Origin: a virus | Lineage: Duplodnaviria; Caudoviricetes | Strand: one strand, 5' to 3' | Length of the DNA: 64,000 nucleotides | IMG/VR virus record: IMGVR_UViG_3300025383_000009 | Shown here: positions 1-64,000 of the stretch, one piece after another | Position numbering within the stretch: position 1 is the first letter of the stretch | How the letters are laid out: each line of letters starts with the position of its first letter | The notes under the pieces: model-generated | What the model saw: only the letters and a program-made list of their open reading frames with translations | Told to the model about the DNA's origin: nothing | The model's database searches: none | Made by a program: the position numbers and the translations under genes

Positions 1-10
1 GATATAACTG

Positions 11-1378
11 ATGAAACTGGAACAAACGATATTAAAGAATCTGATTTACAATGAAGACTACTTACGAAAAGTATTACCATTTCTAAAGGCGGAATATTTT
101 GCTGACAAATCAGAAAAGATTCTTTTTGAAGAAACGGAAAAATTTACTACCTCGTATAATGCCGCACCGACTATCGAGGCGCTTTCAATCGCTGTTAAGG
201 AGAAATCAGCACTCACAGCTGAAGAAGTTGAGAAATCTGAAAATCTTCTCAGCGAGATTCGCAAAGATAGCCAAGATAAAACGGAGATACAATGGCTAAT
301 TGATAAGACTGAAAAGTTTTGTCAAGAGAAAGCCGTCTATAATGCCGTTCTAAATTCAATTACTATTCTTGACGGCAAAGATAAAACTCACGATAAAGGC
401 GCAATACCTCAAATTCTTGCTGATGCACTATCAGTATCTTTCGACAGAAATGTTGGTCATGATTATTTGGAGAACTCCGATGAACGATTTGAATTCTATC
501 ATAGAAAAGAAGAAAGAATTCCATTTGATTTGGAATACTTTAACAAAATTACGAATGGCGGTCTACCGTCAAAGACACTCAATATTGCTTTGGCTGGAAC
601 AGGAGTCGGTAAGAGCTTGTTTATGTGCCATGTTGCTGCTTCTTGCATGGTTCAAGGTAAGAATGTTCTTTATATCACTTTAGAAATGGCGGAAGAAAAG
701 ATTGCTGAACGAATTGATGCTAATCTTCTCAACGTAACACTAGATGATTTGAAAGAATTACCTAAAGACATCTATGATAAGAAAGTATCCAAAGTCAGAG
801 ATATGACTACAGGCAAACTTATCATTAAAGAATATCCGACCGCTTCAGCATCTGCTATTCATTTCAGGACATTATTAAATGAACTCAATCTTAAAAGGAA
901 TTTTATTCCTGATATTATCTTTATTGATTATCTTAATATTTGTTGTTCCGCTAGAATCAAACCTGGCGCCTCAATCAACTCTTACACATATGTTAAAGCC
1001 ATTGCTGAAGAATTACGTGGTCTTGCCGTAGAAACTAATGTGCCGATTGTTTCAGCAACTCAAACGACAAGAAGTGGTTATACAAGTTCCGATCCAGGCC
1101 TTGAAGATACTTCCGAATCATTTGGTTTACCAGCAACTGCCGATTTGATGTTTGCTTTGATTGCTTCAGAAGAACTTGATGAACTTGGCCAAATTATGGT
1201 TAAACAATTAAAAAATCGATATGCTGATCCAACACATTATAAGAGATTTACAGTTGGTATTGACCGTGCTAAAATGAAACTCTATGATATTGAACAATCT
1301 GCTCAAACAGGTCTTGCTGATGCTGGTCATGGTCATCAAAAACCACAAACGAAGAAATTTGAAGGCTTTAAAGTATGA
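11..1378 (+). CDS. gp41: T4 gp41-like replicative DNA helicase (DnaB family)
   Basis: Walker A AGTGVGKS, YITLEMAEE, Walker B IFIDYL, SATQTTR and QLKNRY motifs; 455 aa, no intein. Confidence 0.95.
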   Translation: MKLEQTILKNLIYNEDYLRKVLPFLKAEYFADKSEKILFEETEKFTTSYNAAPTIEALSIAVKEKSALTAEEVEKSENLLSEIRKDSQDKTEIQWLIDKTEKFCQEKAVYNAVLNSITILDGKDKTHDKGAIPQILADALSVSFDRNVGHDYLENSDERFEFYHRKEERIPFDLEYFNKITNGGLPSKTLNIALAGTGVGKSLFMCHVAASCMVQGKNVLYITLEMAEEKIAERIDANLLNVTLDDLKELPKDIYDKKVSKVRDMTTGKLIIKEYPTASASAIHFRTLLNELNLKRNFIPDIIFIDYLNICCSARIKPGASINSYTYVKAIAEELRGLAVETNVPIVSATQTTRSGYTSSDPGLEDTSESFGLPATADLMFALIASEELDELGQIMVKQLKNRYADPTHYKRFTVGIDRAKMKLYDIEQSAQTGLADAGHGHQKPQTKKFEGFKV

Positions 1379-2487
1379 TAAGTTTACATAGAGAAGATGC
1401 TTTACATTGTTCTAAAGTGTTCCAAGATTACTTCGATAATTTTGAGAATATAGAACAATACATGAGAGATGAAAAACTAAAGCATGTAGAAAGTATTCCA
1501 TCATCTTTATTTCCGCCAGAAGATGATTTGTTTTCAGACTTTTCTATGCATCCAAATGATATGGATATCGAAGTTTGTGAATTACCAAATGAAACATGGG
1601 AAACACTTTTGGCAATAACATCATCTCATGTTAATAAAGCACCAGTTGGCAGAAATATACAATTGGCAGTTAGAGAGAAAAACACAGGAAAGATACTAGG
1701 ATTCATTCGTTTAGGTTCTCCAGTCATTTATATGAGACCAAGAAATGAAATGCTAGGACAAGTGTTCTCGCAAACAACGGAGGGTGCTAAACTCTTTAAT
1801 GACAGCAGTATTATGGGTTTTGTGATTGTTCCATCTCAACCATTTGGTTTCAATTATCTAGGTGGTAAATTACTAGCTGCCATTTGCACATCACATACCG
1901 TTAGAGAGATATGTAATAAAAAATATGGTATGAATCTGTGTCTATTTGAAACTACCAGTCTTTATGGTAGTAGTAAAGCGGTATCTCAATATGACGGTAT
2001 GAAACCATTCATTCGATTTAAAGGTTTAACTGATTCGGATGTTGTACCAATGATGCACGGTGAAAGATATAATGACTTAAAGACTTTTGTTGAAAGCAAA
2101 GTTGGTGACATATTAGAAGGTGAAGAATCATCTACTAGTAGAAAGTTAAGAACATTTACCAAGATTATTGCTATGACTAAAGCTGCATTAAAAGGAACAC
2201 CAGAAGGTGATACATTCTTGAAGACGATTGAGAATGCTAAAAGTCTAACAGAAAAGAAAAGATATTTTGTTTCAGACTATGGTTTTAAGAATATGGTTGA
2301 TTTTGTCAATGGCAAAGCAGATACATTAATACCTGGTGAAAACTACGAAAAGCATGAATTAAACAATATTATTGCTTGGTGGAAGAATAAGGCATCTAAT
2401 CGTTATGATACATTGAAAGCGGAAGGTCGATTAAGAACAGAACTCGAAGTTTGGACATCTGGTAAAGACATACAAATTATTAGATAA
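1375..2487 (+). CDS. DUF4338/DruA-like protein (GNAT-like fold)
   Basis: PFGFNYLGGKLLA and FETTSLYG..SQY motifs recalled for DUF4338; overlaps gp41 stop (ATGA). Confidence 0.6.
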   Translation: MISLHREDALHCSKVFQDYFDNFENIEQYMRDEKLKHVESIPSSLFPPEDDLFSDFSMHPNDMDIEVCELPNETWETLLAITSSHVNKAPVGRNIQLAVREKNTGKILGFIRLGSPVIYMRPRNEMLGQVFSQTTEGAKLFNDSSIMGFVIVPSQPFGFNYLGGKLLAAICTSHTVREICNKKYGMNLCLFETTSLYGSSKAVSQYDGMKPFIRFKGLTDSDVVPMMHGERYNDLKTFVESKVGDILEGEESSTSRKLRTFTKIIAMTKAALKGTPEGDTFLKTIENAKSLTEKKRYFVSDYGFKNMVDFVNGKADTLIPGENYEKHELNNIIAWWKNKASNRYDTLKAEGRLRTELEVWTSGKDIQIIR

Positions 2488-2490
2488 ATA
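2483..2490 (+). promoter_or_regulatory. T4 late-promoter-like box GATAAATA
   Basis: One mismatch to TATAAATA; 6 nt before ORF 2497; same TTAGATAAATA context as 19283. Confidence 0.45.
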
Positions 2491-2496
2491 AGGCTT

Positions 2497-3747
2497 ATGG
2501 CAGATAAAACCACACTATCGGAATCATCTCAAGCACTCTTTTGTGCTTTGGCAGATTATGTCTTATTGACTAGCGGTAAAAAAGGTGTATCTGATTTATT
2601 TAATATTGATTTATATAAGTCATATGAGGTGTTTGCTAAATATTGGGACAGTTTATACAAAACTAAATCAATAGAATCTATTTTTCACTCGCATGTAGAA
2701 TCACCTGCTATATCATATAAAGATATAGTTAAGTTTTTAAAAGAAAATCCTGATTGGTTTATTTCTTCTGTTCTCATAGCAAAAAAACTTATAGAAGATA
2801 TTGATAAAGTTATTACAAATTTTAAAGGTATAAAAAAACCTAAAGCAGCAGAAATATGGTTTGTTCGTGGTGATAAACCAGTAATGAAAAATATTGAAGA
2901 GCTTTTTAAGAAAGCTAATGAAACACAAAAAGAATTTAATAAAACAAAAGGTGCTAAAAAAGGCGCTGTCTTTGCAAACCTTAACAAATGGTCACCTGCT
3001 GATATTTACTTTGCTTCAGATTTAGCAAGAGATAATATTGAAGAGGCTGTAAAAAATAATTCTGGTAAAGATAAAAAAGGATATAGTTTTGCTGATTTAA
3101 ATGTATTGATTAGTGATTTGATTGATGGTGGGCAATTACTTCCATTATCACTAAAAAAACAAACTAAACAAGTTGTATTACAAAAAGTTAATTTTGATAG
3201 AAAACAAGAGTTAGATGAAATTAAAAAATTCTCATTTAATGGAACAAATAACTTTAAAAAGTATACACCAAAATCACCTCAACCTAGATATTTGAGTATC
3301 TATCTAGATAAAACTGATAAGAAAAAAACTATTATTATGAGGCATGATCCATCATCAAATGCTTTCAAAGCTGAATTTGTGGTATCTGGTGGAGAAGCGA
3401 GAGGAGGCTCAGTAAGTTCATCCGATGTATTTTATTCACTATTTGCTTTAATAGATGAGCAATTTGCTAGTAAATTTTATTCAACGCTTGAAAAAGTTAA
3501 AAAAGAATTTAACAAAAAAGTTAAAGATATGGGAGAAAATCCTGGCAAATCAAACAAAAAGTTAAAAGAAGCATACGATAATATTAGAGAAGAATATAGT
3601 GCTTTAATTGTAACCAATGTTCTTATACCAGAGATAGTTAGTTTTTTAGATAAAGATAAAAATAGAAGTGACAAATTTGTTCGATTGATGTACCAATATG
3701 TCACATCTAGAACAGAAGAATCCAGTAAATTTGTAATAGCAAAATAA
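2497..3747 (+). CDS. Hypothetical protein, possible PD-(D/E)xK nuclease-like
   Basis: 416-aa ORF with KWSPADIY...LPLSLKK motif pair. Confidence 0.45.
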   Translation: MADKTTLSESSQALFCALADYVLLTSGKKGVSDLFNIDLYKSYEVFAKYWDSLYKTKSIESIFHSHVESPAISYKDIVKFLKENPDWFISSVLIAKKLIEDIDKVITNFKGIKKPKAAEIWFVRGDKPVMKNIEELFKKANETQKEFNKTKGAKKGAVFANLNKWSPADIYFASDLARDNIEEAVKNNSGKDKKGYSFADLNVLISDLIDGGQLLPLSLKKQTKQVVLQKVNFDRKQELDEIKKFSFNGTNNFKKYTPKSPQPRYLSIYLDKTDKKKTIIMRHDPSSNAFKAEFVVSGGEARGGSVSSSDVFYSLFALIDEQFASKFYSTLEKVKKEFNKKVKDMGENPGKSNKKLKEAYDNIREEYSALIVTNVLIPEIVSFLDKDKNRSDKFVRLMYQYVTSRTEESSKFVIAK

Positions 3748-3748
3748 T

Positions 3749-4201
3749 ATGACACTAGACGATATACAACATTCAGTTTACCATGGCCAAAAAGGCGTAG
3801 AACAGGCATTTAAAATTGTCGAGGCTTATATCGAAAAGAAAAAAGAAGATTTGCCTGATGTTAGTCGAGCATTAAGAATTGCTAAAAAGAAATTAGAAGA
3901 CATTCCGCCTGGCGTTATCAATCAAATTTCTGTTACAGAAAGATATAGAGATTACTTTAAAAAGATTTTACCTGAAGGTAAGATAAATGACACTAAGGCT
4001 GAAGGCGTAAAGTTGTTAGATAGAATTAGAGAAGATTTAAATCATAGAATACTTGATGCTAAAGAACCATCAACAAAAAGAAATCGTGAATATGAAAAGA
4101 ATGAGATTACTAAATTCTTCCGTAATAACTTTAGTTCCATCGTGGATTTATTAGACCTATATAATTTACTACATGATATTAAAATAGAGATAAACAAATA
4201 A
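3749..4201 (+). CDS. Short paralogue of ORF 12257 lacking the KxDG core
   Basis: HGQKGVEQAF vs HGGKGFTHAF; C-terminal helices align with those of ORF 12257. Confidence 0.55.
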   Translation: MTLDDIQHSVYHGQKGVEQAFKIVEAYIEKKKEDLPDVSRALRIAKKKLEDIPPGVINQISVTERYRDYFKKILPEGKINDTKAEGVKLLDRIREDLNHRILDAKEPSTKRNREYEKNEITKFFRNNFSSIVDLLDLYNLLHDIKIEINK

Positions 4202-4479
4202 TGGCATTAATTGATTTTGATAAGTTAGCAAAACAATATGAATCTGATAATGATTATGGATTTTCAGCAGTATCAGAAGAAGAATATAATTCTGTCATAA
4301 AGAATACAGCACAAACAGCAGATGATTATAAAGCAAGATTGAATGAAGTTGAAAAAATTATTATTCCTTTCCTTACAAAACTCCATTCTACAGGCGATAA
4401 AGAATACATATATTGGCCTAACAGAACACCTATCATAGAGAAACAAATAGAACGAATTTTAAAACTAACTAGAGATTAA
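4201..4479 (+). CDS. Conserved phage hypothetical protein
   Basis: 92-aa ORF coupled to upstream stop (TAATG). Confidence 0.6.
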   Translation: MALIDFDKLAKQYESDNDYGFSAVSEEEYNSVIKNTAQTADDYKARLNEVEKIIIPFLTKLHSTGDKEYIYWPNRTPIIEKQIERILKLTRD

Positions 4480-4481
4480 TT

Positions 4482-5198
4482 ATGAGTGCTACCGTGATTA
4501 TACCTATAACAGGTAATCCTGTTTGTAGGAATGCTATTGAATCTGCTTTAAATCAAACTTACCCAACAACAGTTTATGTTGTAATTGATGGTCAAGAATT
4601 TAAAGGTCCATCTAGTGTTATTGTAAGTGATTATCTTGGTAACAAAAATCTAAAAGTTTGTTATTTACCAATCAATGTTGGTGCCAATGGTTTCTATGGC
4701 CATCGAGTCTATGCTGCATTCAGTCATCTAATAGATACAGAATATGTATTATATCTTGACCAAGATGTATCATTAAAACCTAATCACGTTAAATCTTGTA
4801 TCGATACTATTAAAGAAAAAGACCTAGACTGGTCATACTCATTACGAGAAATCTATGACAAAGATGGAAATTATTCATGTCGAGATGATTGTGAATCACT
4901 AGGTAAATGGCCTGTTTTTAGTGGAGATTATAATCACATAGATACTAATTGTTATTGTATCAAAACAAGTGTAGCAACAAAAATAGCATCAGCATGGCAT
5001 GGCGGTTGGGGTCAAGATAGAATATTCTTTCAAGCTATGGCACAACACTTTCCTAAATTTGATTGCACAGGTGAGTATACAGTAAAATATCAAGTTGATG
5101 GTAATGCAGGTTCAGTAAAGAAAGAATTCTTTGAATACGGTAATAATATTATGACAAACAAATATAATGGAGATTTCCCATGGCGCAAAAAGATTTAA
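4482..5198 (+). CDS. Glycosyltransferase family 2
   Basis: VIIP...AIESALNQTY...VVIDG N-terminus; LYLDQD (DxD). Confidence 0.85.
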   Translation: MSATVIIPITGNPVCRNAIESALNQTYPTTVYVVIDGQEFKGPSSVIVSDYLGNKNLKVCYLPINVGANGFYGHRVYAAFSHLIDTEYVLYLDQDVSLKPNHVKSCIDTIKEKDLDWSYSLREIYDKDGNYSCRDDCESLGKWPVFSGDYNHIDTNCYCIKTSVATKIASAWHGGWGQDRIFFQAMAQHFPKFDCTGEYTVKYQVDGNAGSVKKEFFEYGNNIMTNKYNGDFPWRKKI

Positions 5199-6022
5199 TC
5201 ATTGGTGCATTTACAAACTATAACTACAATCAATTAAAACCTTGGTGTGAATCAATTGATAAGTGTGGTTTTACAGGCGATAAAATTTTAGTTGTTGGTA
5301 AAACTGATAATAATACAATAATAGAATTAGAAAAAAGAAACTTTATATTAATCCCTATGCCGGATTTAGATAATGTTCCTATTCATGTAGCAAGATTTTT
5401 AGCCATCTATGATTATCTACAAGCAACATGGACGAATTATAGATATGTCGTAACAACAGATGTCAAAGATGTTTACTTTCAAACAAACCCAATTGATTTT
5501 ATTGAAAGTGGAAACCATAAACTTGTTATTGCTTCAGAAGGATTAAAATATGAAGATGAATCTTGGGGTGATGAAAATCTCAAACAAGCATACGGTCCAT
5601 ATGTTTATGAATTATTCAAAGATAAAGAAATCTTTAATGTTGGAACATTTGGTGGTCAAGCAGAATATGTAAAAGATATGGTGTTTCATATTTTCACCAA
5701 CGGAGTTAATAGACCTATTCCAATTGTCGACCAAGCAGTATTCAATGTGTTAATCAATACACAACCATTTAAAGATATAGTTTTTAAGACAGTCGATTGG
5801 GCTTGTGAAGCCGGCACAGTTGCTGACCCTTCAAAGATTAACAGATTTAGACCAAATTTATTATGTGATGAACCAACAGTAAAAGATGGTATCGTGTATT
5901 ACAAAGATAAACCATTTGCTATTGTTCATCAATATGATAGAGTTCCACAATGGAAAGAGTTTGTTCGTGTAACATATGGACAAGATGATGAATCACAGAT
6001 GTTTGTTTACAGGACTGCATAA
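5180..6022 (+). CDS. GT-A fold glycosyltransferase-like protein
   Basis: VVTTDVKDVYFQ (DxxD), DQAVFN and IVHQYDR motifs. Confidence 0.7.
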   Translation: MAQKDLIIGAFTNYNYNQLKPWCESIDKCGFTGDKILVVGKTDNNTIIELEKRNFILIPMPDLDNVPIHVARFLAIYDYLQATWTNYRYVVTTDVKDVYFQTNPIDFIESGNHKLVIASEGLKYEDESWGDENLKQAYGPYVYELFKDKEIFNVGTFGGQAEYVKDMVFHIFTNGVNRPIPIVDQAVFNVLINTQPFKDIVFKTVDWACEAGTVADPSKINRFRPNLLCDEPTVKDGIVYYKDKPFAIVHQYDRVPQWKEFVRVTYGQDDESQMFVYRTA

Positions 6023-6837
6023 TGAGTAAAATTTCAATAGTAACGGCTTTCTTTGATATTGGTCGTGGTGAATGGACACCAGATAAAGGACTACCGCATT
6101 ATTTGCATAGAACAACTGATACTTATCTAGAAAGATTTAGTAATCTATGCAAATTGGAAAATGACATTACTGTTTTCACGTCAGATGATTTAAAACATAA
6201 GGTAATTGATATATGTAAAGACCGTTTAGACACAACAAAAATTATTCCAATTGATGTGAATAGTCATTTTTCTAATATGAGAGATTTAATCATTAATGTT
6301 CAAAAAGATCCTGAATTCCAAAAGAAAGTTAATCCTCAACAAGTAAGAAATCCAGAATATTGGAATCCTGATTATGTTCTTGTGACTAATCTGAAAGCAT
6401 ACTTTGCAAATATGGCTGTCAAATATAATTATACACAAAATGATATGGTTGCATGGATTGATTTTGGTTATTGCCGTAGTGAAAATAATATTCCTGCTAG
6501 TAAAATATGGGAATATGATTTTGATGAAACAAAAATTCACCTATTCAATTACAAACCATATGATGATAAACCAATAGACCACGCTGTTCTTAATAATGAT
6601 GTTTATATCTTGGGTGCAAAAGTGGTGGCTCATAAAGATATGTGGCAAAAAATGTCCGACCTAATGACACAATCTTTTGTTGATTTACAAGAAAAAGGTT
6701 TAGTTGATGATGACCAAGGTCTATGGCTACAGTCATATATAAATGAACCTAAGGTATTTGAATTGCATCAGATTCCTGACCATCAGCTTGGTCACGATCC
6801 ATTTGTATTGTTTAATAAATTTAATAATAAAGTTTAA
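6022..6837 (+). CDS. htrL: HtrL/YibB-family protein (LPS-core-locus glycosyltransferase-like)
   Basis: IVTAFFDIGRGEW, NPEYWNPDYVLVTNLKAYF, AWIDFGYCR and DDDQ closely match E. coli HtrL as recalled. Confidence 0.8.
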   Translation: MSKISIVTAFFDIGRGEWTPDKGLPHYLHRTTDTYLERFSNLCKLENDITVFTSDDLKHKVIDICKDRLDTTKIIPIDVNSHFSNMRDLIINVQKDPEFQKKVNPQQVRNPEYWNPDYVLVTNLKAYFANMAVKYNYTQNDMVAWIDFGYCRSENNIPASKIWEYDFDETKIHLFNYKPYDDKPIDHAVLNNDVYILGAKVVAHKDMWQKMSDLMTQSFVDLQEKGLVDDDQGLWLQSYINEPKVFELHQIPDHQLGHDPFVLFNKFNNKV

Positions 6838-6838
6838 T

Positions 6839-7462
6839 ATGATTGATAATTATGAATTGATAGAACCTGGACATTGGTTTCAAAGTAAACCTACCGGTGA
6901 AATTATGAAGTATGATACTAACTATATGCAGTATTATACTAAAATGGACTTTAGTATGTCCAAATTACGTTTTGATTTACTTTCAAAATATGTTAAGTTT
7001 GATTCTATATGTGACTTTGGTTATGGTGATGGAGCATTTCTGAAGTATGCTCACATGAATGGTAAGAAATGTTTTGGACATGATATATCAAACTATCCTC
7101 TCCCAAATGATGTGGAGTTTGTGGCTAATGTCAAAGATGTTGAAGTTGATGTCATTACATTCTTTGATTCTATTGAACATATTCCTTCTCCAAATATCCA
7201 TGAGTTTCTCGGTTCAATTAACACAAAATATGTTATGATATCATTACCATGGATGCACGAAAGAATGGGTGCTGAATGGTTTAGAACATGGAAACACCGT
7301 AAAGAAAATGAACACTTCCATCATTTTGATTCTCATGGATTAATTACATTGATAGACAAAGCAGGATTCATACCAATGTATATCTGTAATCATGAGGATG
7401 AAATTCGTAAACCGGTTTCATACCTTCCAAACATTTTAACTATTATTGCAAAAAAGAGATAA
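6839..7462 (+). CDS. Class I SAM-dependent methyltransferase
   Basis: ICDFGYGDGAFL motif I; FFDSIEHI; start moved to ATG 6839. Confidence 0.8.
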   Translation: MIDNYELIEPGHWFQSKPTGEIMKYDTNYMQYYTKMDFSMSKLRFDLLSKYVKFDSICDFGYGDGAFLKYAHMNGKKCFGHDISNYPLPNDVEFVANVKDVEVDVITFFDSIEHIPSPNIHEFLGSINTKYVMISLPWMHERMGAEWFRTWKHRKENEHFHHFDSHGLITLIDKAGFIPMYICNHEDEIRKPVSYLPNILTIIAKKR

Positions 7463-7464
7463 TC

Positions 7465-8208
7465 ATGCAAGTATATCTTAGCTCAACTGCCAACTTAGGT
7501 GATTTTTTAAATGGCTTTCCTGTTTTGTCTGGTCTTTATAAACAATATGGAAAATTTGACCTCATTGTTAAAAGAGATTTGAATAAATTTAAAGGTATCA
7601 AAGAGTTTTTGAATTATCAAGATATCTTTTCTTCAGTTGAGTTTGATAGTGATGTTTTTGTGTATGGCAGTATCATTAACCTCAGTTCTTGGACTAGAGA
7701 AGAACAAAGTAATCCAAATCGACCAATTGAAACTTGTCGTTATGAAAACTGGTTGAGAGATAACTATCCTAATTTAGAATTTGAAGTTGATGATGATGTA
7801 GAAATTAAAGTACCTGAATTAGATATTGAAATTGAAGATGCTTATTACTGTGGTGACCGATGGGATGCACCAGGCACAGATGATAGAAGAGCAACTGCTG
7901 TTCTATCTCATTTAAAAGATTTTAAATTCTTATCGTATGAAAATTCATTATTGACTAACGCATACATCATTAAAAATCTAAAGAAACCTTTCATTACTAA
8001 TTTTACTGGTGTGGCCGTTCTTGCAGACTTATTAAATGTTTCCTCTTATGTTGTATGGAAAGCAGAAGATTGGAATCCTGAATTCAGAAAAGGTGATAAT
8101 TGTTATTGGGATAATGGTAAAGATATTAATCAAGTATTTAAAAAACATTTCTATTTGGACCGTAAATCTAAACTAGTGCATAATAATGAATTAGAAAGTT
8201 TATTGTGA
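7465..8208 (+). CDS. GT9 (heptosyltransferase)-like protein, divergent
   Basis: LGDFLNGFPVLSGL N-terminal motif; FITNFTGVAVLA resembles the GT9 C-terminal motif. Confidence 0.5.
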   Translation: MQVYLSSTANLGDFLNGFPVLSGLYKQYGKFDLIVKRDLNKFKGIKEFLNYQDIFSSVEFDSDVFVYGSIINLSSWTREEQSNPNRPIETCRYENWLRDNYPNLEFEVDDDVEIKVPELDIEIEDAYYCGDRWDAPGTDDRRATAVLSHLKDFKFLSYENSLLTNAYIIKNLKKPFITNFTGVAVLADLLNVSSYVVWKAEDWNPEFRKGDNCYWDNGKDINQVFKKHFYLDRKSKLVHNNELESLL

Positions 8209-8915
8209 TTATCAATATTATTGAAGGAGTGTTTGGTGGTCCACTTCGTAATGGTGATTTAATTGGTGTTGCAAATGTTATAGCACATTTAAGAAAACAA
8301 ACACCAGAAATTAAGTTTCATATGAAACAAGGCTCAGTTAATTCTGCCGATTATGTGCAGAAGTTTTACCAGTTTATGTTAAAGAATACAGATTATTTTT
8401 CTACTGAACCTGGTGATAAAGAATTAGCGTGGCGAAGAGTCAATCTTTGGGATTTCCGTGATATCATTGGTGACAATGTTATTATACCAAATAATGAACC
8501 TATGCAAAAGAAGATTGTAGTTTGTCCAATCTTTGATGCTCCATATAATGTATATCGTAATTGGCCTCGCCACGTCTTTGAGGAAATTATTGCAAAGTAT
8601 TCAACGAATGAATATAAGGATTATGAAAAGGTAATTTGTGTGCATGACCATTTTGCCAAAGCCTGTGAGTTTGAAGGCTGGAGATACTCTACCAATTTTG
8701 ACCAAAATTTATACCACATTATGACTGCCGAAACATTCATTGGTGGTGACACAGGTACTAGCCATTTTGCTTGGTCGCTTGACAGAGCACCAGCAAATCT
8801 GTTATACTATAATTCTGGTCGGGGTTTAATGCATTGTTTACCATTCTATCTTTTAGAAGGCAAAGGTAAAATAGTTAAGTATTGGCTAGATTTAGAAGGA
8901 ACAACATGGCAGTAA
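8205..8915 (+). CDS. GT9 (heptosyltransferase)-like protein
   Basis: NGDLIG, RNWP and FIGGDTGTSHFA match GT9 D(S/T)GxxHxA. Confidence 0.6.
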   Translation: MIINIIEGVFGGPLRNGDLIGVANVIAHLRKQTPEIKFHMKQGSVNSADYVQKFYQFMLKNTDYFSTEPGDKELAWRRVNLWDFRDIIGDNVIIPNNEPMQKKIVVCPIFDAPYNVYRNWPRHVFEEIIAKYSTNEYKDYEKVICVHDHFAKACEFEGWRYSTNFDQNLYHIMTAETFIGGDTGTSHFAWSLDRAPANLLYYNSGRGLMHCLPFYLLEGKGKIVKYWLDLEGTTWQ

Positions 8916-10285
8916 AGTTAGTTATATTTGACCTTGATGGTGTTTTAATGGACAGTAGAGAGCTACATTATGAAGCTCTCAATCGTGCTATACATACAGT
9001 AACCGATTCATACAACTATATTATTACCCGTGAAGAACATTTATCAAAATATGACGGACTAAACACTACAAAAAAATTACAGATGCTTACTCAAGAAAAA
9101 GGTTTGCATATTGATTGGTATGATGAAATTTGGAAAGAAAAACAAAAACAAACATTTGATTTAATTCATACAGCACCAAAGAATCCTGATATTCTTAAAA
9201 TAATGCATAATCTGAATTCTAAAGGATGGAAGATTGCAGTAGCGTCCAACAGTATTCGTGAAACAGTAAAGACATCTTTATTATGTATGGATATTTTAAA
9301 TTATGTTGATTATTATGTAAGCAACGAAGATGTGTTTAATCCAAAACCATTTCCTGAAATGTATTGGAAATGTATGACAATGATGAAAGCTCTACCTAAA
9401 GATACTATCATTGTGGAAGATTCACATATTGGCCGTGAAGGCGCATTTAACTCTGGTGCACATTTGTATCCAGTAAAAGATGCTTATGATTTGAATGTGG
9501 AAGATTTTTTAAGCTATATTGAAGAATTTGAAGATAGTGGTCGTATAAAATCCATACCTTGGAGAAATAAGAAGATGAATGTATTGATTCCTATGGCAGG
9601 TGCCGGTAGTAGATTTGCTTCAGCAGGTTATACTTTCCCTAAACCATTGATTGAAGTCAAAGGTAAACCAATGATTCAAGTTGTAGTGGATAATCTAAAT
9701 GTAGATGCACATTTTATTTTTATTTGCCAAAAAGAACATTACGAGAAATATAATTTACAATCAGTTTTAAATTTGATTGCGCCCGGTTGTGATATTATAC
9801 AAGTTGATGGTTTGACCGAAGGCGCTGCATGTACCACGTTACTAGCTAAAGAATTAATTAATAGTGACGAACCTCTATTGATGGCAAACTCTGACCAGTT
9901 TGTTGAATGGAATTCAAATGAATGTTTATATGCCTTTACTGCTGATTCTATCGATGGAGGCATTATTACTTTTGAAGCCACTCATCCTAAATGGTCTTAT
10001 GCTAAGTTAGGTGAAGATGGTTTTGTATCTGAAGTTGCAGAGAAGAAACCTATTTCTAATATGGCAACAGTTGGTATCTATTATTGGAAAAAAGGTTCTG
10101 ACTATGTTAAGTATGCAGAACAGATGATTGAAAAGAATATTCGCACTAATAATGAATTTTATGTTTGTCCTGTATTCAATGAAGCTATTGGTGATGGCAA
10201 AAAGATTCGTGTTAAAAATATTAAGAAAATGTGGGGTATTGGTACTCCAGAAGATTTAAATTACTTTTTGGAGCATTACAAATGA
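8906..10285 (+). CDS. Fusion of HAD phosphatase and sugar-phosphate nucleotidyltransferase
   Basis: FDLDGVL, VASNS, KP, VEDS (HAD motifs I-IV); then IPMAGAGSRF...PKPLI and GIGTPEDL; start moved to ATG 8906. Confidence 0.9.
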   Translation: MAVKLVIFDLDGVLMDSRELHYEALNRAIHTVTDSYNYIITREEHLSKYDGLNTTKKLQMLTQEKGLHIDWYDEIWKEKQKQTFDLIHTAPKNPDILKIMHNLNSKGWKIAVASNSIRETVKTSLLCMDILNYVDYYVSNEDVFNPKPFPEMYWKCMTMMKALPKDTIIVEDSHIGREGAFNSGAHLYPVKDAYDLNVEDFLSYIEEFEDSGRIKSIPWRNKKMNVLIPMAGAGSRFASAGYTFPKPLIEVKGKPMIQVVVDNLNVDAHFIFICQKEHYEKYNLQSVLNLIAPGCDIIQVDGLTEGAACTTLLAKELINSDEPLLMANSDQFVEWNSNECLYAFTADSIDGGIITFEATHPKWSYAKLGEDGFVSEVAEKKPISNMATVGIYYWKKGSDYVKYAEQMIEKNIRTNNEFYVCPVFNEAIGDGKKIRVKNIKKMWGIGTPEDLNYFLEHYK

Positions 10286-10995
10286 AAACAGCGGTAATGA
10301 TTGTTGGAAATTATAGAACTTGGAACGAAACAAAGCCAAGTTTTCTAAAACAATTTGGAGATATTGATACATTTATTTGTTCATACGATTTACGATATGG
10401 ATATCATCCTAGAGGATGGGGTGTGACTGATACACAAGATGAACTTATTACCGAACAGACATGGATTGAAGGATTATCTGACGTAAATGTTAAATTGGCA
10501 AACATTGAACAATTTTCTCAAGTAGACGAAATAATTAAGAATGAACTGCGAGAAATTAAATTGAACATACCAGAAAATGCTTATCAGTCGTATGGTCAAT
10601 ATCGTAAGTTTAAAATTGCAACAGAAATGGTTCAACATTACGAGAACCAAAACAATTTTAAGTATGATATTTTAGTCCGCACTCGATTTGATTTGGTGTA
10701 TCAAGACGAACCTATTATATTAGATATTCAAGAAAATGAAATGGGTTATCATCACGGTACTAGCCCAGCTGATGCTTTACCTGGTGACCAATTCTTTTTC
10801 ACTTCAAGAGATAACATGATTAAGATGTCCGATTTTATGTTTAATGAGTTTTATAATCCTATCTACGAAGATAGTCATCTATGTCCTCCACATGGCATAT
10901 TACAAAACGCACTTAAACATAATAATATAACCAAATTGGTCCGTAATTCAATTAAACATCTATTAAGAAAGAATGGAACAGAACTAGTGCTATGA
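10282..10995 (+). CDS. Putative glycan-pathway protein (GT-like)
   Basis: VMIVGNYRT N-terminus and YDILVRTRFDL motif typical of glycan-locus proteins. Confidence 0.55.
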   Translation: MKTAVMIVGNYRTWNETKPSFLKQFGDIDTFICSYDLRYGYHPRGWGVTDTQDELITEQTWIEGLSDVNVKLANIEQFSQVDEIIKNELREIKLNIPENAYQSYGQYRKFKIATEMVQHYENQNNFKYDILVRTRFDLVYQDEPIILDIQENEMGYHHGTSPADALPGDQFFFTSRDNMIKMSDFMFNEFYNPIYEDSHLCPPHGILQNALKHNNITKLVRNSIKHLLRKNGTELVL

Positions 10996-11693
10996 CAAAT
11001 CTATACAACGACAATTCCGATATCCAAAAAAATCAAAATATGTATGACAGTTACAATAACTTTATGTTTAGTAATGATAGAGTTGTGTTTAATAAGTTAT
11101 ACAGTAAAATGTATTTCTATGAAATGACAAAACATCTACCTGGCGATATTGTTGAGTGTGGAGTTTTCAAAGGTTCAGGAATCTTGGCATGGTTAAAAAT
11201 ATTGGCCATGAACGAACCTAATAGTATCAAGAAAGTAATGGGTTATGATTTTTTTGATCCAAGTTTTGTTGATGATATGAAAACTGGTGTAGATAAAGAT
11301 ACAATGAAGCAAGTTTTTACAAGAGATAAAAATTTAATTGTAGATGATGTTTCGTATGAAGGAATTCAAAATAAAATTATTAATGCTGGTTTTGATTCAT
11401 CAAAGTTTGAGTTGATTAAAGGTGATATCATTGAAACCTCACAAAATACAGTAGAAGAAAAACCAGGTTTAAGAATCAGTATATTGTATTTGGATATGGA
11501 CCTAGATAAACCAACATATGCAGCACTCAAAACATTTTGGAATAATATTGTAACTGGCGGAGTAATTGTATTTGATGAATATGCTTATCATAGTTGGAGT
11601 GAATCGAATGGTGCAGATGATTTTATTAAAGAAATGGGTCTAACATTACATACAACCGGTATTAAAGCGCCAACCGCTTATATTATAAAATGA
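10992..11693 (+). CDS. TylF/MycF-family sugar O-methyltransferase
   Basis: GDIVECGVFKG, LYLDMDL and GGVIVFDEY. Confidence 0.85.
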   Translation: MTNLYNDNSDIQKNQNMYDSYNNFMFSNDRVVFNKLYSKMYFYEMTKHLPGDIVECGVFKGSGILAWLKILAMNEPNSIKKVMGYDFFDPSFVDDMKTGVDKDTMKQVFTRDKNLIVDDVSYEGIQNKIINAGFDSSKFELIKGDIIETSQNTVEEKPGLRISILYLDMDLDKPTYAALKTFWNNIVTGGVIVFDEYAYHSWSESNGADDFIKEMGLTLHTTGIKAPTAYIIK

Positions 11694-12160
11694 AATATAT
11701 TGCACATCGTGGTCTTTTTGATGGTCCAGATAAAGATAAAGAAAATAGTCCTACTCAAATCAATCAAGCTTTAATTAAAGGATTTGATGTTGAAGTTGAT
11801 GTTTGGTTTGTAGATAATCAATGGTATCTTGGCCATGATAGTCCAACATACAAAGTTGAATATAGTTTTTTAGAAGATTCTAGATTTTGGATTCACGCAA
11901 AAAATTTAGATGCTCTATATGTATTGGGTGCCGATTCAAAATTAAATTTCTTTTGGCATCAAGAAGATAACTTCACTTTAACTTCTAAAGGTTATATTTG
12001 GACTTATCCAGATAAACCATTAACCAAGAATAGTATTTGTGTTTTACCTGAATGGAACAATGATATCTCTAAAGGATATAATCCTGATTGTTATGGAATT
12101 TGTTCGGATTTTGTATCTATTATTACCAAAACTCAATTTTCCGATATCTATATATCATAG
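11690..12160 (+). CDS. GDPD/PI-PLC-like phosphodiesterase
   Basis: IAHRG...ENS...DVEVDVW...LGHD...GICSD. Confidence 0.8.
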   Translation: MKYIAHRGLFDGPDKDKENSPTQINQALIKGFDVEVDVWFVDNQWYLGHDSPTYKVEYSFLEDSRFWIHAKNLDALYVLGADSKLNFFWHQEDNFTLTSKGYIWTYPDKPLTKNSICVLPEWNNDISKGYNPDCYGICSDFVSIITKTQFSDIYIS

Positions 12161-12201
12161 CCAACAATTCTAGCGTTCCAAAAGCAAAAGCATCAAAGTT
12201 G

Positions 12202-12209
12202 TATAAATA
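12202..12209 (+). promoter_or_regulatory. T4 late promoter TATAAATA
   Basis: Exact consensus in an intergenic gap ahead of the internal-protein cluster; gp33 is encoded in the window. Confidence 0.7.
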
Positions 12210-12256
12210 GGTAATCGTTACAGGCAACCATAGTGTGTTGCAGTCAGAAAGATTTA

Positions 12257-13438
12257 ATGATAACATTCAAGACGTTTTTAAAAGAAGAATACGAGCCATC
12301 ACCAGAAGGCAAACTTAAGCACATTCATCATGCTGAAGACAGGCCTTTATTACATGGTGGCAAAGGTTTTACTCACGCCTTCAATGCATTAAATCAAGCG
12401 CACGAACACATAAAATCTGGCGGTCACAGTTCAGCATTAACAATGAAATATGATGGTTCGCCTGCTGTTGTTTTTGGTCATCATCCAGAAACAGGTAAAT
12501 TCTTTGTAGCATCCAAATCAGCATTCAATAAAAATCCAAAGTTGAATTATACCCATAAGGATATAGAAAAGAATCACGGCCATGCGCCTGGTCTTATGGA
12601 CAAACTCCATGACGCTTTAAATCATCTCAAAAAAGTATCACCTAAAACAGGCGTTTATCAAGGTGATATGATGTTTGGTTCAACTGATAAAAAAGAAACT
12701 AAAAACGGTGTTTCTTTCACTCCTAATACCATTACATATACAGGAAAAGGTGAAGAAGCAAATAAGATTAGAAAATCTAAAATGGGTGTTATTGTTCACA
12801 CACAATATCATGGTGACAATATTGCTTCAATGAAAGCAGACCCACATCCAGATTTACATAACTTCGCACAACATCCAGATGTATGGCACAAATCAGCCAA
12901 TCACGATACTAAACAAGTCCATTATTCAGAAAATGACCAAAAAGAATTTAATTCTCATATGGCCGCAGCAAAAGCAATACATGATGAACATAAATCAACA
13001 ATGTATAAAGCTACACAACCACATCAAGGAGATGCTGGGCATTTAGCAACATATATAAATCATACAGTCAGAACAGGTGAAACTCCATCTGCTGAAGGAC
13101 TTAAAAAGCATATAGCTAGTAAGTATAAAAAAGAGATTGATAAGTTAAAAACACCAGCAGCACAATCTCGTAAAGCAAGTGAAGCTAATAAGCATGCAGA
13201 CCATATAGATAACAATAAAGAACACTATAATAATTTGTTGAAAATGCATCATCATTTACAGCAAGCAAAAGATATATTAGTTAATAATTTAAACCAACAT
13301 GAGGGCGGTTTAGAACACCATATTGGTAAAAAGAGAACAAATCCAGAAGGGTTTGTTATCAATCATGCTGGTGAACCAACAAAATTAGTTAATAGAGCAG
13401 AATTTAGTAAAGCCAACCTTTTAAAAGTGAGAAAATGA
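12257..13438 (+). CDS. Ligase-like (KxDG nucleotidyltransferase) protein with capsid-targeting-like N-terminus
   Basis: MITFKTFLKEE start; KYDGSP, YQGDMM, EGFVI and TKLVNR resemble ligase motifs I/III/IV/V. Confidence 0.6.
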   Translation: MITFKTFLKEEYEPSPEGKLKHIHHAEDRPLLHGGKGFTHAFNALNQAHEHIKSGGHSSALTMKYDGSPAVVFGHHPETGKFFVASKSAFNKNPKLNYTHKDIEKNHGHAPGLMDKLHDALNHLKKVSPKTGVYQGDMMFGSTDKKETKNGVSFTPNTITYTGKGEEANKIRKSKMGVIVHTQYHGDNIASMKADPHPDLHNFAQHPDVWHKSANHDTKQVHYSENDQKEFNSHMAAAKAIHDEHKSTMYKATQPHQGDAGHLATYINHTVRTGETPSAEGLKKHIASKYKKEIDKLKTPAAQSRKASEANKHADHIDNNKEHYNNLLKMHHHLQQAKDILVNNLNQHEGGLEHHIGKKRTNPEGFVINHAGEPTKLVNRAEFSKANLLKVRK

Positions 13439-15351
13439 AGACCTTTTTAGAATTAGTAGAAGAAAAACAATCGACACATAAACCTGTGGTGGTAGGTTTT
13501 GGTCGTATGAATCCTCCTACATCAGGTCATCTAAAACTTATTGATAAGGTTAGAGAAATAGCAGATAAAAACAAAGCTAAACATAAAGTTATTGTTACTC
13601 ATACACAAGATTCAAAAAGAAATCCATTATCAGGCCAACAAAAACTTAAACATTTAAAAAGATATTCACCTGGTACTAATTTTGAAACATCTTCAAAAGA
13701 CCATCCAACTATATTACATCATGCTGCTAAATTGCATGCTCAAGGACACGACCATTTGATTATGGTTGCTGGTTCTGATAGAGTTAAAGAATATCAGGAC
13801 TTATTACACAAATACAATGGTAAAGAAGGACAACACGGTTACTTCAATTTCAAAAAGATAGAAGTTAAGTCAGCAGGCCATCGTGATCCAGATTCGGAAG
13901 GTGCAGAAGGTATGTCTGGTACAAAGATGAGAGAACACGCTAAGAACAATGATTTCTCATCATTTAGACAAGGTGTTCCATCTCATGTTCCTGACCATCA
14001 CGCTAGAGAATTAATGAAAGATGTTCGTAGAGGCATGGGTCTTAATGAACAATTCGATAGAGGTATGTTTAAAGCAATATTTGTGACTGGTGGTCCAGGT
14101 TCAGGTAAAGATATTGTTATTCGTGAAGCTATTGCTGAATCAAAGATTACTGAATTAAACTTTACACAAGTGGTAGATATTCTTAACGATAAACAAAAAC
14201 TTGCTATGAAATCAATGAATCCTAGAAATGAAGCAGTCAGAACAAGAGGTCCATTAATTATCAACGGTCCAGCTGATGATTTAGAAAAAATCAATCATAT
14301 CAAAGAAGAATTAGAAGAACTTGGTTACGAAACCATGATGATTTTTGTCAATACAACTAACGAAGTATCTAAAGAAAGAAATACTTTACTATCCAGAATG
14401 ATGGTTGAATCTATTAGACAGGATAAGTGGAGTAAATCTCAAGAAAATACTAAATATTTCATTGAGGCATTTAACAACTTTGTTGCCTTTGATAATACAG
14501 GTTATATTGATACAAAAGAAGAAGATATCAATGACATCTATCAATCAACAAAGATATTTTTAGATGCTAAGGCGATAAACGAAACAGTTGATGATTGGTA
14601 TTTGAGAAACATTAACTTGAATGAAAAAGTTAATGAATTATTCAATGAAAAAGATGCCAAAGGTATTCAACTTAAAACTGTAGGTAAATATAATGCTTTC
14701 TATAAAGCAAAAGGTCCTGCAGATATTAAAAGAGATAATCGCACAAGTAGATTTAGTGTTACAAGTGACAATACACTAAAAGGTGACCAAATTAAAGGTA
14801 ATGTATTACCTAGAAAAGACCCAAACGGTCAAGGTCATTCGGGTGGTTCTTGGTCTGGTGCTTATAATGAAGCAGCACCAACATTAACTTGGAATAAACC
14901 ACCAAAAGAACCAAACTTTAATTATGACAATGATAAGAACAAGAAGTTAAAAAGAGGTAATAGTTCATTAAGTGCTGGTCGAGTGACTCAACCACCAGGC
15001 TTAGGAAGAACATACGATACAAGAGCAGGTGGTCAAGGTGCCGCAGCAGGTGCCGGACTTGGCGACCAAACATATAGCGAAGATAGAGAATATAGTAACG
15101 CAAGTCAGAACGGTACAGCAATGCTAGGTGCTAAATTAGAACCTAATCCATTAGCAGAAAAGAAACCGTTTAATAAATTTAGAAAAAGCATTAAAGAGTT
15201 TAATGGCTTTCAAAATGATGTAGAATCTGGTGTTGGTGGTGTCTTGGGCGGTTCAGACAATAAAGAACGTATGGACAGTTATAAAGACCCTATTAGACAT
15301 ATACAAAATGACTATTCATTAAAGAAGAAGAAGAAAAATGCTAAAATTTAA
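13435..15351 (+). CDS. Cytidylyltransferase/NMNAT-like domain fused to P-loop kinase, plus low-complexity tail
   Basis: FGRMNPPTSGH (HxGH type), SGTKMRE, then GGPGSGKD Walker A; MKTFLELVEE start. Confidence 0.8.
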   Translation: MKTFLELVEEKQSTHKPVVVGFGRMNPPTSGHLKLIDKVREIADKNKAKHKVIVTHTQDSKRNPLSGQQKLKHLKRYSPGTNFETSSKDHPTILHHAAKLHAQGHDHLIMVAGSDRVKEYQDLLHKYNGKEGQHGYFNFKKIEVKSAGHRDPDSEGAEGMSGTKMREHAKNNDFSSFRQGVPSHVPDHHARELMKDVRRGMGLNEQFDRGMFKAIFVTGGPGSGKDIVIREAIAESKITELNFTQVVDILNDKQKLAMKSMNPRNEAVRTRGPLIINGPADDLEKINHIKEELEELGYETMMIFVNTTNEVSKERNTLLSRMMVESIRQDKWSKSQENTKYFIEAFNNFVAFDNTGYIDTKEEDINDIYQSTKIFLDAKAINETVDDWYLRNINLNEKVNELFNEKDAKGIQLKTVGKYNAFYKAKGPADIKRDNRTSRFSVTSDNTLKGDQIKGNVLPRKDPNGQGHSGGSWSGAYNEAAPTLTWNKPPKEPNFNYDNDKNKKLKRGNSSLSAGRVTQPPGLGRTYDTRAGGQGAAAGAGLGDQTYSEDREYSNASQNGTAMLGAKLEPNPLAEKKPFNKFRKSIKEFNGFQNDVESGVGGVLGGSDNKERMDSYKDPIRHIQNDYSLKKKKKNAKI

Positions 15352-16033
15352 ACAATATCTTGACGAAGTTAAGAAACCTACAGGTGCCTTAAAAAAGGCT
15401 TGTTGGAAAGGTTATACAGCAATTGGTACTAAACAAAAGAATGGTAGAACAGTACCAAACTGTGTACCTGAAGAAGTAGAACAAGTAAATGAAATAGACA
15501 AAGAAACAGTTAAGAGATATTTGGATAAAGTTACAACAGACCAATTAAAAAAGACTGGCTATCAACCTGATATGTATGGTAAATTAGTACCAAAAAGACA
15601 AAAAGGTGTTGATAACGCATTTAAGAGATTACAAGTTAAGCCTACAACAGAAGAACTTGAAGAATTGTTTGATATTTTAGAAGAAGTAGTTGATGGCATC
15701 GCAGAAGAAAGTAATATTGATCCAGATATTCTTTGGGAAAATCTTGAAGATGTTTCAGATGAAGAACTATACGAAACTGCCGCTTGGCGCAGAAAAGAAG
15801 GTAAAAGTCCTACAGGTGGTTTAAATGCAAAAGGAATTGCTTCTTATCGTAGAGAGAATCCAGGATCTAAATTAAAAAAGGCCGTTACAGGCAAAGTAAA
15901 ACCAGGAAGTAAAGCCGCTAAACGCAGAAAATCATTCTGTGCTAGAATGGGTGGAATGCCTGGACCAATGAAAAAACCAGATGGTAAACCAACAAGAAAA
16001 GCACTCGCATTACGCAAGTGGAAATGCAGATAA
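15338..16033 (+). CDS. Modular probable head-internal protein
   Basis: MLKFKQYLDE start; CWKGY..VPNCVP module and a basic C-terminal module separated by acidic linkers. Confidence 0.6.
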   Translation: MLKFKQYLDEVKKPTGALKKACWKGYTAIGTKQKNGRTVPNCVPEEVEQVNEIDKETVKRYLDKVTTDQLKKTGYQPDMYGKLVPKRQKGVDNAFKRLQVKPTTEELEELFDILEEVVDGIAEESNIDPDILWENLEDVSDEELYETAAWRRKEGKSPTGGLNAKGIASYRRENPGSKLKKAVTGKVKPGSKAAKRRKSFCARMGGMPGPMKKPDGKPTRKALALRKWKCR

Positions 16034-16046
16034 AGGAGAAATAAAA

Positions 16047-18068
16047 ATGTTTCAAAAAGATAAAGTAACCCAATCAATGATTGATGCCGTTAACCAAGTA
16101 TTAGGAGAGGCTAAAGTTGAACCAGCTAAACCTGATCCAGAGGCTATTGCTCGTAAAAAGAAACTAGACGCATTACGAGATAAACAAGATGCTGAAAAGG
16201 CAGAAAAAGGACATTCTCCATCTGCTACCCGTAAGGTTGCTGGTCATGCTTACGGTGGTGCTAAACAAAAAGATGATGAAATGGATGAAGAAGTTAAATT
16301 AGATGAAGCTGAAATGGATGAATCTGGCTTACGCATGGCTGCACATGCTGCTCACAAAGCAGGCCAATCACATTTTGAATTCAAAGGCAAAAAATATCCA
16401 GTTAAGGTTACAGAAGATGGTAAAGTTGATTGTGACTATGCTAAAGTTAAAGATATTGCTAGAAAAGAAGTTAAGGGTCATGAAAAATCAATGCATAAAG
16501 AAGAATTATCTTTTGCTAAGAAATTAAAATCAATGTTAGAAGCAAAAGGTCCTTTAGCAGGTGCTCCTGACGTATTCACCGATAACAATCTTGGTGAAGA
16601 AGAAATGTCTGATGCTCAAATGAAGAAAAGAGAAAAAATTGTAATGAGCATGAAAGATAAAACTGCTCAGTTTAAAGCAAAGTATGGTAAAAATTGGAAA
16701 AATGTAATGTATGCTACTGCTACTAAGCAAGCGATGAAAGAAGATGCAGACATTACTAAACCTAATACAGAAAATAAAGGTGAAACAAAAGAAAGACAAA
16801 AGATTACTACTAATCCAGGTCCTGTAGATATCAAAACAGATGACAAATTAGGTAAACCTACTCCACAAGCTTATTTCACATCTAAAGAATTAGAGCAAGT
16901 AACACAAGAAGAAGTTATGGGTGAATTAAAACATTTACGCCATAAAGAAAAAGGAGAGCATAAAAAGAGAGTGTCTGATTTTAAAAAACATCACGACAAA
17001 CATCAAGTAGATGATGGATGTGACCATTATCAAGAAGATATTGAATTTGATTTAATCGATGAAGGTAAAGATGATGGTGATTATACTCATGTTGCTCACT
17101 ACGAAGACAATGATGGTAACTGGATGGCTAAATTATTAATCGATGCTGAACATGACGGTCATGCTATTGAAACAGCAAACAAAGCTATGGGTAAAGGTCC
17201 ATTTGCTGGTTTAAGAGTTCGTAAGATTGAACGAGTAATGAAAGTTCATGACGGTAGAATGCAAGAAGAAGTAGAACAACTTGATGAGTTGGATCCAAAA
17301 ACTTTAGCATCATATGCTAAGAAAGCCTCTCATGATGCTCGTATTAAACAAACAGTAGCTAGAGATTTTCTTGCTAAATCTAATACAGCTAGAAGTCCAA
17401 GAAAAAAAGAAACATGGTCTAGTCTTTCTAAAAAGTACCAAAGTGGTGCATGGAAAAGAGAAAAAGGCCATGATTTAGCTATTGATAAGTTAGCTAAAGA
17501 AGATGTAGAATATATTGATGAAGGCAAGATGAAAGATATCTACACTTCAATGATGATGCATGCTGATAAAAAAGGTTATAAGAGCCATAAAGAATTTACA
17601 CCAGCTGATTATACTGCTGTAGGTAAAGAACATGGTATTTCAGGTAAAGATTTAGCAGTAATTGCTGGTCATAAAACAGCATCACAAGTTGCTAAAGAAG
17701 AAACTGAAGTTGAAATCAATGAAGGCAAAATGAAAGATATCTACACTTCAATGATGAACCATGCTGATAAAAAAGGATACAAAAGTCATAAAGAATTTAC
17801 TTCAGCAGACTACAATGCAGTAGGCAAAGAACATGGCATTTCAGGTAAAGATTTAGCAGTTATTGCTGGTCATAAAACAGCATCACAAGTTGCTAAAGAA
17901 GAAGCAGAAGGTTCATGGCAAAAAGAATCACCATGGAAAAAATCACCTGGTACTGTAACAGATAAGTCTGGTGCTAAACATACACCAATGTCTAGAGTTA
18001 AAGATATTGCTAAACAAGCACTAAAAAAAGTAAAACAAGAAACAATGATGGGTAAAATTTCTAACTAA
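16047..18068 (+). CDS. Large modular probable head-internal polyprotein
   Basis: AAGGAG RBS before ATG 16047; basic modules separated by Glu-rich linkers; one module duplicated. Confidence 0.65.
   Translation: MFQKDKVTQSMIDAVNQVLGEAKVEPAKPDPEAIARKKKLDALRDKQDAEKAEKGHSPSATRKVAGHAYGGAKQKDDEMDEEVKLDEAEMDESGLRMAAHAAHKAGQSHFEFKGKKYPVKVTEDGKVDCDYAKVKDIARKEVKGHEKSMHKEELSFAKKLKSMLEAKGPLAGAPDVFTDNNLGEEEMSDAQMKKREKIVMSMKDKTAQFKAKYGKNWKNVMYATATKQAMKEDADITKPNTENKGETKERQKITTNPGPVDIKTDDKLGKPTPQAYFTSKELEQVTQEEVMGELKHLRHKEKGEHKKRVSDFKKHHDKHQVDDGCDHYQEDIEFDLIDEGKDDGDYTHVAHYEDNDGNWMAKLLIDAEHDGHAIETANKAMGKGPFAGLRVRKIERVMKVHDGRMQEEVEQLDELDPKTLASYAKKASHDARIKQTVARDFLAKSNTARSPRKKETWSSLSKKYQSGAWKREKGHDLAIDKLAKEDVEYIDEGKMKDIYTSMMMHADKKGYKSHKEFTPADYTAVGKEHGISGKDLAVIAGHKTASQVAKEETEVEINEGKMKDIYTSMMNHADKKGYKSHKEFTSADYNAVGKEHGISGKDLAVIAGHKTASQVAKEEAEGSWQKESPWKKSPGTVTDKSGAKHTPMSRVKDIAKQALKKVKQETMMGKISN
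17520..17903 (+). repeat. Two in-frame copies (~183 nt, period 201 nt) of the EGKMKDIYTSMM...SQVAKEE module
   Basis: 17520-17702 and 17721-17903; mostly synonymous differences. Confidence 0.95.
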
Positions 18069-18078
18069 AGAGAACAAC

Positions 18079-19278
18079 ATGGCTAAAACACTAAAAGATG
18101 TAATTAAAAAGAATATTGCACCAGCAAGCAGATTTGGAAAAAATCCATCTGATCCTTGGTCAGTAAAATCTAATATCAATGAAACAGCTATGCTAGATAA
18201 ATTCTTATCATCTAGAGGAATTAATCCTAAATTTGCTGCCGTTGATACAAAAGATGCTTATGCTAAATCTAATGAATTTAAGAAATGGTTAAGAGACCAT
18301 CAATCAGGCACTCAAATGGAAGATATGACAACTAGCCGATATGCTGGTGATGCTCGTTCTAAAGATGTTCATTCACCTACAGCACAAAGAGAAAAAGATT
18401 TAGAAAAGGTTAGTAAACATCACGAAATTAAACCTGTTCATACAAATTCATCAAAGGTTGTTACTATGAAAAAACCAACAAGTGAAGCAGCTCATCCTGA
18501 TGAAAAGACCACAGATATGCTTCGTGGTCGTGTCAAAGGTGGTAAACCAAACGAGTTTAAGAGTTATAAGATTAGAATTTCTAAAGAAGAAGTTGAATAC
18601 ACTACAGAAATAGCAGCTTCAGTAATGGCTTCAAAATTAAATAAAGACGCAGATGAAAATCGCACTAGCATTGATGCTGAAGAATTGACTACAGACACTT
18701 TAGCTGGTAGAGTTAAAGGCGGTAAAGCTAATGCTGTATTATCATATAAAATTAGATTATCTCATGCTAAAGGTGAAGATGCTGATACTTTAGATGTAAC
18801 AAAAGAACCAGAAGATTCTAGTTTTCCACACAGAGAACAGTTTGAAATACAAGAAGACTTAATAGGTGATACAAAATCAGCAACAATTTCACCAGCAGAT
18901 GGAGCAAACGGTGGCGCAGAATCTGTTACAAAAAAATTATCTAGAAAAGCTCAATTAATTTTAGGTGTAGTTAAAAAAAGAGCTATGAAAGAAGATATGC
19001 ATGATTGGGAAAAAGAAGATAAATCTGTAGCATCTTATGGTAAAAAACCTAAATTTGAAAAGCAAGAAGATAAGAATGCAGAAAATAATAATGGTGAAAA
19101 GAAATCTGAAGCTGCAGGCACATTATCTGGCGGTACTACACTAACAGGTGAGAAAAGAGATACAGTAGAACTTGATCCATTGATGAGAAGTCGTCCTAAT
19201 CAACCAGATCCAACAAAGAAGAAAGACGACAAAAAAGATGACAAGAAAGACAAGCCTAAAGAAGCACCAAGAGGCTAG
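18079..19278 (+). CDS. Probable virion/internal protein, modular
   Basis: Internal repeat TTDMLRGRVKGGKPN / TTDTLAGRVKGGKAN; charged composition; in late cluster. Confidence 0.55.
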   Translation: MAKTLKDVIKKNIAPASRFGKNPSDPWSVKSNINETAMLDKFLSSRGINPKFAAVDTKDAYAKSNEFKKWLRDHQSGTQMEDMTTSRYAGDARSKDVHSPTAQREKDLEKVSKHHEIKPVHTNSSKVVTMKKPTSEAAHPDEKTTDMLRGRVKGGKPNEFKSYKIRISKEEVEYTTEIAASVMASKLNKDADENRTSIDAEELTTDTLAGRVKGGKANAVLSYKIRLSHAKGEDADTLDVTKEPEDSSFPHREQFEIQEDLIGDTKSATISPADGANGGAESVTKKLSRKAQLILGVVKKRAMKEDMHDWEKEDKSVASYGKKPKFEKQEDKNAENNNGEKKSEAAGTLSGGTTLTGEKRDTVELDPLMRSRPNQPDPTKKKDDKKDDKKDKPKEAPRG

Positions 19279-19282
19279 ATTA

Positions 19283-19290
19283 GATAAATA
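19283..19290 (+). promoter_or_regulatory. Late-promoter-like box GATAAATA
   Basis: Intergenic, upstream of AAGGAG RBS and ORF 19329. Confidence 0.5.
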
Positions 19291-19328
19291 CTTAACATAA
19301 CTAACCCGAGGTTAAAAGGAGAAAAGAA

Positions 19329-19952
19329 ATGCCAACATGGGGAAATACCGATACTGGTAATCAAAAACCAAAGTTTGACTATTTACGTCAAACAAGAGAA
19401 GTTTTACAATTTATAGTTTCATCTGGTAATACAGCAGGAAATAACGTAATTAGAGTTAGTTACAACGATGGCGCACAAAACAATGTAGCCAATGCTGGTG
19501 TAACTTCAGGTCAATATGTTTATTTCATGGCAAACGGATTTGCACTACCTGGCGGCACAGCAGGTAATGGTTATCCAGGTTTCTTTGCATCAAATACAAC
19601 AGTAGCATCAGTTAGTGGTAACACAATTACATTAACACAAAACTTATTCAATACAGTAAACGTAGGTTTTGGTGTTGAATTTGACAATGCTATCAATTAT
19701 GGAACAACAGCAGGTGCAAATACTTATTTCCTAGATACTATTTTAGTTACAGCATCTCGCACAGCAAATGGTAATAACGCAATTGCAAACGTAGGTAATA
19801 TGACTGCTGGTTGGGTTCATATTCAAAAGAAAGTGAACAGCGACGGTACAGTTCGTTACTTAAAAGAAACATTAGTTGCTTTAGCGAATGCTACTGCTTC
19901 AAATACAAGTTCAGGTAACACAAGCTTTGGTTCTATTGTAACTGGTTTATAA
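19329..19952 (+). CDS. Probable virion structural protein
   Basis: MPTWGNTD..KPK start; G/N/T-rich beta-type composition; GWVH motif. Confidence 0.6.
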   Translation: MPTWGNTDTGNQKPKFDYLRQTREVLQFIVSSGNTAGNNVIRVSYNDGAQNNVANAGVTSGQYVYFMANGFALPGGTAGNGYPGFFASNTTVASVSGNTITLTQNLFNTVNVGFGVEFDNAINYGTTAGANTYFLDTILVTASRTANGNNAIANVGNMTAGWVHIQKKVNSDGTVRYLKETLVALANATASNTSSGNTSFGSIVTGL

Positions 19953-20434
19953 TGATTAAGTTTCATGATTTCGTTGTTGAGGAATTAAATTTTCCTGTAA
20001 TAACTCTTGATAAAGAGAAAGTAGACCTTGATAAGGAATCTACTCGCAACGAAATCAATAGAAACCTATCATCTGAATTAGTTACTAATTTTATTAATCC
20101 TTATGCTGGCTGGTTAAAAGTTGGAAAAGTATTAACACTCTATAACATTACATTACCTAAGGTAATATTTAAAAATGATATAGAAGGCGAAGAAGTTGTT
20201 GCTATAACACAATTTGGTGCAGACCTTTCGGGTAAGGAATCTGCACCACAATTGCCTTATGAAGAAGAATATTATTTGTATTATAGTTATGAAGTTGTTG
20301 AATCTGGTTTATATGAAGCTTATGCTGTTATTGTAAACGGTGATGAATTAGAAAATATGCTTGAAGCTGATGACGAAGATGATGATGACATTGACGTTTT
20401 AGGACCTAAAAGCGAATTAGATTATAGAAAATAG
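19952..20434 (+). CDS. Acidic hypothetical protein with capsid-targeting-like N-terminus
   Basis: MIKFHDFVVEE start. Confidence 0.55.
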   Translation: MIKFHDFVVEELNFPVITLDKEKVDLDKESTRNEINRNLSSELVTNFINPYAGWLKVGKVLTLYNITLPKVIFKNDIEGEEVVAITQFGADLSGKESAPQLPYEEEYYLYYSYEVVESGLYEAYAVIVNGDELENMLEADDEDDDDIDVLGPKSELDYRK

Positions 20435-20446
20435 TTAAATTATATT

Positions 20447-20833
20447 ATGATTGATAATTTGACAGAAGAAAACTTTTTGATATATGCTATGAAGTGCTAT
20501 AATGCACCTAATTACATTATGTCAGAATTTGAAGGAGATATTAAGAGAACAAAATATCTTAAACGATTATTTCGTAGATATAAAACCAATAAATCTCTTA
20601 AAGAACGATTAATTCTAAATCATATTATTTTGTTGAATAATGTTTTTGGTCCAAAAGTGACCGCAAGAATATTATTCTACAAGATAGATGAACGAGATTA
20701 TGATATATTGAAAACATTTTTATTGTATGTAAATATATTACCAGACTTAATAGAAGGTATTAATGGCAAATCAATTAATACATCTGAAATACCTGTAGAC
20801 ATGACTGTTGCTGAAAAATTAAGGAATCTATGA
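20447..20833 (+). CDS. Conserved T4-like phage hypothetical protein
   Basis: EF..D.KR.KYLKRLF...LKERLILNHII.L.NVFG pattern recalled from T4-like phages. Confidence 0.65.
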   Translation: MIDNLTEENFLIYAMKCYNAPNYIMSEFEGDIKRTKYLKRLFRRYKTNKSLKERLILNHIILLNNVFGPKVTARILFYKIDERDYDILKTFLLYVNILPDLIEGINGKSINTSEIPVDMTVAEKLRNL

Positions 20834-21021
20834 AATCATTTAAAGAATATATCAAAGAAATGGGTGCAGGTGCTGTAGGTAGTGCTGGTCCAACTAATGT
20901 AGTTGGCGGTGGTGCAATTGCAGGTACAGGCGGTAAAGGCGGAGAACCTGGCGTTGATTTAAGAAAAAGGAAAAGAAATACACATAATCCAGTTATGATG
21001 GGTATTGGTAGAAGGAAATAA
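20830..21021 (+). CDS. Small Gly-rich/basic peptide with capsid-targeting-like N-terminus
   Basis: MKSFKEYIKE, then Gly-rich segment and RKRKR. Confidence 0.65.
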   Translation: MKSFKEYIKEMGAGAVGSAGPTNVVGGGAIAGTGGKGGEPGVDLRKRKRNTHNPVMMGIGRRK

Positions 21022-21023
21022 TT

Positions 21024-21605
21024 ATGTTCTTTCCTGAGTTTCTATCATATAATTGGATATTAGGTTACATACCTACTTGGGTTCCTATAGCAATTATTTG
21101 TTTTGGTGTCTTTCTAGCTATTCTAGAAATGACTTTTGAAATGTTGCAACTTATTCCTTACGGTTATAGGTTGCCTTTAAGAATAATCACTATTGTGATT
21201 CTTGCTCACGGTATCTATATAAAAGGACGCCAAGATGCAATTGTTCATGCTGAAGAAGAATTGAAGAAAACTGTAGCTGAACAAAAAGATGTAACTAATA
21301 AGGTACAACAAGATTTTACTAGACAACTTAATGATGTGAGAGCTAAAAATGAAGCACTTAAAAAAACTATTAATACCAAAGACGATACTATGTGTGATTT
21401 GCCTAAGTCTTTTGTCGAGTTGCACGACAGCGCTGCTAAAGGCACCGTTCCCGACACCTCCAAAAGAATTGATGGTACCTCCTCCGGAGTTGCACTCTCT
21501 ACAGCAGAACAAACAGTAGTAGAAAATTATAGTTTATATAATCAAATAGCAGAACAATTAAAAGCTTTACAATATTGGGTAGATGAACAAAGGAAATTAC
21601 ACTAA
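21024..21605 (+). CDS. Rz/spanin-like membrane protein
   Basis: N-terminal transmembrane segments, coiled coil, FVELHDSAA motif; adjacent to endolysin. Confidence 0.55.
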   Translation: MFFPEFLSYNWILGYIPTWVPIAIICFGVFLAILEMTFEMLQLIPYGYRLPLRIITIVILAHGIYIKGRQDAIVHAEEELKKTVAEQKDVTNKVQQDFTRQLNDVRAKNEALKKTINTKDDTMCDLPKSFVELHDSAAKGTVPDTSKRIDGTSSGVALSTAEQTVVENYSLYNQIAEQLKALQYWVDEQRKLH

Positions 21606-22213
21606 TGACACTTGAGCAATTAAAAAAAATACTAGTGGGAAATACTTCAGTTGATGGATGGTTTGAATCACTCAACAAATTTTTACCACAATACGGAATT
21701 AATACAAATAAAAGAATTGCAGCCTTTATTGGTGAATGTTCAGTTGAATCTGCTAATTTTACAAGAATTAAAGAGAATTTAAATTACAAAGCAGAATCAT
21801 TAGTTAAAGTGTGGCCTTCACATTTTGCTACATTAGATATTGCTAAACAATACGAACACAATCAAGAAAAGATTGCTAATCGTGCTTACGCTGGTCGTAT
21901 GGGTAATGGTGACGAATCTAGTGGTGATGGTTGGAAATTTGCAGGTAAAGGTTTAATTCAAATTACAGGCAAAGTTAATTATGAAAAATTTGCTGAATCA
22001 ATAGGTAAAGATATTGAAGAATTACCAGAATACTTATTGACATTTGATGGTGCTACAGAATCGGCTTGCTGGTTTTGGAAGACACACAATTTAAATGCTT
22101 TAGCTGATACCGGTGACATTGATAAAATATCAAAAGTTATCAATGGTGGTACTTTAGGATTAGAAGAAAGACGAACAAACTATCAACATGCTTTGAATAT
22201 ATTAGGAGGTTAA
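21605..22213 (+). CDS. GH19 (chitinase-like) endolysin
   Basis: AAFIGECSVES, ENLNY, GDGWKFAGKGLIQITGKVNY, INGG..GLEER. Confidence 0.9.
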   Translation: MTLEQLKKILVGNTSVDGWFESLNKFLPQYGINTNKRIAAFIGECSVESANFTRIKENLNYKAESLVKVWPSHFATLDIAKQYEHNQEKIANRAYAGRMGNGDESSGDGWKFAGKGLIQITGKVNYEKFAESIGKDIEELPEYLLTFDGATESACWFWKTHNLNALADTGDIDKISKVINGGTLGLEERRTNYQHALNILGG

Positions 22214-22214
22214 T

Positions 22215-22493
22215 ATGGCAATGCCAGATTTTATTACACATTTGGTTACAGGTAAAGACAATAAGACACACGATATTGCTCGTTGGTCTTGGTTATTAAC
22301 AACATTGGTTGTTATTGTTGGTGCAGGTTATAACGCTTACACATCAAATCTATTTGGTCTAAAAGATTTTGCACAAGCAATCGGTATGTTAGCTGGTGCT
22401 CATGGTGCAGCTGTATGGGCGAAAAAAGATACTGAACCAGAAGCACCAGAACCTGATGCAGTACCAGATGCAGAACCTGATCCAGAAAAATAA
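22215..22493 (+). CDS. Putative holin
   Basis: Two hydrophobic helices and charged C-terminus; directly after endolysin. Confidence 0.5.
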   Translation: MAMPDFITHLVTGKDNKTHDIARWSWLLTTLVVIVGAGYNAYTSNLFGLKDFAQAIGMLAGAHGAAVWAKKDTEPEAPEPDAVPDAEPDPEK

Positions 22494-22912
22494 TGGATAA
22501 CAACGATTTACTTGGTACTAAAATAGATGTAGGTGTGCTGAAAGAACAAGTAAGCACACTTACTCAACTTTGTTCCAAGATGGATACCGTGATTTCGAGA
22601 TTAAACGAACAACACGACAGACATATCGCAAAGGTTTATACCGACATGGAACATAGAAGATTAGAAACAGAAGCCGATGTAAAAGAAATTCATGATAGAA
22701 TTGATACTGTTCTTGATAAGGTACAAAATACAGAATTAAGAATCATGGAAGAAATTAAAGGGCTTCGTAAATGTATTCAAGACCATCAATCTAAAGAAAA
22801 AGAACAATTAGACAAACTTCTACAATGGAAATGGATGATTGTTGGTGGTATCATTGTAGTATCATGGTTATTATCTCACGGATTAGAAATTCTATCACAA
22901 ATTTCAAAATAA
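22493..22912 (+). CDS. Coiled-coil protein with C-terminal transmembrane helix
   Basis: Heptad-rich body; KWMIVGGIIVVSWLL. Confidence 0.6.
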   Translation: MDNNDLLGTKIDVGVLKEQVSTLTQLCSKMDTVISRLNEQHDRHIAKVYTDMEHRRLETEADVKEIHDRIDTVLDKVQNTELRIMEEIKGLRKCIQDHQSKEKEQLDKLLQWKWMIVGGIIVVSWLLSHGLEILSQISK

Positions 22913-22913
22913 C

Positions 22914-22942
22914 TTGACATCCAAGTAGTTTTATAGTATTAT
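22914..22942 (+). promoter_or_regulatory. sigma70-type promoter TTGACA-17-TATTAT
   Basis: Immediately upstream of primase. Confidence 0.6.
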
Positions 22943-22951
22943 CCTTACATT

Positions 22952-23965
22952 ATGAGTATTTTTATTGACAGACAATTCCTGCTTCGTGCATCGCCAAAAT
23001 TAATAAGGTTTACCAAAAAGAAGGACGACCTTTATAATTTCAGATGTCCTCTATGTGGCGATTCTACAAAAAACAAAACTAAATCTCGTGGCTATGTGTT
23101 TAGAAAGAAGAATGATTATTTCTATATGTGCCATAATTGTGGTGTTAGTACCACATTCTACAATTTTCTAAAGCAAGTTGATCCATCTCTTGTTGCTGAA
23201 TACACAATGGAAAGATATAAAAATGGAGAAACAGGCAACAACAATTATCCAAAACCACAATTTGAAGAATTCAAAACGGCAACACCAACATTTAAAAAAT
23301 CAATCAATTTACCATCCATCGATTCATTACCAGATGAACATTTTGCCAAAAAATATGTTATTGGCAGACAAATACCAAAACACTTTCACACACAACTATA
23401 TTATGCGGAAGACTTTAAATCATTTGTAAAAGATTTGGGTTTAGAAAAAGATTTAATTGATAATGATAAACGATTGGTCATTCCATTTTATGATAAAGAT
23501 AAAAATCTAATTGCTTTCCAAGGAAGAGCATTAGGTGAATCTAAATTAAGATATATTACTTGTAAACTTCAAGATAATAATAAAAAGGTGTATGGTCTTG
23601 ATAGAGTAATTAATGATTTACTACCAATCTATGTTGTAGAAGGTCCAATTGATTCATTGTTTATAGACAACTGTGTAGCAACTGCGGATTCTAATCTGGA
23701 ATCAATTTTGGACACATTTGACAAGAGTAAAGTCGTATTGATATATGATAATGAACCAAGAAATAAAGAAATTGTAAAGAAGATGGAGAAATCAATTGAC
23801 GAGCATTTCAATGTCGTTATTTGGCCAAAATATATAACAGAAAAAGATGTTAATGATATTATCAAATCTGGATTTACACAAGATGAATTGCTAGATATTA
23901 TTAAAGACAATACTTTCCAAAACCTACGAGCAAAAATGGAGTTTGTAAATTGGAAAAAGAACTAG
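22952..23965 (+). CDS. gp61: T4 gp61-like DNA primase
   Basis: Zn ribbon CPLCGD...CHNC; TOPRIM VVEGPIDS, YDNEPRN, KDVND. Confidence 0.95.
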   Translation: MSIFIDRQFLLRASPKLIRFTKKKDDLYNFRCPLCGDSTKNKTKSRGYVFRKKNDYFYMCHNCGVSTTFYNFLKQVDPSLVAEYTMERYKNGETGNNNYPKPQFEEFKTATPTFKKSINLPSIDSLPDEHFAKKYVIGRQIPKHFHTQLYYAEDFKSFVKDLGLEKDLIDNDKRLVIPFYDKDKNLIAFQGRALGESKLRYITCKLQDNNKKVYGLDRVINDLLPIYVVEGPIDSLFIDNCVATADSNLESILDTFDKSKVVLIYDNEPRNKEIVKKMEKSIDEHFNVVIWPKYITEKDVNDIIKSGFTQDELLDIIKDNTFQNLRAKMEFVNWKKN

Positions 23966-24435
23966 CTAATTGGATAAAAAGAATCTCCGAGAAAAGAGAT
24001 GAACTTGGTGGATTTCAAATATGTCCATTTGCTAAAAAAGCATTTCAAGATAAAAAAGTTTTTGTAACCGAGTTTAATGAAGAACCGGAATCATATATAC
24101 TCTCATACATAAAAACTTTTAATTCTATTTATGATTTTGAGCTAATTATTTTTGTTAATACGATTAATAAATTCACGAATGATGAGCTATTAGATTTAAT
24201 AAGTAAGCTACAGGCAAAAAGAGATGACTTAATCTTTTTAAAAGACCATCCAGCAGATCCTGGTTTTATTAATGGAGTAAACACAGGTAATGGTCATTAT
24301 CCAATAATACTTGCCCAATCAAGAGATAAATTATTAAGTGCTCGTGAGAGTTTAAAGAAAACAAAATATTACGATTACTGGTCAGAAGAATACAAAAACG
24401 AAATTTGGAAATACGGAGAAAAGGCGAATACATGA
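23950..24435 (+). CDS. Conserved phage hypothetical protein
   Basis: 161-aa ORF with CPFA and DHP motifs. Confidence 0.55.
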   Translation: MEKELANWIKRISEKRDELGGFQICPFAKKAFQDKKVFVTEFNEEPESYILSYIKTFNSIYDFELIIFVNTINKFTNDELLDLISKLQAKRDDLIFLKDHPADPGFINGVNTGNGHYPIILAQSRDKLLSARESLKKTKYYDYWSEEYKNEIWKYGEKANT

Positions 24436-26222
24436 ACTATCTAGGAATTGAAATTGATTTACAACGAGATAAATTATTTGATGAGTTGGGAATAAAAAGA
24501 TTAAAAGAATCATACATGAGAGAAGATGAAGAATCTCCACAACACAGATTCGCATTTGTATCTAAATCATTTGCATCAAATCCAGAACACGCACAAAGAT
24601 TATATGATTATGCTTCAAAGCATTGGTTATCATATGCTACTCCTATTTTATCTTTTGGTCGTTCTAAAAAAGGAATGCCAATTTCATGTTTCTTAAATTA
24701 TATTGAAGATACATCACAAGGTCTAGTAGATAATCTATCTGAAACAAATTGGTTATCAATGTATGGTGGCGGTGTTGGTATCGGTTTTGGTATTCGCTCT
24801 GCTGATGATAAATCAACTGGTGTTATGCCTCATCTTAAAATCTATGATGCGTCCTCACTAGCCTATCGTCAAGGAAGAACACGAAGAGGTTCTTATGCTG
24901 CCTATCTAAACATATCTCATCCTGATATCATTCCGTTCTTGGAGATGAGAAAACCTACAGGTGATCCAAACGTAAGATGTTTGAATCTTCACCATGGAAT
25001 AAATATTACCAATGACTTCATGACTCTTGTTGAAAAGTCAATGTTAGACCCTAATGTAGATGATTCTTGGGAATTAAAAGATCCACATTCAGGTGAAGTC
25101 AGAGAAGTAGTTTCAGCAAAGATGCTGTGGCAAATGATTATTGAATTACGGATGCACACAGGTGAACCATACATTCACTATATTGACACCAGTAATGAAC
25201 ATTTACCTCAATGGTTAAAAGATAAAGGATTAAAAGTCCACCAATCAAATCTTTGCTCTGAAATCATATTACCAACAAATGAACAACGAACAGCTGTATG
25301 TTGTTTATCATCACTTAATTTGGAGACCTATGATGAGTGGAATAAAGATGCCAATTTCTTGCATGACGTTGCTGAAATGTTGGATAATGTTCTTACATAT
25401 TTTATTGATAACGCTCCTGACACTATTAGTCGTGCTAGATACTCCGCTCAGCGAGAGAGAAGTATTGGTATTGGTGCTCTTGGATGGCATGCTTATTTAC
25501 AGCGCAATGGTATTGCTTTTGAGGGCGTTATGGCGAAAGTTGCTAACAATAGGATCTTCAAACATATCAGAGAAGGATTAGATAATGCAAATAAAAAATT
25601 GGGTAAAGAACGTGGAGAAGCACCTGACGCCGAAGGTACGGGTAACCGCTTTAGTCATCTTATGGCTATTGCTCCTAACGCTAGTAGTTCAATCATTATG
25701 GGTAACACTAGCCCTAGTATTGAGCCTTATCGTGCTAATGCATATAGACAAGATACTTTAAGCGGTTCATTCTTAAATAAGAACCGTTGGTTAGATGAAT
25801 TACTCATCAGAGTATCAAAAGATAAACCAGAAAATTGGTATGATGACACATGGTCATCTATTATTGCTAATGATGGTTCAGTCCAACATTTAGAATGGAT
25901 GTCGGAGAATGATAAAGCAGTATTCAAGACAGCAATGGAAATTGACCAACGCTGGGTTATTGAATTAGCTGCTGATAGACAACAATATATTGACCAAGCT
26001 CAATCACTAAACTTATTCTTTAGACCTGATGCTAACATTAAATATGTTCATGCTATACATTTCATGGCATGGAAAAAAGGATTAAAGACTTTATACTATT
26101 GCCGTTCAGAAAAGATTGGTAAAGCAGATAAAGTATCTAAACGAATTGAAAGACAAGTTATTAAAGAAATTGATATGACGCAAATCGCTCAAGGAAATGA
26201 TTGTATAGCTTGTGAAGGTTAA
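24432..26222 (+). CDS. nrdA: Ribonucleotide reductase class Ia alpha subunit (short, no ATP cone)
   Basis: ISCF, QSNLCSEI, APNASSS, KTLYY and C-terminal CIAC; start at ATG 24432. Confidence 0.95.
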   Translation: MNYLGIEIDLQRDKLFDELGIKRLKESYMREDEESPQHRFAFVSKSFASNPEHAQRLYDYASKHWLSYATPILSFGRSKKGMPISCFLNYIEDTSQGLVDNLSETNWLSMYGGGVGIGFGIRSADDKSTGVMPHLKIYDASSLAYRQGRTRRGSYAAYLNISHPDIIPFLEMRKPTGDPNVRCLNLHHGINITNDFMTLVEKSMLDPNVDDSWELKDPHSGEVREVVSAKMLWQMIIELRMHTGEPYIHYIDTSNEHLPQWLKDKGLKVHQSNLCSEIILPTNEQRTAVCCLSSLNLETYDEWNKDANFLHDVAEMLDNVLTYFIDNAPDTISRARYSAQRERSIGIGALGWHAYLQRNGIAFEGVMAKVANNRIFKHIREGLDNANKKLGKERGEAPDAEGTGNRFSHLMAIAPNASSSIIMGNTSPSIEPYRANAYRQDTLSGSFLNKNRWLDELLIRVSKDKPENWYDDTWSSIIANDGSVQHLEWMSENDKAVFKTAMEIDQRWVIELAADRQQYIDQAQSLNLFFRPDANIKYVHAIHFMAWKKGLKTLYYCRSEKIGKADKVSKRIERQVIKEIDMTQIAQGNDCIACEG

Positions 26223-26311
26223 TGAATAACAAATATGTATGGTGGATTATGAGAGCAGTTGAGATGATAACCTGTATTCATATTATTGTGAATATATGGT
26301 GGCACTGGTAA
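26222..26311 (+). CDS. Small hydrophobic peptide (29 aa)
   Basis: MNNKYVWWIMRAVEMITCIHIIVNIWWHW; coupled to both neighbours by TAATG. Confidence 0.45.
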   Translation: MNNKYVWWIMRAVEMITCIHIIVNIWWHW

Positions 26312-26541
26312 TGAAAAAATTTGATATTAAATGGATAGCATTAACAATATTCATCATAGCAGGAACATCAGTAGCATTAAAAATGCCATGGTTGAAATGG
26401 TCTTTTCCTGGTTTTGTTATTGCTCATGGAATATTAGTGTATGACTTTGCAAGAACACACAAGAATCTTCCTTTATTATTACAGAATTCTTATTTCTTTA
26501 TAGTAAACATAATAGCAACATATATTTGGTTTTTTAAATGA
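26311..26541 (+). CDS. Small membrane protein
   Basis: Three hydrophobic segments. Confidence 0.55.
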   Translation: MKKFDIKWIALTIFIIAGTSVALKMPWLKWSFPGFVIAHGILVYDFARTHKNLPLLLQNSYFFIVNIIATYIWFFK

Positions 26542-27290
26542 AAAAAAAACATTACAAAAGCATATTCATTTCTGATATACATTTAGGTACAAAAGATTGT
26601 AAAGCCGAATATGTTAATAACTTCCTAAAACACCACACATGCGATAACCTATATCTTATAGGTGATATTATTGATGCATGGAAGATACAACAGAATAAAT
26701 GGAGATGGAAACAAAGCCATTCTAATGTTGTTCGTAGAATATTAGGTCATGCTAAAAGAGGAACAAAGGTTACATACATAACAGGAAATCATGATGAGTT
26801 TTTACGACCAATGATTCCATACGGTCTAAACTTTGGTGTAATTGATATAGTAAATCAAGCAGAACACATTGGTATTGACGGTAAACACTATTTGGTTATA
26901 CATGGTGATATGTTTGATGGTATTACAAGACTAGCACCTTGGATTTGTTTTCTTGGTGATAAAGCCTATGATTTTGTATTAGACCTTAATAATAAATTCA
27001 ATTGGTTTAGACATAAATTAGGATTTGGTTATTGGTCTTTGAGTCAGTATTTAAAACATAAAGTTAAGAAATCAATGGACTTTATGTTTCATTTTGAAGA
27101 TAACTTAGCACAGTATTGCAAGAAAAGAGGATTTGATGGCGTTATTTGTGGTCATATTCATAAACCAGAAATTAAAAGAGTTAATGATATGGTATACATG
27201 AACGATGGTGATTGGGTCGAGAGCTGTTCAGCACTTGTTGAACATTTAGATGGTAAATGGGAAATAGTTTTTTGGCAAAAGGAAATTTAA
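26538..27290 (+). CDS. LpxH/PlcP-like calcineurin-type metallophosphoesterase
   Basis: SDIHLG, GDIID, GNHD, HGD, GHIH and NDGDWVES motifs. Confidence 0.85.
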   Translation: MKKKHYKSIFISDIHLGTKDCKAEYVNNFLKHHTCDNLYLIGDIIDAWKIQQNKWRWKQSHSNVVRRILGHAKRGTKVTYITGNHDEFLRPMIPYGLNFGVIDIVNQAEHIGIDGKHYLVIHGDMFDGITRLAPWICFLGDKAYDFVLDLNNKFNWFRHKLGFGYWSLSQYLKHKVKKSMDFMFHFEDNLAQYCKKRGFDGVICGHIHKPEIKRVNDMVYMNDGDWVESCSALVEHLDGKWEIVFWQKEI

Positions 27291-28273
27291 TGGATAGCAA
27301 AGTAAAAGATTTAGCATCAAATAGAACATATTTTAAGCCTTTCAATTATCCATGGGCTTATGACGCATGGTTAAAGCACGAACAATCACATTGGTTACAT
27401 ACAGAAGTACCAATGATGGAAGACGTGAAAGACTGGAAAAAGAAATTAACAAACGAAGAAAAACAATTCTTAACACATATTTTTAGATTCTTTACACAAG
27501 GTGACATTGATGTTGCAGGTGGCTATGTTAAGAATTATTTGCCATACTTTCCACAACCAGAAGTTAGAATGATGTTGATGGGCTTTGCAGCTCGTGAAGC
27601 ACTTCATGTTGCAGCTTACTCACATCTGATTGAAACTTTAGGTTTACCTGAAACAACATACAATGAATTTTTAGAATATGCTGAAATGAAAGAGAAACAT
27701 GATTATGTTTTAGATATATCAGCACAGAATACCACAAAAGAAAATACCGCAACACATATTGCTGTGTTTTCAGCATTTACAGAAGGTATGCAATTGTTTT
27801 CATCATTCATTATGCTATTGAACTTTCCACGTCATGGTAAAATGAAAGGCATGGGCCAAATTGTTACATGGTCTATTGTAGATGAAACACAACATTGTGA
27901 ATCCATGATTAAATTATTCAGAACATATATAGAAGAAAATCGTGAAATATGGACAGACGATTTAAAGAGCAGAATTTACACCATTGCTGAAAGAATGGTT
28001 GAACTTGAAGATAAGTTTATTGACCTAGCATTTGATATGGGTCAAATGGAAGAATTAACATCAGAAGATGTTAAGAAGTATATTCGTTATATAGCAGACC
28101 GCCGATTAATCTCATTAGGTTTAAAAGGTGTGTTTAAAGTGAAAAGGAATCCTTTACCATGGGTAGAGGAGATGATTAACGCACCAACGCACACCAACTT
28201 CTTTGAGAACAGAGCAACAGATTACGCAAAAGGCGCATTGTCTGGTGATTGGAGTGATGTTTGGGCTCATTAA
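27290..28273 (+). CDS. nrdB: Ribonucleotide reductase class Ia beta subunit
   Basis: FFTQGD, REALHVAAY, EGMQLF, DETQH and NFFENR. Confidence 0.95.
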   Translation: MDSKVKDLASNRTYFKPFNYPWAYDAWLKHEQSHWLHTEVPMMEDVKDWKKKLTNEEKQFLTHIFRFFTQGDIDVAGGYVKNYLPYFPQPEVRMMLMGFAAREALHVAAYSHLIETLGLPETTYNEFLEYAEMKEKHDYVLDISAQNTTKENTATHIAVFSAFTEGMQLFSSFIMLLNFPRHGKMKGMGQIVTWSIVDETQHCESMIKLFRTYIEENREIWTDDLKSRIYTIAERMVELEDKFIDLAFDMGQMEELTSEDVKKYIRYIADRRLISLGLKGVFKVKRNPLPWVEEMINAPTHTNFFENRATDYAKGALSGDWSDVWAH

Positions 28274-28282
28274 GGAACTCAA

Positions 28283-28471
28283 ATGACAAACAAAACTTTA
28301 GTAGGCGAATGCCTTAACTGTGATTCATCTTACGGCATTCAATTCGTAAATGAATTAGTATCAAAAGAACTACCAGAATATTGTCCATTCTGTGGTGAAG
28401 TAATCGAAGATATTCAAGAAGAATATATAGATGAAGAAACTACAGAAGATGATGACGGACAATGGGACTAA
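28283..28471 (+). CDS. Small Zn-ribbon protein
   Basis: CLNC...CPFCG and acidic tail. Confidence 0.7.
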   Translation: MTNKTLVGECLNCDSSYGIQFVNELVSKELPEYCPFCGEVIEDIQEEYIDEETTEDDDGQWD

Positions 28472-28902
28472 ATTGGCAATATAAAGGTAAAGACTTTACA
28501 GAAGAGCAGATAGAAGATAATTACGGATTTGTATATCTTATAACAAATATAACAAACAATAAGAAATACATTGGTAAAAAATTCTTCTATTCTGCTAAAA
28601 CAAAACAAGTAAAAGGCAAAAAGAAAAAGTATAAAGCTTTTTCCGATTGGCAAACTTACTATGGAAGTAGTGACATATTGAAGCAAGATGTGTTACAATT
28701 AGGTCTTGAAAATTTTAGTAGAGAGATTATTCACCTATGTAAATCAAAAGGTGAATGTAGTTATCTGGAAACTAAAGAACAATTTATTCGTGATGTAATA
28801 TTAAGTGATGATTACTATAATACATGGATAATGTGTCGAGTTAGAAAATCACATATAAAGGATTACATTGAGCGATATACCAGAAACATTGAGAGAATTT
28901 AA
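28462..28902 (+). CDS. GIY-YIG-like nuclease
   Basis: GFVYLITN...KYIGKK, YYGSS and YYN motifs. Confidence 0.75.
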   Translation: MGLNWQYKGKDFTEEQIEDNYGFVYLITNITNNKKYIGKKFFYSAKTKQVKGKKKKYKAFSDWQTYYGSSDILKQDVLQLGLENFSREIIHLCKSKGECSYLETKEQFIRDVILSDDYYNTWIMCRVRKSHIKDYIERYTRNIERI

Positions 28903-29239
28903 AAAAGGCGACCATGATGCCTTTTATTTTGTAGCATCACCTAAAGAAAAGGATGGTAGCTCAACTATTCATTTTGAAGGATTCATGTATAATAATCCAG
29001 GTGTGTATGAAACCTATGAATTAGGTCAAATGTATCAAATTATATTGTATAGAGAGGATAAAGAAGGCCTCACTAAAGATTTAGATTTATTTGAAGGCAT
29101 ACTATTAGACCCATACTATTATGTTTCAAAATTATTATCAGGTGGTTGGTATGGTGTAGTAGCAAAGAAATCAACTACATCACACGAATTTGTTGATGAA
29201 GCGTATGCAGCACTTAAAAAAACAGAGTTACCAGAATGA
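28868..29239 (+). CDS. Hypothetical protein
   Basis: 123-aa ORF in operon; TTG start uncertain. Confidence 0.5.
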   Translation: MSDIPETLREFKKGDHDAFYFVASPKEKDGSSTIHFEGFMYNNPGVYETYELGQMYQIILYREDKEGLTKDLDLFEGILLDPYYYVSKLLSGGWYGVVAKKSTTSHEFVDEAYAALKKTELPE

Positions 29240-29658
29240 CAGAAGAAATTAAAGAAGAATATTCAGGTCCAACGATACAAGAAAGGACTGCCAACAAGAC
29301 CCACGAACTATTGGGTGAAGTTGAAGGTCTATTTGATAATTATATCAAAGATTGGGCTGATATAAAGAATTATTCTTTCCTATACAACATAGGCGTTAAA
29401 CCTATGCACGCTAAAGCTATTGTATATCATGCTCAAGAACAAATTAAAGCATGGAACGAAGCATTGGTATCAGAAGACGAACAAATTAAAGAAGCGTATA
29501 GTTGTTATACCAAAACACAGATGCGTAAGTGTATAACATGGTGGGAAAAGATTATTGAAGATTGTAACCGCATAATTGAAGATGGCAAATTTTTAAGAAA
29601 AGATAAGAAGTTTAGAAAGAAACTTACCGGTAAAGCTAAAATCAGGTTGACAAAGTAA
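29236..29658 (+). CDS. Conserved phage hypothetical protein
   Basis: 140-aa ORF; QIKEAYS motif. Confidence 0.55.
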   Translation: MTEEIKEEYSGPTIQERTANKTHELLGEVEGLFDNYIKDWADIKNYSFLYNIGVKPMHAKAIVYHAQEQIKAWNEALVSEDEQIKEAYSCYTKTQMRKCITWWEKIIEDCNRIIEDGKFLRKDKKFRKKLTGKAKIRLTK

Positions 29659-29675
29659 TAAAAGTATAGTATCCT
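29647..29675 (+). promoter_or_regulatory. sigma70-type promoter TTGACA-17-TATCCT
   Basis: Upstream of rnh. Confidence 0.55.
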
Positions 29676-29704
29676 TGCTATATTGAATCTTATAGGATTA
29701 TATT

Positions 29705-30553
29705 ATGATACTCGTGGACTTAAATCAGGTGCTGTTAGCAGGTCTTATGGCACAAATAGCAAATCAAAAGAATACCAAGTTAGAAGAAAATCTAATTCGG
29801 CATATGGTATTAAACATCATCAGAACTCATGTTAAGAACTTCAAAGGTGAATATGGTGAAGTCATATTATGCTGTGATAATAGAAAGTATTGGCGTAAAG
29901 AAGTATTTCCATTCTACAAGGCAGGTCGTAAGAAGACCAGAGAGAAATCTGATTTAGATTGGCATTTAATCTTTGATATGTTATCTAAATTCAAAGAAGA
30001 ACTTAAAACAAACTTTCCATATAAAGTGATTGATGTTGAAGGTGCTGAAGCAGATGACATCATTGGTACCTTGGTACCTAGATTTGCACCACATCAAAAG
30101 ATATTGATATTATCAAGTGATGGTGACTTCTTGCAATTACAACAATATGGTGCAAATGTTAAACAATATAATCCATCACAAAAGAAATATGTTAAATCAG
30201 ATAACCCCATACTTGATTTAAAAGAAAAGGTTATTCGTGGTGATAAGGGTGATGGTATTCCTAATATGTTTTCTCCATCAGATTGTTTTGTCCGTGATTT
30301 AAGACAAAAACCTATCACTCAAAAAGTCATGGAGAAGTATTTGAATGAAAACGTGGAAGATTATTCTGAAACTGATAAAGCCAACTATGCTAGAAATAGA
30401 ACATTGATTGACTTAACAATGATACCTAAAGATGTCCAAGAACGTATCATAAATACATATGATGAAATTAAACCAGCACCTAAAAGTAAATTGATAAATT
30501 ATTTTATGGAACATAAACTAAAAAATCTAATGGAAGTAATTGAGGAGTTTTAA
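29705..30553 (+). CDS. rnh: T4 RNase H (5'-3' exonuclease, FEN family)
   Basis: ILVDLNQ, YKAGRKK, EADDII, SSDGDF and GDKGDGIPN. Confidence 0.95.
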   Translation: MILVDLNQVLLAGLMAQIANQKNTKLEENLIRHMVLNIIRTHVKNFKGEYGEVILCCDNRKYWRKEVFPFYKAGRKKTREKSDLDWHLIFDMLSKFKEELKTNFPYKVIDVEGAEADDIIGTLVPRFAPHQKILILSSDGDFLQLQQYGANVKQYNPSQKKYVKSDNPILDLKEKVIRGDKGDGIPNMFSPSDCFVRDLRQKPITQKVMEKYLNENVEDYSETDKANYARNRTLIDLTMIPKDVQERIINTYDEIKPAPKSKLINYFMEHKLKNLMEVIEEF

Positions 30554-30976
30554 ATGAAAAATATCTATGAAGTGCTTGATGAATTTGAAGAAGCCAACAC
30601 CAAAGAAGAAAGAATGGCTGTCATACAAAAGAACCTATCACAAACTCTAGTTGGTGTCTTCCAATTAGCATATCATCCAGATTATCAATGGTATTACGAT
30701 TCAATGCCAGAAGATTATATTGTACCTGATACATTACCTGGTATTTCACGCAATCAATTATCAACGGAAATTCGTAAAATGTATCTCTTTAGAAAAGGAG
30801 ATCCTGGTGCTGCTAATCTAACACCTGAAAAAAGAAAACAATTATTATTACAATTATTAGAATCTATTGAACCTCGTGAAGCAGAAGTTATCATTGGCAT
30901 CTTTAGAAAAGATTTAGGTGTAAGAGGTTTGACTTATGATTTTGTAAAAGAGGCATTCCCTAACCTTCTTCCATGA
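30554..30976 (+). CDS. Conserved T4-like hypothetical protein
   Basis: QLLESI.PREAEV motif; follows rnh. Confidence 0.6.
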   Translation: MKNIYEVLDEFEEANTKEERMAVIQKNLSQTLVGVFQLAYHPDYQWYYDSMPEDYIVPDTLPGISRNQLSTEIRKMYLFRKGDPGAANLTPEKRKQLLLQLLESIEPREAEVIIGIFRKDLGVRGLTYDFVKEAFPNLLP

Positions 30977-31077
30977 AAGCCAAGGAGTAATATCCAAATA
31001 TACCAAAAGATTATTGATTTTATCTCTATTTTTAGGTATAAGTAGGTATGCTCCGTTTTGATGATAATAATACCAAA

Positions 31078-31112
31078 TAGCTCTTGACAAAGAGCTAAAT
31101 CTATGATATAAT
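31078..31112 (+). promoter_or_regulatory. Promoter TTGACA-17-TATAAT with an 8-bp inverted repeat over the -35
   Basis: TAGCTCTT-gaca-AAGAGCTA (31078-31097); TATAAT 31107-31112. Confidence 0.7.
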
Positions 31113-31124
31113 GGTAGTATAAAA

Positions 31125-31460
31125 ATGATGAAGGATTATACTATGATTATACACATGAGAACACCCAAGTCTAAACCAAAGAAACCAAACAAACAAAAAC
31201 ACGAACAATATGTAGCATGGTTAAAATCTCATGCTCCAAAACAGATTGTTGCCACTCGTGAACTCAAAAAAATCCCACCATTTCGTAGAGAAACACCACA
31301 CTATCCATCTTTAAATATGGAAGTTGGTGTAGCTACAAAGAAAGCCCCTGTTCAATATACAGGTGATGCCATGTTAGGTGTTGCTACTATGCACAAGAGT
31401 AATAGTGTTCCTGTATTTCAACAAAAAGACGCTGAAGACATTTCAAGGATGCGAAGATGA
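31125..31460 (+). CDS. Conserved T4-like early protein
   Basis: YTG..MLGVATMHKSN.VP motif. Confidence 0.65.
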   Translation: MMKDYTMIIHMRTPKSKPKKPNKQKHEQYVAWLKSHAPKQIVATRELKKIPPFRRETPHYPSLNMEVGVATKKAPVQYTGDAMLGVATMHKSNSVPVFQQKDAEDISRMRR

Positions 31461-32134
31461 TAGCCTATAAACCAAGTAGTAATATTATTCATTTTGAATT
31501 TGATACTCGCAAAGAGATTACTACAACCTTTTTCCGTATTCAAGAATATTATGAATCACCATTAGAAGGCCTAGTAGGCAAAAAGTTTTCGGTATATGAT
31601 TTCTTAATTGAATCTATGGATAACATGGGTAATTTAAATTACTTCAATTTTTGGACAGGCTTTAACTTTCCGGATTATATTCTTAAAGAATGGATTAAAT
31701 TAAATCCACAAAAAGAATGGACACCTAAAGAAAAAGAACTAATTGATAAAATCAAAGAGAAGGTCAATTGGAATGAAAAGTTTTATGTCATTGGTTCATT
31801 AAAGACGGATAAGACTGCATATAGGCATGAAATGGCGCATGCTCATTATTATACTGAAACCTTATATAAGGTTGATATGGACATTTTAACACATAGGCTA
31901 TTGAGTAAGCATAAGAAACAATACCAAATCATTCGTAAGCATTTAATAAAACTTGGTTATAATACCAAAGTTATTATGGATGAAATTCAAGCATACCTAT
32001 CTACCGAACCAAAGAAATTTTTAATTGAAGAATTTGGTATCAATTATGAAGAATTATCACCACTTATTAAAAGATACCAAAAGACATTCAAACAATACCG
32101 TGAGCAATCATATGAGCTTGAGGTATACCAATAG
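31457..32134 (+). CDS. Hypothetical protein with HExxH (zincin-like) motif
   Basis: RHEMAHA...DEIQAY. Confidence 0.55.
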   Translation: MIAYKPSSNIIHFEFDTRKEITTTFFRIQEYYESPLEGLVGKKFSVYDFLIESMDNMGNLNYFNFWTGFNFPDYILKEWIKLNPQKEWTPKEKELIDKIKEKVNWNEKFYVIGSLKTDKTAYRHEMAHAHYYTETLYKVDMDILTHRLLSKHKKQYQIIRKHLIKLGYNTKVIMDEIQAYLSTEPKKFLIEEFGINYEELSPLIKRYQKTFKQYREQSYELEVYQ

Positions 32135-32206
32135 TTGTTGTAAAAAAACAACAAATGCCAAATAAAGTGCTTGACTGGCAAGTATTCTTGTAGTATAATG
32201 GTCTCA
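32135..32206 (+). promoter_or_regulatory. Promoter TTGACT-17-TATAAT preceded by inverted repeat TTGTTGT-A6-ACAACAA
   Basis: -35 at 32171, -10 at 32194. Confidence 0.7.
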
Positions 32207-32226
32207 TATTAATTAGAAAGGTTTAT

Positions 32227-34338
32227 ATGGAACTAGTGCAGTCAAAATCACTTCTTGCCAAGTTAATGGCAACAGAAAATCTTATCGTAGAGCAACGCAA
32301 TGTTGATACGGCATCTTTTGATGTTAAGAACCGTGTTTTAACCGTACCTGTGCTTGATAAGAATATATCAGGTTACCTATATGACCTTTTCATGGGTCAC
32401 GAAGTAGGCCATGCTTTATACACACCTAGCGAAGGTATGTTAAAAGCTAATGAACTTGAAATACCAATGTCACTTATGAATGTCCTTGAAGATGTTCGTA
32501 TCGAAAGAAAAATCAAAAACAAATATCCTGGTATTCGTAGCTCTTTTGTAAAAGGTTATCAAGACCTAATTAAAAAAGATTTCTTTGGTATCAATGATGT
32601 TGATGTTAATGAAATGAATTTTATTGACCGTATCAATATGTTTTCAAAAGGCGGTCCAACACTTGGTATCAAATTCAATGATGATGAACAATCATTACTT
32701 AAAAAAGTAGAATCAACCGAATCTTATGATGATGTTATCGAAGTGGCTAAAGAAGTCATGGAATACATGAAGATGCAAAAAGAAGCCAAAGATAAACTTA
32801 AAATGGAAATGGATGATAACGAAGAATACGAAGAAGACAATGATGAAGATGGTAATTCTGATGACGCATCCAATTATGATTTAGAAGGTGAAGGTAATGA
32901 CGAAGTGAACCAAAACGATCCTGACCAATCAGGCAAACCTTTAGATGATAAAGCAGGTACATCAGCAGGTTCTGAATATTCATCACATACTGATGAAAAC
33001 TATATGAAGAATCAAAAGAAACTATTTGCTTCTGATGGTTCATCATACTATTACGGTAACATTCCTGATTATGACTTAACAAAATGTATTATTGGTCATA
33101 AAGCATTATGGGATAGATATCGTAAATACCAAGAAAAAATGGAATATGAAAGTCGTGGTATCAATATGGACAAGTATCAAAAGATCCGTAAAGATGCTGC
33201 TAAGGTTGTATCATATCTTGCTAAAGAATTTGAACTTAAAAAGAATGCTGAACAATTAAAACGAGCATCTATTGCCAAAACAGGCGAACTTAACATGAGT
33301 AGAATTTTCTCATATAAGTTTAGTGAAGATATATTCAAAAAGGCAACTATTGTTCCTGATGGTAAATCTCACGGTCTTGTAATGTTCCTTGATTGGTCTG
33401 GTTCAATGGCTAATCATTTAGAAAGTACCGTAAAACAAGTAATTAATCTAGCATTATTCTGCCGTAAGGTAAGTATTCCTTTTGAAGTATATACCTTTAC
33501 ATCAGAATATGATGATTATGATGCCAATACAACATATGGCGGTTATCGTCCTACACCTAAAGTTGGTGATATCGCTTGTGAGAGAATGAACCTATTGAAT
33601 ATCTTATCAAGTAAAATGTCATCAGCAGAATTTACTTATGCTGGTGCTGCTCTTGCTAAAATGTCAGCTGGTAGATTCTCTAATAGACCTAGATTCTTTG
33701 AATTAGGCGGTACACCATTTAGTGAATGTATTATGGCTGCTATGAAGTTAGTGCCACAATTTCAAAAAGATTATAAACTTCAAATTGTGAATACCGTGTT
33801 CTTAACAGATGGTGATGGCCATGCATTGAATCGTGTGGTTAATGAAATGAATGAGCATGGCGGTTTCAGAGCAGATGCATACGATCCTGCAAACGGTGAT
33901 GATTTCAGAAGTCAAAAAATGGTGATTGTTGATCCTGTTACCAAAAATCAAGAATATGCTCCTGATAGATATGGTCGTGAATTAACAACTACATATATAA
34001 AGATGCTTAAAGCTAGAACAAATTCTAATATCGTAGGTTTCTATATTCTTAATGGTAGAGAGTTTAATCGCAATTCATATGATTTCTTTTCAGCCGCTGC
34101 TGACCATGATAAGATTAGATTAAACTTCCGTAAGAATAAGTATGCTATAGCGACATCAGCAGGATATGATGAGTATTATTTACTCCGAGCTGAAGGTATG
34201 GATACTGATGATGATGTAGAATTTGTGGTTAAAGAAAATGCTACAACAAGAGGTTTAGTATCAGCGTTTAGTAAGTATGCTGGTAATAGATTATCTAACC
34301 GTGTAGTGCTAAATAGATTTATTGAAATGATTGCATAG
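32227..34338 (+). CDS. Zincin-like N-domain plus vWA (MIDAS) protein, CobT-like MoxR partner
   Basis: HEVGH...EDVRIE; acidic linker; DWSGS, GGTP and TDGD. Confidence 0.85.
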   Translation: MELVQSKSLLAKLMATENLIVEQRNVDTASFDVKNRVLTVPVLDKNISGYLYDLFMGHEVGHALYTPSEGMLKANELEIPMSLMNVLEDVRIERKIKNKYPGIRSSFVKGYQDLIKKDFFGINDVDVNEMNFIDRINMFSKGGPTLGIKFNDDEQSLLKKVESTESYDDVIEVAKEVMEYMKMQKEAKDKLKMEMDDNEEYEEDNDEDGNSDDASNYDLEGEGNDEVNQNDPDQSGKPLDDKAGTSAGSEYSSHTDENYMKNQKKLFASDGSSYYYGNIPDYDLTKCIIGHKALWDRYRKYQEKMEYESRGINMDKYQKIRKDAAKVVSYLAKEFELKKNAEQLKRASIAKTGELNMSRIFSYKFSEDIFKKATIVPDGKSHGLVMFLDWSGSMANHLESTVKQVINLALFCRKVSIPFEVYTFTSEYDDYDANTTYGGYRPTPKVGDIACERMNLLNILSSKMSSAEFTYAGAALAKMSAGRFSNRPRFFELGGTPFSECIMAAMKLVPQFQKDYKLQIVNTVFLTDGDGHALNRVVNEMNEHGGFRADAYDPANGDDFRSQKMVIVDPVTKNQEYAPDRYGRELTTTYIKMLKARTNSNIVGFYILNGREFNRNSYDFFSAAADHDKIRLNFRKNKYAIATSAGYDEYYLLRAEGMDTDDDVEFVVKENATTRGLVSAFSKYAGNRLSNRVVLNRFIEMIA

Positions 34339-34346
34339 GAGAAATA

Positions 34347-34571
34347 ATGGTGGAATTATCAAAATTTTATTCGGATGACGAAAGACGCCGAGCAGAGGTA
34401 GAATATACAGGTAATGGTTTTCTTATTAATTTTTATCTTGATGAGAAACTAATTCAAAAACGAACAACATATTCAGAAGACGATGCTGAAATGATTGCTG
34501 AAGATTTTGTTCTAGGTCAAGCTGGCCCTAGTTTATTAAATGAAAATTTAGTTGGCCCAGCTGATTGTTAA
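34347..34571 (+). CDS. Small conserved phage protein
   Basis: AGGAG RBS; 74 aa. Confidence 0.55.
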   Translation: MVELSKFYSDDERRRAEVEYTGNGFLINFYLDEKLIQKRTTYSEDDAEMIAEDFVLGQAGPSLLNENLVGPADC

Positions 34572-34572
34572 T

Positions 34573-34827
34573 ATGACACAAACTACCGAAATATTAAATA
34601 TCACACAAGAAGAATGTGCTGAAGTTATTCAAGCGATATCTAAAATACATAGATTTGGATTCGACATACATAATGCTAAAGAAAATTTAGAACATGAGAT
34701 TGGTGATGTCCTTTGTATGATTGATTTATTGGTAGAGAATTGTATTGTATCAGATTCTAATATTAATGAAGCAAGAAAAGCAAAAAGAGAAAAATTAAAA
34801 CTTTGGTCAAAGATTAAGAACCTATGA
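34573..34827 (+). CDS. MazG-like nucleotide pyrophosphohydrolase
   Basis: QEECAEVIQA...EHEIGDV (EExxE...ExGD). Confidence 0.7.
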   Translation: MTQTTEILNITQEECAEVIQAISKIHRFGFDIHNAKENLEHEIGDVLCMIDLLVENCIVSDSNINEARKAKREKLKLWSKIKNL

Positions 34828-34942
34828 ACCCACATGATTTATTAAAATTCTTACAGACGATATATTGTTTTACTTCTGAAAGTAATCCAATTAAGCCGGT
34901 CATAAAACAAAAGATTGATGAACTAAAGAGAGTAGTGTTTCA

Positions 34943-35773
34943 ATGAAGAAAGTTTTGATTACAGGTTCATCTGGCTATATTGGACAACATTTAGTTTCTT
35001 TATTGCGCCATAGAGGTGATATTGAACTTCATCTGTTAGATAAAGAAATTGTACCAAAGAGTAAACGATATTTGATTGATATTCGTTCAAGTGATATGAT
35101 AAGGCATTCTGCTGCAAGATTAGAACACTATGACACAATCGTTCATTTAGCTGCATTGGTTCGTGTAGGCGATTCTGTAAGACAACCTATATTGTATTAT
35201 GATACTAATATCAATGGTACAACAAACATAATTAAAGAGTTGAGTTATAACAATTTTGTTTTTGCATCTACAGGTGCCGCTTCAAATCCAAATTCACCTT
35301 ATGGTTATTCAAAGAGAGTGGCAGAAGATATAGTTGCCGGATATTGTGATAACTATACCACTTTTAGATTTTATAATGTTATTGGTTCAGAACATGGAAT
35401 TCAACCTACTAATCCCGATGGATTGTTCCATAATCTCATCCAAGCGACCAGGACAGGTGAGTTTAATCTCTATGGTAATGACTATGATACTAAAGACGGT
35501 ACTTGTGTGAGAGAGTATGTCCATGTTATGGATATTTGCCTTTCTATCATCAAAGCCATTGATAAACCATCAAATAAGATAGAAAACCTTGCCTATGGAG
35601 ACACTAGGACGACCTTGGAGATAGTTAATGAGTTTAAACGTATACATAATACTGATTTTAAAATAAACTATCAACCAAGACGACCAGGTGATTTAGAAAA
35701 ATCTTACCTAGATAATCCATCGACATATATGGAAAGGAATTACACATATGAAGAAATGTTACGGTATAATTAG
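34943..35773 (+). CDS. NAD-dependent sugar epimerase (GalE-like)
   Basis: ITGSSGYIG, HLAA, YGYSK, RFYNV and REYVHV. Confidence 0.9.
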   Translation: MKKVLITGSSGYIGQHLVSLLRHRGDIELHLLDKEIVPKSKRYLIDIRSSDMIRHSAARLEHYDTIVHLAALVRVGDSVRQPILYYDTNINGTTNIIKELSYNNFVFASTGAASNPNSPYGYSKRVAEDIVAGYCDNYTTFRFYNVIGSEHGIQPTNPDGLFHNLIQATRTGEFNLYGNDYDTKDGTCVREYVHVMDICLSIIKAIDKPSNKIENLAYGDTRTTLEIVNEFKRIHNTDFKINYQPRRPGDLEKSYLDNPSTYMERNYTYEEMLRYN

Positions 35774-36050
35774 ACGTATTAGATTGACTTTTTACTTAAT
35801 TTTTGTTAGGATAGCACGAATGTTTTGGATGAATTTAGATACTACAGAATCGCTTCAAGAAGAATACAAGGATATTCATAGGGCTTTGTATGGTTTTGCA
35901 CCACAACCAGATAAAGACTATTCTGCTAGACAATGGAGTAATACAAGATGGTTAAAGTTACAGATTAAAAAGACACACCATGTCATTAAGAAGTTAAAGA
36001 AGACACCAGAAGGTAGAAGTAAGTTAATACAACGAAATATATTTTTTTAA
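35748..36050 (+). CDS. Hypothetical protein
   Basis: 100-aa ORF in operon. Confidence 0.45.
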   Translation: MKKCYGIIRRIRLTFYLIFVRIARMFWMNLDTTESLQEEYKDIHRALYGFAPQPDKDYSARQWSNTRWLKLQIKKTHHVIKKLKKTPEGRSKLIQRNIFF

Positions 36051-36065
36051 AATTTAAGGATTATT

Positions 36066-36389
36066 ATGTTAAGACCGATTGGCGATAAAATTATTGTAAA
36101 ACTGATTGAAAGAAACTTAAAGACACAATCTGGTATTATCCTATCATCTAATGACCCAGCCGAGGCACAAAAAGGCCGTGTGGTTGCTGTAGGTAATACT
36201 GTTAAAGAGGTTAGAGTAGGTGATGCTATTCTTCCTAACTGGCAAACTGCTTCACAAACTAAATTTGAAGACGAAGACTATTGGATTGTCACCGAAGAAA
36301 ATGTGGTTATGATATTTGATGATTTTGTTGAAGAAACTGATATCGTAAGACACGAAGACAACCTACGAGCATTCCCTAAACTACACTAA
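36066..36389 (+). CDS. groES: GroES-like co-chaperonin
   Basis: LRPIGDKIIV, T.SGIIL, G.VVAVG, V.VGD. Confidence 0.9.
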   Translation: MLRPIGDKIIVKLIERNLKTQSGIILSSNDPAEAQKGRVVAVGNTVKEVRVGDAILPNWQTASQTKFEDEDYWIVTEENVVMIFDDFVEETDIVRHEDNLRAFPKLH

Positions 36390-36390
36390 T

Positions 36391-36579
36391 ATGAAAAAAA
36401 TAGCTGATTGGGACAAAAAAAGACTTTCTGAACTAGCAGAAATCGGAAAATGCGGCTGTGGAAAGACAAAAGACCCAAATGGATGGTGCGATAGCTCTCA
36501 TTCTACGCTAACCAAAGAAGAAATCGATAAACTAAACAAGAATTCACTAGTCAAAACTAAAAAATATGTTTCAATCTAA
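36391..36579 (+). CDS. CDGSH-type [2Fe-2S] protein
   Basis: CGCGKTKDPNGWCDSSH. Confidence 0.75.
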   Translation: MKKIADWDKKRLSELAEIGKCGCGKTKDPNGWCDSSHSTLTKEEIDKLNKNSLVKTKKYVSI

Positions 36580-36750
36580 ATTCCTTACAGTTTTTCCAGC
36601 GTTTCCAACGATTTTCCTATTCCTCCTACTTACCGGATGCTCATCTCTTGAGAAAACGTGCATAACCTCAAAGGATTCCAGTCAAATTCAGACTGGAGAA
36701 TTTGTCCGTTGCACTCCGGGATTCAAAAAAGACTTTTAAAAGACAAAAAT

Positions 36751-37014
36751 ATGACTTCCAAACACATTTCTAACACATTTTCTATACAACTTACAGATAT
36801 CCAGATGGAATGCATCATCGTGGGAGAACTCCAAAGACAACTCGAAGTCGCTCTCAAGTATAAAGAAGACAAGGAAGAGATAAAACTCGCTATGTCCTTA
36901 AAAGATGTCTTACAATTTTACATGGAACCAGATGCTTACAAGAAATATATCAAAAAATTAGACTGTAAGCATATTCATAAGTATGATTCATCAAGATTTG
37001 TGATTGGCTTGTGA
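36751..37014 (+). CDS. Hypothetical protein
   Basis: Start taken as ATG 36751. Confidence 0.5.
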   Translation: MTSKHISNTFSIQLTDIQMECIIVGELQRQLEVALKYKEDKEEIKLAMSLKDVLQFYMEPDAYKKYIKKLDCKHIHKYDSSRFVIGL

Positions 37015-37032
37015 TAATTTGGAGAAGAATAT

Positions 37033-37251
37033 ATGATTGTTATGTGCATAGTTTTCTTTATCATGGGTATCCTGATAGGTATTAATGTAACCCATGATTG
37101 GAAAAGTAAAGATAGGCAGAAATTATTTGAAAAAATAGATGATGAAGTCCGTCATGAACTGTATATCAAGACAAATCAAGTGGTATCTCTACAAGAAGAT
37201 GTGAGTTTTTTAAGAAAGCGACTTAAATTTCTAGAGGATAAAAATGGATAA
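37033..37251 (+). CDS. Small membrane-anchored coiled-coil protein
   Basis: N-terminal TM; GGAG RBS. Confidence 0.55.
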   Translation: MIVMCIVFFIMGILIGINVTHDWKSKDRQKLFEKIDDEVRHELYIKTNQVVSLQEDVSFLRKRLKFLEDKNG

Positions 37252-37504
37252 TTTTAATATATTCAATTATAATCTACCTTGGCCTCTGATATCCGCCTTT
37301 TTTATTGTATGTGTTGTGTATATTTTATGGCTTGAACACGATAAAAAAGATGCTATGATAAAAGAAGAAGTTCCTAAGTTTCCTGGTGGTACTTTTGCTT
37401 ACTTACTATCAGATTATAAGAGATGGAAGAGAAATCTGATAAAATATGATGGTTGGACTAAAGAAGAGATTGAAAGAGGATACAGATGGACAAAATTAAA
37501 ATAG
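37244..37504 (+). CDS. Small membrane protein
   Basis: One TM helix. Confidence 0.5.
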   Translation: MDNFNIFNYNLPWPLISAFFIVCVVYILWLEHDKKDAMIKEEVPKFPGGTFAYLLSDYKRWKRNLIKYDGWTKEEIERGYRWTKLK

Positions 37505-37785
37505 GTAAAGATGACGTATTATTGGGATTAATCGTTATATTAATAGCGATGATTTGGTACTATGGCTCAGAATATCATAATAATTATATTGATGAAGTGA
37601 CTAGAATAGACTCCGTGGTAAAGTCTGTAGATGAATTAGAAACTAAACTGATAATGTCTAATGAAGTGATTCAAACGCTCAAGGTTCAATTAGCCGATAA
37701 AGACTTGGAGATTATAGACCTCCAGGAAAAAATTAAGGGAACACGAAAACCCTCCGGAAAAAATTTCGATTCCACAAAAAAATAG
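37486..37785 (+). CDS. Membrane-anchored coiled-coil protein
   Basis: LLGLIVILIAMIWYY TM, then heptads. Confidence 0.55.
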   Translation: MDKIKIGKDDVLLGLIVILIAMIWYYGSEYHNNYIDEVTRIDSVVKSVDELETKLIMSNEVIQTLKVQLADKDLEIIDLQEKIKGTRKPSGKNFDSTKK

Positions 37786-37869
37786 GCTAGAAAAAAAGTT
37801 ACTGAATTCAGAGTCCGACCATGGATGGCTTTTTTTTATAGGACACATAGCGATTCTTAAGCCGCCTCC

Positions 37870-37899
37870 AAAAAAAAGAGGTGCCCCAATGGACACCTC
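37870..37899 (-). terminator. Intrinsic terminator for the minus-strand cassette block
   Basis: GAGGTG/CACCTC stem (37878-37899) followed on the minus strand by a T8 run; lies at the convergence point. Confidence 0.65.
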
Positions 37900-37931
37900 C
37901 GGAGAGTGGCGCTGACTAGACGCCGATAAAA

Positions 37932-38063
37932 CTATTTGAACTGCTCGAATGAGCTCGTTGATTTGAACTCAGCGAATTCATCATGCTGAAACCACCTAGA
38001 GTCCGATACAGCATATTTTATTACCAATCCTAATACAATACCAATTAATAGTCCTTTAAGCAT
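37932..38063 (-). CDS. Small membrane peptide (43 aa)
   Basis: MLKGLLIGIVLGLVIKY...; GGAGG RBS on the minus strand. Confidence 0.55.
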   Translation of the reverse strand: MLKGLLIGIVLGLVIKYAVSDSRWFQHDEFAEFKSTSSFEQFK

Positions 38064-38352
38064 TTTCTACCTCCCTAATTATTGATTCAACCTTGTCCAC
38101 TGCTCTTCTATCATACCCGCCAATGTGCCAGTCATAATAGTGCCTAGGGGTATCACCGTATTCCTTCCAGTCGTATATGGTCACCACCGTGCCATCGATT
38201 TCTAGCACCCATTCACAGGTCACCTTATCGGATGGGTCCTCATCTGGACCGTAGGATGGTTCACCGAAGGCTGCCACCAGTGTATCATAGTCCGTATAGA
38301 CTTCGCCTTGGAGGGAAGTGCCTCCTGCTGAAGATAGCTTTTCGATTCTCAT
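38056..38352 (-). CDS. Conserved phage hypothetical protein
   Basis: TSLQG...FGEP...DKV.CEW...TIYDWK...WHIGG pattern. Confidence 0.65.
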   Translation of the reverse strand: MRIEKLSSAGGTSLQGEVYTDYDTLVAAFGEPSYGPDEDPSDKVTCEWVLEIDGTVVTIYDWKEYGDTPRHYYDWHIGGYDRRAVDKVESIIREVENA

Positions 38353-38618
38353 ACAGGCTCCTTTCTGGATTCCATCAAGTTGAACATGATGCATTTAGCA
38401 CGATTGAGGAACTGTCTAGCTTGATTCGCTTGGTCTGGAGATACCCAGCCGTCCTCGTTGAATTCAGCGCTGATGATTTCCTGTGCATCTGATAGGATAC
38501 CAGCTGCGAACATGAGCTCTGTGCCTGGGAAGGCTTGCTCTTTTACCATTCTCATAAGGGACGCTTTAGAGCATCCGTAAGCTTGTAATTCCCAATCTAA
38601 TTTTTCTTTTTCAGTCAT
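38349..38618 (-). CDS. Hypothetical early protein
   Basis: AAGGAG RBS; cassette promoter at 38646-38673. Confidence 0.65.
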   Translation of the reverse strand: MTEKEKLDWELQAYGCSKASLMRMVKEQAFPGTELMFAAGILSDAQEIISAEFNEDGWVSPDQANQARQFLNRAKCIMFNLMESRKEPV

Positions 38619-38679
38619 ATTTTTCTCCTTTTTAATTGTATGGCTAGGATAACACATCCATGCCAAAAGTCAAGCATTA

Positions 38680-39009
38680 TTAAGCGATTTCTGCTAAATA
38701 ATCTCGATAATCAATGGTGGGTTCGGCATAGCGGATCTCGCCTTCGTATTCGAGCTGGCTCTTTTCAAATGGAGACATCCAGTCATCCGCTTGGAGGGAG
38801 TATCCGATAATGTCTGAGCGGAAGAAATTGTTATTCTCCTCGATGTCCAAGCGAACCATCTCCACAACCTCAGCTGGGTCCACGCCTTGTGGAATGTTAG
38901 TGATTTTGTAGGATTGACCACCCTTCATTTTCCAGCGGTAGTCACCAGTGAAACCTTGGTGGGCGGCATAATTTTCTTGGTCTTGCGTATCGATTACTAA
39001 CATACTCAT
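38680..39009 (-). CDS. Conserved phage hypothetical protein
   Basis: TQ..ENY.AH...WK.KGG motif; AAGGAG RBS. Confidence 0.7.
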   Translation of the reverse strand: MSMLVIDTQDQENYAAHQGFTGDYRWKMKGGQSYKITNIPQGVDPAEVVEMVRLDIEENNNFFRSDIIGYSLQADDWMSPFEKSQLEYEGEIRYAEPTIDYRDYLAEIA

Positions 39010-39233
39010 TTTTTTATCTCCTTATCAATTATGTTCCATTATACAGAAAATGGATGGAATGTCAAGCAGAATTTTAGCCCCCTATGGAAGACGACCAGGG
39101 GTGGATTAGAAGACCAGATTAATTGCTGCCTTACCAATGGTGTCCATTATACAGAAACCAATGAAAAAGTCAAGCGAAATCTAGGGGGCCTAGGGGGCTT
39201 GACTTTATTGCCAGATGTGATATAATAGGGGGC

Positions 39234-39527
39234 TTAATTACAGCCCAAATACTGCTGAAACGGAACCACTCCACCGAATCCGTTTGGAGCCCATACGGTC
39301 TGATAGATGGGGCGGCAACCTCGACCGAACTGGCCAACGTAGGGATTAGCATTGTATCCATAAGAGCGATTAAGCTCATATCCTACGATGCCCCCTATAA
39401 TAGCTGGAGCGATCCAATTGTTACCACCGCCATGATGGTACCCACCGCCATATCCGCCTCTGAACCCATCGTGAGCCTGAGCCCCGATGGAGACTGATAA
39501 TAATAGAACTGCTAATAATTTGCTCAT
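39234..39527 (-). CDS. Secreted Gly-rich small protein
   Basis: Signal peptide MSKLLAVLLLSVSIGAQA; GGGYHHGGG; two C-terminal Cys. Confidence 0.7.
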   Translation of the reverse strand: MSKLLAVLLLSVSIGAQAHDGFRGGYGGGYHHGGGNNWIAPAIIGGIVGYELNRSYGYNANPYVGQFGRGCRPIYQTVWAPNGFGGVVPFQQYLGCN

Positions 39528-39727
39528 GCTTTAATCTCCTCTGCTTCCATATCATGATACCACACTTCCCTAGTTTCCCATCCGTCTTCCTCATAGAGGA
39601 CATTTGGATCTCCACTAGAATTCATTACTATTTCCATTGCCTCTTCAGCAGAGTCAGCCTCGATTGTATGAACCTCGGTCTCGATAAACTCTACCAATTT
39701 TGGTAGCCTTACTGTAAACTTAGCCAT
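39524..39727 (-). CDS. Small acidic hypothetical protein
   Basis: IEADSAEEAME motif; GGAG RBS. Confidence 0.6.
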   Translation of the reverse strand: MAKFTVRLPKLVEFIETEVHTIEADSAEEAMEIVMNSSGDPNVLYEEDGWETREVWYHDMEAEEIKA

Positions 39728-39860
39728 TTTATTTTCTCTCCAAAATATAGAGCCCGATGGTTATTATTACTAGTCCGATCCAGAGCCCTATTAAAAGTGT
39801 TATTAAATTATTCATAGTGTAGCCATCCTAACATATCCATACCAAAAGTCAAGCATTATT

Positions 39861-40184
39861 TTAGCGGTATAGATAGCCACCTGCCCAATCAGCGATTTCC
39901 TTCAATAATTCTAGATCCTTAACGATATTGAAACGGACACCCTTGGCAGGGGCTTTAAAGCTAGCTGCCTTATAGATATCGCCAGTCGCCTTCTCCACGA
40001 AGCAGTGGACAGAGCCTGAAAACTTAACCAATTGGCCTGTCTCCACATCATAGTCATGGCGGACAAGCTTATAAAAGCGCTTGCCTTCTTGGATATCAAT
40101 CTTCAATACATTATGAGTCCACTTGGCAGCATAATTGTCCTCGATAACCTCACCTAAAACCTTACAAAATCCTAAAACCGTCAT
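39861..40184 (-). CDS. Conserved phage hypothetical protein
   Basis: GSVHCFVEKATGDIYKAAS.KAPAK.VR.N pattern. Confidence 0.7.
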   Translation of the reverse strand: MTVLGFCKVLGEVIEDNYAAKWTHNVLKIDIQEGKRFYKLVRHDYDVETGQLVKFSGSVHCFVEKATGDIYKAASFKAPAKGVRFNIVKDLELLKEIADWAGGYLYR

Positions 40185-40242
40185 ATTTTTCTCCTTATTC
40201 ATTATGTTACCATTATATCAGAACTGGCAAAAAAGTCAAGCA

Positions 40243-40428
40243 TTAATTGAAATAATCGCCAGGGCTACAATAGTATGAATTTTCAAGCATAGGCATATCC
40301 ATCCAAGCATATGGCCCCATGTTTAAGGCATCCATAACCTGACGGTTCATCCATTGCATGGCTGAGCCAGCATCGGGTGCCTCCACATCATAGATGTTAT
40401 TCAATACATGAAAGTGGTATAATTGCAT
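40243..40428 (-). CDS. Small hypothetical protein
   Basis: AAGGAG RBS and its own cassette promoter. Confidence 0.6.
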   Translation of the reverse strand: MQLYHFHVLNNIYDVEAPDAGSAMQWMNRQVMDALNMGPYAWMDMPMLENSYYCSPGDYFN

Positions 40429-40652
40429 TTTTTATCTCCTTTGTCATTATGTTACCATTATACATGATTCCTACCAAAAGTCAAGCATTTTTTAGCCCCA
40501 AATAGTGCTTGACTTTCCCCTTGGATATGATATAATGGTTCCACACCGCCCCTGCGTGCTAGCTCCAATATGACCGTTTTATGACCAAAAATAGTGCTTG
40601 ACTTTCCTGCCAATTAGTGTAGAATGGTACTTGAATTAATAAGGAGATATAA

Positions 40653-41369
40653 ATGTTATTGACTAGAGGCAATCCAAAAATCATGAAGGGCGAAAAGAAG
40701 GGCTACCTAACCAGTATCCTCCATTTAGCACCTGCTGACTTATCAGGCCACCAAACCTGTCCTAAGGCAACCGCAGGCTGTAAAGCTGCTTGCTTGAATA
40801 CAGCAGGCCGTGGTGGTATATTCAAGAAGGGCGAAAATACCAATGTAATTCAGCAAGCCCGTATCCGTAAAACCAAGCGCTTTTTTGAAGCTCGTGAGCA
40901 ATTCATGGAAGAGCTAGCACTTGAAATACAGAGCACCATCAAATATGCTGAAAAGAAGGGATTAATCCCTGTATTCCGTTTAAACGGCACCAGTGATATC
41001 GCATGGGAGAAAATCAGAGTAGGACAATACCGCAACATGATGGAAGCATTTCCTACTGTCCAATTCTATGATTACACCAAAATAGTCGGTCGCACTGTAC
41101 CATTCAATTATAACCTAACCTTTTCTGCTGCTGACGGAAACGACCACGATGTTTACCGTGCTATCGAGCAAGGTTATAATGTAGCAGCAGTATTTGATAA
41201 GGGCTTACCAGAGCAGTACCTAGGTCTCCCTGTGATTAATGCTGATGACACCGACCTTCGCTTCCTTGATCCTAAGGGTGTTATTGCCGGTCTCAAGGCG
41301 AAGGGCAAGGCTAAGAAGGACACCAGTGGTTTTGTCAAGAAAACCATACCAATCGCACTAGCTGCTTAA
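40653..41369 (+). CDS. Gp88-like protein, probable non-canonical radical-SAM/Fe-S
   Basis: CPKATAGCKAAC, FRLNGTSD, FYDYTK, LTFS and DLRFLD. Confidence 0.65.
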   Translation: MLLTRGNPKIMKGEKKGYLTSILHLAPADLSGHQTCPKATAGCKAACLNTAGRGGIFKKGENTNVIQQARIRKTKRFFEAREQFMEELALEIQSTIKYAEKKGLIPVFRLNGTSDIAWEKIRVGQYRNMMEAFPTVQFYDYTKIVGRTVPFNYNLTFSAADGNDHDVYRAIEQGYNVAAVFDKGLPEQYLGLPVINADDTDLRFLDPKGVIAGLKAKGKAKKDTSGFVKKTIPIALAA

Positions 41370-41552
41370 TCAAATAGAAGTCAGGCACCCCAAAAAGTGC
41401 TTGACTTTTTTATTGGATCGTGTATAATGGTATTTACCGGTTGGAGAGGAGAGCAGAGGTTGCGTGCTATTCTTATAGTATAGTCCGCTCGAAAGTGCTT
41501 GACATTTTTGCCATTTCATGTATAATAGCAGTTTAATAATAAGGAGATAAGA

Positions 41553-41699
41553 ATGACTATAACACGGAACCCAAATACGGGTGTTATAGAGGTGTCCGAT
41601 ATCATTAATAATCAATTGGTATCCATGCGCTTCTATTTTTGTGATAAGAAGTCAGCAGTAGCAGGCTTCAAGGAATATGTAAAGGCTATCACAAAATAA
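41553..41699 (+). CDS. Small protein (48 aa)
   Basis: AAGGAG RBS; promoter at 41499. Confidence 0.6.
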   Translation: MTITRNPNTGVIEVSDIINNQLVSMRFYFCDKKSAVAGFKEYVKAITK

Positions 41700-41702
41700 T
41701 AT

Positions 41703-41827
41703 CAGAGGTGCTCGGAAGTTCCTCAGGATACCTCTGGAACTTTCGGTATCGTGCTGAGAAACTAACACCAATACAGGAGCACTGGCCAGCGAAGGCCATG
41801 GCGAGGTATTACACGCAGGCGCCTCGC
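41703..41827 (+). ncRNA. Candidate structured intergenic RNA
   Basis: GC-rich; stems 41712-41722/41736-41746, 41703-41709/41730-41736 and 41801-41806/41822-41827. Confidence 0.35.
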
Positions 41828-41976
41828 TAAGTCCGTGAGGTATCATTGAGGTACTTGAGGTAAGACTATTGAGGTACTATACAGGTTTTAATGAGGTAAA
41901 AGTATCCAAATAATGCTTGACATTCTATCCAAATATGATATAATGGTAACATTAATAATAAGTGAGGTAAAGTAAT

Positions 41977-42156
41977 ATGACTGGTAAGACTATTTTTGAG
42001 GTAAAGAGGTTATCTACTGATGCACCAGAGGTAACGGTTCAATTGGATTATGATGAGTTGGAGTATATGTTTTATGCTATACGGAACATTGATCCAGATT
42101 ATTATAATGAGGATATCGTTAATAAGATAGGAAGGTTATTTGATTATGATAGTTGA
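41977..42156 (+). CDS. Small acidic protein (59 aa)
   Basis: GAGGT RBS; promoter at 41917. Confidence 0.55.
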   Translation: MTGKTIFEVKRLSTDAPEVTVQLDYDELEYMFYAIRNIDPDYYNEDIVNKIGRLFDYDS

Positions 42157-42526
42157 TAAGATGCCGGCAGGTAAGTATTATGTGGGAGACCTATGCTATG
42201 TTATGCACAATGAATGGGACGAAGCATGTAATATAATGTTCGATCCAACCAATGGTGACCCAGGCGAAGGTGTATTTTCATTAAAAGATGGTCGTAAGTT
42301 TGCTATCTTTGGTACAGCTTATGGTGATGGTGTTTACAATGACCAAGAAGGTCGTGAATATGCTGTGGATTCTGGTTCAATCGGTTGTATCAAGGTTGAG
42401 GATATCAATCAGGACGAAATCCGTGAGGACTTAGGCAATATCATTGATTTTCCTAATGACTTCTATGTTATTAAAAAGAACGGTGGCGAATTGATTTTTG
42501 GTAGAGTATGGATCGATACCGAATAG
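42140..42526 (+). CDS. Conserved phage hypothetical protein
   Basis: YYVGDLCYV, TAYGDG.Y.D and VDSGSIG. Confidence 0.7.
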   Translation: MIMIVDKMPAGKYYVGDLCYVMHNEWDEACNIMFDPTNGDPGEGVFSLKDGRKFAIFGTAYGDGVYNDQEGREYAVDSGSIGCIKVEDINQDEIREDLGNIIDFPNDFYVIKKNGGELIFGRVWIDTE

Positions 42527-42593
42527 GCTAAATAATGCTTGACTTTTGGTATGGATGTGATATAATGGTTGTATTGAAATTAGGGAGGTAAGT

Positions 42594-42839
42594 ATGGTAG
42601 CGTTTTCATTGAATACTAGAACTGGTGAGACCAGAAACTTGGATGACGGTTCGCTTCGTAAGATAGAACTAACCGAGGTTGAGGTAAAGACTATTTTAGA
42701 ACTGGTTAGAAGTGAGATATTTTTAAACGGTGATAGAATGCCAATGGACAAGTTGGAAGTGCTTGACGATATTATACAGGCGCTTGCTTACGAGGAAGAA
42801 CCCGAAGGCAATTGGACTAATTCTTATTATAGACCATAG
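42594..42839 (+). CDS. Hypothetical early protein
   Basis: GGAGG RBS; promoter at 42539. Confidence 0.6.
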   Translation: MVAFSLNTRTGETRNLDDGSLRKIELTEVEVKTILELVRSEIFLNGDRMPMDKLEVLDDIIQALAYEEEPEGNWTNSYYRP

Positions 42840-42841
42840 GA

Positions 42842-43072
42842 GTGAATATGAACTTAAAACCATTTAGAGTAGAAGGTGAAGAAGCCCGTTATAAGAATAT
42901 ACCAATACGCCGATTGGATGAGGTAAGGGCTTATTTCAAATCTCAAGGTAAAAAAATTCGGGTGAGGTTCAGAGGTAGCAGAACTAACCCGTTGGATCGA
43001 AGGTCGCCTAACCAAAGGTACCAAGATTGCGTAAGAATGTTTGCCGATAGATTTTCGGTATACATGAGGTAA
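42842..43072 (+). CDS. Small basic protein
   Basis: Arg-rich; AGGAG RBS. Confidence 0.55.
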   Translation: MNMNLKPFRVEGEEARYKNIPIRRLDEVRAYFKSQGKKIRVRFRGSRTNPLDRRSPNQRYQDCVRMFADRFSVYMR

Positions 43073-43167
43073 AGTACCAAAATAATGCTTGACTTTTATA
43101 GTGGAAAGTGTATAATGGTACATTGTAGTATGAGTAGTTTATTATTAATTTTGAGGAGTATTATATT

Positions 43168-43542
43168 ATGGCAACATTAAAAATCAGAAAAGGCAAAACT
43201 AATCGCCACGAGAAAATCACGCAAGTGCTTTTATCTGGCAAAGTAGTATCGCCTGACGAAATCAAAGCAGTATTCAAAGGCACAGACCAAGAAGCGGTGT
43301 TATATCGCTTATCAACCAATATTTACAATATTCGCCGTGACGGTGGCATTGTTAAGGTTGTAAAAGATGGTCGTAAGGTGACTGGTTATCAATTGGTTAA
43401 TCCAGATGCTTTTGATGCTAACGGTCGTTACAAGCAAGTTAAAGCTAAGGTTACAACAACCGCTAAGGTTGAGGTAAAGGCTGCTGAACCTGCTAAGGTA
43501 AAACCAGTAGCACAAGACAAAAAAGTAGCTCTCGCTGCTTAA
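43168..43542 (+). CDS. Probable winged-helix DNA-binding protein with Lys/Ala tail
   Basis: Helix-helix-RLSTNIYNIRRDG followed by beta hairpin GRKVTGYQL; GAGGAG RBS. Confidence 0.55.
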   Translation: MATLKIRKGKTNRHEKITQVLLSGKVVSPDEIKAVFKGTDQEAVLYRLSTNIYNIRRDGGIVKVVKDGRKVTGYQLVNPDAFDANGRYKQVKAKVTTTAKVEVKAAEPAKVKPVAQDKKVALAA

Positions 43543-43554
43543 TGTTAAGACTTT

Positions 43555-43650
43555 TGGCAGCTCAGTCATTAAAGAAACTGCCATTTTTAAAGCACATTCC
43601 AATCCAATTTCTTGGTAGCAAAGGCTTAATGCCGAGTGTGCTTTAAAAAT
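43555..43650 (+). ncRNA. Candidate structured RNA: small hairpin plus 17-bp stem closing a three-way junction
   Basis: 43583-43599 pairs with 43634-43650; inner hairpins CCAA/TTGG and GGC/GCC. Confidence 0.45.
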
Positions 43651-43671
43651 AAACTAAACGGGAGAAGTAAA

Positions 43672-44076
43672 ATGGCTTACATGAATCAATCTAAAAAGAA
43701 AGTAATTGCAGAGAACTTGAAACCTATACTCAAGAAGTATGGCATCAAAGGTTCATTATCGGTTAGAAACCATAGCACGATTAAACTATCAATTAAAGAA
43801 GGCTCGATTGACTTTCTATCTAACATTAAAGCAAATACAGGCAACGATTATCGCTTTCATTTGGATGCTGGTTATGTTGATGTGAACCCTTATTGGTATC
43901 ATCAGCACTTTTCTGGCAAGGCGAAAGAATTTTTAGAGACCGTATTCAAAGCGATGAAGTCAGCTGATTGGTATGATGAAAGTAATGCTCAAATAGATTA
44001 TTTTAATACTGCCTATTATGTTGATGTGAATATCGGCGATTGGAAGAAACCTTATAAATTAGTGGAGGGCAATTAA
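43672..44076 (+). CDS. Conserved phage hypothetical protein
   Basis: MAYMNQ..K, LSVRNHST and DYFNTAYY..VNIG.W.KPY. Confidence 0.7.
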   Translation: MAYMNQSKKKVIAENLKPILKKYGIKGSLSVRNHSTIKLSIKEGSIDFLSNIKANTGNDYRFHLDAGYVDVNPYWYHQHFSGKAKEFLETVFKAMKSADWYDESNAQIDYFNTAYYVDVNIGDWKKPYKLVEGN

Positions 44077-44077
44077 G

Positions 44078-44614
44078 ATGCCAAATTGGTGCTCAAATAG
44101 TGTTAGCATTACAGCAACACCTGAAAAGATGGACAGGTTAGAAACTTTTCTAAAGAATGGTGAAGGCAAGAATTGGTTTGATTTCTTTATGCCATGCCCA
44201 CAAGAATTGGTTGATGTAGAATCACCTAACCGTAATGAGGCATTAGCCGCTGAGATGCAAGAGAAGTATGGTGCACCTGATTGGTATAGCTGGTCAGTCA
44301 GTAATTGGGGAACAAAATGGAATGCCGATGCTAATAATTGGCGTAGAGAAGGTGACACCATAACCTTTAGTTGTGAAACGGCATGGGCACCACCAACGAA
44401 CTTATATCATTGGATGTTTGAACATGGCTGGGATGTTTCTGCTACATACATTGAAGAAGGTATGTCATTTGTCGGTGAATACTATGACGGTCAGGACGCA
44501 TCGTATGAACTTGATTATGAGGACTTGAGTAATATACCTCAGCATCTGGTTGAAGATTTCAATCTAGAACAAATAGCTGAGGATTGGAAAGAAATGATGG
44601 CGGAGGATCAATAA
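44078..44614 (+). CDS. DUF1281/YubB (Api92-like) ferredoxin-like domain protein
   Basis: MPNWCSN, DWYSW...NWGTKW and ETAWAPP. Confidence 0.75.
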   Translation: MPNWCSNSVSITATPEKMDRLETFLKNGEGKNWFDFFMPCPQELVDVESPNRNEALAAEMQEKYGAPDWYSWSVSNWGTKWNADANNWRREGDTITFSCETAWAPPTNLYHWMFEHGWDVSATYIEEGMSFVGEYYDGQDASYELDYEDLSNIPQHLVEDFNLEQIAEDWKEMMAEDQ

Positions 44615-44808
44615 TGAAAGATATAGAATGGGCATTGGCAATAACAGCAGCAGTAGTATTAGTAGTATTATGCTTATGTTGGTCATTGGTTGTTATATGG
44701 GCATGGGATACAATCTTTCCTGCCTTGTATATTGATTATACATGGCGAAATTGGTTAGCAGTATCAATTCTAATCAGTATATTTAAAAACTATACAATCA
44801 AAAAATAA
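44614..44808 (+). CDS. Small membrane protein
   Basis: Two hydrophobic helices. Confidence 0.55.
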   Translation: MKDIEWALAITAAVVLVVLCLCWSLVVIWAWDTIFPALYIDYTWRNWLAVSILISIFKNYTIKK

Positions 44809-44944
44809 CCTAATTACAGGTAGGTTAAGGCCTGTAACCAGAGCAGACTGGATCGAGTTAATCGACCGTAACGAGCCAATTGGACTACCGAGTTTGGTAA
44901 GCAATCTCTGCGATACTTGGCAGGAGGGCGGCTAAATACTGCCC
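44807..44944 (+). ncRNA. Candidate structured RNA/leader with pseudoknot-like pairing
   Basis: AACCTA/TAGGTT crossing TTACAGG/CCTGTAA; further hairpins to 44944; GC-rich. Confidence 0.4.
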
Positions 44945-44969
44945 GATATCTTATTGGCTAATAATAGAA

Positions 44970-45743
44970 TTGGAAAACATTGTGAAGTTAGCGATTGCAA
45001 GTGATTTACATTTAGAACATAGAGACCTCACATTAAATAATGATGAGAATGCTGATGTATTGATTTTAGCTGGCGATATATGTTCAGCAAAGCATTTTAA
45101 AATAGATTTTTTTGAAGATATATCAAAAAAGTTTAGAGATATTGTATATGTGGTTGGTAATCACGAGCATTATAATTATCTATACAATGACACGGTAAAA
45201 GATATCACAGATAAGTTAAAACACTTGGATAATATTCGTGTTCTTAATAATCAAGCGGCCAAAATTGGTGATATTAATTTTATTGGTTCAACCATGTGGA
45301 CTAATATGAATAATTCTGATAAGTATACAATGGAATTAATTAAGCCTTCAATGCCTGATTGGAGAATTATTAAATACTTTGATGGTGAAAATTATATTAA
45401 GTATTCACCTGAACAATCAGTTAAAGAACATAATAAGAGTATAGATTTTATTGCAACAATGCTTGAAAGTTTATCAGGTAAAAAAGTTGTTATAACACAC
45501 CATTCACCTAGCCGTAATTCTGTTCACCCACGATATGAAAATGACAGCATAATGAACGGTGGTTTTCATAGTAATCTGGATTATCTTATGAACTTATTTA
45601 AAGATGTTAAGTTATGGGTTCATGGGCACACTCACGATCCTTTCGATTATACAATTAGTGAAACAAGAGTGATTTGTAACCCAAGAGCTTATCCAAAAGA
45701 ATATCAACATGACCTATTTAAATTGAAATATATAGAAGTATAA
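44970..45743 (+). CDS. Calcineurin-like metallophosphoesterase
   Basis: SDLHLE, LAGDI, GNHEHY, THHSP and HGHTH; start TTG 44970 or GTG 44982. Confidence 0.9.
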   Translation: MENIVKLAIASDLHLEHRDLTLNNDENADVLILAGDICSAKHFKIDFFEDISKKFRDIVYVVGNHEHYNYLYNDTVKDITDKLKHLDNIRVLNNQAAKIGDINFIGSTMWTNMNNSDKYTMELIKPSMPDWRIIKYFDGENYIKYSPEQSVKEHNKSIDFIATMLESLSGKKVVITHHSPSRNSVHPRYENDSIMNGGFHSNLDYLMNLFKDVKLWVHGHTHDPFDYTISETRVICNPRAYPKEYQHDLFKLKYIEV

Positions 45744-45873
45744 TTAAGAAAAACAAATGAATGATTATCAAATAAAAGCATTTACAAATAGACTTAATAA
45801 ATTAGGCATAGATGTAACTTTTGCTGCCAATTATCCTTGGATATACTTTGATAATTGTAAGGAGAAAAAATAA

Positions 45874-46518
45874 ATGTTTATATACCAAAATCGACCAAAA
45901 GACAATTGGTTATCACCTTACACTATCGTTGAGAAGATAATCTTCTGGCGAGAGATTGAATACAAAGAACCAATGGTAAAATTTTGGCATGATGTATTAG
46001 AACCATTCTGTAATGCCCTTTTTGCTGTTAGAAACTTTATCAACCGTGATATTCGATATGTCAAGATTGATCCATGGGATACATGGTCAATGGATAATAC
46101 TTTGACCCATATCATTCTGCCTATGCTTATTCAGTTAAAGAAAACGAAACACGGTGCGCCTCATATTGATGATGTTGATGTGCCATCAAACTTACGAAGC
46201 ACAACGAAGTCCGCACAAAAGGCTAAAAAGAATATCTTGGCTGAAGCTGGCGATGGTAATTGGTTTAAGCGTTGGGATTATGTTTTATCTGAAATGATTT
46301 GGGCTTTCACCGAATTAAACAAAGAAGATTGGGCTGACAAATTTTGGTCAGGTAATATTGACCATATATGGATTGATTTGCCTGATGGTGGTGCTAAATT
46401 GAAAAAAGGTCCTAAGCATACACTTAAATTTGATAAAAAAGGCCACGATAAACATTGGGCTCGTATTCAAAATGGTTTAAGATTGTTTGGTAAATATTAT
46501 ACAGCATTATGGGATTAA
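45874..46518 (+). CDS. Conserved T4-like hypothetical protein
   Basis: WDTWSMD.TL..II.PML.QLK...HGAP...RW.YVL.EMIWAF...GL.LFGKYY..LWD. Confidence 0.7.
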   Translation: MFIYQNRPKDNWLSPYTIVEKIIFWREIEYKEPMVKFWHDVLEPFCNALFAVRNFINRDIRYVKIDPWDTWSMDNTLTHIILPMLIQLKKTKHGAPHIDDVDVPSNLRSTTKSAQKAKKNILAEAGDGNWFKRWDYVLSEMIWAFTELNKEDWADKFWSGNIDHIWIDLPDGGAKLKKGPKHTLKFDKKGHDKHWARIQNGLRLFGKYYTALWD

Positions 46519-46531
46519 TTAAGGAGAAAAT

Positions 46532-46717
46532 ATGAGTAACCGTTATATCGTAGTAAAGAATGAACAATTAGAAGATTTTCAAAACGAATGTTCACAAAAG
46601 TTGGAAGATGGTTATGTGCCATTAGGTGGTTTAGTTGTTAATAACGGCATCTATATGCAATCGTTTGAAAAACTACAAGACATGATGTTGAATGAACATT
46701 TTACAGGAAGTTATTAA
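46532..46717 (+). CDS. Small hypothetical protein
   Basis: AAGGAG RBS; L.DG..P.GG motif. Confidence 0.55.
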   Translation: MSNRYIVVKNEQLEDFQNECSQKLEDGYVPLGGLVVNNGIYMQSFEKLQDMMLNEHFTGSY

Positions 46718-46880
46718 AAAAATATGATACTTAAAACATTCAGTAAGGGAATAAAAACTGCCAATGTAACAAAATACGGAGGCGAGATTGAAGTAATGTA
46801 TTATATCAAAGAAGAATTTCAAAGAAGTGAATTATTCTATAAACAAGTAGATGCAGAAGAAGAAGCGGAGAAATGGATAA

Positions 46881-47066
46881 ATGAGTAAACCAGAATTAAA
46901 ACAAATCATTATTGATTCATTAGCATACGAAAAAGAAAGTATTCTACAATACAAGCATGCTGTGTTAAATGGTATTGAAGACTTTGACCATCCAGTTTTA
47001 GCAGACGCTGAAATAGTGCCAGCTTTAGAAAAGGTATTAGACCACTATAAAAAATACGCTAAATAA
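46881..47066 (+). CDS. Small hypothetical protein
   Basis: 61-aa ORF in co-oriented run. Confidence 0.45.
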   Translation: MSKPELKQIIIDSLAYEKESILQYKHAVLNGIEDFDHPVLADAEIVPALEKVLDHYKKYAK

Positions 47067-47261
47067 AAAAGAAAAGGAAAAAACTATGGCTAATATGGCA
47101 AGACCTGAAAAAATGAATGTGTATTATATCATGACAGAACAAAATGGCAAACCTGTATATCATGATGGTCCGTATTACAGTAGAGCAGAGGCAGAATCGG
47201 TTATGTCATTTGAAGACAGACCAGTTAAGTTAGCAAAACAAATTATTGATGTAGAGATATT

Positions 47262-47498
47262 ATGATTTCACCAGAATTACTTGAAGAAGTTTTTGTTGCC
47301 TACGCAGGCGAGAACTTTAGATACCCACCAGACCCGTTTGACCAATCCTACGAAGGTCTAATGTTTAAAGAATCCTACGATATCATTCGAGAGGACTTTA
47401 TCTATTCAAAATTACTTACCAATTACCTACGATATTGGTTTACCATTCGAGCATTAATACCAGATGGTAGTGATTATTATAATGATGGTACATATTAG
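47262..47498 (+). CDS. Small hypothetical protein
   Basis: 78-aa ORF in co-oriented run. Confidence 0.45.
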   Translation: MISPELLEEVFVAYAGENFRYPPDPFDQSYEGLMFKESYDIIREDFIYSKLLTNYLRYWFTIRALIPDGSDYYNDGTY

Positions 47499-47507
47499 CA
47501 TTTGGTA

Positions 47508-47542
47508 TTGATTTTTTCTCCAGTTGTGTTATAATGGTCTCA
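47508..47542 (+). promoter_or_regulatory. Promoter TTGATT-16-TATAAT
   Basis: Upstream of MoxR gene; TATAATGGTCTCA identical to 32194-32206. Confidence 0.6.
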
Positions 47543-47570
47543 CAATTAAATATGAGAGGCAAATAACATT

Positions 47571-48728
47571 ATGAACAAAAACGCAAAACAATTTATTATG
47601 GCAGCAGAAAGTTTATTTGGTACAAATGCCGTTTTAGACCGTGATATGATTTCTAAAGTGGTAGATGAAGCAGATGTGCCATATCCTTACTGGTTGGTAA
47701 CTAAATCAGAATATCGAACTGGTCGTGGTGAGTATAAGTTACCATCATCAGGCGAAAAAGTGGTTAAGAAACAAGTTGCCGAACCACAACCAAACTTTCA
47801 AGAACCTGCTACAGTTGATATGGCTGTGGTAGCTTTCAGACAACCTAAATTGATTGATGAATCTGAACCAGCTATTCCTGTGGTATATAAAGATTATGTA
47901 CCATTTGGTTTTTTCAAAGACTTAAAAGGTATTATCAATTCAAAATTATTCTATCCTGTATTTGTTACCGGTCTTTCAGGTAACGGTAAAACATTAATGG
48001 TTGAACAAGTATGTGCTGAATTGAACCGTGAATGTATCCGTGTTAATATCTCAATCGAAACAGATGAATCAGACTTACTTGGCGGTCCTACTTTAGTAAA
48101 CGGTAATGTGGTTAATCGTGACGGTCCAGTTTTGACTGCTATGAAACGTGGTGCTGTATTACTCATTGACGAAGTAGACCGTGGTTCAAATAAACTTATG
48201 TGTTTACAAGGCATTTTAGAAGGCAAACCATATTACAATAAAAAATCTGGTGAAGTAGTTTTACCTAAAGATGGCTTTACTATCATCGCTACTGCTAATA
48301 CAAAAGGTCGTGGTTCAGATGAAGGTAAGTATCTATCACAAATTCTTGATGACGCTTTCTTGGAAAGATTCCCAATTACAGTTGAACAAGAATATCCTGA
48401 TGTTAAAACAGAAAAGAAAATCTTAACACCTTTAATCAAAGATTCAGAATTTGTGGACAATCTATGCCAATGGGCAGATGTGGTTCGCCAATCATTTGAC
48501 CAAGGTGCTACAGACGAAATCATTTCAACCCGTAGATTGGTTCATATCGCTAAGGCTTATGAAATCTTTAACGATAGAATGAAAGCAATAACATTATGTG
48601 TGAACCGCTTTGATGAGGAAACTAAAAATGCTTTCCTTGACTTGTATGCTAAAGTTGATGCTAAAGTAGAATCACCATTGAATGCTGAAGCACCAAAATC
48701 TGATGTAATCGGTGAGGAAACTCTATAA
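47571..48728 (+). CDS. cobS: MoxR/CobS-like AAA+ ATPase
   Basis: GLSGNGKT, LLIDEVD, TANTKGRG, AFLERF and STRRL. Confidence 0.85.
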   Translation: MNKNAKQFIMAAESLFGTNAVLDRDMISKVVDEADVPYPYWLVTKSEYRTGRGEYKLPSSGEKVVKKQVAEPQPNFQEPATVDMAVVAFRQPKLIDESEPAIPVVYKDYVPFGFFKDLKGIINSKLFYPVFVTGLSGNGKTLMVEQVCAELNRECIRVNISIETDESDLLGGPTLVNGNVVNRDGPVLTAMKRGAVLLIDEVDRGSNKLMCLQGILEGKPYYNKKSGEVVLPKDGFTIIATANTKGRGSDEGKYLSQILDDAFLERFPITVEQEYPDVKTEKKILTPLIKDSEFVDNLCQWADVVRQSFDQGATDEIISTRRLVHIAKAYEIFNDRMKAITLCVNRFDEETKNAFLDLYAKVDAKVESPLNAEAPKSDVIGEETL

Positions 48729-48794
48729 TGTTTTTCCTTATCGGTTTTATCGTATTGCTATTGATTGCAGCTTATATTGATTGTGATTATTTCA

Positions 48795-49094
48795 ATGACA
48801 AGCGATAGCATTAAAGAGTTAATTAGACGCAGGAGAGGACAGATGTTGCTTCACTCCTGCCTTTATTATGAATTGGATTCTCCTGTAATATCAGACCATC
48901 AATGGCAAGATTGGGCTAATGAGTTAGAGAAATTACAGAATGATAATCCAGATTGCAAGAAGATAGGTTACTTTGATTGGGAGTTTAGAGATTGGTCTGG
49001 TACAACAGGCGCACACCTTAATCACCGACACCCTGTCATCTATGCAAAAGCAAAAAGATTAATTGAATTGGAGAAAATGTATGGCAAAAAGTAA
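48795..49094 (+). CDS. Stand-alone NAD-dependent DNA ligase domain-Ia-like protein
   Basis: LYYELDSPVISDHQW...EL.KL resembles LigA YY..D.P.ISD..YD. Confidence 0.65.
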   Translation: MTSDSIKELIRRRRGQMLLHSCLYYELDSPVISDHQWQDWANELEKLQNDNPDCKKIGYFDWEFRDWSGTTGAHLNHRHPVIYAKAKRLIELEKMYGKK

Positions 49095-49458
49095 AGAACC
49101 GTTTGATATGTATGATTTAGAACAAAACATTTTAAAATGTTGGAATCTGGTCGATGAAGTTGAAGAGCTTGCCAATAATTTACATGATGGTGAAATCAAT
49201 GAAGACCAAGCAATAACAACATTGTATGCTTTGAGCACATCATATCGAATAAGATTTGAAAAGTTGTTCAGTAAGTATGAACAAGGTTGTAAAGAATGGT
49301 TAGCATCTGATTGGAAACCATTTGAAGGTATGAAACCAACTGATTTTGTAAAAAAAGGTGATGTAAACAATTATGATTCTCCTTATGTCCCAACAGGATT
49401 AGAATCACCTAAAGAACTTAAAGAAATTCTTAAACAACAAAAGAAAGATAAAAAATGA
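49081..49458 (+). CDS. Hypothetical protein
   Basis: FD..DLEQ.I..CW motif; GGAG RBS. Confidence 0.55.
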   Translation: MAKSKEPFDMYDLEQNILKCWNLVDEVEELANNLHDGEINEDQAITTLYALSTSYRIRFEKLFSKYEQGCKEWLASDWKPFEGMKPTDFVKKGDVNNYDSPYVPTGLESPKELKEILKQQKKDKK

Positions 49459-49679
49459 TTATTAAATTAACCAATGCAGCACCAGAACACAAAGGCAAAA
49501 TTCTTTTGGTCAATGTGAATCACATTCTAACCGTGTTTGAAACTGATGTTGTGGTTGGCACAAAGAAAGTTGAAACCGTAACCAACATCTATTCAACAAC
49601 ACAACAAGGTTGGATGGTTAAAGAACCAATTGCAACCGTTCATAAACTAATTGCAGCAGCATATAAGAAAGCACAATAA
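49455..49679 (+). CDS. Small beta-rich protein
   Basis: 74 aa; ILLVNVNHI..V.E. Confidence 0.5.
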   Translation: MIIKLTNAAPEHKGKILLVNVNHILTVFETDVVVGTKKVETVTNIYSTTQQGWMVKEPIATVHKLIAAAYKKAQ

Positions 49680-49909
49680 TGAAATATATCGCTAAACCGA
49701 ACCTGAATAATAATAATGGTAGAAAAGAATTTGATGATGCTTACCAAGCGGTAAAGTATCTCAATGAAACACTAACGGACAAGGGTGTGGACGCAAAATT
49801 TGAGTATACATTTGTTCTTCCAAGCACTTCCAAGACACAATTAAAGCATGCCGTAGATGAATATGTCGGTATTGGTAAATTAATCGTCCTAGACGATTCC
49901 ACGAGCTAA
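49679..49909 (+). CDS. Small hypothetical protein
   Basis: Coupled start (TAATG). Confidence 0.5.
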   Translation: MKYIAKPNLNNNNGRKEFDDAYQAVKYLNETLTDKGVDAKFEYTFVLPSTSKTQLKHAVDEYVGIGKLIVLDDSTS

Positions 49910-49917
49910 AATAGTGC

Positions 49918-49945
49918 TTGACTTTTGGTCCAGATGTGTTATAAT
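49918..49945 (+). promoter_or_regulatory. Outlying copy of the array promoter, TTGACT-16-TATAAT
   Basis: AAATAGTGCTTGACTTTT...TATAATGG. Confidence 0.75.
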
Positions 49946-50540
49946 GGTATGTTAAAGTGAGGAAATTATGGAAAATATTGATATAGAAAGTTTAATTTAT
50001 TATGATGATGTGGTAAAATGTTTTATGTTACCACTTCAAAATAAAATAATCCCATTGTGTGCTGATGGTATTTACGAAGCAGTTATTGAAGCAAAAATGA
50101 TAACCAATAATGGTTACTCAAGAAATTATTAGGAGAATATTATGGAAGTAATCAAAATTAAATTTTTACCGTTATTAGCAGCATTGATTGGATTTATTTT
50201 AATCTTTTTAGCTGATTGGCGTATAGGCTTAGGTGCTTTATTATTAGCAGTATCGGTTTTTGTATCAGCAATGGAAGATGAAGATGCTGAATAATTTAAC
50301 AGATGAACAATTGAATACTATTTCAATTGATATCGATACCTTTATAGCTGATATGATTGATAAACATGAGATTGATAATGCTTTAAATGTTATTGCTATC
50401 ATTACAGCAAGAATAGTTATGTTTGCTGAAGCTGCAGGTTGTGAAAAAGAAGCATCAATGCTTTTATCTAAAGCAATTGAAACTATTCAATCATTACCTG
50501 ATATCAGAAAACAAAAACCTCATCTTCATGTGGTGCACTA

Positions 50541-50810
50541 ATGAATAATGCCTTTATGCGCAAGATAGTATCAGACGAGTTAAGGGAAACTTTAATCTTT
50601 GGTGGTATTGTAGATAATTATCATTGTAAAACTAAAGAAGTTGATAGCAAAGGTAAAACTAGATATCGATTTGAAACAATGATTGGTGATATTTTGGTCT
50701 ATGGCCCAAAATCGATATATATTATGGGTAATAAGTTTGATTCTTTGGCAAAAGCAAAACAAGAAGTTTGCCGTCATGTAAGTTGGAAAAGGTTATTCTA
50801 TGAAAGTTAA
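50541..50810 (+). CDS. Conserved phage hypothetical protein
   Basis: 89-aa ORF. Confidence 0.5.
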   Translation: MNNAFMRKIVSDELRETLIFGGIVDNYHCKTKEVDSKGKTRYRFETMIGDILVYGPKSIYIMGNKFDSLAKAKQEVCRHVSWKRLFYES

Positions 50811-50930
50811 AAAATTAATTAGAAAAATGTATCGTGCTTGTGTTAGACACAATACCAAAAAAGAAAAAAAACTTTGGTTCAAAATCTTGCGTAAAAGTTT
50901 ACAGCATAAACATACAGAATTGGTTAAATA

Positions 50931-51176
50931 ATGCTTTCTTTTTATCGTTATCTACAGGCGAAAAAACATCTTGCGCTTCAAAATGAAACCATTAGAATGT
51001 ATGCTGATGATTATACAAGAGGCACAATGAATGATATGCTTCAAGCACAAAAAGAAATGATTGAATTTGAAGTTGAATATTATCGTATGAAGTCGGTAAG
51101 ATTGGGTTATATTGTATTGACATTATCTATTATTGGTGTTATACTGTATGGTTCATATAAGTATGGAGTATTATAA
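50931..51176 (+). CDS. Small protein with C-terminal TM
   Basis: Hydrophobic C-terminus. Confidence 0.5.
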   Translation: MLSFYRYLQAKKHLALQNETIRMYADDYTRGTMNDMLQAQKEMIEFEVEYYRMKSVRLGYIVLTLSIIGVILYGSYKYGVL

Positions 51177-51439
51177 TGGTAACAACAGTTAAAAATGTAT
51201 CAAGATGGATTGCATCGAACTTGTTAATTATTGGAATATTTCTTGCAATTATTCTTTTAAATATAGCTTATTATTTAATACCTAAAGGTGGTTTCAATGG
51301 CACCTTTGAAAAAGGTATTCAAAATCATTTAGTATGGTCGGTCAATAATGAATGTTATTTTGTCAAGCCACTAAATACAACAGATGTTTTATTGGTCAGG
51401 TTATCTGATTGTGATAAAACAGAAACAAGAGGAAGATAA
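51176..51439 (+). CDS. Small membrane-anchored protein
   Basis: N-terminal TM; two Cys. Confidence 0.5.
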   Translation: MVTTVKNVSRWIASNLLIIGIFLAIILLNIAYYLIPKGGFNGTFEKGIQNHLVWSVNNECYFVKPLNTTDVLLVRLSDCDKTETRGR

Positions 51440-51604
51440 TGGGTTCAAATTATAATATGTCAAAATCTACCAAAAGGTTACTATCAAGTCTTAAAGGTGA
51501 GAAAAGAGCAATTTGGAAAAAGATGATGATGTCAGCTGAGATGTCAGCAGCAAAAATGAAATTCGTTAAACTTAAAGATATTATTAAACCTGAAGGAGAG
51601 TAAA

Positions 51605-51868
51605 ATGGCGTTATTTATTGAAGTAGAATCAGTTGAGAAAAATTGTAAAGTAATTTTAAATTTAGATGAAGTGATTGAGATTGCTCCACTCCGTGATGGT
51701 GGTTGTGCATTATTCATTTCTGATTCAGCTGCTGTAGGCGGCAAAACATCAATCAAGGTCAGAGATTCTTACGACCAATTCAAACAATTCGCAATGCAAA
51801 CTGTATCATCAGAAGATATTGCAAAGAGAATTAAGAGTTTAAAAGCACAAGCAGGCACATTGGAATAA
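51605..51868 (+). CDS. Small hypothetical protein
   Basis: AGGAG RBS; 87 aa. Confidence 0.55.
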   Translation: MALFIEVESVEKNCKVILNLDEVIEIAPLRDGGCALFISDSAAVGGKTSIKVRDSYDQFKQFAMQTVSSEDIAKRIKSLKAQAGTLE

Positions 51869-51904
51869 ACTAAATAATAAGGTAAATTAACTCATACCTT
51901 AGGA
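51869..51904 (+). promoter_or_regulatory. Late-like box ACTAAATA plus hairpin abutting the RBS
   Basis: TAAGGTA (51878-84) pairs with TACCTTA (51895-901); AGGA at 51901. Confidence 0.4.
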
Positions 51905-51910
51905 ATTTAA

Positions 51911-53230
51911 ATGCTTATTCTCGTTCTTGATCCACCAGCATTAACTTTAGACTGGTGCTTACGCTGTGTTGCTGCCGGACACACAGTCAAATTGTATACC
52001 AAAGGCTCAAGGTCTTCCCATATAGGTGAAGGCCTTGTAGACAAGATTACCAATTGGCGCAAGTATATGGATGTTGCCGATTTGATATTCTCATCAGATA
52101 ACCTCGAAATGATGGATGAAATTGATGAGTATATTAAGAAAGGTTATCCTATATTTGGACCAGGTAAACGAGCAGCTAAACTAGAATTAGACCGTATGTA
52201 TGGTCAAAAAGTAATTGAAGACTTTGGTGGTAAAGTTATACCATCACACCCATTCAGTAATTATGATGCAGCCATTCAATTCGTAAAAGAACATGGTGGT
52301 CGTTGGGTTTCTAAACCAATAGGTGAAGAAGAAGACAAGACATTATCATATGTTGCCAAAGATGAGGCAGATATGATTGGTTTCTTAATGAAACATAAAG
52401 AAAAAGGTGGCGGTACCGGTAAGTTTATTCTACAAGAATTTAGACCTGGTATTGAACTATGTGTGACTGGTATATTTGGCCCAGCAGGTTGGATGCCATT
52501 CTTTGCAGAAGGTTTTGAACATAAGAAACATATGAACAAAGACCTTGGTGTAAACACAGGAGAGATGGGAACAGTTATCCGTTACACCAAACAATCTAAA
52601 CTAGCAGATATGCTACTCAAACCAATGGCAGACACCTTACACAAGATTGGTTATGTTGGTATGCTAGATATGAATTGTATCATTGATGAGAAAGATGGTA
52701 CACCATGGCCAATGGAATGGACAGCAAGACCTGGATATCCTATGTGGAATATTCAACAACCTTTACATAAAGGTGACCCAGCAGAATGGATTTTAGATTG
52801 TGTTAAAGGTAAAAACACATTAGAAGTGGATTTTAAAACTTGTGTTGGTGTTGTAATGGCAAATTCAGATTTCCCACACAACAAAAACGAAGAAGAATCA
52901 TACCTAGACTTCCCTGTTTTAACAGAGAAAGCAGAAGGTGATGATTATAAATTTATTCATCCTTGTGAAGTGAAACTATCAAAGACAGTTAAAATGGTCG
53001 ATGGTGTGTTAGATGAAGAAGCCTATGAATGGGGAACAGCAGGTAGTTATATTGTTGTTTGCACAGGAGTAGGTGATACAGTATCAGAGGCAAAAGATAA
53101 AGCTTATGATATTGTCGATAAAGTTAAGTTTGGTAACGATGAACATCATAGAACCGATATCGGTGATAAATGTGATGATGCATTGAAAAAATTACACAAA
53201 CTTGGTTATTGTAAAGATTGGAAATATTAA
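51911..53230 (+). CDS. PurD (GAR synthetase)-like ATP-grasp ligase
   Basis: LELDR..G, LQEF..G.E, EHK...DLG.NTGEMG, EWTARPG.P and RTDIG. Confidence 0.8.
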   Translation: MLILVLDPPALTLDWCLRCVAAGHTVKLYTKGSRSSHIGEGLVDKITNWRKYMDVADLIFSSDNLEMMDEIDEYIKKGYPIFGPGKRAAKLELDRMYGQKVIEDFGGKVIPSHPFSNYDAAIQFVKEHGGRWVSKPIGEEEDKTLSYVAKDEADMIGFLMKHKEKGGGTGKFILQEFRPGIELCVTGIFGPAGWMPFFAEGFEHKKHMNKDLGVNTGEMGTVIRYTKQSKLADMLLKPMADTLHKIGYVGMLDMNCIIDEKDGTPWPMEWTARPGYPMWNIQQPLHKGDPAEWILDCVKGKNTLEVDFKTCVGVVMANSDFPHNKNEEESYLDFPVLTEKAEGDDYKFIHPCEVKLSKTVKMVDGVLDEEAYEWGTAGSYIVVCTGVGDTVSEAKDKAYDIVDKVKFGNDEHHRTDIGDKCDDALKKLHKLGYCKDWKY

Positions 53231-53248
53231 TTAATTAAGGAGAAAATT

Positions 53249-53551
53249 ATGGCAGATGATATTCAACAAGCAACACCTGAAGTGACAGCAACACCAGCAC
53301 CTGAAGCTACACCAGCACCAGCTGCACCAGAAGCACCAGCATTTCATGCAGGACTATCTAATGTTTCTAATGATATTGTTGGTTATATTAATAATGAATT
53401 AGTAAAACATAAAGAATTGCTTACCATCGTTAATGCTCTCAAAAAGAATGTTAATACATTACAAGGTGAATTAAACACAGCAGGAGATAAATTACTTGCT
53501 GAAGAAAGAACACTTTGGGAAAAGATTAAACATATTTTTGCTAGAAAATAA
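53249..53551 (+). CDS. Pro/Ala-rich N-terminus plus coiled-coil protein
   Basis: AAGGAG RBS. Confidence 0.6.
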   Translation: MADDIQQATPEVTATPAPEATPAPAAPEAPAFHAGLSNVSNDIVGYINNELVKHKELLTIVNALKKNVNTLQGELNTAGDKLLAEERTLWEKIKHIFARK

Positions 53552-53553
53552 AC

Positions 53554-53582
53554 TTGACATAACAGCAGTATTGTGTTATCCT
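53554..53582 (+). promoter_or_regulatory. Promoter TTGACA-17-TATCCT
   Basis: Upstream of glycosylase gene. Confidence 0.55.
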
Positions 53583-53589
53583 TTACATT

Positions 53590-54153
53590 ATGAATATATT
53601 TTACCTAGATAAAGACGAAACCGTTTGTGCGCAAATGCACAACGATAAACATTGTATAAAAATGATTTTAGAATATTCCCAGCTTTTATCCACGGCCCAC
53701 CGTGTATTAGATGGCCAAGAAGTAACTGTAAAATCAAAAACTAATCGTAATGTTAAGCGTTGGATTCTATCTGATGACCGTGAAACTATTTTGTATTCAG
53801 CAACACACATCAACCATCCATCCGCTATCTGGTGTCGCCATAGTAATTCAAACTATATCTGGTTAAGTAAACTACTCAAAGAACTATGTAAAGAATATAC
53901 CTATCGTTATGGTAAAGTCCATAAGTGTGAACAGATAGGACTAGTTGATAAGTTATTTTGGAACACACCAAAGAATATACCTAATGCTAACTTTACCGAA
54001 CCAACACCAGCTATGCCTGATGCGGTGAAGATAGCAGGAAATTCTTTGGCGTCCTACAGAAATTACTATATAAACAATAAAACACATCTTGCTTCATGGC
54101 AAGGAAAAATTAATTCTAGACCAATTCCGGAGTGGTATAATGCCCAACTATGA
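53590..54153 (+). CDS. Pyrimidine-dimer DNA glycosylase family (DenV-like)
   Basis: MNIFYLD...A..H.DKH..KMILE.SQLLSTAH; HINHP..IW; YRNYY. Confidence 0.8.
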   Translation: MNIFYLDKDETVCAQMHNDKHCIKMILEYSQLLSTAHRVLDGQEVTVKSKTNRNVKRWILSDDRETILYSATHINHPSAIWCRHSNSNYIWLSKLLKELCKEYTYRYGKVHKCEQIGLVDKLFWNTPKNIPNANFTEPTPAMPDAVKIAGNSLASYRNYYINNKTHLASWQGKINSRPIPEWYNAQL

Positions 54154-54415
54154 GTTTAAGAATACAGAAACAGATGAGATATTTGAAAAGAAAATGTCTT
54201 ATACAGAATTAGACCAATACTTAATTGATAATCCTACACACATTAGGCATCATTCAGGCACACCTATTCTATCTGACGGTATGAGATTAAATACACCTGG
54301 CACAGGTAAGGCTGATTCTACATTTGAGAAGTATGTTATTGGTAGAATGAAAGAACAAGTTGGTCAAAACACAATCAAAGATGGTCACAAAACAAAAGCA
54401 CCTAGAGAATGGTAA
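54140..54415 (+). CDS. FmdB-like small protein (Cys-less ribbon)
   Basis: MPNYEFKNTET.EIFE..MS. Confidence 0.6.
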   Translation: MPNYEFKNTETDEIFEKKMSYTELDQYLIDNPTHIRHHSGTPILSDGMRLNTPGTGKADSTFEKYVIGRMKEQVGQNTIKDGHKTKAPREW

Positions 54416-55065
54416 CATTTAATTATTGTCCGCCAAAAGTATTACCCAATTTAGAATCTGAAACCACATCTAAAGGTAGATTTTATATCTCACCTAATGG
54501 TCAGAAGTTACCATCAATCACAACTGTATTAGGTGCTTTAAAGAAAGAATCTATACAGAGATGGCGTGATAGGGTTGGTCATGATGTTGCTAATGCTATA
54601 TCAAAGAAAGCATCTAATCGTGGTACCAATGTTCATACACTATGCGAGAGATATCTTAATAATGAACCATTAGGTGAAATTATGCCTGATGCTCAAGAAA
54701 TGTTTTTATCTATTAAGCCATATCTCAATCGTATAGATAACATTAGATATCAAGAACAGGCATTATGGTCAGAGAAGTTAGGTGTAGCAGGTCGTGTTGA
54801 TTGTATTGCTGACTTTGAATTAGATTTATCAGTCATTGACTTTAAAACATCTAAACGAGTTAAAGATTTAGAAGAAATTCAAGATTACTTTTGGCAAACA
54901 GCAGCATATGCCTTAATGTATGAAGAATTGATAGGTGAACCAATAAATAATTTGGTCATTATCATGGCAGTAGAAAATGGTGGACCTTTTATCTACAAGC
55001 AAAAAACGGAAGACTATATAGAAGGTCTTGTGAAGGCAATTAATTTTTATAAAGGAAAAATATGA
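54409..55065 (+). CDS. PD-(D/E)xK exonuclease
   Basis: LPSITTVL, RGT.VH, AGRVDCI, VIDFKTS and QTAAYA. Confidence 0.85.
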   Translation: MVTFNYCPPKVLPNLESETTSKGRFYISPNGQKLPSITTVLGALKKESIQRWRDRVGHDVANAISKKASNRGTNVHTLCERYLNNEPLGEIMPDAQEMFLSIKPYLNRIDNIRYQEQALWSEKLGVAGRVDCIADFELDLSVIDFKTSKRVKDLEEIQDYFWQTAAYALMYEELIGEPINNLVIIMAVENGGPFIYKQKTEDYIEGLVKAINFYKGKI

Positions 55066-55526
55066 AAAAGTTATTATTCGTAGCATTATTATCAGCAGGC
55101 ATTGCTCACGCTGATATTTTACCAAATGCAAAAGTAACACCAGGTAAACCTGATCCAAAATTAACAGCAGCAGTTATTTGTGCTAAAGGATTTACAACAA
55201 CTACAGTTAGAAATGTAACCGAAGCAACAAAGAAACAAGTATATGCTAATTATAATGTAAAAAATCATGAAGGCTATTGCTCAGGTAAAGAAGGTTGTGA
55301 AGTTGACCATCTTATCTCATTAGAACTTGGTGGTTCAAATGATGTTGCTAATTTATGGCCTCAACCATTTGATGGTGATAAAAATGCTCATCAAAAAGAT
55401 AAATTAGAAAATCAATTACACGCTTTAATGTGTGCTGGTAAAATATCACAAGCAGATGCACAAAAAGCAATTTCAACAAACTGGATTGATGCATATAAAA
55501 AATATGTAGATCCAAAGGCTAAGTAA
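55062..55526 (+). CDS. Secreted HNH-fold nuclease-like protein
   Basis: Signal peptide MKKLLFVALLSAGIAHA; EVDHLISLELGGSN...NLWPQ. Confidence 0.75.
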   Translation: MKKLLFVALLSAGIAHADILPNAKVTPGKPDPKLTAAVICAKGFTTTTVRNVTEATKKQVYANYNVKNHEGYCSGKEGCEVDHLISLELGGSNDVANLWPQPFDGDKNAHQKDKLENQLHALMCAGKISQADAQKAISTNWIDAYKKYVDPKAK

Positions 55527-55527
55527 T

Positions 55528-55602
55528 ATGGCAACACCAAATAAACCACAAAAACCTGCACCAACCATACCTTCTAAAACTGGTGTACCACCTAAAAATT
55601 AA
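55528..55602 (+). CDS. Pro/Lys-rich micropeptide (24 aa)
   Basis: MATPNKPQKPAPTIPSKTGVPPKN; fills the gap exactly. Confidence 0.35.
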   Translation: MATPNKPQKPAPTIPSKTGVPPKN

Positions 55603-55604
55603 GG

Positions 55605-55633
55605 TTGACAAACTTGAGAAAGTGTTATATAAT
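55605..55633 (+). promoter_or_regulatory. Consensus promoter TTGACA-17-TATAAT
   Basis: Perfect sigma70 boxes. Confidence 0.75.
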
Positions 55634-55660
55634 GGTTCATAATAAAAAAGGAGAAATGGT

Positions 55661-55804
55661 ATGAAAAAGTTAGCATTAGCATTAATGATTGCTTTCGGTT
55701 TCGCTACTTTCGCTTCTTTAGCAGCTGATAAAGCTCCTGCTAAACCTGCAAAAGCACCCGCGGTTAAATCTGCTGCAAAACCTGCACCAAAAGCTGCAAA
55801 GTAA
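55661..55804 (+). CDS. Secreted Pro-Ala-Lys-rich peptide (47 aa)
   Basis: MKKLALALMIAFGFATFASLA then ADKAPAKPAKAPAVKSAAKPAPKAAK; AAGGAG RBS. Confidence 0.7.
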   Translation: MKKLALALMIAFGFATFASLAADKAPAKPAKAPAVKSAAKPAPKAAK

Positions 55805-55856
55805 TATAAATAAAGATATAAGGTTTGGGAGAACCTATAAAATCTCCCATTTTTTT
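55805..55856 (+). promoter_or_regulatory. Late promoter TATAAATA followed by terminator-like hairpin
   Basis: TGGGAGA/TCTCCCA (55826-32/55843-49) plus T7 run. Confidence 0.55.
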
Positions 55857-55881
55857 ACACACACACAAAAGGAGAAATACT

Positions 55882-56145
55882 ATGAGCATGACCCCGTATG
55901 AAATTCGTCTTGAGCTATTAAAAATGGCAAAAGATATGTTGTTAGATGACTTTCACTCACAAAAGGATATCTTACAACAACAATGGCAAACTGAAGTTGC
56001 GGCGGCACAAATTGCCGGCACAACATCACCAAATCATCCAGATTTGCCTAATTTTCCAACCGAAGATGCAATTATTAAAAAAGCAGAAGTGCTTAATAAT
56101 TTCGTTTCACAAACTCCACAACCTGAAGTAAAAATCAAAAAGTAA
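55882..56145 (+). CDS. Conserved T4-like hypothetical protein
   Basis: PYEIRLELLKMAKDML...P.FPT...II.KA..L..FV. Confidence 0.75.
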   Translation: MSMTPYEIRLELLKMAKDMLLDDFHSQKDILQQQWQTEVAAAQIAGTTSPNHPDLPNFPTEDAIIKKAEVLNNFVSQTPQPEVKIKK

Positions 56146-56215
56146 AATCGTAATTGGAGATTATCTTGGCGCCTGTTTTAATGGGCGCCAACATTATTCA
56201 AAAAGGAGAAATATC

Positions 56216-56746
56216 TTGAGAAAGAATAATTCAGTAGTATCAGCAGTAGTAATAGTATTATGTTTATCAATATTCATGTATACTATGCCAAGTTTTAGTA
56301 AATCAGTAAGTAGAGAAATACAATCAATTCAAGTTGAAAGTGAATACACTAAAGAAATGGATTGCCTTGCTAAAAACATTTATTATGAGGCAGGCCATGA
56401 ATCGTTTGAAGGTAAGTTAGCAGTTGCTCAAGTGACGCTAAACCGAACCAAAGAACCTGAATTCCCTAGTAGCATCTGTGGTGTTGTTTATCAAAAGAAA
56501 ACAACCTATGGTGAAACTGTATGTCAATTTACATGGACATGCTTTAAAGTAAATACTAAATTAGATGAATATACATGGCAAGAAGCGAAGTATATTGCTC
56601 ATATAGCCTTGACAAAGCCAACATCACATGATATGATTAAAAAATCAAATGCTTTGTTTTATCATGCTGACTATGTTAATCCACATTGGAATAAACATGG
56701 CATTATTACAAAGATTGGCCATCACATATTTTATGCAAGTATATAA
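56216..56746 (+). CDS. SleB/CwlJ-like cell wall hydrolase (Hydrolase_2), membrane anchored
   Basis: CLAKNIYYEAGHES..G..AVAQV..NR, CQFTW, FYHADYV and IGHHIFY; TTG start after AAGGAG. Confidence 0.9.
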   Translation: MRKNNSVVSAVVIVLCLSIFMYTMPSFSKSVSREIQSIQVESEYTKEMDCLAKNIYYEAGHESFEGKLAVAQVTLNRTKEPEFPSSICGVVYQKKTTYGETVCQFTWTCFKVNTKLDEYTWQEAKYIAHIALTKPTSHDMIKKSNALFYHADYVNPHWNKHGIITKIGHHIFYASI

Positions 56747-56902
56747 TGATAGAATTTGAAATTAAACCATACGCAGGCGAATACCTAAAAGTTTTAAGAA
56801 CAGAGTTTAATTCGCCTGACTCTGGTTTACCACCAAGAAATACTAAAGGTTTTAGTATACATGAAAGTGAATTAGATACATTAATTATGAAGTTGAGAGA
56901 AT

Positions 56903-57124
56903 ATGCCGACAAAAGATGAGATAAAAGAATTTAGTTTTATGATTGAGAAGTTTGCATCAGAAAAAAATCTAACAGTTATGGATGCTATCTGTCATTACTG
57001 TAAAGAAAATCAATTAGAAGTTGAAATGGCTGCAACACTCATTTCACCACCACTCAAAGCAAAAATTAAAGCAGAAGCAGAAGATTTAAACTTATTAAAG
57101 AAAACCGCTAGATTACCAATATGA
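56903..57124 (+). CDS. gp33: Late transcription co-activator gp33
   Basis: F...IE......MDAI.HYC.EN.LE.E....LIS..LK.KI..EA..LN.L; precedes gp59 and gp32. Confidence 0.85.
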   Translation: MPTKDEIKEFSFMIEKFASEKNLTVMDAICHYCKENQLEVEMAATLISPPLKAKIKAEAEDLNLLKKTARLPI

Positions 57125-57732
57125 ACGATGGCACCGGCTTTGCAGCCTATGCTCTATATAATGCATTGAAGTTGCACTTTACATCAAACTCCTATGATTA
57201 TTTTAAATATCATGGTAAGACTAGTGTTAGCAAAAATACATTCTCTACCAAAAAAGAAAGATTTTCTTTCTATAAGTTATCTAGAAAATACTCAATAGAA
57301 GAATTGAAAAACTTTTATGTTTCTAATTTTATAGTAGGTAAAGGTAATTGGGCTAGAGAACTGCTTACACCTGAAGCAGAAGACAATTATAAAAGATGGC
57401 AAAAGATTACTCAAAGCTTGACATATACCTTTGAGAATGATATAATGTTATTGTTGGATAAAGTAAAAACACCTAATGAACTTCTTTCTGTGTCATCTGG
57501 TGATTATCCAATGTTGCTTAAGGCAACAATGCAGGAAGACATTTCATTGGAAACTTTGGTTATATTAAATGATATTATGAAATTCTTTGTTATGTGGAAT
57601 GAAAAAATTGAAGATGATATAATATGGCCAAACTTCCGTATGAAGTGTGAGAAGTATTCACCGTTTCTATCTTATGATAAGAAAAAGTTTAAAACTATTC
57701 TGAAAGATAAGATTGGAAGTAGTGATAAATAG
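57121..57732 (+). CDS. gp59: Helicase loader gp59
   Basis: Y.ALKLHFT...YDYFKY.GK and ISLETLVIL. Confidence 0.9.
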   Translation: MNDGTGFAAYALYNALKLHFTSNSYDYFKYHGKTSVSKNTFSTKKERFSFYKLSRKYSIEELKNFYVSNFIVGKGNWARELLTPEAEDNYKRWQKITQSLTYTFENDIMLLLDKVKTPNELLSVSSGDYPMLLKATMQEDISLETLVILNDIMKFFVMWNEKIEDDIIWPNFRMKCEKYSPFLSYDKKKFKTILKDKIGSSDK

Positions 57733-57806
57733 AAGTATGGTTATGAGTAGTTTGTGGATAAGAAGTTATATTCCGTTAATATTCCGTTTATATGAAAGGT
57801 AATAAT

Positions 57807-58691
57807 ATGAGTTTTGCAAATCTAAAACGCCAATCAGGCAATCTTGATAAACTATCAAAAGCTATCGAGGCAATCAATACAAATACAGAAGGTGGTTCAG
57901 AAAAGCAAGATAATTTCTGGCGTCCTGAAGTAGATAAAGCAGGCAACGGCATGGCAACAATCCGTTTTCTACCTGCATCAGAAAAAGATGGTGAAGATGC
58001 TTTGCCTTGGGTAAAAGTATTCTCACACGGTTTCCAAGGACCAGGTGGTTGGTTCATTGATAACTGTCTTACAACAACAAATCAAAAATGTCCAGTTTGT
58101 GAACATAATTCATCACTATGGAACTCTGGCATTGAAGCAAATAAAGATGTGGTTCGTAAACAAAAGCGTAAGTTAAACTATATCGCTAATGTTTATATCG
58201 TATCTGATCCTAAACATCCAGAGAATGAAGGCCAAATTAAGTTATTCAGATTTGGTAAAAAAATCTTTGATAAGATTACAGAGGCTATGAATCCTGCCTT
58301 TGAAGATGAAACAGCAATTAATCCTTTTGATTTATGGAAAGGTGCTAACTTTAAACTCAAGATTCGTAAAGTAGATGGTTTCCAAAACTATGATAAATCA
58401 GAATTTGATTCAGCATCACCGTTATCAGATAATGATGAGAAGTTAGAAACAATCTGGAAATCAGAATATTCTTTACAAGATTTAGTAAAAGAATCTGAAT
58501 TCAAATCTTATGATGCATTGAAAACTAGGTTAGATAAGGTGTTAGGTCTTAATGGTGAAACAGTTGCAGTTAAAACAACCGTTGAACAAATTAAAGAACA
58601 AGTTAAATCTACACCAGCACCATCTATTGAACCAGATATTTCAGATGATGATGATATGAAGTATTTTGAGAACTTAGCAATGGAAGATTAA
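57807..58691 (+). CDS. gp32: Single-stranded DNA-binding protein gp32
   Basis: IRFLP, HGFQG.GGW.I.NC.TT...CPVCE, NPFDLW.GANFKLKI and acidic tail. Confidence 0.95.
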   Translation: MSFANLKRQSGNLDKLSKAIEAINTNTEGGSEKQDNFWRPEVDKAGNGMATIRFLPASEKDGEDALPWVKVFSHGFQGPGGWFIDNCLTTTNQKCPVCEHNSSLWNSGIEANKDVVRKQKRKLNYIANVYIVSDPKHPENEGQIKLFRFGKKIFDKITEAMNPAFEDETAINPFDLWKGANFKLKIRKVDGFQNYDKSEFDSASPLSDNDEKLETIWKSEYSLQDLVKESEFKSYDALKTRLDKVLGLNGETVAVKTTVEQIKEQVKSTPAPSIEPDISDDDDMKYFENLAMED

Positions 58692-58720
58692 AACATTCCC
58701 TTAAAGAAGGAAAGTTTTAG

Positions 58721-58746
58721 AAGGAGGCTTCGGCCTCCTTTTTTTT
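58721..58746. terminator. Intrinsic terminator with C(UUCG)G tetraloop at the convergence point
   Basis: AAGGAGG-CTTCGG-CCTCCTT then T run. Confidence 0.9.
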
Positions 58747-60430
58747 ATACTGCTCGAGTGTTCATTCGTAACACTCTCATAAACGCTGAGTCATCATTAC
58801 GCACTGAAAAATTACCAGTCATAACATCTGGAGGATCAATATCCATTCCTTTTGAAGATGTATTATTAATAATAGTAGGTGTTGAAGAACCTGATGATTG
58901 TAATTGAGCATCATTATTTTCTTTTGTTGCAGCCGTCATTTTAGAACCTAAAGAACTTGGCGATGCAGTTGGTGTAGCCGTTGGTGCCGATGTAGGTGAA
59001 GCAGTTGCACTTGCGCCAGCAGCACCAACAGAACCAACGGATCCCGCTGAACCTGGTGCTCCGGCGGCACCTGGTGAACCAGCGGCTCCTGCTGATCCTG
59101 GTGCACCACTTGAAGATGATCCAGCTGCTCCTGCGGAACCTGGAGCACCTGCAGAACTTGCTGAAGGTGAAGCACCTGGAGCTCCAGATGTACCAGAACT
59201 TCCGTCTGAACCTGCAGCTCCGGCCATACCAGAACTTCCGTTTGAGCCTGATGCACCATTTGCGCCTGAATTTGTTGGTGATGCTGATGGTGTTTCACCG
59301 CCTGATGCAGAAGATTGTTTTGTTGCTGTATCACCTGATGCTACTTCTTTTGGTATATCTTTTTTTACATCATCAGCTTTCTTGTCAGCACCTTTGAATT
59401 TATTCCATAACCATTTACCTAGTTTAAATAATGCAACTACGGCAATAACAGCAGCTATAACAGCAAGTATTGGTACAAATAATTCAGCAAGACCAGCTAA
59501 TAATGGTGCAATCATTGAAATAAATGCACCAATACCTTCAAATATCTCAAACATTTTACCTAAACCAGAGATAAGTTTTTCCATGAATCCTTGTTTTGCT
59601 TCTTTAACTTTATCTCCAATTTTTTCAGCTAAACCTTTACCATCACCTCTACTTTTAATTGCTTCAATTAATTCTTTGTGTCTTTTTTCTTGAGTATTTT
59701 TTCTTTCTTGTTCAAAGTCTTTCATTAACTCATCTTGAGTTTTTTTATCATCAAAATTCTTTTTAAGTAATTCATAAAGTTTTACAATAATAGTATCTGC
59801 TGAACCTTTCATAGTTTTGGTGTCAGACATATTTTCGGTAGTAGCATTACTTTTTCCTGCTGATGGAACTTTAGTAGCAGTAGGTTCAGATTCAGGTTCC
59901 TTACTTTTCTTTTTCTTTGCTTTCTCGTCTTCTAACTTATTTGGTATTTTTGTATCAGAAAAATATTCAATATCTTCTTTTTTTGCGCCCATTTTTTTGC
60001 CAACATACATTGCGCCTGCTTCACCAAACATACCTTTAGCAATATTCATTGGATTAAACTTCTCTCTCATACCAACCGCTTTTGCTTTTGTTTTTTCTGA
60101 TATGGTAGATTTTAATGATTTACCTAAAGATTGGCCTGATGCTAATTTTTCAGCAACCATTTTAGAGAAACCTTTTTTTCTAATTTCTCCTGCTTTAGCA
60201 AATTCAGATTCTTTTCCGGGTTTACCCTTTTCTTGTTTATAGACTTTTTCTGATGCTGGTTCGGTTTCTGTTTTATCAATTTTGCCTAATGAAGCGGCTT
60301 CTTTTTTAGAAGCAGCACGACCATAGTTGCCGTTTTTACCAAGCATAAACCAATAACCTTTACCCATAAAGGCTAAAGGATCCCAAACCCAAGTATGTCC
60401 ATCTAATTTTTTAGTTATAAGGTTATCCAT
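58745..60430 (-). CDS. Tape-measure/baseplate-hub-like protein with Gly/Ala/Ser-rich segment
   Basis: Lys-rich helices, hydrophobic TM-like stretch, GAPGSAGAAG repeats; N-domain shared with 60423. Confidence 0.6.
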   Translation of the reverse strand: MDNLITKKLDGHTWVWDPLAFMGKGYWFMLGKNGNYGRAASKKEAASLGKIDKTETEPASEKVYKQEKGKPGKESEFAKAGEIRKKGFSKMVAEKLASGQSLGKSLKSTISEKTKAKAVGMREKFNPMNIAKGMFGEAGAMYVGKKMGAKKEDIEYFSDTKIPNKLEDEKAKKKKSKEPESEPTATKVPSAGKSNATTENMSDTKTMKGSADTIIVKLYELLKKNFDDKKTQDELMKDFEQERKNTQEKRHKELIEAIKSRGDGKGLAEKIGDKVKEAKQGFMEKLISGLGKMFEIFEGIGAFISMIAPLLAGLAELFVPILAVIAAVIAVVALFKLGKWLWNKFKGADKKADDVKKDIPKEVASGDTATKQSSASGGETPSASPTNSGANGASGSNGSSGMAGAAGSDGSSGTSGAPGASPSASSAGAPGSAGAAGSSSSGAPGSAGAAGSPGAAGAPGSAGSVGSVGAAGASATASPTSAPTATPTASPSSLGSKMTAATKENNDAQLQSSGSSTPTIINNTSSKGMDIDPPDVMTGNFSVRNDDSAFMRVLRMNTRAV

Positions 60431-61997
60431 ATTGTGCCTGCGTTAATACTGAATTATCGTTTTTTTGTGGAACTACATTAGTTTTTGTTGTGGTGCTCTT
60501 TGCTACTGTTGTGTTATTATTATTTACAATAACTGTGTTTTGACCAGATGATGCTTGGTCAGCTTTCATATCTTTATTGGTGGATGAAGCACTTGCTAAT
60601 TGTGCGCCTGTATTTCTATTGCTTGGTGTTGCATCCGCTGACGATGAACCACCTTTATCTGATGATTGTAACATAGCAACAATATCAGGACCACGTTTAC
60701 CTACTTGTGTGTACCATTTACTCTTTTCTAATTCACCAGCTGCACCTTGAATGTCACCACCAGATAACTTTTTAGTGAATGTAGGCCATTTTTTATACCA
60801 AACTGGACCCATATTAAAAGTCAAATCAATCAATGCGCCTTGTCCTGGCCCCTTAACATTAGAATAACCTGGTATCTTTTCAGCAGCCTTTTTGTGATAC
60901 TCATAATCTTGGTCAAATAAGTCTTTAACTTCTTCTGCTGAAAATGTTTTATTCCATTCAGATGGTAGAGATTTACCGTCACCAATAAGATGACCAACAC
61001 CTACTGTCCATAATCCTAAACTATCTTTATAAGGTGCCATACGAACACCTTCATGTCGAACAATCATAGCTTTAACTGGATCACCACCTGCAATTGCTTT
61101 TTCTGCTTGAGATGGTGGTAAAGGTTTACCAGCTGGTGCACCAGATGGAGGTCTTGATGGAGGTCTACCTGCGCCAGGCGCTTTTGTAGGTGCAGGTGCA
61201 CCTTCTCTTGTTGATACTGTTGTTTTTTTCTTCTCCGCTTCTTTTGAATCCAAATCAGCAGAATCACTTTTCATTTTATCAGCATCACTTTTACTCTTAT
61301 CTATATCTTGGCTTGTTTTATCTACACTTTTTTTTGAATCAGTAAGTAGACCAACTATTCCACCAGTAACAAATCCTATAATTGCTTTTAATAATGTATT
61401 ACTTTCTTTTTTCTCTTTTTGTTTTTTCTTATCTTCTTTAGATGTAGGCCTTACACCTTTTCCACCTAAAGCTGAAACTAATTCTTCATGTCTTTTTTGT
61501 TCATCATTTTCTTGTTGTTTATGGAAATCTTTAGCTAATTCCATTTTCAACTTATCTTCTTCAATTTTAGTTTTAACTAAAGCATATATTAAACCTAAAT
61601 GTTTTTTGAATACATTTTCTTTTCTAGGCTTTGCTCTTGCTTTTAGTTTTTCGTGTTTGGTGTGTTCTTCAGGTGATAAAAAACTTTTTCCTTTCATAAT
61701 ACCTTTTGCCATATTTTCAGGAGAAAATTTCTTGGTAGTTTTTTCTACAGATTCTTTGGTTTCTTCTGATACTTCAGGTATAGGTGTATTATTTGAAATT
61801 GGTGAAGCTTTAATGATATCTTTTTTAGGAACTTCTGCTTTGGATTCAGGTTTAATCTTACCTAATTTTGTAGCATCTTTTTTAGAAGCAGCACGCCCAT
61901 ACTTTCCATTTTTGCCAAGAATGAACCAATATCCTTTACCCATAAAGGCTAAAGGATCCCAAACATAAACTTCTTCGCCTAGTTTTTTGGTTATCAT
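60423..61997 (-). CDS. Tape-measure/baseplate-hub-like protein with GH24 lysozyme domain
   Basis: HEG.R..PYKDSLG.WTVGVGH (E-x8-D-x5-T), LTFNMG and SKWYTQVGKR. Confidence 0.75.
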   Translation of the reverse strand: MITKKLGEEVYVWDPLAFMGKGYWFILGKNGKYGRAASKKDATKLGKIKPESKAEVPKKDIIKASPISNNTPIPEVSEETKESVEKTTKKFSPENMAKGIMKGKSFLSPEEHTKHEKLKARAKPRKENVFKKHLGLIYALVKTKIEEDKLKMELAKDFHKQQENDEQKRHEELVSALGGKGVRPTSKEDKKKQKEKKESNTLLKAIIGFVTGGIVGLLTDSKKSVDKTSQDIDKSKSDADKMKSDSADLDSKEAEKKKTTVSTREGAPAPTKAPGAGRPPSRPPSGAPAGKPLPPSQAEKAIAGGDPVKAMIVRHEGVRMAPYKDSLGLWTVGVGHLIGDGKSLPSEWNKTFSAEEVKDLFDQDYEYHKKAAEKIPGYSNVKGPGQGALIDLTFNMGPVWYKKWPTFTKKLSGGDIQGAAGELEKSKWYTQVGKRGPDIVAMLQSSDKGGSSSADATPSNRNTGAQLASASSTNKDMKADQASSGQNTVIVNNNNTTVAKSTTTKTNVVPQKNDNSVLTQAQYG

Positions 61998-62188
61998 TTG
62001 TTAGCAGCGTTTCGTTGTTTAATCTTTTCGTTTTCTTCTTCAATATGCTGTATTAACATGGTGACATAGATATCACGCTCCCAAGGCAGCATATTCTCTA
62101 GCTCTGCCAGGCTATATTTGTGATGCTGAATCAATGAAAAGTTAGTGCGGTAATAATTACTCAAGTTGTCATGACAAAAAACTAACCG
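61994..62188 (-). CDS. gp51: gp51-like small ORF, probably reached by -1 frameshift from the upstream gene
   Basis: NYYRTNFSLIQHHKYSL.ELENMLPWERDIYV; no ATG with RBS. Confidence 0.65.
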   Translation of the reverse strand, partial: RLVFCHDNLSNYYRTNFSLIQHHKYSLAELENMLPWERDIYVTMLIQHIEEENEKIKQRNAANK

Positions 62189-62907
62189 AAAAAACTTTCC
62201 AGACCCTCCACATCTATGCTGTGGCCAAAACCACACTTCTTACATTTCATAGCAACAGTTTGTTTCATCTTTGGCAAATTAGCAAAGAATTCTTCCAATT
62301 TACTAAACTGTTCAGTATTAAGTGATTCGATAAAATCAATCATCTCACCAGGATCTGTTTCTTTAGCGTAATAGAATTGTTCACCATCGTAAACATATTC
62401 AATAGAACTAGCAATCATATCAAATGCCATGTCAGCTGAATTTTCAAACTTTGATGCTCGTTTGATTGCTGAGAATTTTGGGTAGTTTAATTTGACAGAA
62501 ATTTTATCTGTTAATTGAATGACATCTTTTAAATCTTCTTTCATGTCTACTTTAACATCAAAGATATTTAATTTTACATCCATTAAATTACCACATTCTT
62601 TATCTTCTACAACATTATTACACTTATATTTGTTTTCTATAATTTCACCAACAGACCTTGCTCGTAATTGCAAGAAGTAGTATTCAATATCAATAATTGG
62701 TAATGAATCAATATCTATATTTTCTGATATGGTGCAATTTGTAAGAATTTGTTTTATGTTTTGTTCAATGGTTTCAGAATCAGATGATTCCATTGCCATC
62801 AATAAATTCTTTTGTTCTTTTACTAAAAATGGTCTAAAATTAATATGCTTTTTAGATAAAGGCAAATCAATTTGGTAGACCGGCACATCAATTTTTGGCA
62901 AAGCCAT
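62182..62907 (-). CDS. gp26: gp26-like baseplate hub/assembly chaperone
   Basis: MALPK, FRPFLVKE.K.LL.A, LRARSVGE, C...C...C..C; ends EGLESFFG. Confidence 0.85.
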   Translation of the reverse strand: MALPKIDVPVYQIDLPLSKKHINFRPFLVKEQKNLLMAMESSDSETIEQNIKQILTNCTISENIDIDSLPIIDIEYYFLQLRARSVGEIIENKYKCNNVVEDKECGNLMDVKLNIFDVKVDMKEDLKDVIQLTDKISVKLNYPKFSAIKRASKFENSADMAFDMIASSIEYVYDGEQFYYAKETDPGEMIDFIESLNTEQFSKLEEFFANLPKMKQTVAMKCKKCGFGHSIDVEGLESFFG

Positions 62908-62930
62908 AATATTATCTCCTAATTAATAAT

Positions 62931-63569
62931 CTATAACCCAAAATTAACACCATTAGGTGGTGGAGGTGGTGGGAAAGGCGCACCTTGTAGTTGTGAAGAT
63001 ATACCAAGAGCTGTATCTGTTGGTAATGATACACCTGCTTGTTGTGGGTATGTATTATAATATGTATATGCAAATACTACCGTTAATTTATGATGGCCAT
63101 CACTTGACCAATCTAAATCTAATTGATTAATTGCTATAGGATAAGCATCAATACATTCCACTTGGAATGACAATTGATCCGTCACATCATATTGATTGAT
63201 GTATATTGGTACAGCATAATCGACTTTATATTTAAAATTAAAGTTACTTGTAGGATTAATAAAATCCATCCAGGCATCAAAGAAAGCTTTTTCACTCATG
63301 TCATCTGAAACAATAAATGTTAATGTTAAATCATTATATGATGATTGGTTTGGAAACTTCTCAATAGGATTAGAACCAAACTTTTGGTCAATCGTATTAA
63401 TTGTTCTACCTGGAATTTCTGCCGTTTCACAACGAAATGAAAGTGCTCTAGGCATATTAGAATATTGTGATAGTAAAAACGGAGGTACATTGACCACAAC
63501 ATAGAACTTATTTGGCCTTGATACATCCGACGTGAAGGTAGATAGAAACTCGTTTAAGTTTGATGCCAT
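62931..63569 (-). CDS. Tail-tube-family protein (gp19/gp54-like)
   Basis: RPNKF.V, RCE.AE.PGR, LTLTF, A.P..I....LDW and LTV.F.Y; start at ATG 63569. Confidence 0.8.
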   Translation of the reverse strand: MASNLNEFLSTFTSDVSRPNKFYVVVNVPPFLLSQYSNMPRALSFRCETAEIPGRTINTIDQKFGSNPIEKFPNQSSYNDLTLTFIVSDDMSEKAFFDAWMDFINPTSNFNFKYKVDYAVPIYINQYDVTDQLSFQVECIDAYPIAINQLDLDWSSDGHHKLTVVFAYTYYNTYPQQAGVSLPTDTALGISSQLQGAPFPPPPPPNGVNFGL

Positions 63570-63570
63570 T

Positions 63571-63996
63571 TTATTGCTCCTTAATTTCTTTAACTGAATC
63601 TTCCCATACTTTTTCAGCTTTAGCTTTCTTGAACTGATGAATAGGTAAGAATGTTGCCACTTCCCACTCATGTGGTTCAACGGCAAGTATTTTAGACTTA
63701 ACATTACTCATCAAATATTGTTTAATACATGGCCTAAACTCTTTTAGGTGTTTCGTGGCGTTCAAAATATCGTAAGTGATACGAATCCTTGTAATTTCAT
63801 CTTTATCATTCATGGACGCAAAATCCAAAAGTTTACCTAAAAATGCCACTCTATATCTAATTGGCAAGTAATGTAGGTTCAACCCTAAAAATCCGTCATT
63901 GTATTTTTCTAATGCTAATACAAGTGGAAACTTATCATAATATGGTAAATCATCTTTACCTTTTGGGTCATAATAAAAGAAATATAAACGACCCAA
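63571..63996 (-). CDS. gp2: DNA end protector gp2 (5' part lies outside the window)
   Basis: YDPK.K..LPYYD.FPLV, GLNLHYLP and K.Y. Confidence 0.85.
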   Translation of the reverse strand: MGRLYFFYYDPKGKDDLPYYDKFPLVLALEKYNDGFLGLNLHYLPIRYRVAFLGKLLDFASMNDKDEITRIRITYDILNATKHLKEFRPCIKQYLMSNVKSKILAVEPHEWEVATFLPIHQFKKAKAEKVWEDSVKEIKEQ

Positions 63997-64000
63997 TTTA

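Follow-up and report, generated by a model that had tools for sequence, protein, structure and literature searches.

The window analysed is a stretch of 64,000 nucleotides that forms part of the genome of an uncultured T4-like myovirus from fresh water, a distant relative of Kyanoviridae with ~30-40% protein identity even to that family; the contig spans 71 kb, is ~43% complete and contains 114 orfs. Between positions 12202 and 21021, counted from the first letter of the window, lies a block of genes transcribed from the plus strand, five of which encode proteins that begin with similar decapeptides: MITFKTFLKE at 12257, MKTFLELVEE at 13435, MLKFKQYLDE at 15338, MIKFHDFVVE at 19952 and MKSFKEYIKE at 20830, exactly where the original prediction had placed them. 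The bodies behind these tags belong to different Pfam and PHROG families: DUF6267 (protein 1), CTP_transf_like (protein 2), DUF6321 (protein 3), none (protein 7) and phrog_3286 (protein 9).

Only two sizeable intergenic gaps occur in the block, and each contains a late-promoter-like box, on the plus strand, ahead of one of the two gene runs. The box at 12202..12209, located in the gap 12161-12256 and 47 nt upstream of the start codon (ATG) of tagged protein 1, is an exact match to TATAAATA, of which the window contains only two copies versus 10.7 expected. The box at 19283..19290, located 38 nt upstream of the start codon (ATG) at 19329, reads GATAAATA. Late boxes had been predicted at both positions; the first stands as described, whereas the second is a variant that departs from the canonical octamer by one mismatch. 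A strong sigma-70-like promoter first occurs only ahead of the primase gene.

The consensus M-x-x-F-x-x-[F/Y/L]-[L/I/V]-x-E fits all five orf starts, with F at residue 4 and E at residue 10 in 5/5, F, L, Y, F and Y at residue 7, and L, V, L, V and I at residue 8. Among the 114 orfs of the contig, the strict M-anchored pattern is found in these five places only, versus an expectation of 0.012 from composition (Poisson P ~2e-12) or 0.046 from empirical frequency (P ~2e-9). A looser pattern applied to 1439 in-frame starts in six frames of the contig matched the same five orf starts plus internal, non-initiating positions at 9497 and 27905. The original prediction had reported no such start elsewhere in the window, which is correct, and had proposed a genome-wide scan of orf starts as a check; the scan of the contig returned only these five orf starts. 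When the pattern was scanned at the DNA level in the contig and in three related ones of 77-120 kb, 11 sites matched versus 0 in the reversed control. Ten of the 11 coincide with real orf starts, of which nine belong to the same block and the tenth lies 6.7 kb upstream of the block. Because the five tags are written in different codons, they are not a DNA repeat.

In 119 orthologues of protein 1 with 71-85% identity, M1, F4, [L/I]8 and E10 are conserved in 119/119 and [F/Y]7 in 118/119, while positions 2, 3, 5, 6 and 9 and the length of the linker vary freely. Retention of positions 4, 7, 8 and 10 amid variation of the five between them indicates purifying selection on the peptide. The protein 2 orthologues begin with MK[S/T]F..[L/I] in 119 of the 120 listed, with V, I, Y or L at position 8 in 117 and E10 in 118. 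At 85 related loci, whether a gene has the tag depends on its orthologous group: the tag is present in 84/84 orthologues of protein 1, 54/56 of protein 2, 5/5 of protein 7 and at least 10/17 of protein 9, and the intervening or adjacent untagged genes remain untagged (0/12, 0/15, 0/19, 0/32 and 0/16 orthologues). In HTVC008M and Prochlorococcus phage P-HM2, the same orthologues have a degenerate tag or none, and therefore it is not required for the function of those proteins. Untagged homologues start after the tag position, and the tag is not part of the folded domains: residues 1-21 of protein 1 are disordered in its AF2 model (pLDDT <50, mean for the model 82), and structural neighbours of the Atlas model of protein 7 align from residue 20 onward only.

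The tags resemble the capsid targeting sequence (CTS) of T4, which is MKTYQEFIAE in IPII and IPIII (PMC8442874) and is related to the propeptides of IPI and Alt. Both comprise ten N-terminal residues in which M1 and Glu10 are combined with an aromatic position 4, a hydrophobic position 7 and an aliphatic position 8, and both end in [L/I/V]-x-E. In the T4 CTS, targeting depends on residues 4 and 7 (Tyr4, Phe7) and cleavage by gp21 on residues 8 and 10 (PMC9026906). The tags described here belong to a distant freshwater/marine T4-like lineage, and have Phe at position 4 instead of Tyr. As in T4, they are attached to otherwise unrelated, genomically clustered proteins, here predicted to be late, among which are small basic ones and one of enzyme size (compare Alt), and their lineage also encodes a gp21-family protease; unlike the ADP-ribosyltransferase and restriction inhibitor carried by T4, the enzymes here are a putative ligase-fold protein and a nucleotidyltransferase/kinase. 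Large enzymes had been considered unusual cargo, but their size is normal for the mechanism: T4 Alt has a mature size of 68.2 kDa, and beta-galactosidase is packaged when fused to a CTS (PMC5694885, PMC9026906).

Tagged protein 1 (12257..13438, 393 aa, DUF6267 with E 9e-101) consists of the tag (12257-12286), an acidic linker and a putative ligase-fold nucleotidyltransferase with a helical insertion. The orf finder places its start at GTG 12233; however, 119 orthologues begin at the Met equivalent to 12257. No match to solved structures was found at the sequence level. In structural comparisons, the model gave VIA Z-scores of 9.0 with Naegleria NgrRnl (5cot), 8.2 with Trypanosoma brucei REL1 (1xdn) and 7.2-7.4 with T4 Rnl1 and Rnl2 over 171-196 residues, at 9-14% sequence identity and with Z near 8 possible by chance; the long alignments are mostly to ligases, and Foldseek E-values are only 0.13-0.7. 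Motif I (KxDG) with its catalytic lysine is present as K64-Y-D-G67, and YQGD137, E364-G-F-V and K376-L-V, assigned by eye, are the candidate motifs III, IV and V in the expected order, all of them invariant in 34 sequences. It is the fold scores in combination with the motifs that support annotation of protein 1 as a putative RNA-ligase-fold nucleotidyltransferase. Unlike the ATP-dependent RNA ligases, it carries an insertion ahead of motif IV, a helical bundle of ~120 residues, and neither an OB domain nor a C-terminal domain could be recognised.

Tagged protein 2 (13435..15351, 638 aa) consists of the tag (13435-13464), a HIGH-type nucleotidyltransferase domain (residues ~15-205; CTP_transf_like, 25.7 bits with a cut-off of 21), a P-loop kinase domain (residues ~205-400; Zeta_toxin, 23.5 bits when the isolated domain was the query) and a low-complexity tail. 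The nucleotidyltransferase signatures P27-P-T-x-G31-H32 and M-S161-G-T163-K-M-R166 are invariant or nearly so in 31 sequences. Foldseek matched ATP sulfurylase/APS kinase (7e-8) and NadR (2.6e-7), the latter a fusion of NMN adenylyltransferase and ribosylnicotinamide kinase; these enzymes share the two-domain composition of protein 2 at the level of fold only, their identity to it is 12-18%, and they lack the N-terminal tag and the disordered tail of ~240 residues.

Tagged protein 3 (15338..16033, 231 aa, pI 9.6) combines a Cys-containing module with a basic DUF6321 domain (E 1e-22) at its C-terminus, and DUF6321 proteins of related loci have the tag too. Its PHROG modules 727, 3477, 38880, 4359 and 27523 are shared with S-SM1_191 and S-CREM2 gp160, both of which were detected in virions. 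Tagged protein 7 (19952..20434, 160 aa) is acidic (pI 4.1) and matches no known family in Pfam or PHROG; in both HTVC008M and Melnitz, the gene at its position upstream of DUF7207 likewise encodes a tagged protein (gp139 and _27, respectively). Tagged protein 9 (20830..21021, 63 aa) belongs to phrog_3286 (E 8.7e-7), a family also matched by virion protein S-SM1_197. Behind its tag are a Gly-rich segment and a basic tail, the predicted mature form having 53 aa and a pI of 11.8; the untagged homologue in P-HM2 begins with the very residue that follows the tag of protein 9.

The untagged neighbours differ in character. Protein 4 (16044..18068, 674 aa) is modular and highly charged, with a conserved N-terminal helix ending in LGE at residue 22 and two 67-aa repeat modules, each directly after I-x-E, between which it may be cut; the decapeptide is absent from all 12 of its orthologues. 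Protein 5 (18079..19278, 399 aa) is charged with an internal repeat, and its 15 orthologues are likewise untagged. Protein 6 (19329..19952, 207 aa) has an N-terminus (MPTWGNTD...KPK) that resembles those of "S-layer domain" proteins at the same position, namely HTVC008M gp135, Melnitz_23 and S-SM1_195 (T4-GC425, 17 peptide counts in virions); the link consists of N-terminal similarity and synteny, with BLAST below significance. The DUF7207 protein (20447..20833, 128 aa, E 2e-33) is conserved across the family, with the tag in 0/32 orthologues.

Published proteomes of cyanophage virions include proteins with the same decapeptide. In purified S-SM1 virions, mass spectrometry yielded 25 peptide counts, on par with gp6 and gp22, for the cytidylyltransferase S-SM1_190 (T4-GC190; MKKFSAFLNE) and seven for SSM1_192 (MLSFKELQE). 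No other gene start in the 174-kb S-SM1 genome has the tag in strict or near-strict form; a looser pattern additionally matches gp23 and SSM1_231. The S-CREM2 cytidylyltransferase gp154 (MKNFSSFLTE) was also detected in virions by mass spectrometry. A putative protein kinase is reported from S-CRM01 virions (PMC10665884, which cites further cyanophage virion proteomes), and the S-CRM01 kinase g130 begins with MISFDQFLSE. Protein 2 is homologous to S-SM1_190 (E 7e-34) and to S-CREM2 gp154 (E 3e-22), and it occupies the same block between gp41 and gp61; it differs from the T4-GC190 proteins of cyanophages in that a P-loop kinase and a long low-complexity tail are fused to its nucleotidyltransferase. 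In this phage the adjacent DUF6267 protein also has the tag, in contrast to those of S-SM1, S-CRM01 and P-HM2. In the literature searched, no paper ties the presence of cyanophage proteins in virions to a CTS-type tag.

A Peptidase_S77 (gp21) gene was identified in 3/3 related contigs (E 1e-32 to 1e-38), and in one of them the protein encoded between the presumed portal and gp21 genes begins with MKTLKDYISD; the 71-kb contig, ~43% complete, contains no prohead protease or scaffold gene. Internal [LIV]xE sites number 0 in protein 1 versus 3.2 expected (P=0.03), a weak avoidance. No such avoidance was found in proteins 2 and 3, in which the sites outnumber those in shuffled sequences, so that both may be cut further.

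If the tagged proteins were accessories of the prohead core or scaffold, they would be targeted to the core and then degraded and expelled, or would serve only inside the head (in DNA condensation, for example), and would not be delivered as active enzymes. The small size and very basic character of proteins 3 and 9 fit such a role, as does the modular appearance of the neighbouring protein 4 with I-x-E before each repeat, but it is unlikely given the many peptides of homologues such as S-SM1_190 in mature virions and the invariant catalytic motifs of protein 1 (KYDG, EGFV, K376) and protein 2 (PPTxGH, MSGTKMR, GGPGSGKD), which argue for retained enzyme activity. Alternatively, the decapeptide could be a shared N-terminal helix with some other role, either in translation initiation or as a docking site for a chaperone, for another assembly or among the tagged proteins themselves, with the homologues in virions explained by co-purification. 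Highly expressed genes commonly have Lys or AAA-rich second codons, and the tagged genes do start AAA/AAG-rich. The authors of the S-CREM2 proteome themselves cautioned that soluble proteins, where abundant, might be carried along when virions are purified (PMC10665884). This explanation is as improbable as the preceding one: conservation falls precisely on the four positions that function in the T4 CTS and not on the second codon (PMC9026906), detection in virions was repeated in the independent S-SM1 and S-CREM2 studies, and a similar start is found on the head-module protein of a relative mentioned above. Moreover, the tagged cytidylyltransferase of S-SM1 was detected, whereas the untagged DUF6267 protein adjoining it is not among the 41 proteins detected in S-SM1 virions.

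Shared ancestry of the tags is likely because the internal-protein loci of T-even phages shuffle cargo behind a conserved CTS (PMC3012670), and the similarity could in principle be a functionless remnant of common 5′ gene ends that recombination or duplication has spread. Such a remnant is very hard to reconcile with tag codons that differ among the five genes and with four positions held in 118-119 of 119 orthologues of protein 1 while the five between are free to vary, and it is by far the least probable of the alternatives.

The preferred reading, with a probability of roughly 70%, is that the block 12202-21021 comprises late genes, five products of which have an N-terminal decapeptide that would work like the T4 CTS. 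The original prediction that CTS-type tags direct these proteins to the prohead is strongly supported by the position-specific conservation, the orthology at 85 loci, the mass spectrometry of tagged cyanophage homologues in virions, and the gp21-type protease of related contigs. By analogy with T4, the tag would bind to the scaffolding core during prohead assembly, with residues 4 and 7 as the targeting determinants, a gp21-type prohead protease would cut after Glu10 in [L/I/V]-x-E, and the mature proteins would remain in the head with the DNA and exit with it at infection. Capsid loading of the tagged proteins is a well-supported inference. The cargo would be a putative ligase-fold protein, a nucleotidyltransferase/P-loop kinase fusion, two small basic proteins that are putatively DNA-associated, and one acidic protein. 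The anti-defence or takeover toolkit suggested in the original prediction is not directly supported by the two enzymes among them. With a tag on all five that matches the head-loading signal of T4, these otherwise unrelated, predicted late proteins, two of them putative enzymes, are probably packed into the virus particle.

The DNA of this virus genome is a linear contig of 71 kb (approximately 43% complete), and the window has the gene content of a T4-like myovirus, with the gp41 helicase at its start, the gp61 primase at 22952, nrdA/B, gp59 and gp32. The nearest named relatives at the protein level are Pelagibacter phage HTVC008M, Methylophilales phage Melnitz, phage C48C1 and the cyanomyoviruses (~30-44% identity); a megablast search with the block at 12202-21021 (+) against 50,697 phage records gave no nucleotide-level match, the relatives being detectable by protein comparison only. 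HTVC008M, Melnitz, S-CRM01, P-HM2 and S-SM1 share the gene order gp41 ... DUF6267 ... cytidylyltransferase ... DUF7207 ... gp61-nrdA. Identical proteins occur on metagenome contigs from JGI that reach 280 kb, and metagenomes hold thousands of proteins related to those encoded by the first two genes of the block (p1 and p2; E <= 1e-10), the closest of which are 70-85% identical.

Five orfs of the block begin, as the original prediction described, with a single template, M-x-x-F-x-x-[F/Y/L]-[L/I/V]-x-E: p1 (12257, DUF6267), p2 (13435, a nucleotidyltransferase/kinase), p3 (15338, DUF6321), p7 (19952, acidic) and p9 (20830, basic). The further claim that no such start exists elsewhere was borne out by a six-frame scan, in which these five were the only orf starts to match out of 1439 candidate starts of the contig; a looser pattern added two internal positions that are not starts. 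Among 114 orfs, the strict M-anchored pattern matches the five block starts only, with 0.012 matches expected from composition and 0.046 empirically. The five tags use different codons, and therefore are not a repeated DNA element. Two late boxes had also been proposed, of which the one at 12202 is an exact copy of the T4 late-promoter octamer TATAAATA, while the one at 19283 reads GATAAATA and does not hold as a canonical octamer. The block has just two real intergenic gaps, each occupied by one of these boxes, and inside the two runs adjacent genes abut or overlap. In the window as a whole, TATAAATA is strongly under-represented (2 copies versus 10.7 expected from shuffles), which avoidance outside real promoters would explain. 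Scans of the block for sigma-70 promoters and terminators gave background levels, and the first strong sigma-70-like promoter (11/12) is not encountered before 22914, ahead of the primase gene.

In T4 and its close relatives, it is textbook knowledge that a ten-residue tag targets proteins to the capsid. The T4 capsid targeting sequence (CTS) is MKTYQEFIAE, with a single cut behind the tag, and fused proteins of any kind remain in the head (PMC8442874). Suppressor scanning identified residues 4 and 7 as the main determinants of targeting and residues 8 and 10 as those of processing, and with aspartate at position 10 targeting was kept but cutting was blocked (PMC9026906, reviewing Mullaney and Black 1996). 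Cuts by the prohead protease gp21 fall after glutamate, for example at ITE-6 and LTE-619 in Alt (PMC5694885). Compared with the T4 CTS, the tags of the window conserve exactly targeting positions 4 and 7 and processing positions 8 and 10.

The same positions are conserved among orthologues. In 119 orthologues of p1 (71-85% identical), M1, F4, [L/I]8 and E10 are invariant and [F/Y]7 is present in 118, whereas positions 2, 3, 5, 6 and 9 each accommodate 7-9 different residues and the acidic linker between tag and domain varies in length by six residues. Among the 120 orthologues of p2 listed, 119 have M-K-[S/T]-F with [L/I]7, 117 have V, I, Y or L at position 8, and 118 have E10. The tag goes with the orthologue in the 85 related loci compared, being present on 84/84 p1, 54/56 p2, 5/5 p7 and at least 10/17 p9 proteins, with the untagged remainder mostly attributable to start-call problems or aspartate at position 10. 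The DUF6321 proteins of related loci also carry the tag; of ten p3 orthologues, only three satisfy the strict pattern, and several others begin with near-variants. Proteins encoded between or beside the tagged genes are never tagged: p4 (16044-18068; 0/12), p5 (18079-19278; 0/15), p6 (19329-19952; 0/19), the DUF7207 protein (20447-20833; 0/32) and p10 (0/16). A search for the pattern at the DNA level, covering the contig together with three related ones (77-120 kb) that also include the head module, yielded 11 matches versus none with a reversed control; ten of the 11 are real starts, of which nine fall within the block and the tenth lies 6.7 kb upstream. Scanned strictly for the motif, the complete HTVC008M genome gave no real gene start, but the tag of HTVC008M is degenerate (MKTLKELLRK, MKSFKDFQNVNE), so that this phage is unusable as a test of specificity. 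Avoidance of internal [LIV]xE sites, a sign of protease exposure, was weak in p1 (P=0.03) and reversed in p2 and p3, and was for that reason dropped as an argument.

The virion proteomes of cultured relatives contain tagged homologues. Purified S-SM1 virions yielded 41 proteins (Table S8 of Sullivan et al. 2010, PMC3037559), six of which (T4-GC1453, 190, 1454, 1455, 425 and 426) are encoded in the syntenic gp41-gp61 block. The peptide count of the cytidylyltransferase T4-GC190 (25) equalled that of gp6 (25) and exceeded that of the portal protein gp20 (18) (PMC3037559). T4-GC190 begins with MKKFSAFLNE and T4-GC1455 with MLSFKELQE; no other gene start in the entire 174-kb S-SM1 genome carries a strict or near-strict tag, a looser pattern matching gp23 and SSM1_231 in addition. 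The DUF6267 protein of S-SM1 has no tag and is absent from the 41 virion proteins, a natural contrast that counts as weak evidence, as does any absence from mass spectrometry. The S-CREM2 virion proteome includes the cytidylyltransferase gp154, which begins with MKNFSSFLTE, and its neighbours gp155, gp156 and gp160; its authors considered kinases and cytidylyltransferases to be recurrent in cyanophage virions and possibly carried into the host, and warned that co-purification with virions is possible (PMC10665884). In S-CRM01, the kinase g130 begins with MISFDQFLSE and the cytidylyltransferase with MKLFNQFFKE, and its virions reportedly contain a putative protein kinase (as cited in PMC10665884). 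The p2 protein is homologous to S-SM1_190 (E 7e-34) and S-CREM2 gp154 (E 3e-22), and p3 has PHROG modules in common with the virion proteins S-SM1_191 and S-CREM2 gp160. The p9 protein is linked to the virion protein S-SM1_197 only through phrog_3286 and a short match to P-HM2_171, the pairwise BLAST comparison of p9 with S-SM1_197 not being significant. When p4, p5, p6 and p7 were compared by BLAST with the block proteins of five named relatives, the only significant result was a short match of p4 to HTVC008M gp143.

A Peptidase_S77 profile, which represents the gp21 protease, found no match in the 71-kb contig, which lacks the head module, and found a gp21 homologue in each of the three related contigs, where the DUF6267 orthologue of p1 is 75-79% identical. 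In one of these (IMGVR_UViG_3300022752_000030), a 177-aa protein whose gene is flanked by the presumed portal gene and gp21 (L101:2547-3080, minus strand), the place of gp67 and gp68 in T4, has the CTS-like start MKTLKDYISD, with aspartate at position 10. The gp21-type protease of that contig begins with MKLIKEVTE, a start that includes a V-T-E motif.

The tag is a separable add-on. Residues 1-21 are disordered in the AF2 model of p1 (pLDDT 82, pTM 0.80), and the alignment of p7 with its structural neighbours begins only at residue 20. The homologues in P-HM2 have no tag and start at or beyond the predicted cut: the first residues of the cytidylyltransferase belong to the domain itself, and the first residue of the Gly-rich protein aligns with residue 11 of p9.

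As for the cargo, VIA-align and motifs suggest a ligase-type nucleotidyltransferase fold for p1. The model aligns with Naegleria RNA ligase (VIA Z 9.0), REL1 (8.2) and T4 Rnl1 and Rnl2 (7.2-7.4); Foldseek gave no match at E<=0.001, with ligases topping the weak list. The motifs K64-Y-D-G, YQGD137, E364-G-F-V and K376 are invariant, and a helical bundle of ~120 residues is inserted. This insertion alone (profile 202-324) is matched at 27.2 bits (cut-off 27) by a 150-aa protein at 3749-4201 (+), a stand-alone copy of the domain that precedes the full gene by ~8 kb. The p2 protein consists of a HIGH nucleotidyltransferase domain (motifs PPTxGH and MSGTKMR), a Zeta-toxin-type P-loop kinase (GGPGSGKD) and a disordered tail of ~240 residues, a domain pair that resembles NadR and ATP sulfurylase/APS kinase at the fold level. 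Searches of PDB sequences with phmmer (p1, p2) and an hmmsearch profile (p1) gave nothing meaningful, ESM Atlas returned nothing but viral hypothetical clusters when queried with p1 and p7, and NCBIfam identified only the cytidylyltransferase domain. Because phrog_455 spans p1 and p2, fused forms exist and the two proteins probably work together; RNA repair and dinucleotide-cofactor synthesis are open guesses as to the role of the cargo. The p3 and p9 proteins are small and very basic (mature pI 9.6 and 11.8), and p7 is acidic (pI 4.1).

The untagged p4 has a conserved N-terminal helix that ends with L-G-E at residue 22, and two 67-residue modules (at 17523 and 17724; 58/67 identical), each directly preceded by I-D-E or I-N-E. 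All eight of its [LIV]xE sites are at apparent module borders, and by its sequence p4 may be a protease-cut polyprotein with separable modules. The p6 protein resembles the 'S-layer domain' virion protein T4-GC425 in its N-terminus and position.

Other features of the window were noted. Immediately after the gp41 helicase, in a position kept across related contigs, a 370-aa protein (1375-2487, +) matches DruA, a Druantia defence protein family of Pfam (E 4e-10, 39.7 bits, cut-off 27). Between the gp41-proximal genes and the block is a glycan-synthesis island (4482-12160, +) encoding GT2, HtrL/YibB, methyltransferases and a HAD-nucleotidyltransferase; each related contig examined has different genes here, with epimerases, aminotransferases and GT1 swapped in. 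A likely lysis cassette directly follows the block (21024-22912, +); it encodes a GH19-like endolysin (21605-22213), a membrane protein of phrog_4952 and two small proteins that contain hydrophobic segments. The region 38000-42000 (41-44% G+C versus ~33% elsewhere), whose short genes lie mostly on the minus strand, resembles an insertion of foreign DNA into the phage genome.

The tags are best explained by capsid targeting through a T4-type CTS, with a probability of roughly 0.7. By analogy with T4, cleavage behind Glu10 would be somewhat favoured, and the chance that the tagged proteins are ejected may be put at about even; an anti-defence role is speculative. The CTS mechanism is already known, and no use of CTS-type tags by abundant aquatic T4-like phages is reported in the searchable literature; as far as that literature shows, novelty lies in the extension to this lineage, in the type of cargo and in the link to the enzymes associated with cyanophage virions. 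If capsid targeting is the right reading, the puzzle of more than 15 years posed by the 'cytidylyltransferase' and kinases in purified cyanophage virions would be solved, and a simple sequence rule would predict the proteins that these phages bring into the cell, a prediction directly testable in the cultured relatives with the same tag (S-SM1, S-CRM01, S-CREM2 and Melnitz). The pre-loaded cargo would then include enzymes that act in nucleotide or nucleic-acid metabolism, a class not known to be described for T4. It is an unlikely proposal that freshwater and marine T4-like phages co-deliver a ready-made ligase-fold nucleotidyltransferase and a NadR-like nucleotidyltransferase/kinase, active before any phage gene expression and pre-empting defence. 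If true, the early-acting cargo might, for example, rebuild NAD+ or another dinucleotide cofactor or reseal cut RNA, and abortive infection through NAD+ depletion or anticodon nucleases would be pre-empted. On this proposal, the T4 CTS would be a loading system of ancient origin used throughout the family, and its cargo could be read directly from metagenomes.

Follow-up and report, generated by a model that had tools for sequence, protein, structure and literature searches.

The cluster of TGAGGTA repeats at 41836-43476 forms the trailing part of a larger element present in single copy, composed of a conserved core, an array phased at ~11.3 bp, a sigma70 promoter and a trail of AGGTA words that continues on one strand for 1-1.7 kb. 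The window, i.e. the whole 64,000-nt stretch of DNA analysed here, taken from a 71-kb contig, belongs to an uncultured freshwater T4-like phage encoding a helicase, a ribonucleotide reductase, a CobS-like ATPase and a T4-like lysozyme. The cis element is real, conserved and, as far as our literature search reached, undescribed; in the literature searched, nothing was found on the origins of these freshwater T4-like phages or on where their packaging begins. The repeats appear to be the protein-binding part of a cis-acting DNA element whose most likely function, held tentatively and with slightly less than even confidence, is that of an early replication origin of the T4 oriE type. The features of the element and its surroundings are listed below in window coordinates.

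37720-37765, plus strand: left-border element of the early island, CTCC-n-G-A6 twice, 32 nt apart
40653-41369, plus strand: GP88-family gene (PF17338) upstream of the core, an internal control with no AGGTA and with C-rich codons
41389-41530, plus strand: tandem upstream sigma70 promoters, -35 at 41401 (ORF-less) and at 41499 (before a 48-aa ORF)
41709-41803, plus strand: conserved core, ~90 bp near-invariant upstream of the array in seven genus-level relatives
41803-41898, plus strand: non-coding repeat array with a unit of ~11 nt, GAGGTA at 41803 and TGAGGTA at 41836, 41847, 41856, 41870 and 41892
41905-41948, plus strand: near-consensus sigma70 early promoter at the array end, -35 at 41917
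41963-41972, plus strand: repeat copy doubling as the ribosome-binding site (RBS) of a 59-aa gene with its ATG at 41977
41997-43476, plus strand: one-strand trail of in-gene, RBS and promoter-adjacent copies
43168-43542, plus strand: gene of an early 124-aa winged-helix protein (from its predicted structure), candidate binder

TGAGGTA occurs eleven times on the plus strand of this region, exactly where the preliminary description had placed it: five copies are packed into 41836-41898, and six follow at 41963, 41997, 42680, 42919, 43065 and 43470. The decamer TGAGGTAAAG is likewise present in exactly five copies (41963, 41997, 42680, 43065, 43470), some of them inside ORFs. In the rest of the 71-kb contig, the copy at 32119 that had already been noticed is the sole other one on the plus strand, and three lie on the minus strand (405, 25204, 44535). 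GAGGTA is the hexamer with the strongest clumping in the contig, with 15 of its 20 plus-strand copies within 41803-43476, including four (41803, 42028, 42585, 42972) beyond those first listed; its whole-window count is weak by itself (15 observed versus 6.6 expected), the signal being the local clustering. For AGGTA, the word common to the relatives, 41600-43700 holds 19 plus-strand copies versus one on the minus strand. In simulated sequence of the region's own composition, at least eleven TGAGGTA copies arise with P <1/1500 under Markov orders 1-2 and 0.0007 under order 3, so that the clustering exceeds background at P<=0.0007. The 15 GAGGTA copies comprise six in non-coding DNA (41803-41898), two in RBSs (41963 and 42585, the only ones at ribosome-binding distance to an ATG) and seven within genes in three reading contexts. 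A Chi-like polar site, as had been suggested, is contradicted by this distribution: the word is not enriched genome-wide, since 15 of 20 copies fall in 1.7 kb and GAG-GTA encodes one of the 64 Glu-Val pairs elsewhere. The genome-wide, strand-biased over-representation of Chi/KOPS-type words was not found, the word standing at background outside the cluster. TGAGGTA is identical to the let-7 seed, which is taken as coincidence.

Upstream of the array, the part of the core shared across lineages consists of AGAAA(C/T)TAA (41757-41765), GCGA (41789) and GCG (41801), the latter two 12 nt apart, and core columns are invariant over four lineages. Six genomes (G000, G001, G007, G009, G015, G038) carry the core pattern, each of them once; the 79 other records gave no match, and the reversed control gave two. 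The first AGGTA follows the core box at a constant 47-53 nt, and in all array-bearing relatives a promoter stands after the array, 150-230 nt past the core box. Spacings between pairs of array copies peak at 11, 22, 33-34, 45 and 56, and the best period of 11.3 bp is partly a consequence of the tandem duplication of the 11-nt unit. The repeats are evenly spaced direct repeats, as in oriE, with a conserved word of only 5-7 bp.

Among close relatives, conspecific contigs are identical at all copies, and all the sister species found (via orphan ORFs) retain the cluster, with 4-8 array copies and CAGGTA/AAGGTA variants, so that the motif is present in relatives as well as enriched. The RBS copy has been lost in two sister species, the copy at 41963 being altered in L260 and L264, while L264 and L266 carry new motif copies at new positions.

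Within genes, copies at 41997, 42028, 42680, 42919 and 43470 encode Glu-Val, the copy at 42972 lies in another frame, and that at 43065 reads Met-Arg-stop just upstream of the promoter at 43089. GAG-GTA is used for five of the seven Glu-Val pairs in the five trail genes, compared with the 1/64 elsewhere. Synonymous resampling from the genes' own codon pool yields 0.7 expected TGAGGTA copies versus five observed in the five ORFs (P<1/3000), a region picked after the cluster was seen; for the wider right arm of the island, P is ~0.0003-0.0007. Compared with L264, synonymous changes affect none of 18 motif codons versus 182 of 627 other codons (29%), although a single recently shared gene accounts for ten of these 18. 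The gp88 gene has no AGGTA where it lies upstream of the core (window, 0/kb) versus four where it lies downstream (G001, 5.6/kb), and its C3 is 0.48 upstream versus 0.19 and 0.15 downstream; one further gene family has 5.3 AGGTA/kb downstream of the core versus 0.9/kb. Position relative to the core, and not membership of the early class, thus predicts AGGTA, which points to a site acting at the DNA level.

These data also bear on a mostly neutral explanation, in which the array would stem from local slippage and the remaining copies from RBSs, Glu-Val pairs, a G-rich codon bias and duplicated promoter cassettes. GAG accounts for ~40% of Glu in the island genes versus 13% elsewhere, the copies at 41892 and 43065 have a common promoter-cassette context, and two copies are RBSs; however, the excess holds against the genes' own codon pool, the trail is also seen with unrelated genes and varies with a gene's place relative to the core, and L264 and L266 gained their copies at new positions, which makes this explanation very unlikely. 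The element shows a cis signal overprinted by position alone on the codons of unrelated, often exchanged genes, constraining the shuffling of the early island; its unusual feature is a polar signal that downstream genes, though exchangeable, come to carry in their codons.

More distant lineages show the same arrangement. G007, G009 and G015 combine core and array with downstream genes unrelated to those of the window; this lineage carries 12-16 plus-strand AGGTA in the 1 kb downstream and none or almost none in the 1 kb upstream, and the in-ORF excess over codon expectation has P=0.005 in G009, 0.0005 in G015 and 0.06 in G007. In the 157-kb G015, the AGGTA cluster is among the strongest 5-mer clumps and occurs once, and three DnaA boxes (two perfect, one near-perfect) with an 11-bp period are inserted between core and array; in the window, no box was found at the site and no perfect one in 36-46 kb. 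G001 and the complete G038 also carry the core, G038 with AGGATA repeats just upstream and without an AGGTA array. The G038 core derives from an nhmmer match with E=2.4 over 1.9 Mb, was missed by the first, array-weighted model (R1), and is accepted for its position, 1.1 kb past the double border element, and for additional shared words. As the repeat word varies among the lineages that share the core, the binding partner would be phage-encoded rather than rRNA or a fixed host factor. In the complete genomes G011, G014, G020, G034 and G039, the AGGTA array is absent and the core match is not significant. A match in G037 (E=0.001, upstream of gp88) tentatively resembles a further diverged core, and G008, G011 and G014 may possibly have more diverged ones; a match in G018 lies in coding sequence and was taken as chance. 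No gene exclusive to the AGGTA-type genomes was found to be a convincing partner, the primase gene being missing from the G015 assembly. Searches of Rfam, for tRNAs and by BLAST of annotated phages returned nothing relevant; loose repeat scans of viral contigs gave mainly coding tandem repeats and chance matches, with only L145 and L289 homologous, and exact core scans recovered only near-identical phages or chance matches.

Several related arrangements were observed in these genomes. In L041 (891-990), L051 and L136, cyanophage-like T4 relatives, an 11-bp-period array with TGAGGTA stands at the start of the early region and the core is absent; in L066 (G042:C1:200-250), of the same phage group, three TGAGGTA copies directly precede an early promoter, no core was seen, and the contig ends 200 bp further on. 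G034, a complete relative without the AGGTA array, has two tandem DnaA boxes with an 11-bp period in a non-coding gap at the early-region start (G034:C1:33291-33310). A mild one-strand excess of TCGG/CGGA (9-14 versus 2-3 expected) occurs in the 1.8 kb downstream of the core, or putative core, of G011, G012, G014 and G038, and is possibly the counterpart of the AGGTA trail.

The element is embedded in a divergent early island (~38.6-43.1 kb) in which near-consensus sigma70 promoters stand in front of small ORFans, comparable to those of the PeSL regions of T4-type phages (PMC4122927). The repeated promoters and shuffled ORFans of the island share this setting with PeSL cassettes (PMC2839356, PMC4122927); unlike PeSLs, of which there are many per genome, core and array are single-copy and lie outside the repeated cassette. 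Transcripts from the promoters at 41401 and 41499 would traverse core and array, and relatives have 2-4 such sigma70 promoters at most 660 nt upstream of the core. Between strains L147/L232, L260 and L263 and the window (41400-41550), whole ORF-less promoter cassettes of 80-200 bp have been gained or lost. Transcription diverges near 40490, 1.3 kb from the site, and the plus strand turns C-poor ~370 nt (-367) upstream of the core; this step in C content lies within 440 nt of the site in G000, G009, G015 and G038, and in most lineages at the upstream promoter, not at the core.

The proximity of repeats and promoters raises the possibility of an operator platform, on which an early regulator such as the 43168 protein would bind tandem AGGTA and switch the promoters at 41917, 42539 and 43089 on or off. 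Copies do lie 24-25 nt before the -35 of the promoters at 41917 and 43089 and over two RBSs, and the structural model of the 43168 product (pLDDT ~77-93, residues 11-90) predicts a winged helix-turn-helix (wHTH) fold, helix-helix-helix-beta hairpin, with Fur/ArsR-like matches (best E 0.04, none at E<=0.001); Pfam and PHROG searches with this protein gave no match. However, only two of ~14 island promoters have the word, the left arm has none outside one RBS, many copies lie deep inside ORFs, and the wHTH gene, at 62-82% identity, is also present in array-less genomes. The motif cluster is limited to the right arm, though promoters are alike on both arms. Regulation through such a platform is a distinctly unlikely role. 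Two relatives offer a partial parallel to it in a different word, TCGCAACT, which is found immediately before several early promoters of either arm (G011 at ~84.3-88.0 kb, G014 at ~90.3-94.0 kb); this word is operator-like and is absent from the window's phage.

Since the word is on the transcribed strand and includes GAGGU, an action at the RNA level was also considered, whereby the transcript would sequester 30S subunits or an RNA-binding protein, or would be marked for an endonuclease. The window's copy of the core folds as three hairpins (z -2.4), yet there is no conserved fold (consensus -0.87 kcal/mol, compensatory pairs absent), and the complementary word ('anti-repeat') at 41729 has T for C in six of six aligned relatives. 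Moreover, the word is absent from other early transcripts and the trail covers three separate promoters. Pairing with the anti-Shine-Dalgarno sequence, at ~-7.0 kcal/mol, is weaker than that of most of the phage's own early RBSs (~-8.5 to -13), and in relatives the weaker CAGGTA and AAGGTA replace the motif, which argues against the Shine-Dalgarno decoy proposed in the preliminary description. An RNA-level function is therefore highly improbable; a CsrB-like or anti-Shine-Dalgarno decoy RNA was rejected, as neither a conserved fold displaying the word nor strong pairing was found.

A packaging (pac) site or a site of DNA entry or its arrest would place a terminase small subunit or an entry factor on polar repeats beside a cut in the core, so that virion DNA would enter with the early island first. 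Recognition sites of the pac type are found at most a few hundred bp from the cut, whereas the trail extends over 1.7 kb, and the contig ends of the relatives scatter over the island with none in common. Nevertheless, the element is single-copy and polar, repeats flank the core on both sides in several relatives, and a GC-rich domain of 1-4 kb lies between the core and another conserved element, an A-tract; in the T4-like cyanophage S-PM2 read density steps 2-3x beside a variable ORFan region (PMC4503421), and the T5 injection-stop region contains repeats and DnaA boxes (bioRxiv 10.1101/866236). Against this, T4-like Melnitz phages are reported to be circularly permuted and without terminal repeats (PMC9004378). 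On balance, we regard a packaging or entry site as unlikely, though it is the strongest competitor of the origin reading. The T5 region resembles the site in being non-coding, repeat-rich and within a region of strong early promoters, and one relative here has DnaA boxes; it differs in that a long terminal repeat there carries eight DnaA boxes, all conserved (bioRxiv 10.1101/866236), compared with none at the site in the window. No DnaA-box series of the T5 injection-stop type was found, there being no perfect box in 36-46 kb.

The A-tract element at the left border (37720-37765) is a candidate terminus or packaging signal. In G000, G001, G015 and G038 it precedes the core by 1.1-4.1 kb, as it does the putative diverged core of G011 and G014, and it is tied to the core by position only. 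It is doubled at 31-32 nt in three genomes, and GC rises there from ~32% to 44%, at the left edge of the early island. From this border to the promoter before the core (37900-41400), the DNA forms a domain that is GC- and C-rich on both strands, 1-4 kb long in relatives.

In the origin reading, single copy, phased repeats, tandem promoters directed into the site, divergence nearby, a C-poor step and DnaA boxes in one member together resemble the oriE and R-loop origins of T4. The putative iterons or protein-binding array proposed earlier fit in that the element is single-copy, is phased at ~11.3 bp, changes in copy number, includes a conserved core and has DnaA boxes in one relative. T4 oriE has evenly spaced direct repeats (12-nt iterons), requires an early promoter and is located close to a switch in transcription, the iterons' own role being ill defined (PMC3016281). 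The present site shares with it a T4-like phage, a cluster of evenly spaced direct repeats, and an early rather than middle promoter near a switch in transcription and composition (promoters 41401 and 41499, divergence ~40490, step -367); it differs from oriE in its 5-7 bp repeats on an 11.3-bp lattice, which come after a distinct conserved core and run on into genes for 1-1.7 kb. Against the assignment to an origin stand the shortness of these repeats relative to the 12 nt of oriE, the DnaA boxes in one member only and their occurrence in the T5 injection-stop region as well, the failure to find an initiator gene, the five complete relatives without array or significant core, the G038 core without array, and the C-content step at the upstream promoter in most lineages. 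The neighbouring small ORFs match no named PHROG or Pfam family, RepEA/RepEB having been looked for through family searches only.

By analogy with the R-loop origins of T4, where the displaced non-template strand is primed by the primosome (PMC3016281), transcripts of the tandem upstream promoters would open the DNA and displace the plus strand. A phage protein would bind the AGGTA repeats cooperatively on one helix face or, alternatively, the primosome would use the repeats on the displaced strand, and replication would then begin rightward. As in oriF and oriG (PMC3016281), there is an upstream promoter and the displaced non-template strand would carry the repeats. A downstream stretch is AT-rich (60-78% between +100 and +400 in the window; in G038, 88% immediately behind the core) and may correspond to their unwinding element. 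Unlike oriF and oriG, which need no repeats, the site has promoters with sigma70 -35/-10 rather than MotA spacing, and its AT-rich stretch overlaps a promoter; a MotA-dependent middle promoter was rejected on this spacing.

In a bolder form of the origin reading, which we regard as rather improbable, the element would be the primary origin of a large uncultured T4-like group and AGGTA the preferred primase site, concentrated on the displaced lagging-strand template over about one Okazaki length and rewritten by synonymous codons into the genes shuffled behind it. Primase sites are GTT in T4 and GTC in T7, and 5'-GTA would be the analogue. The primase and helicase genes of the phage lie at 22952-23965 and 11-1378.

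Plasmid iteron origins and R1 parC also consist of helically phased direct repeats of ~11 bp in variable copy number, as observed here; they differ from the element, which has no Rep or ParR/ParM gene beside it and a much shorter conserved word. The marks of a plasmid-type iteron replicon were not found: there was no Rep family match, and the word is short relative to iterons of ~20 bp. The site is precisely defined, single-copy and ~250 bp long, with a repeat word specific to the lineage, and so is clonable and testable. Elsewhere in the window, a 370-aa gene after the helicase (1375-2487) has a Pfam DruA match (E 4e-10) and is 67-76% conserved in four relatives.
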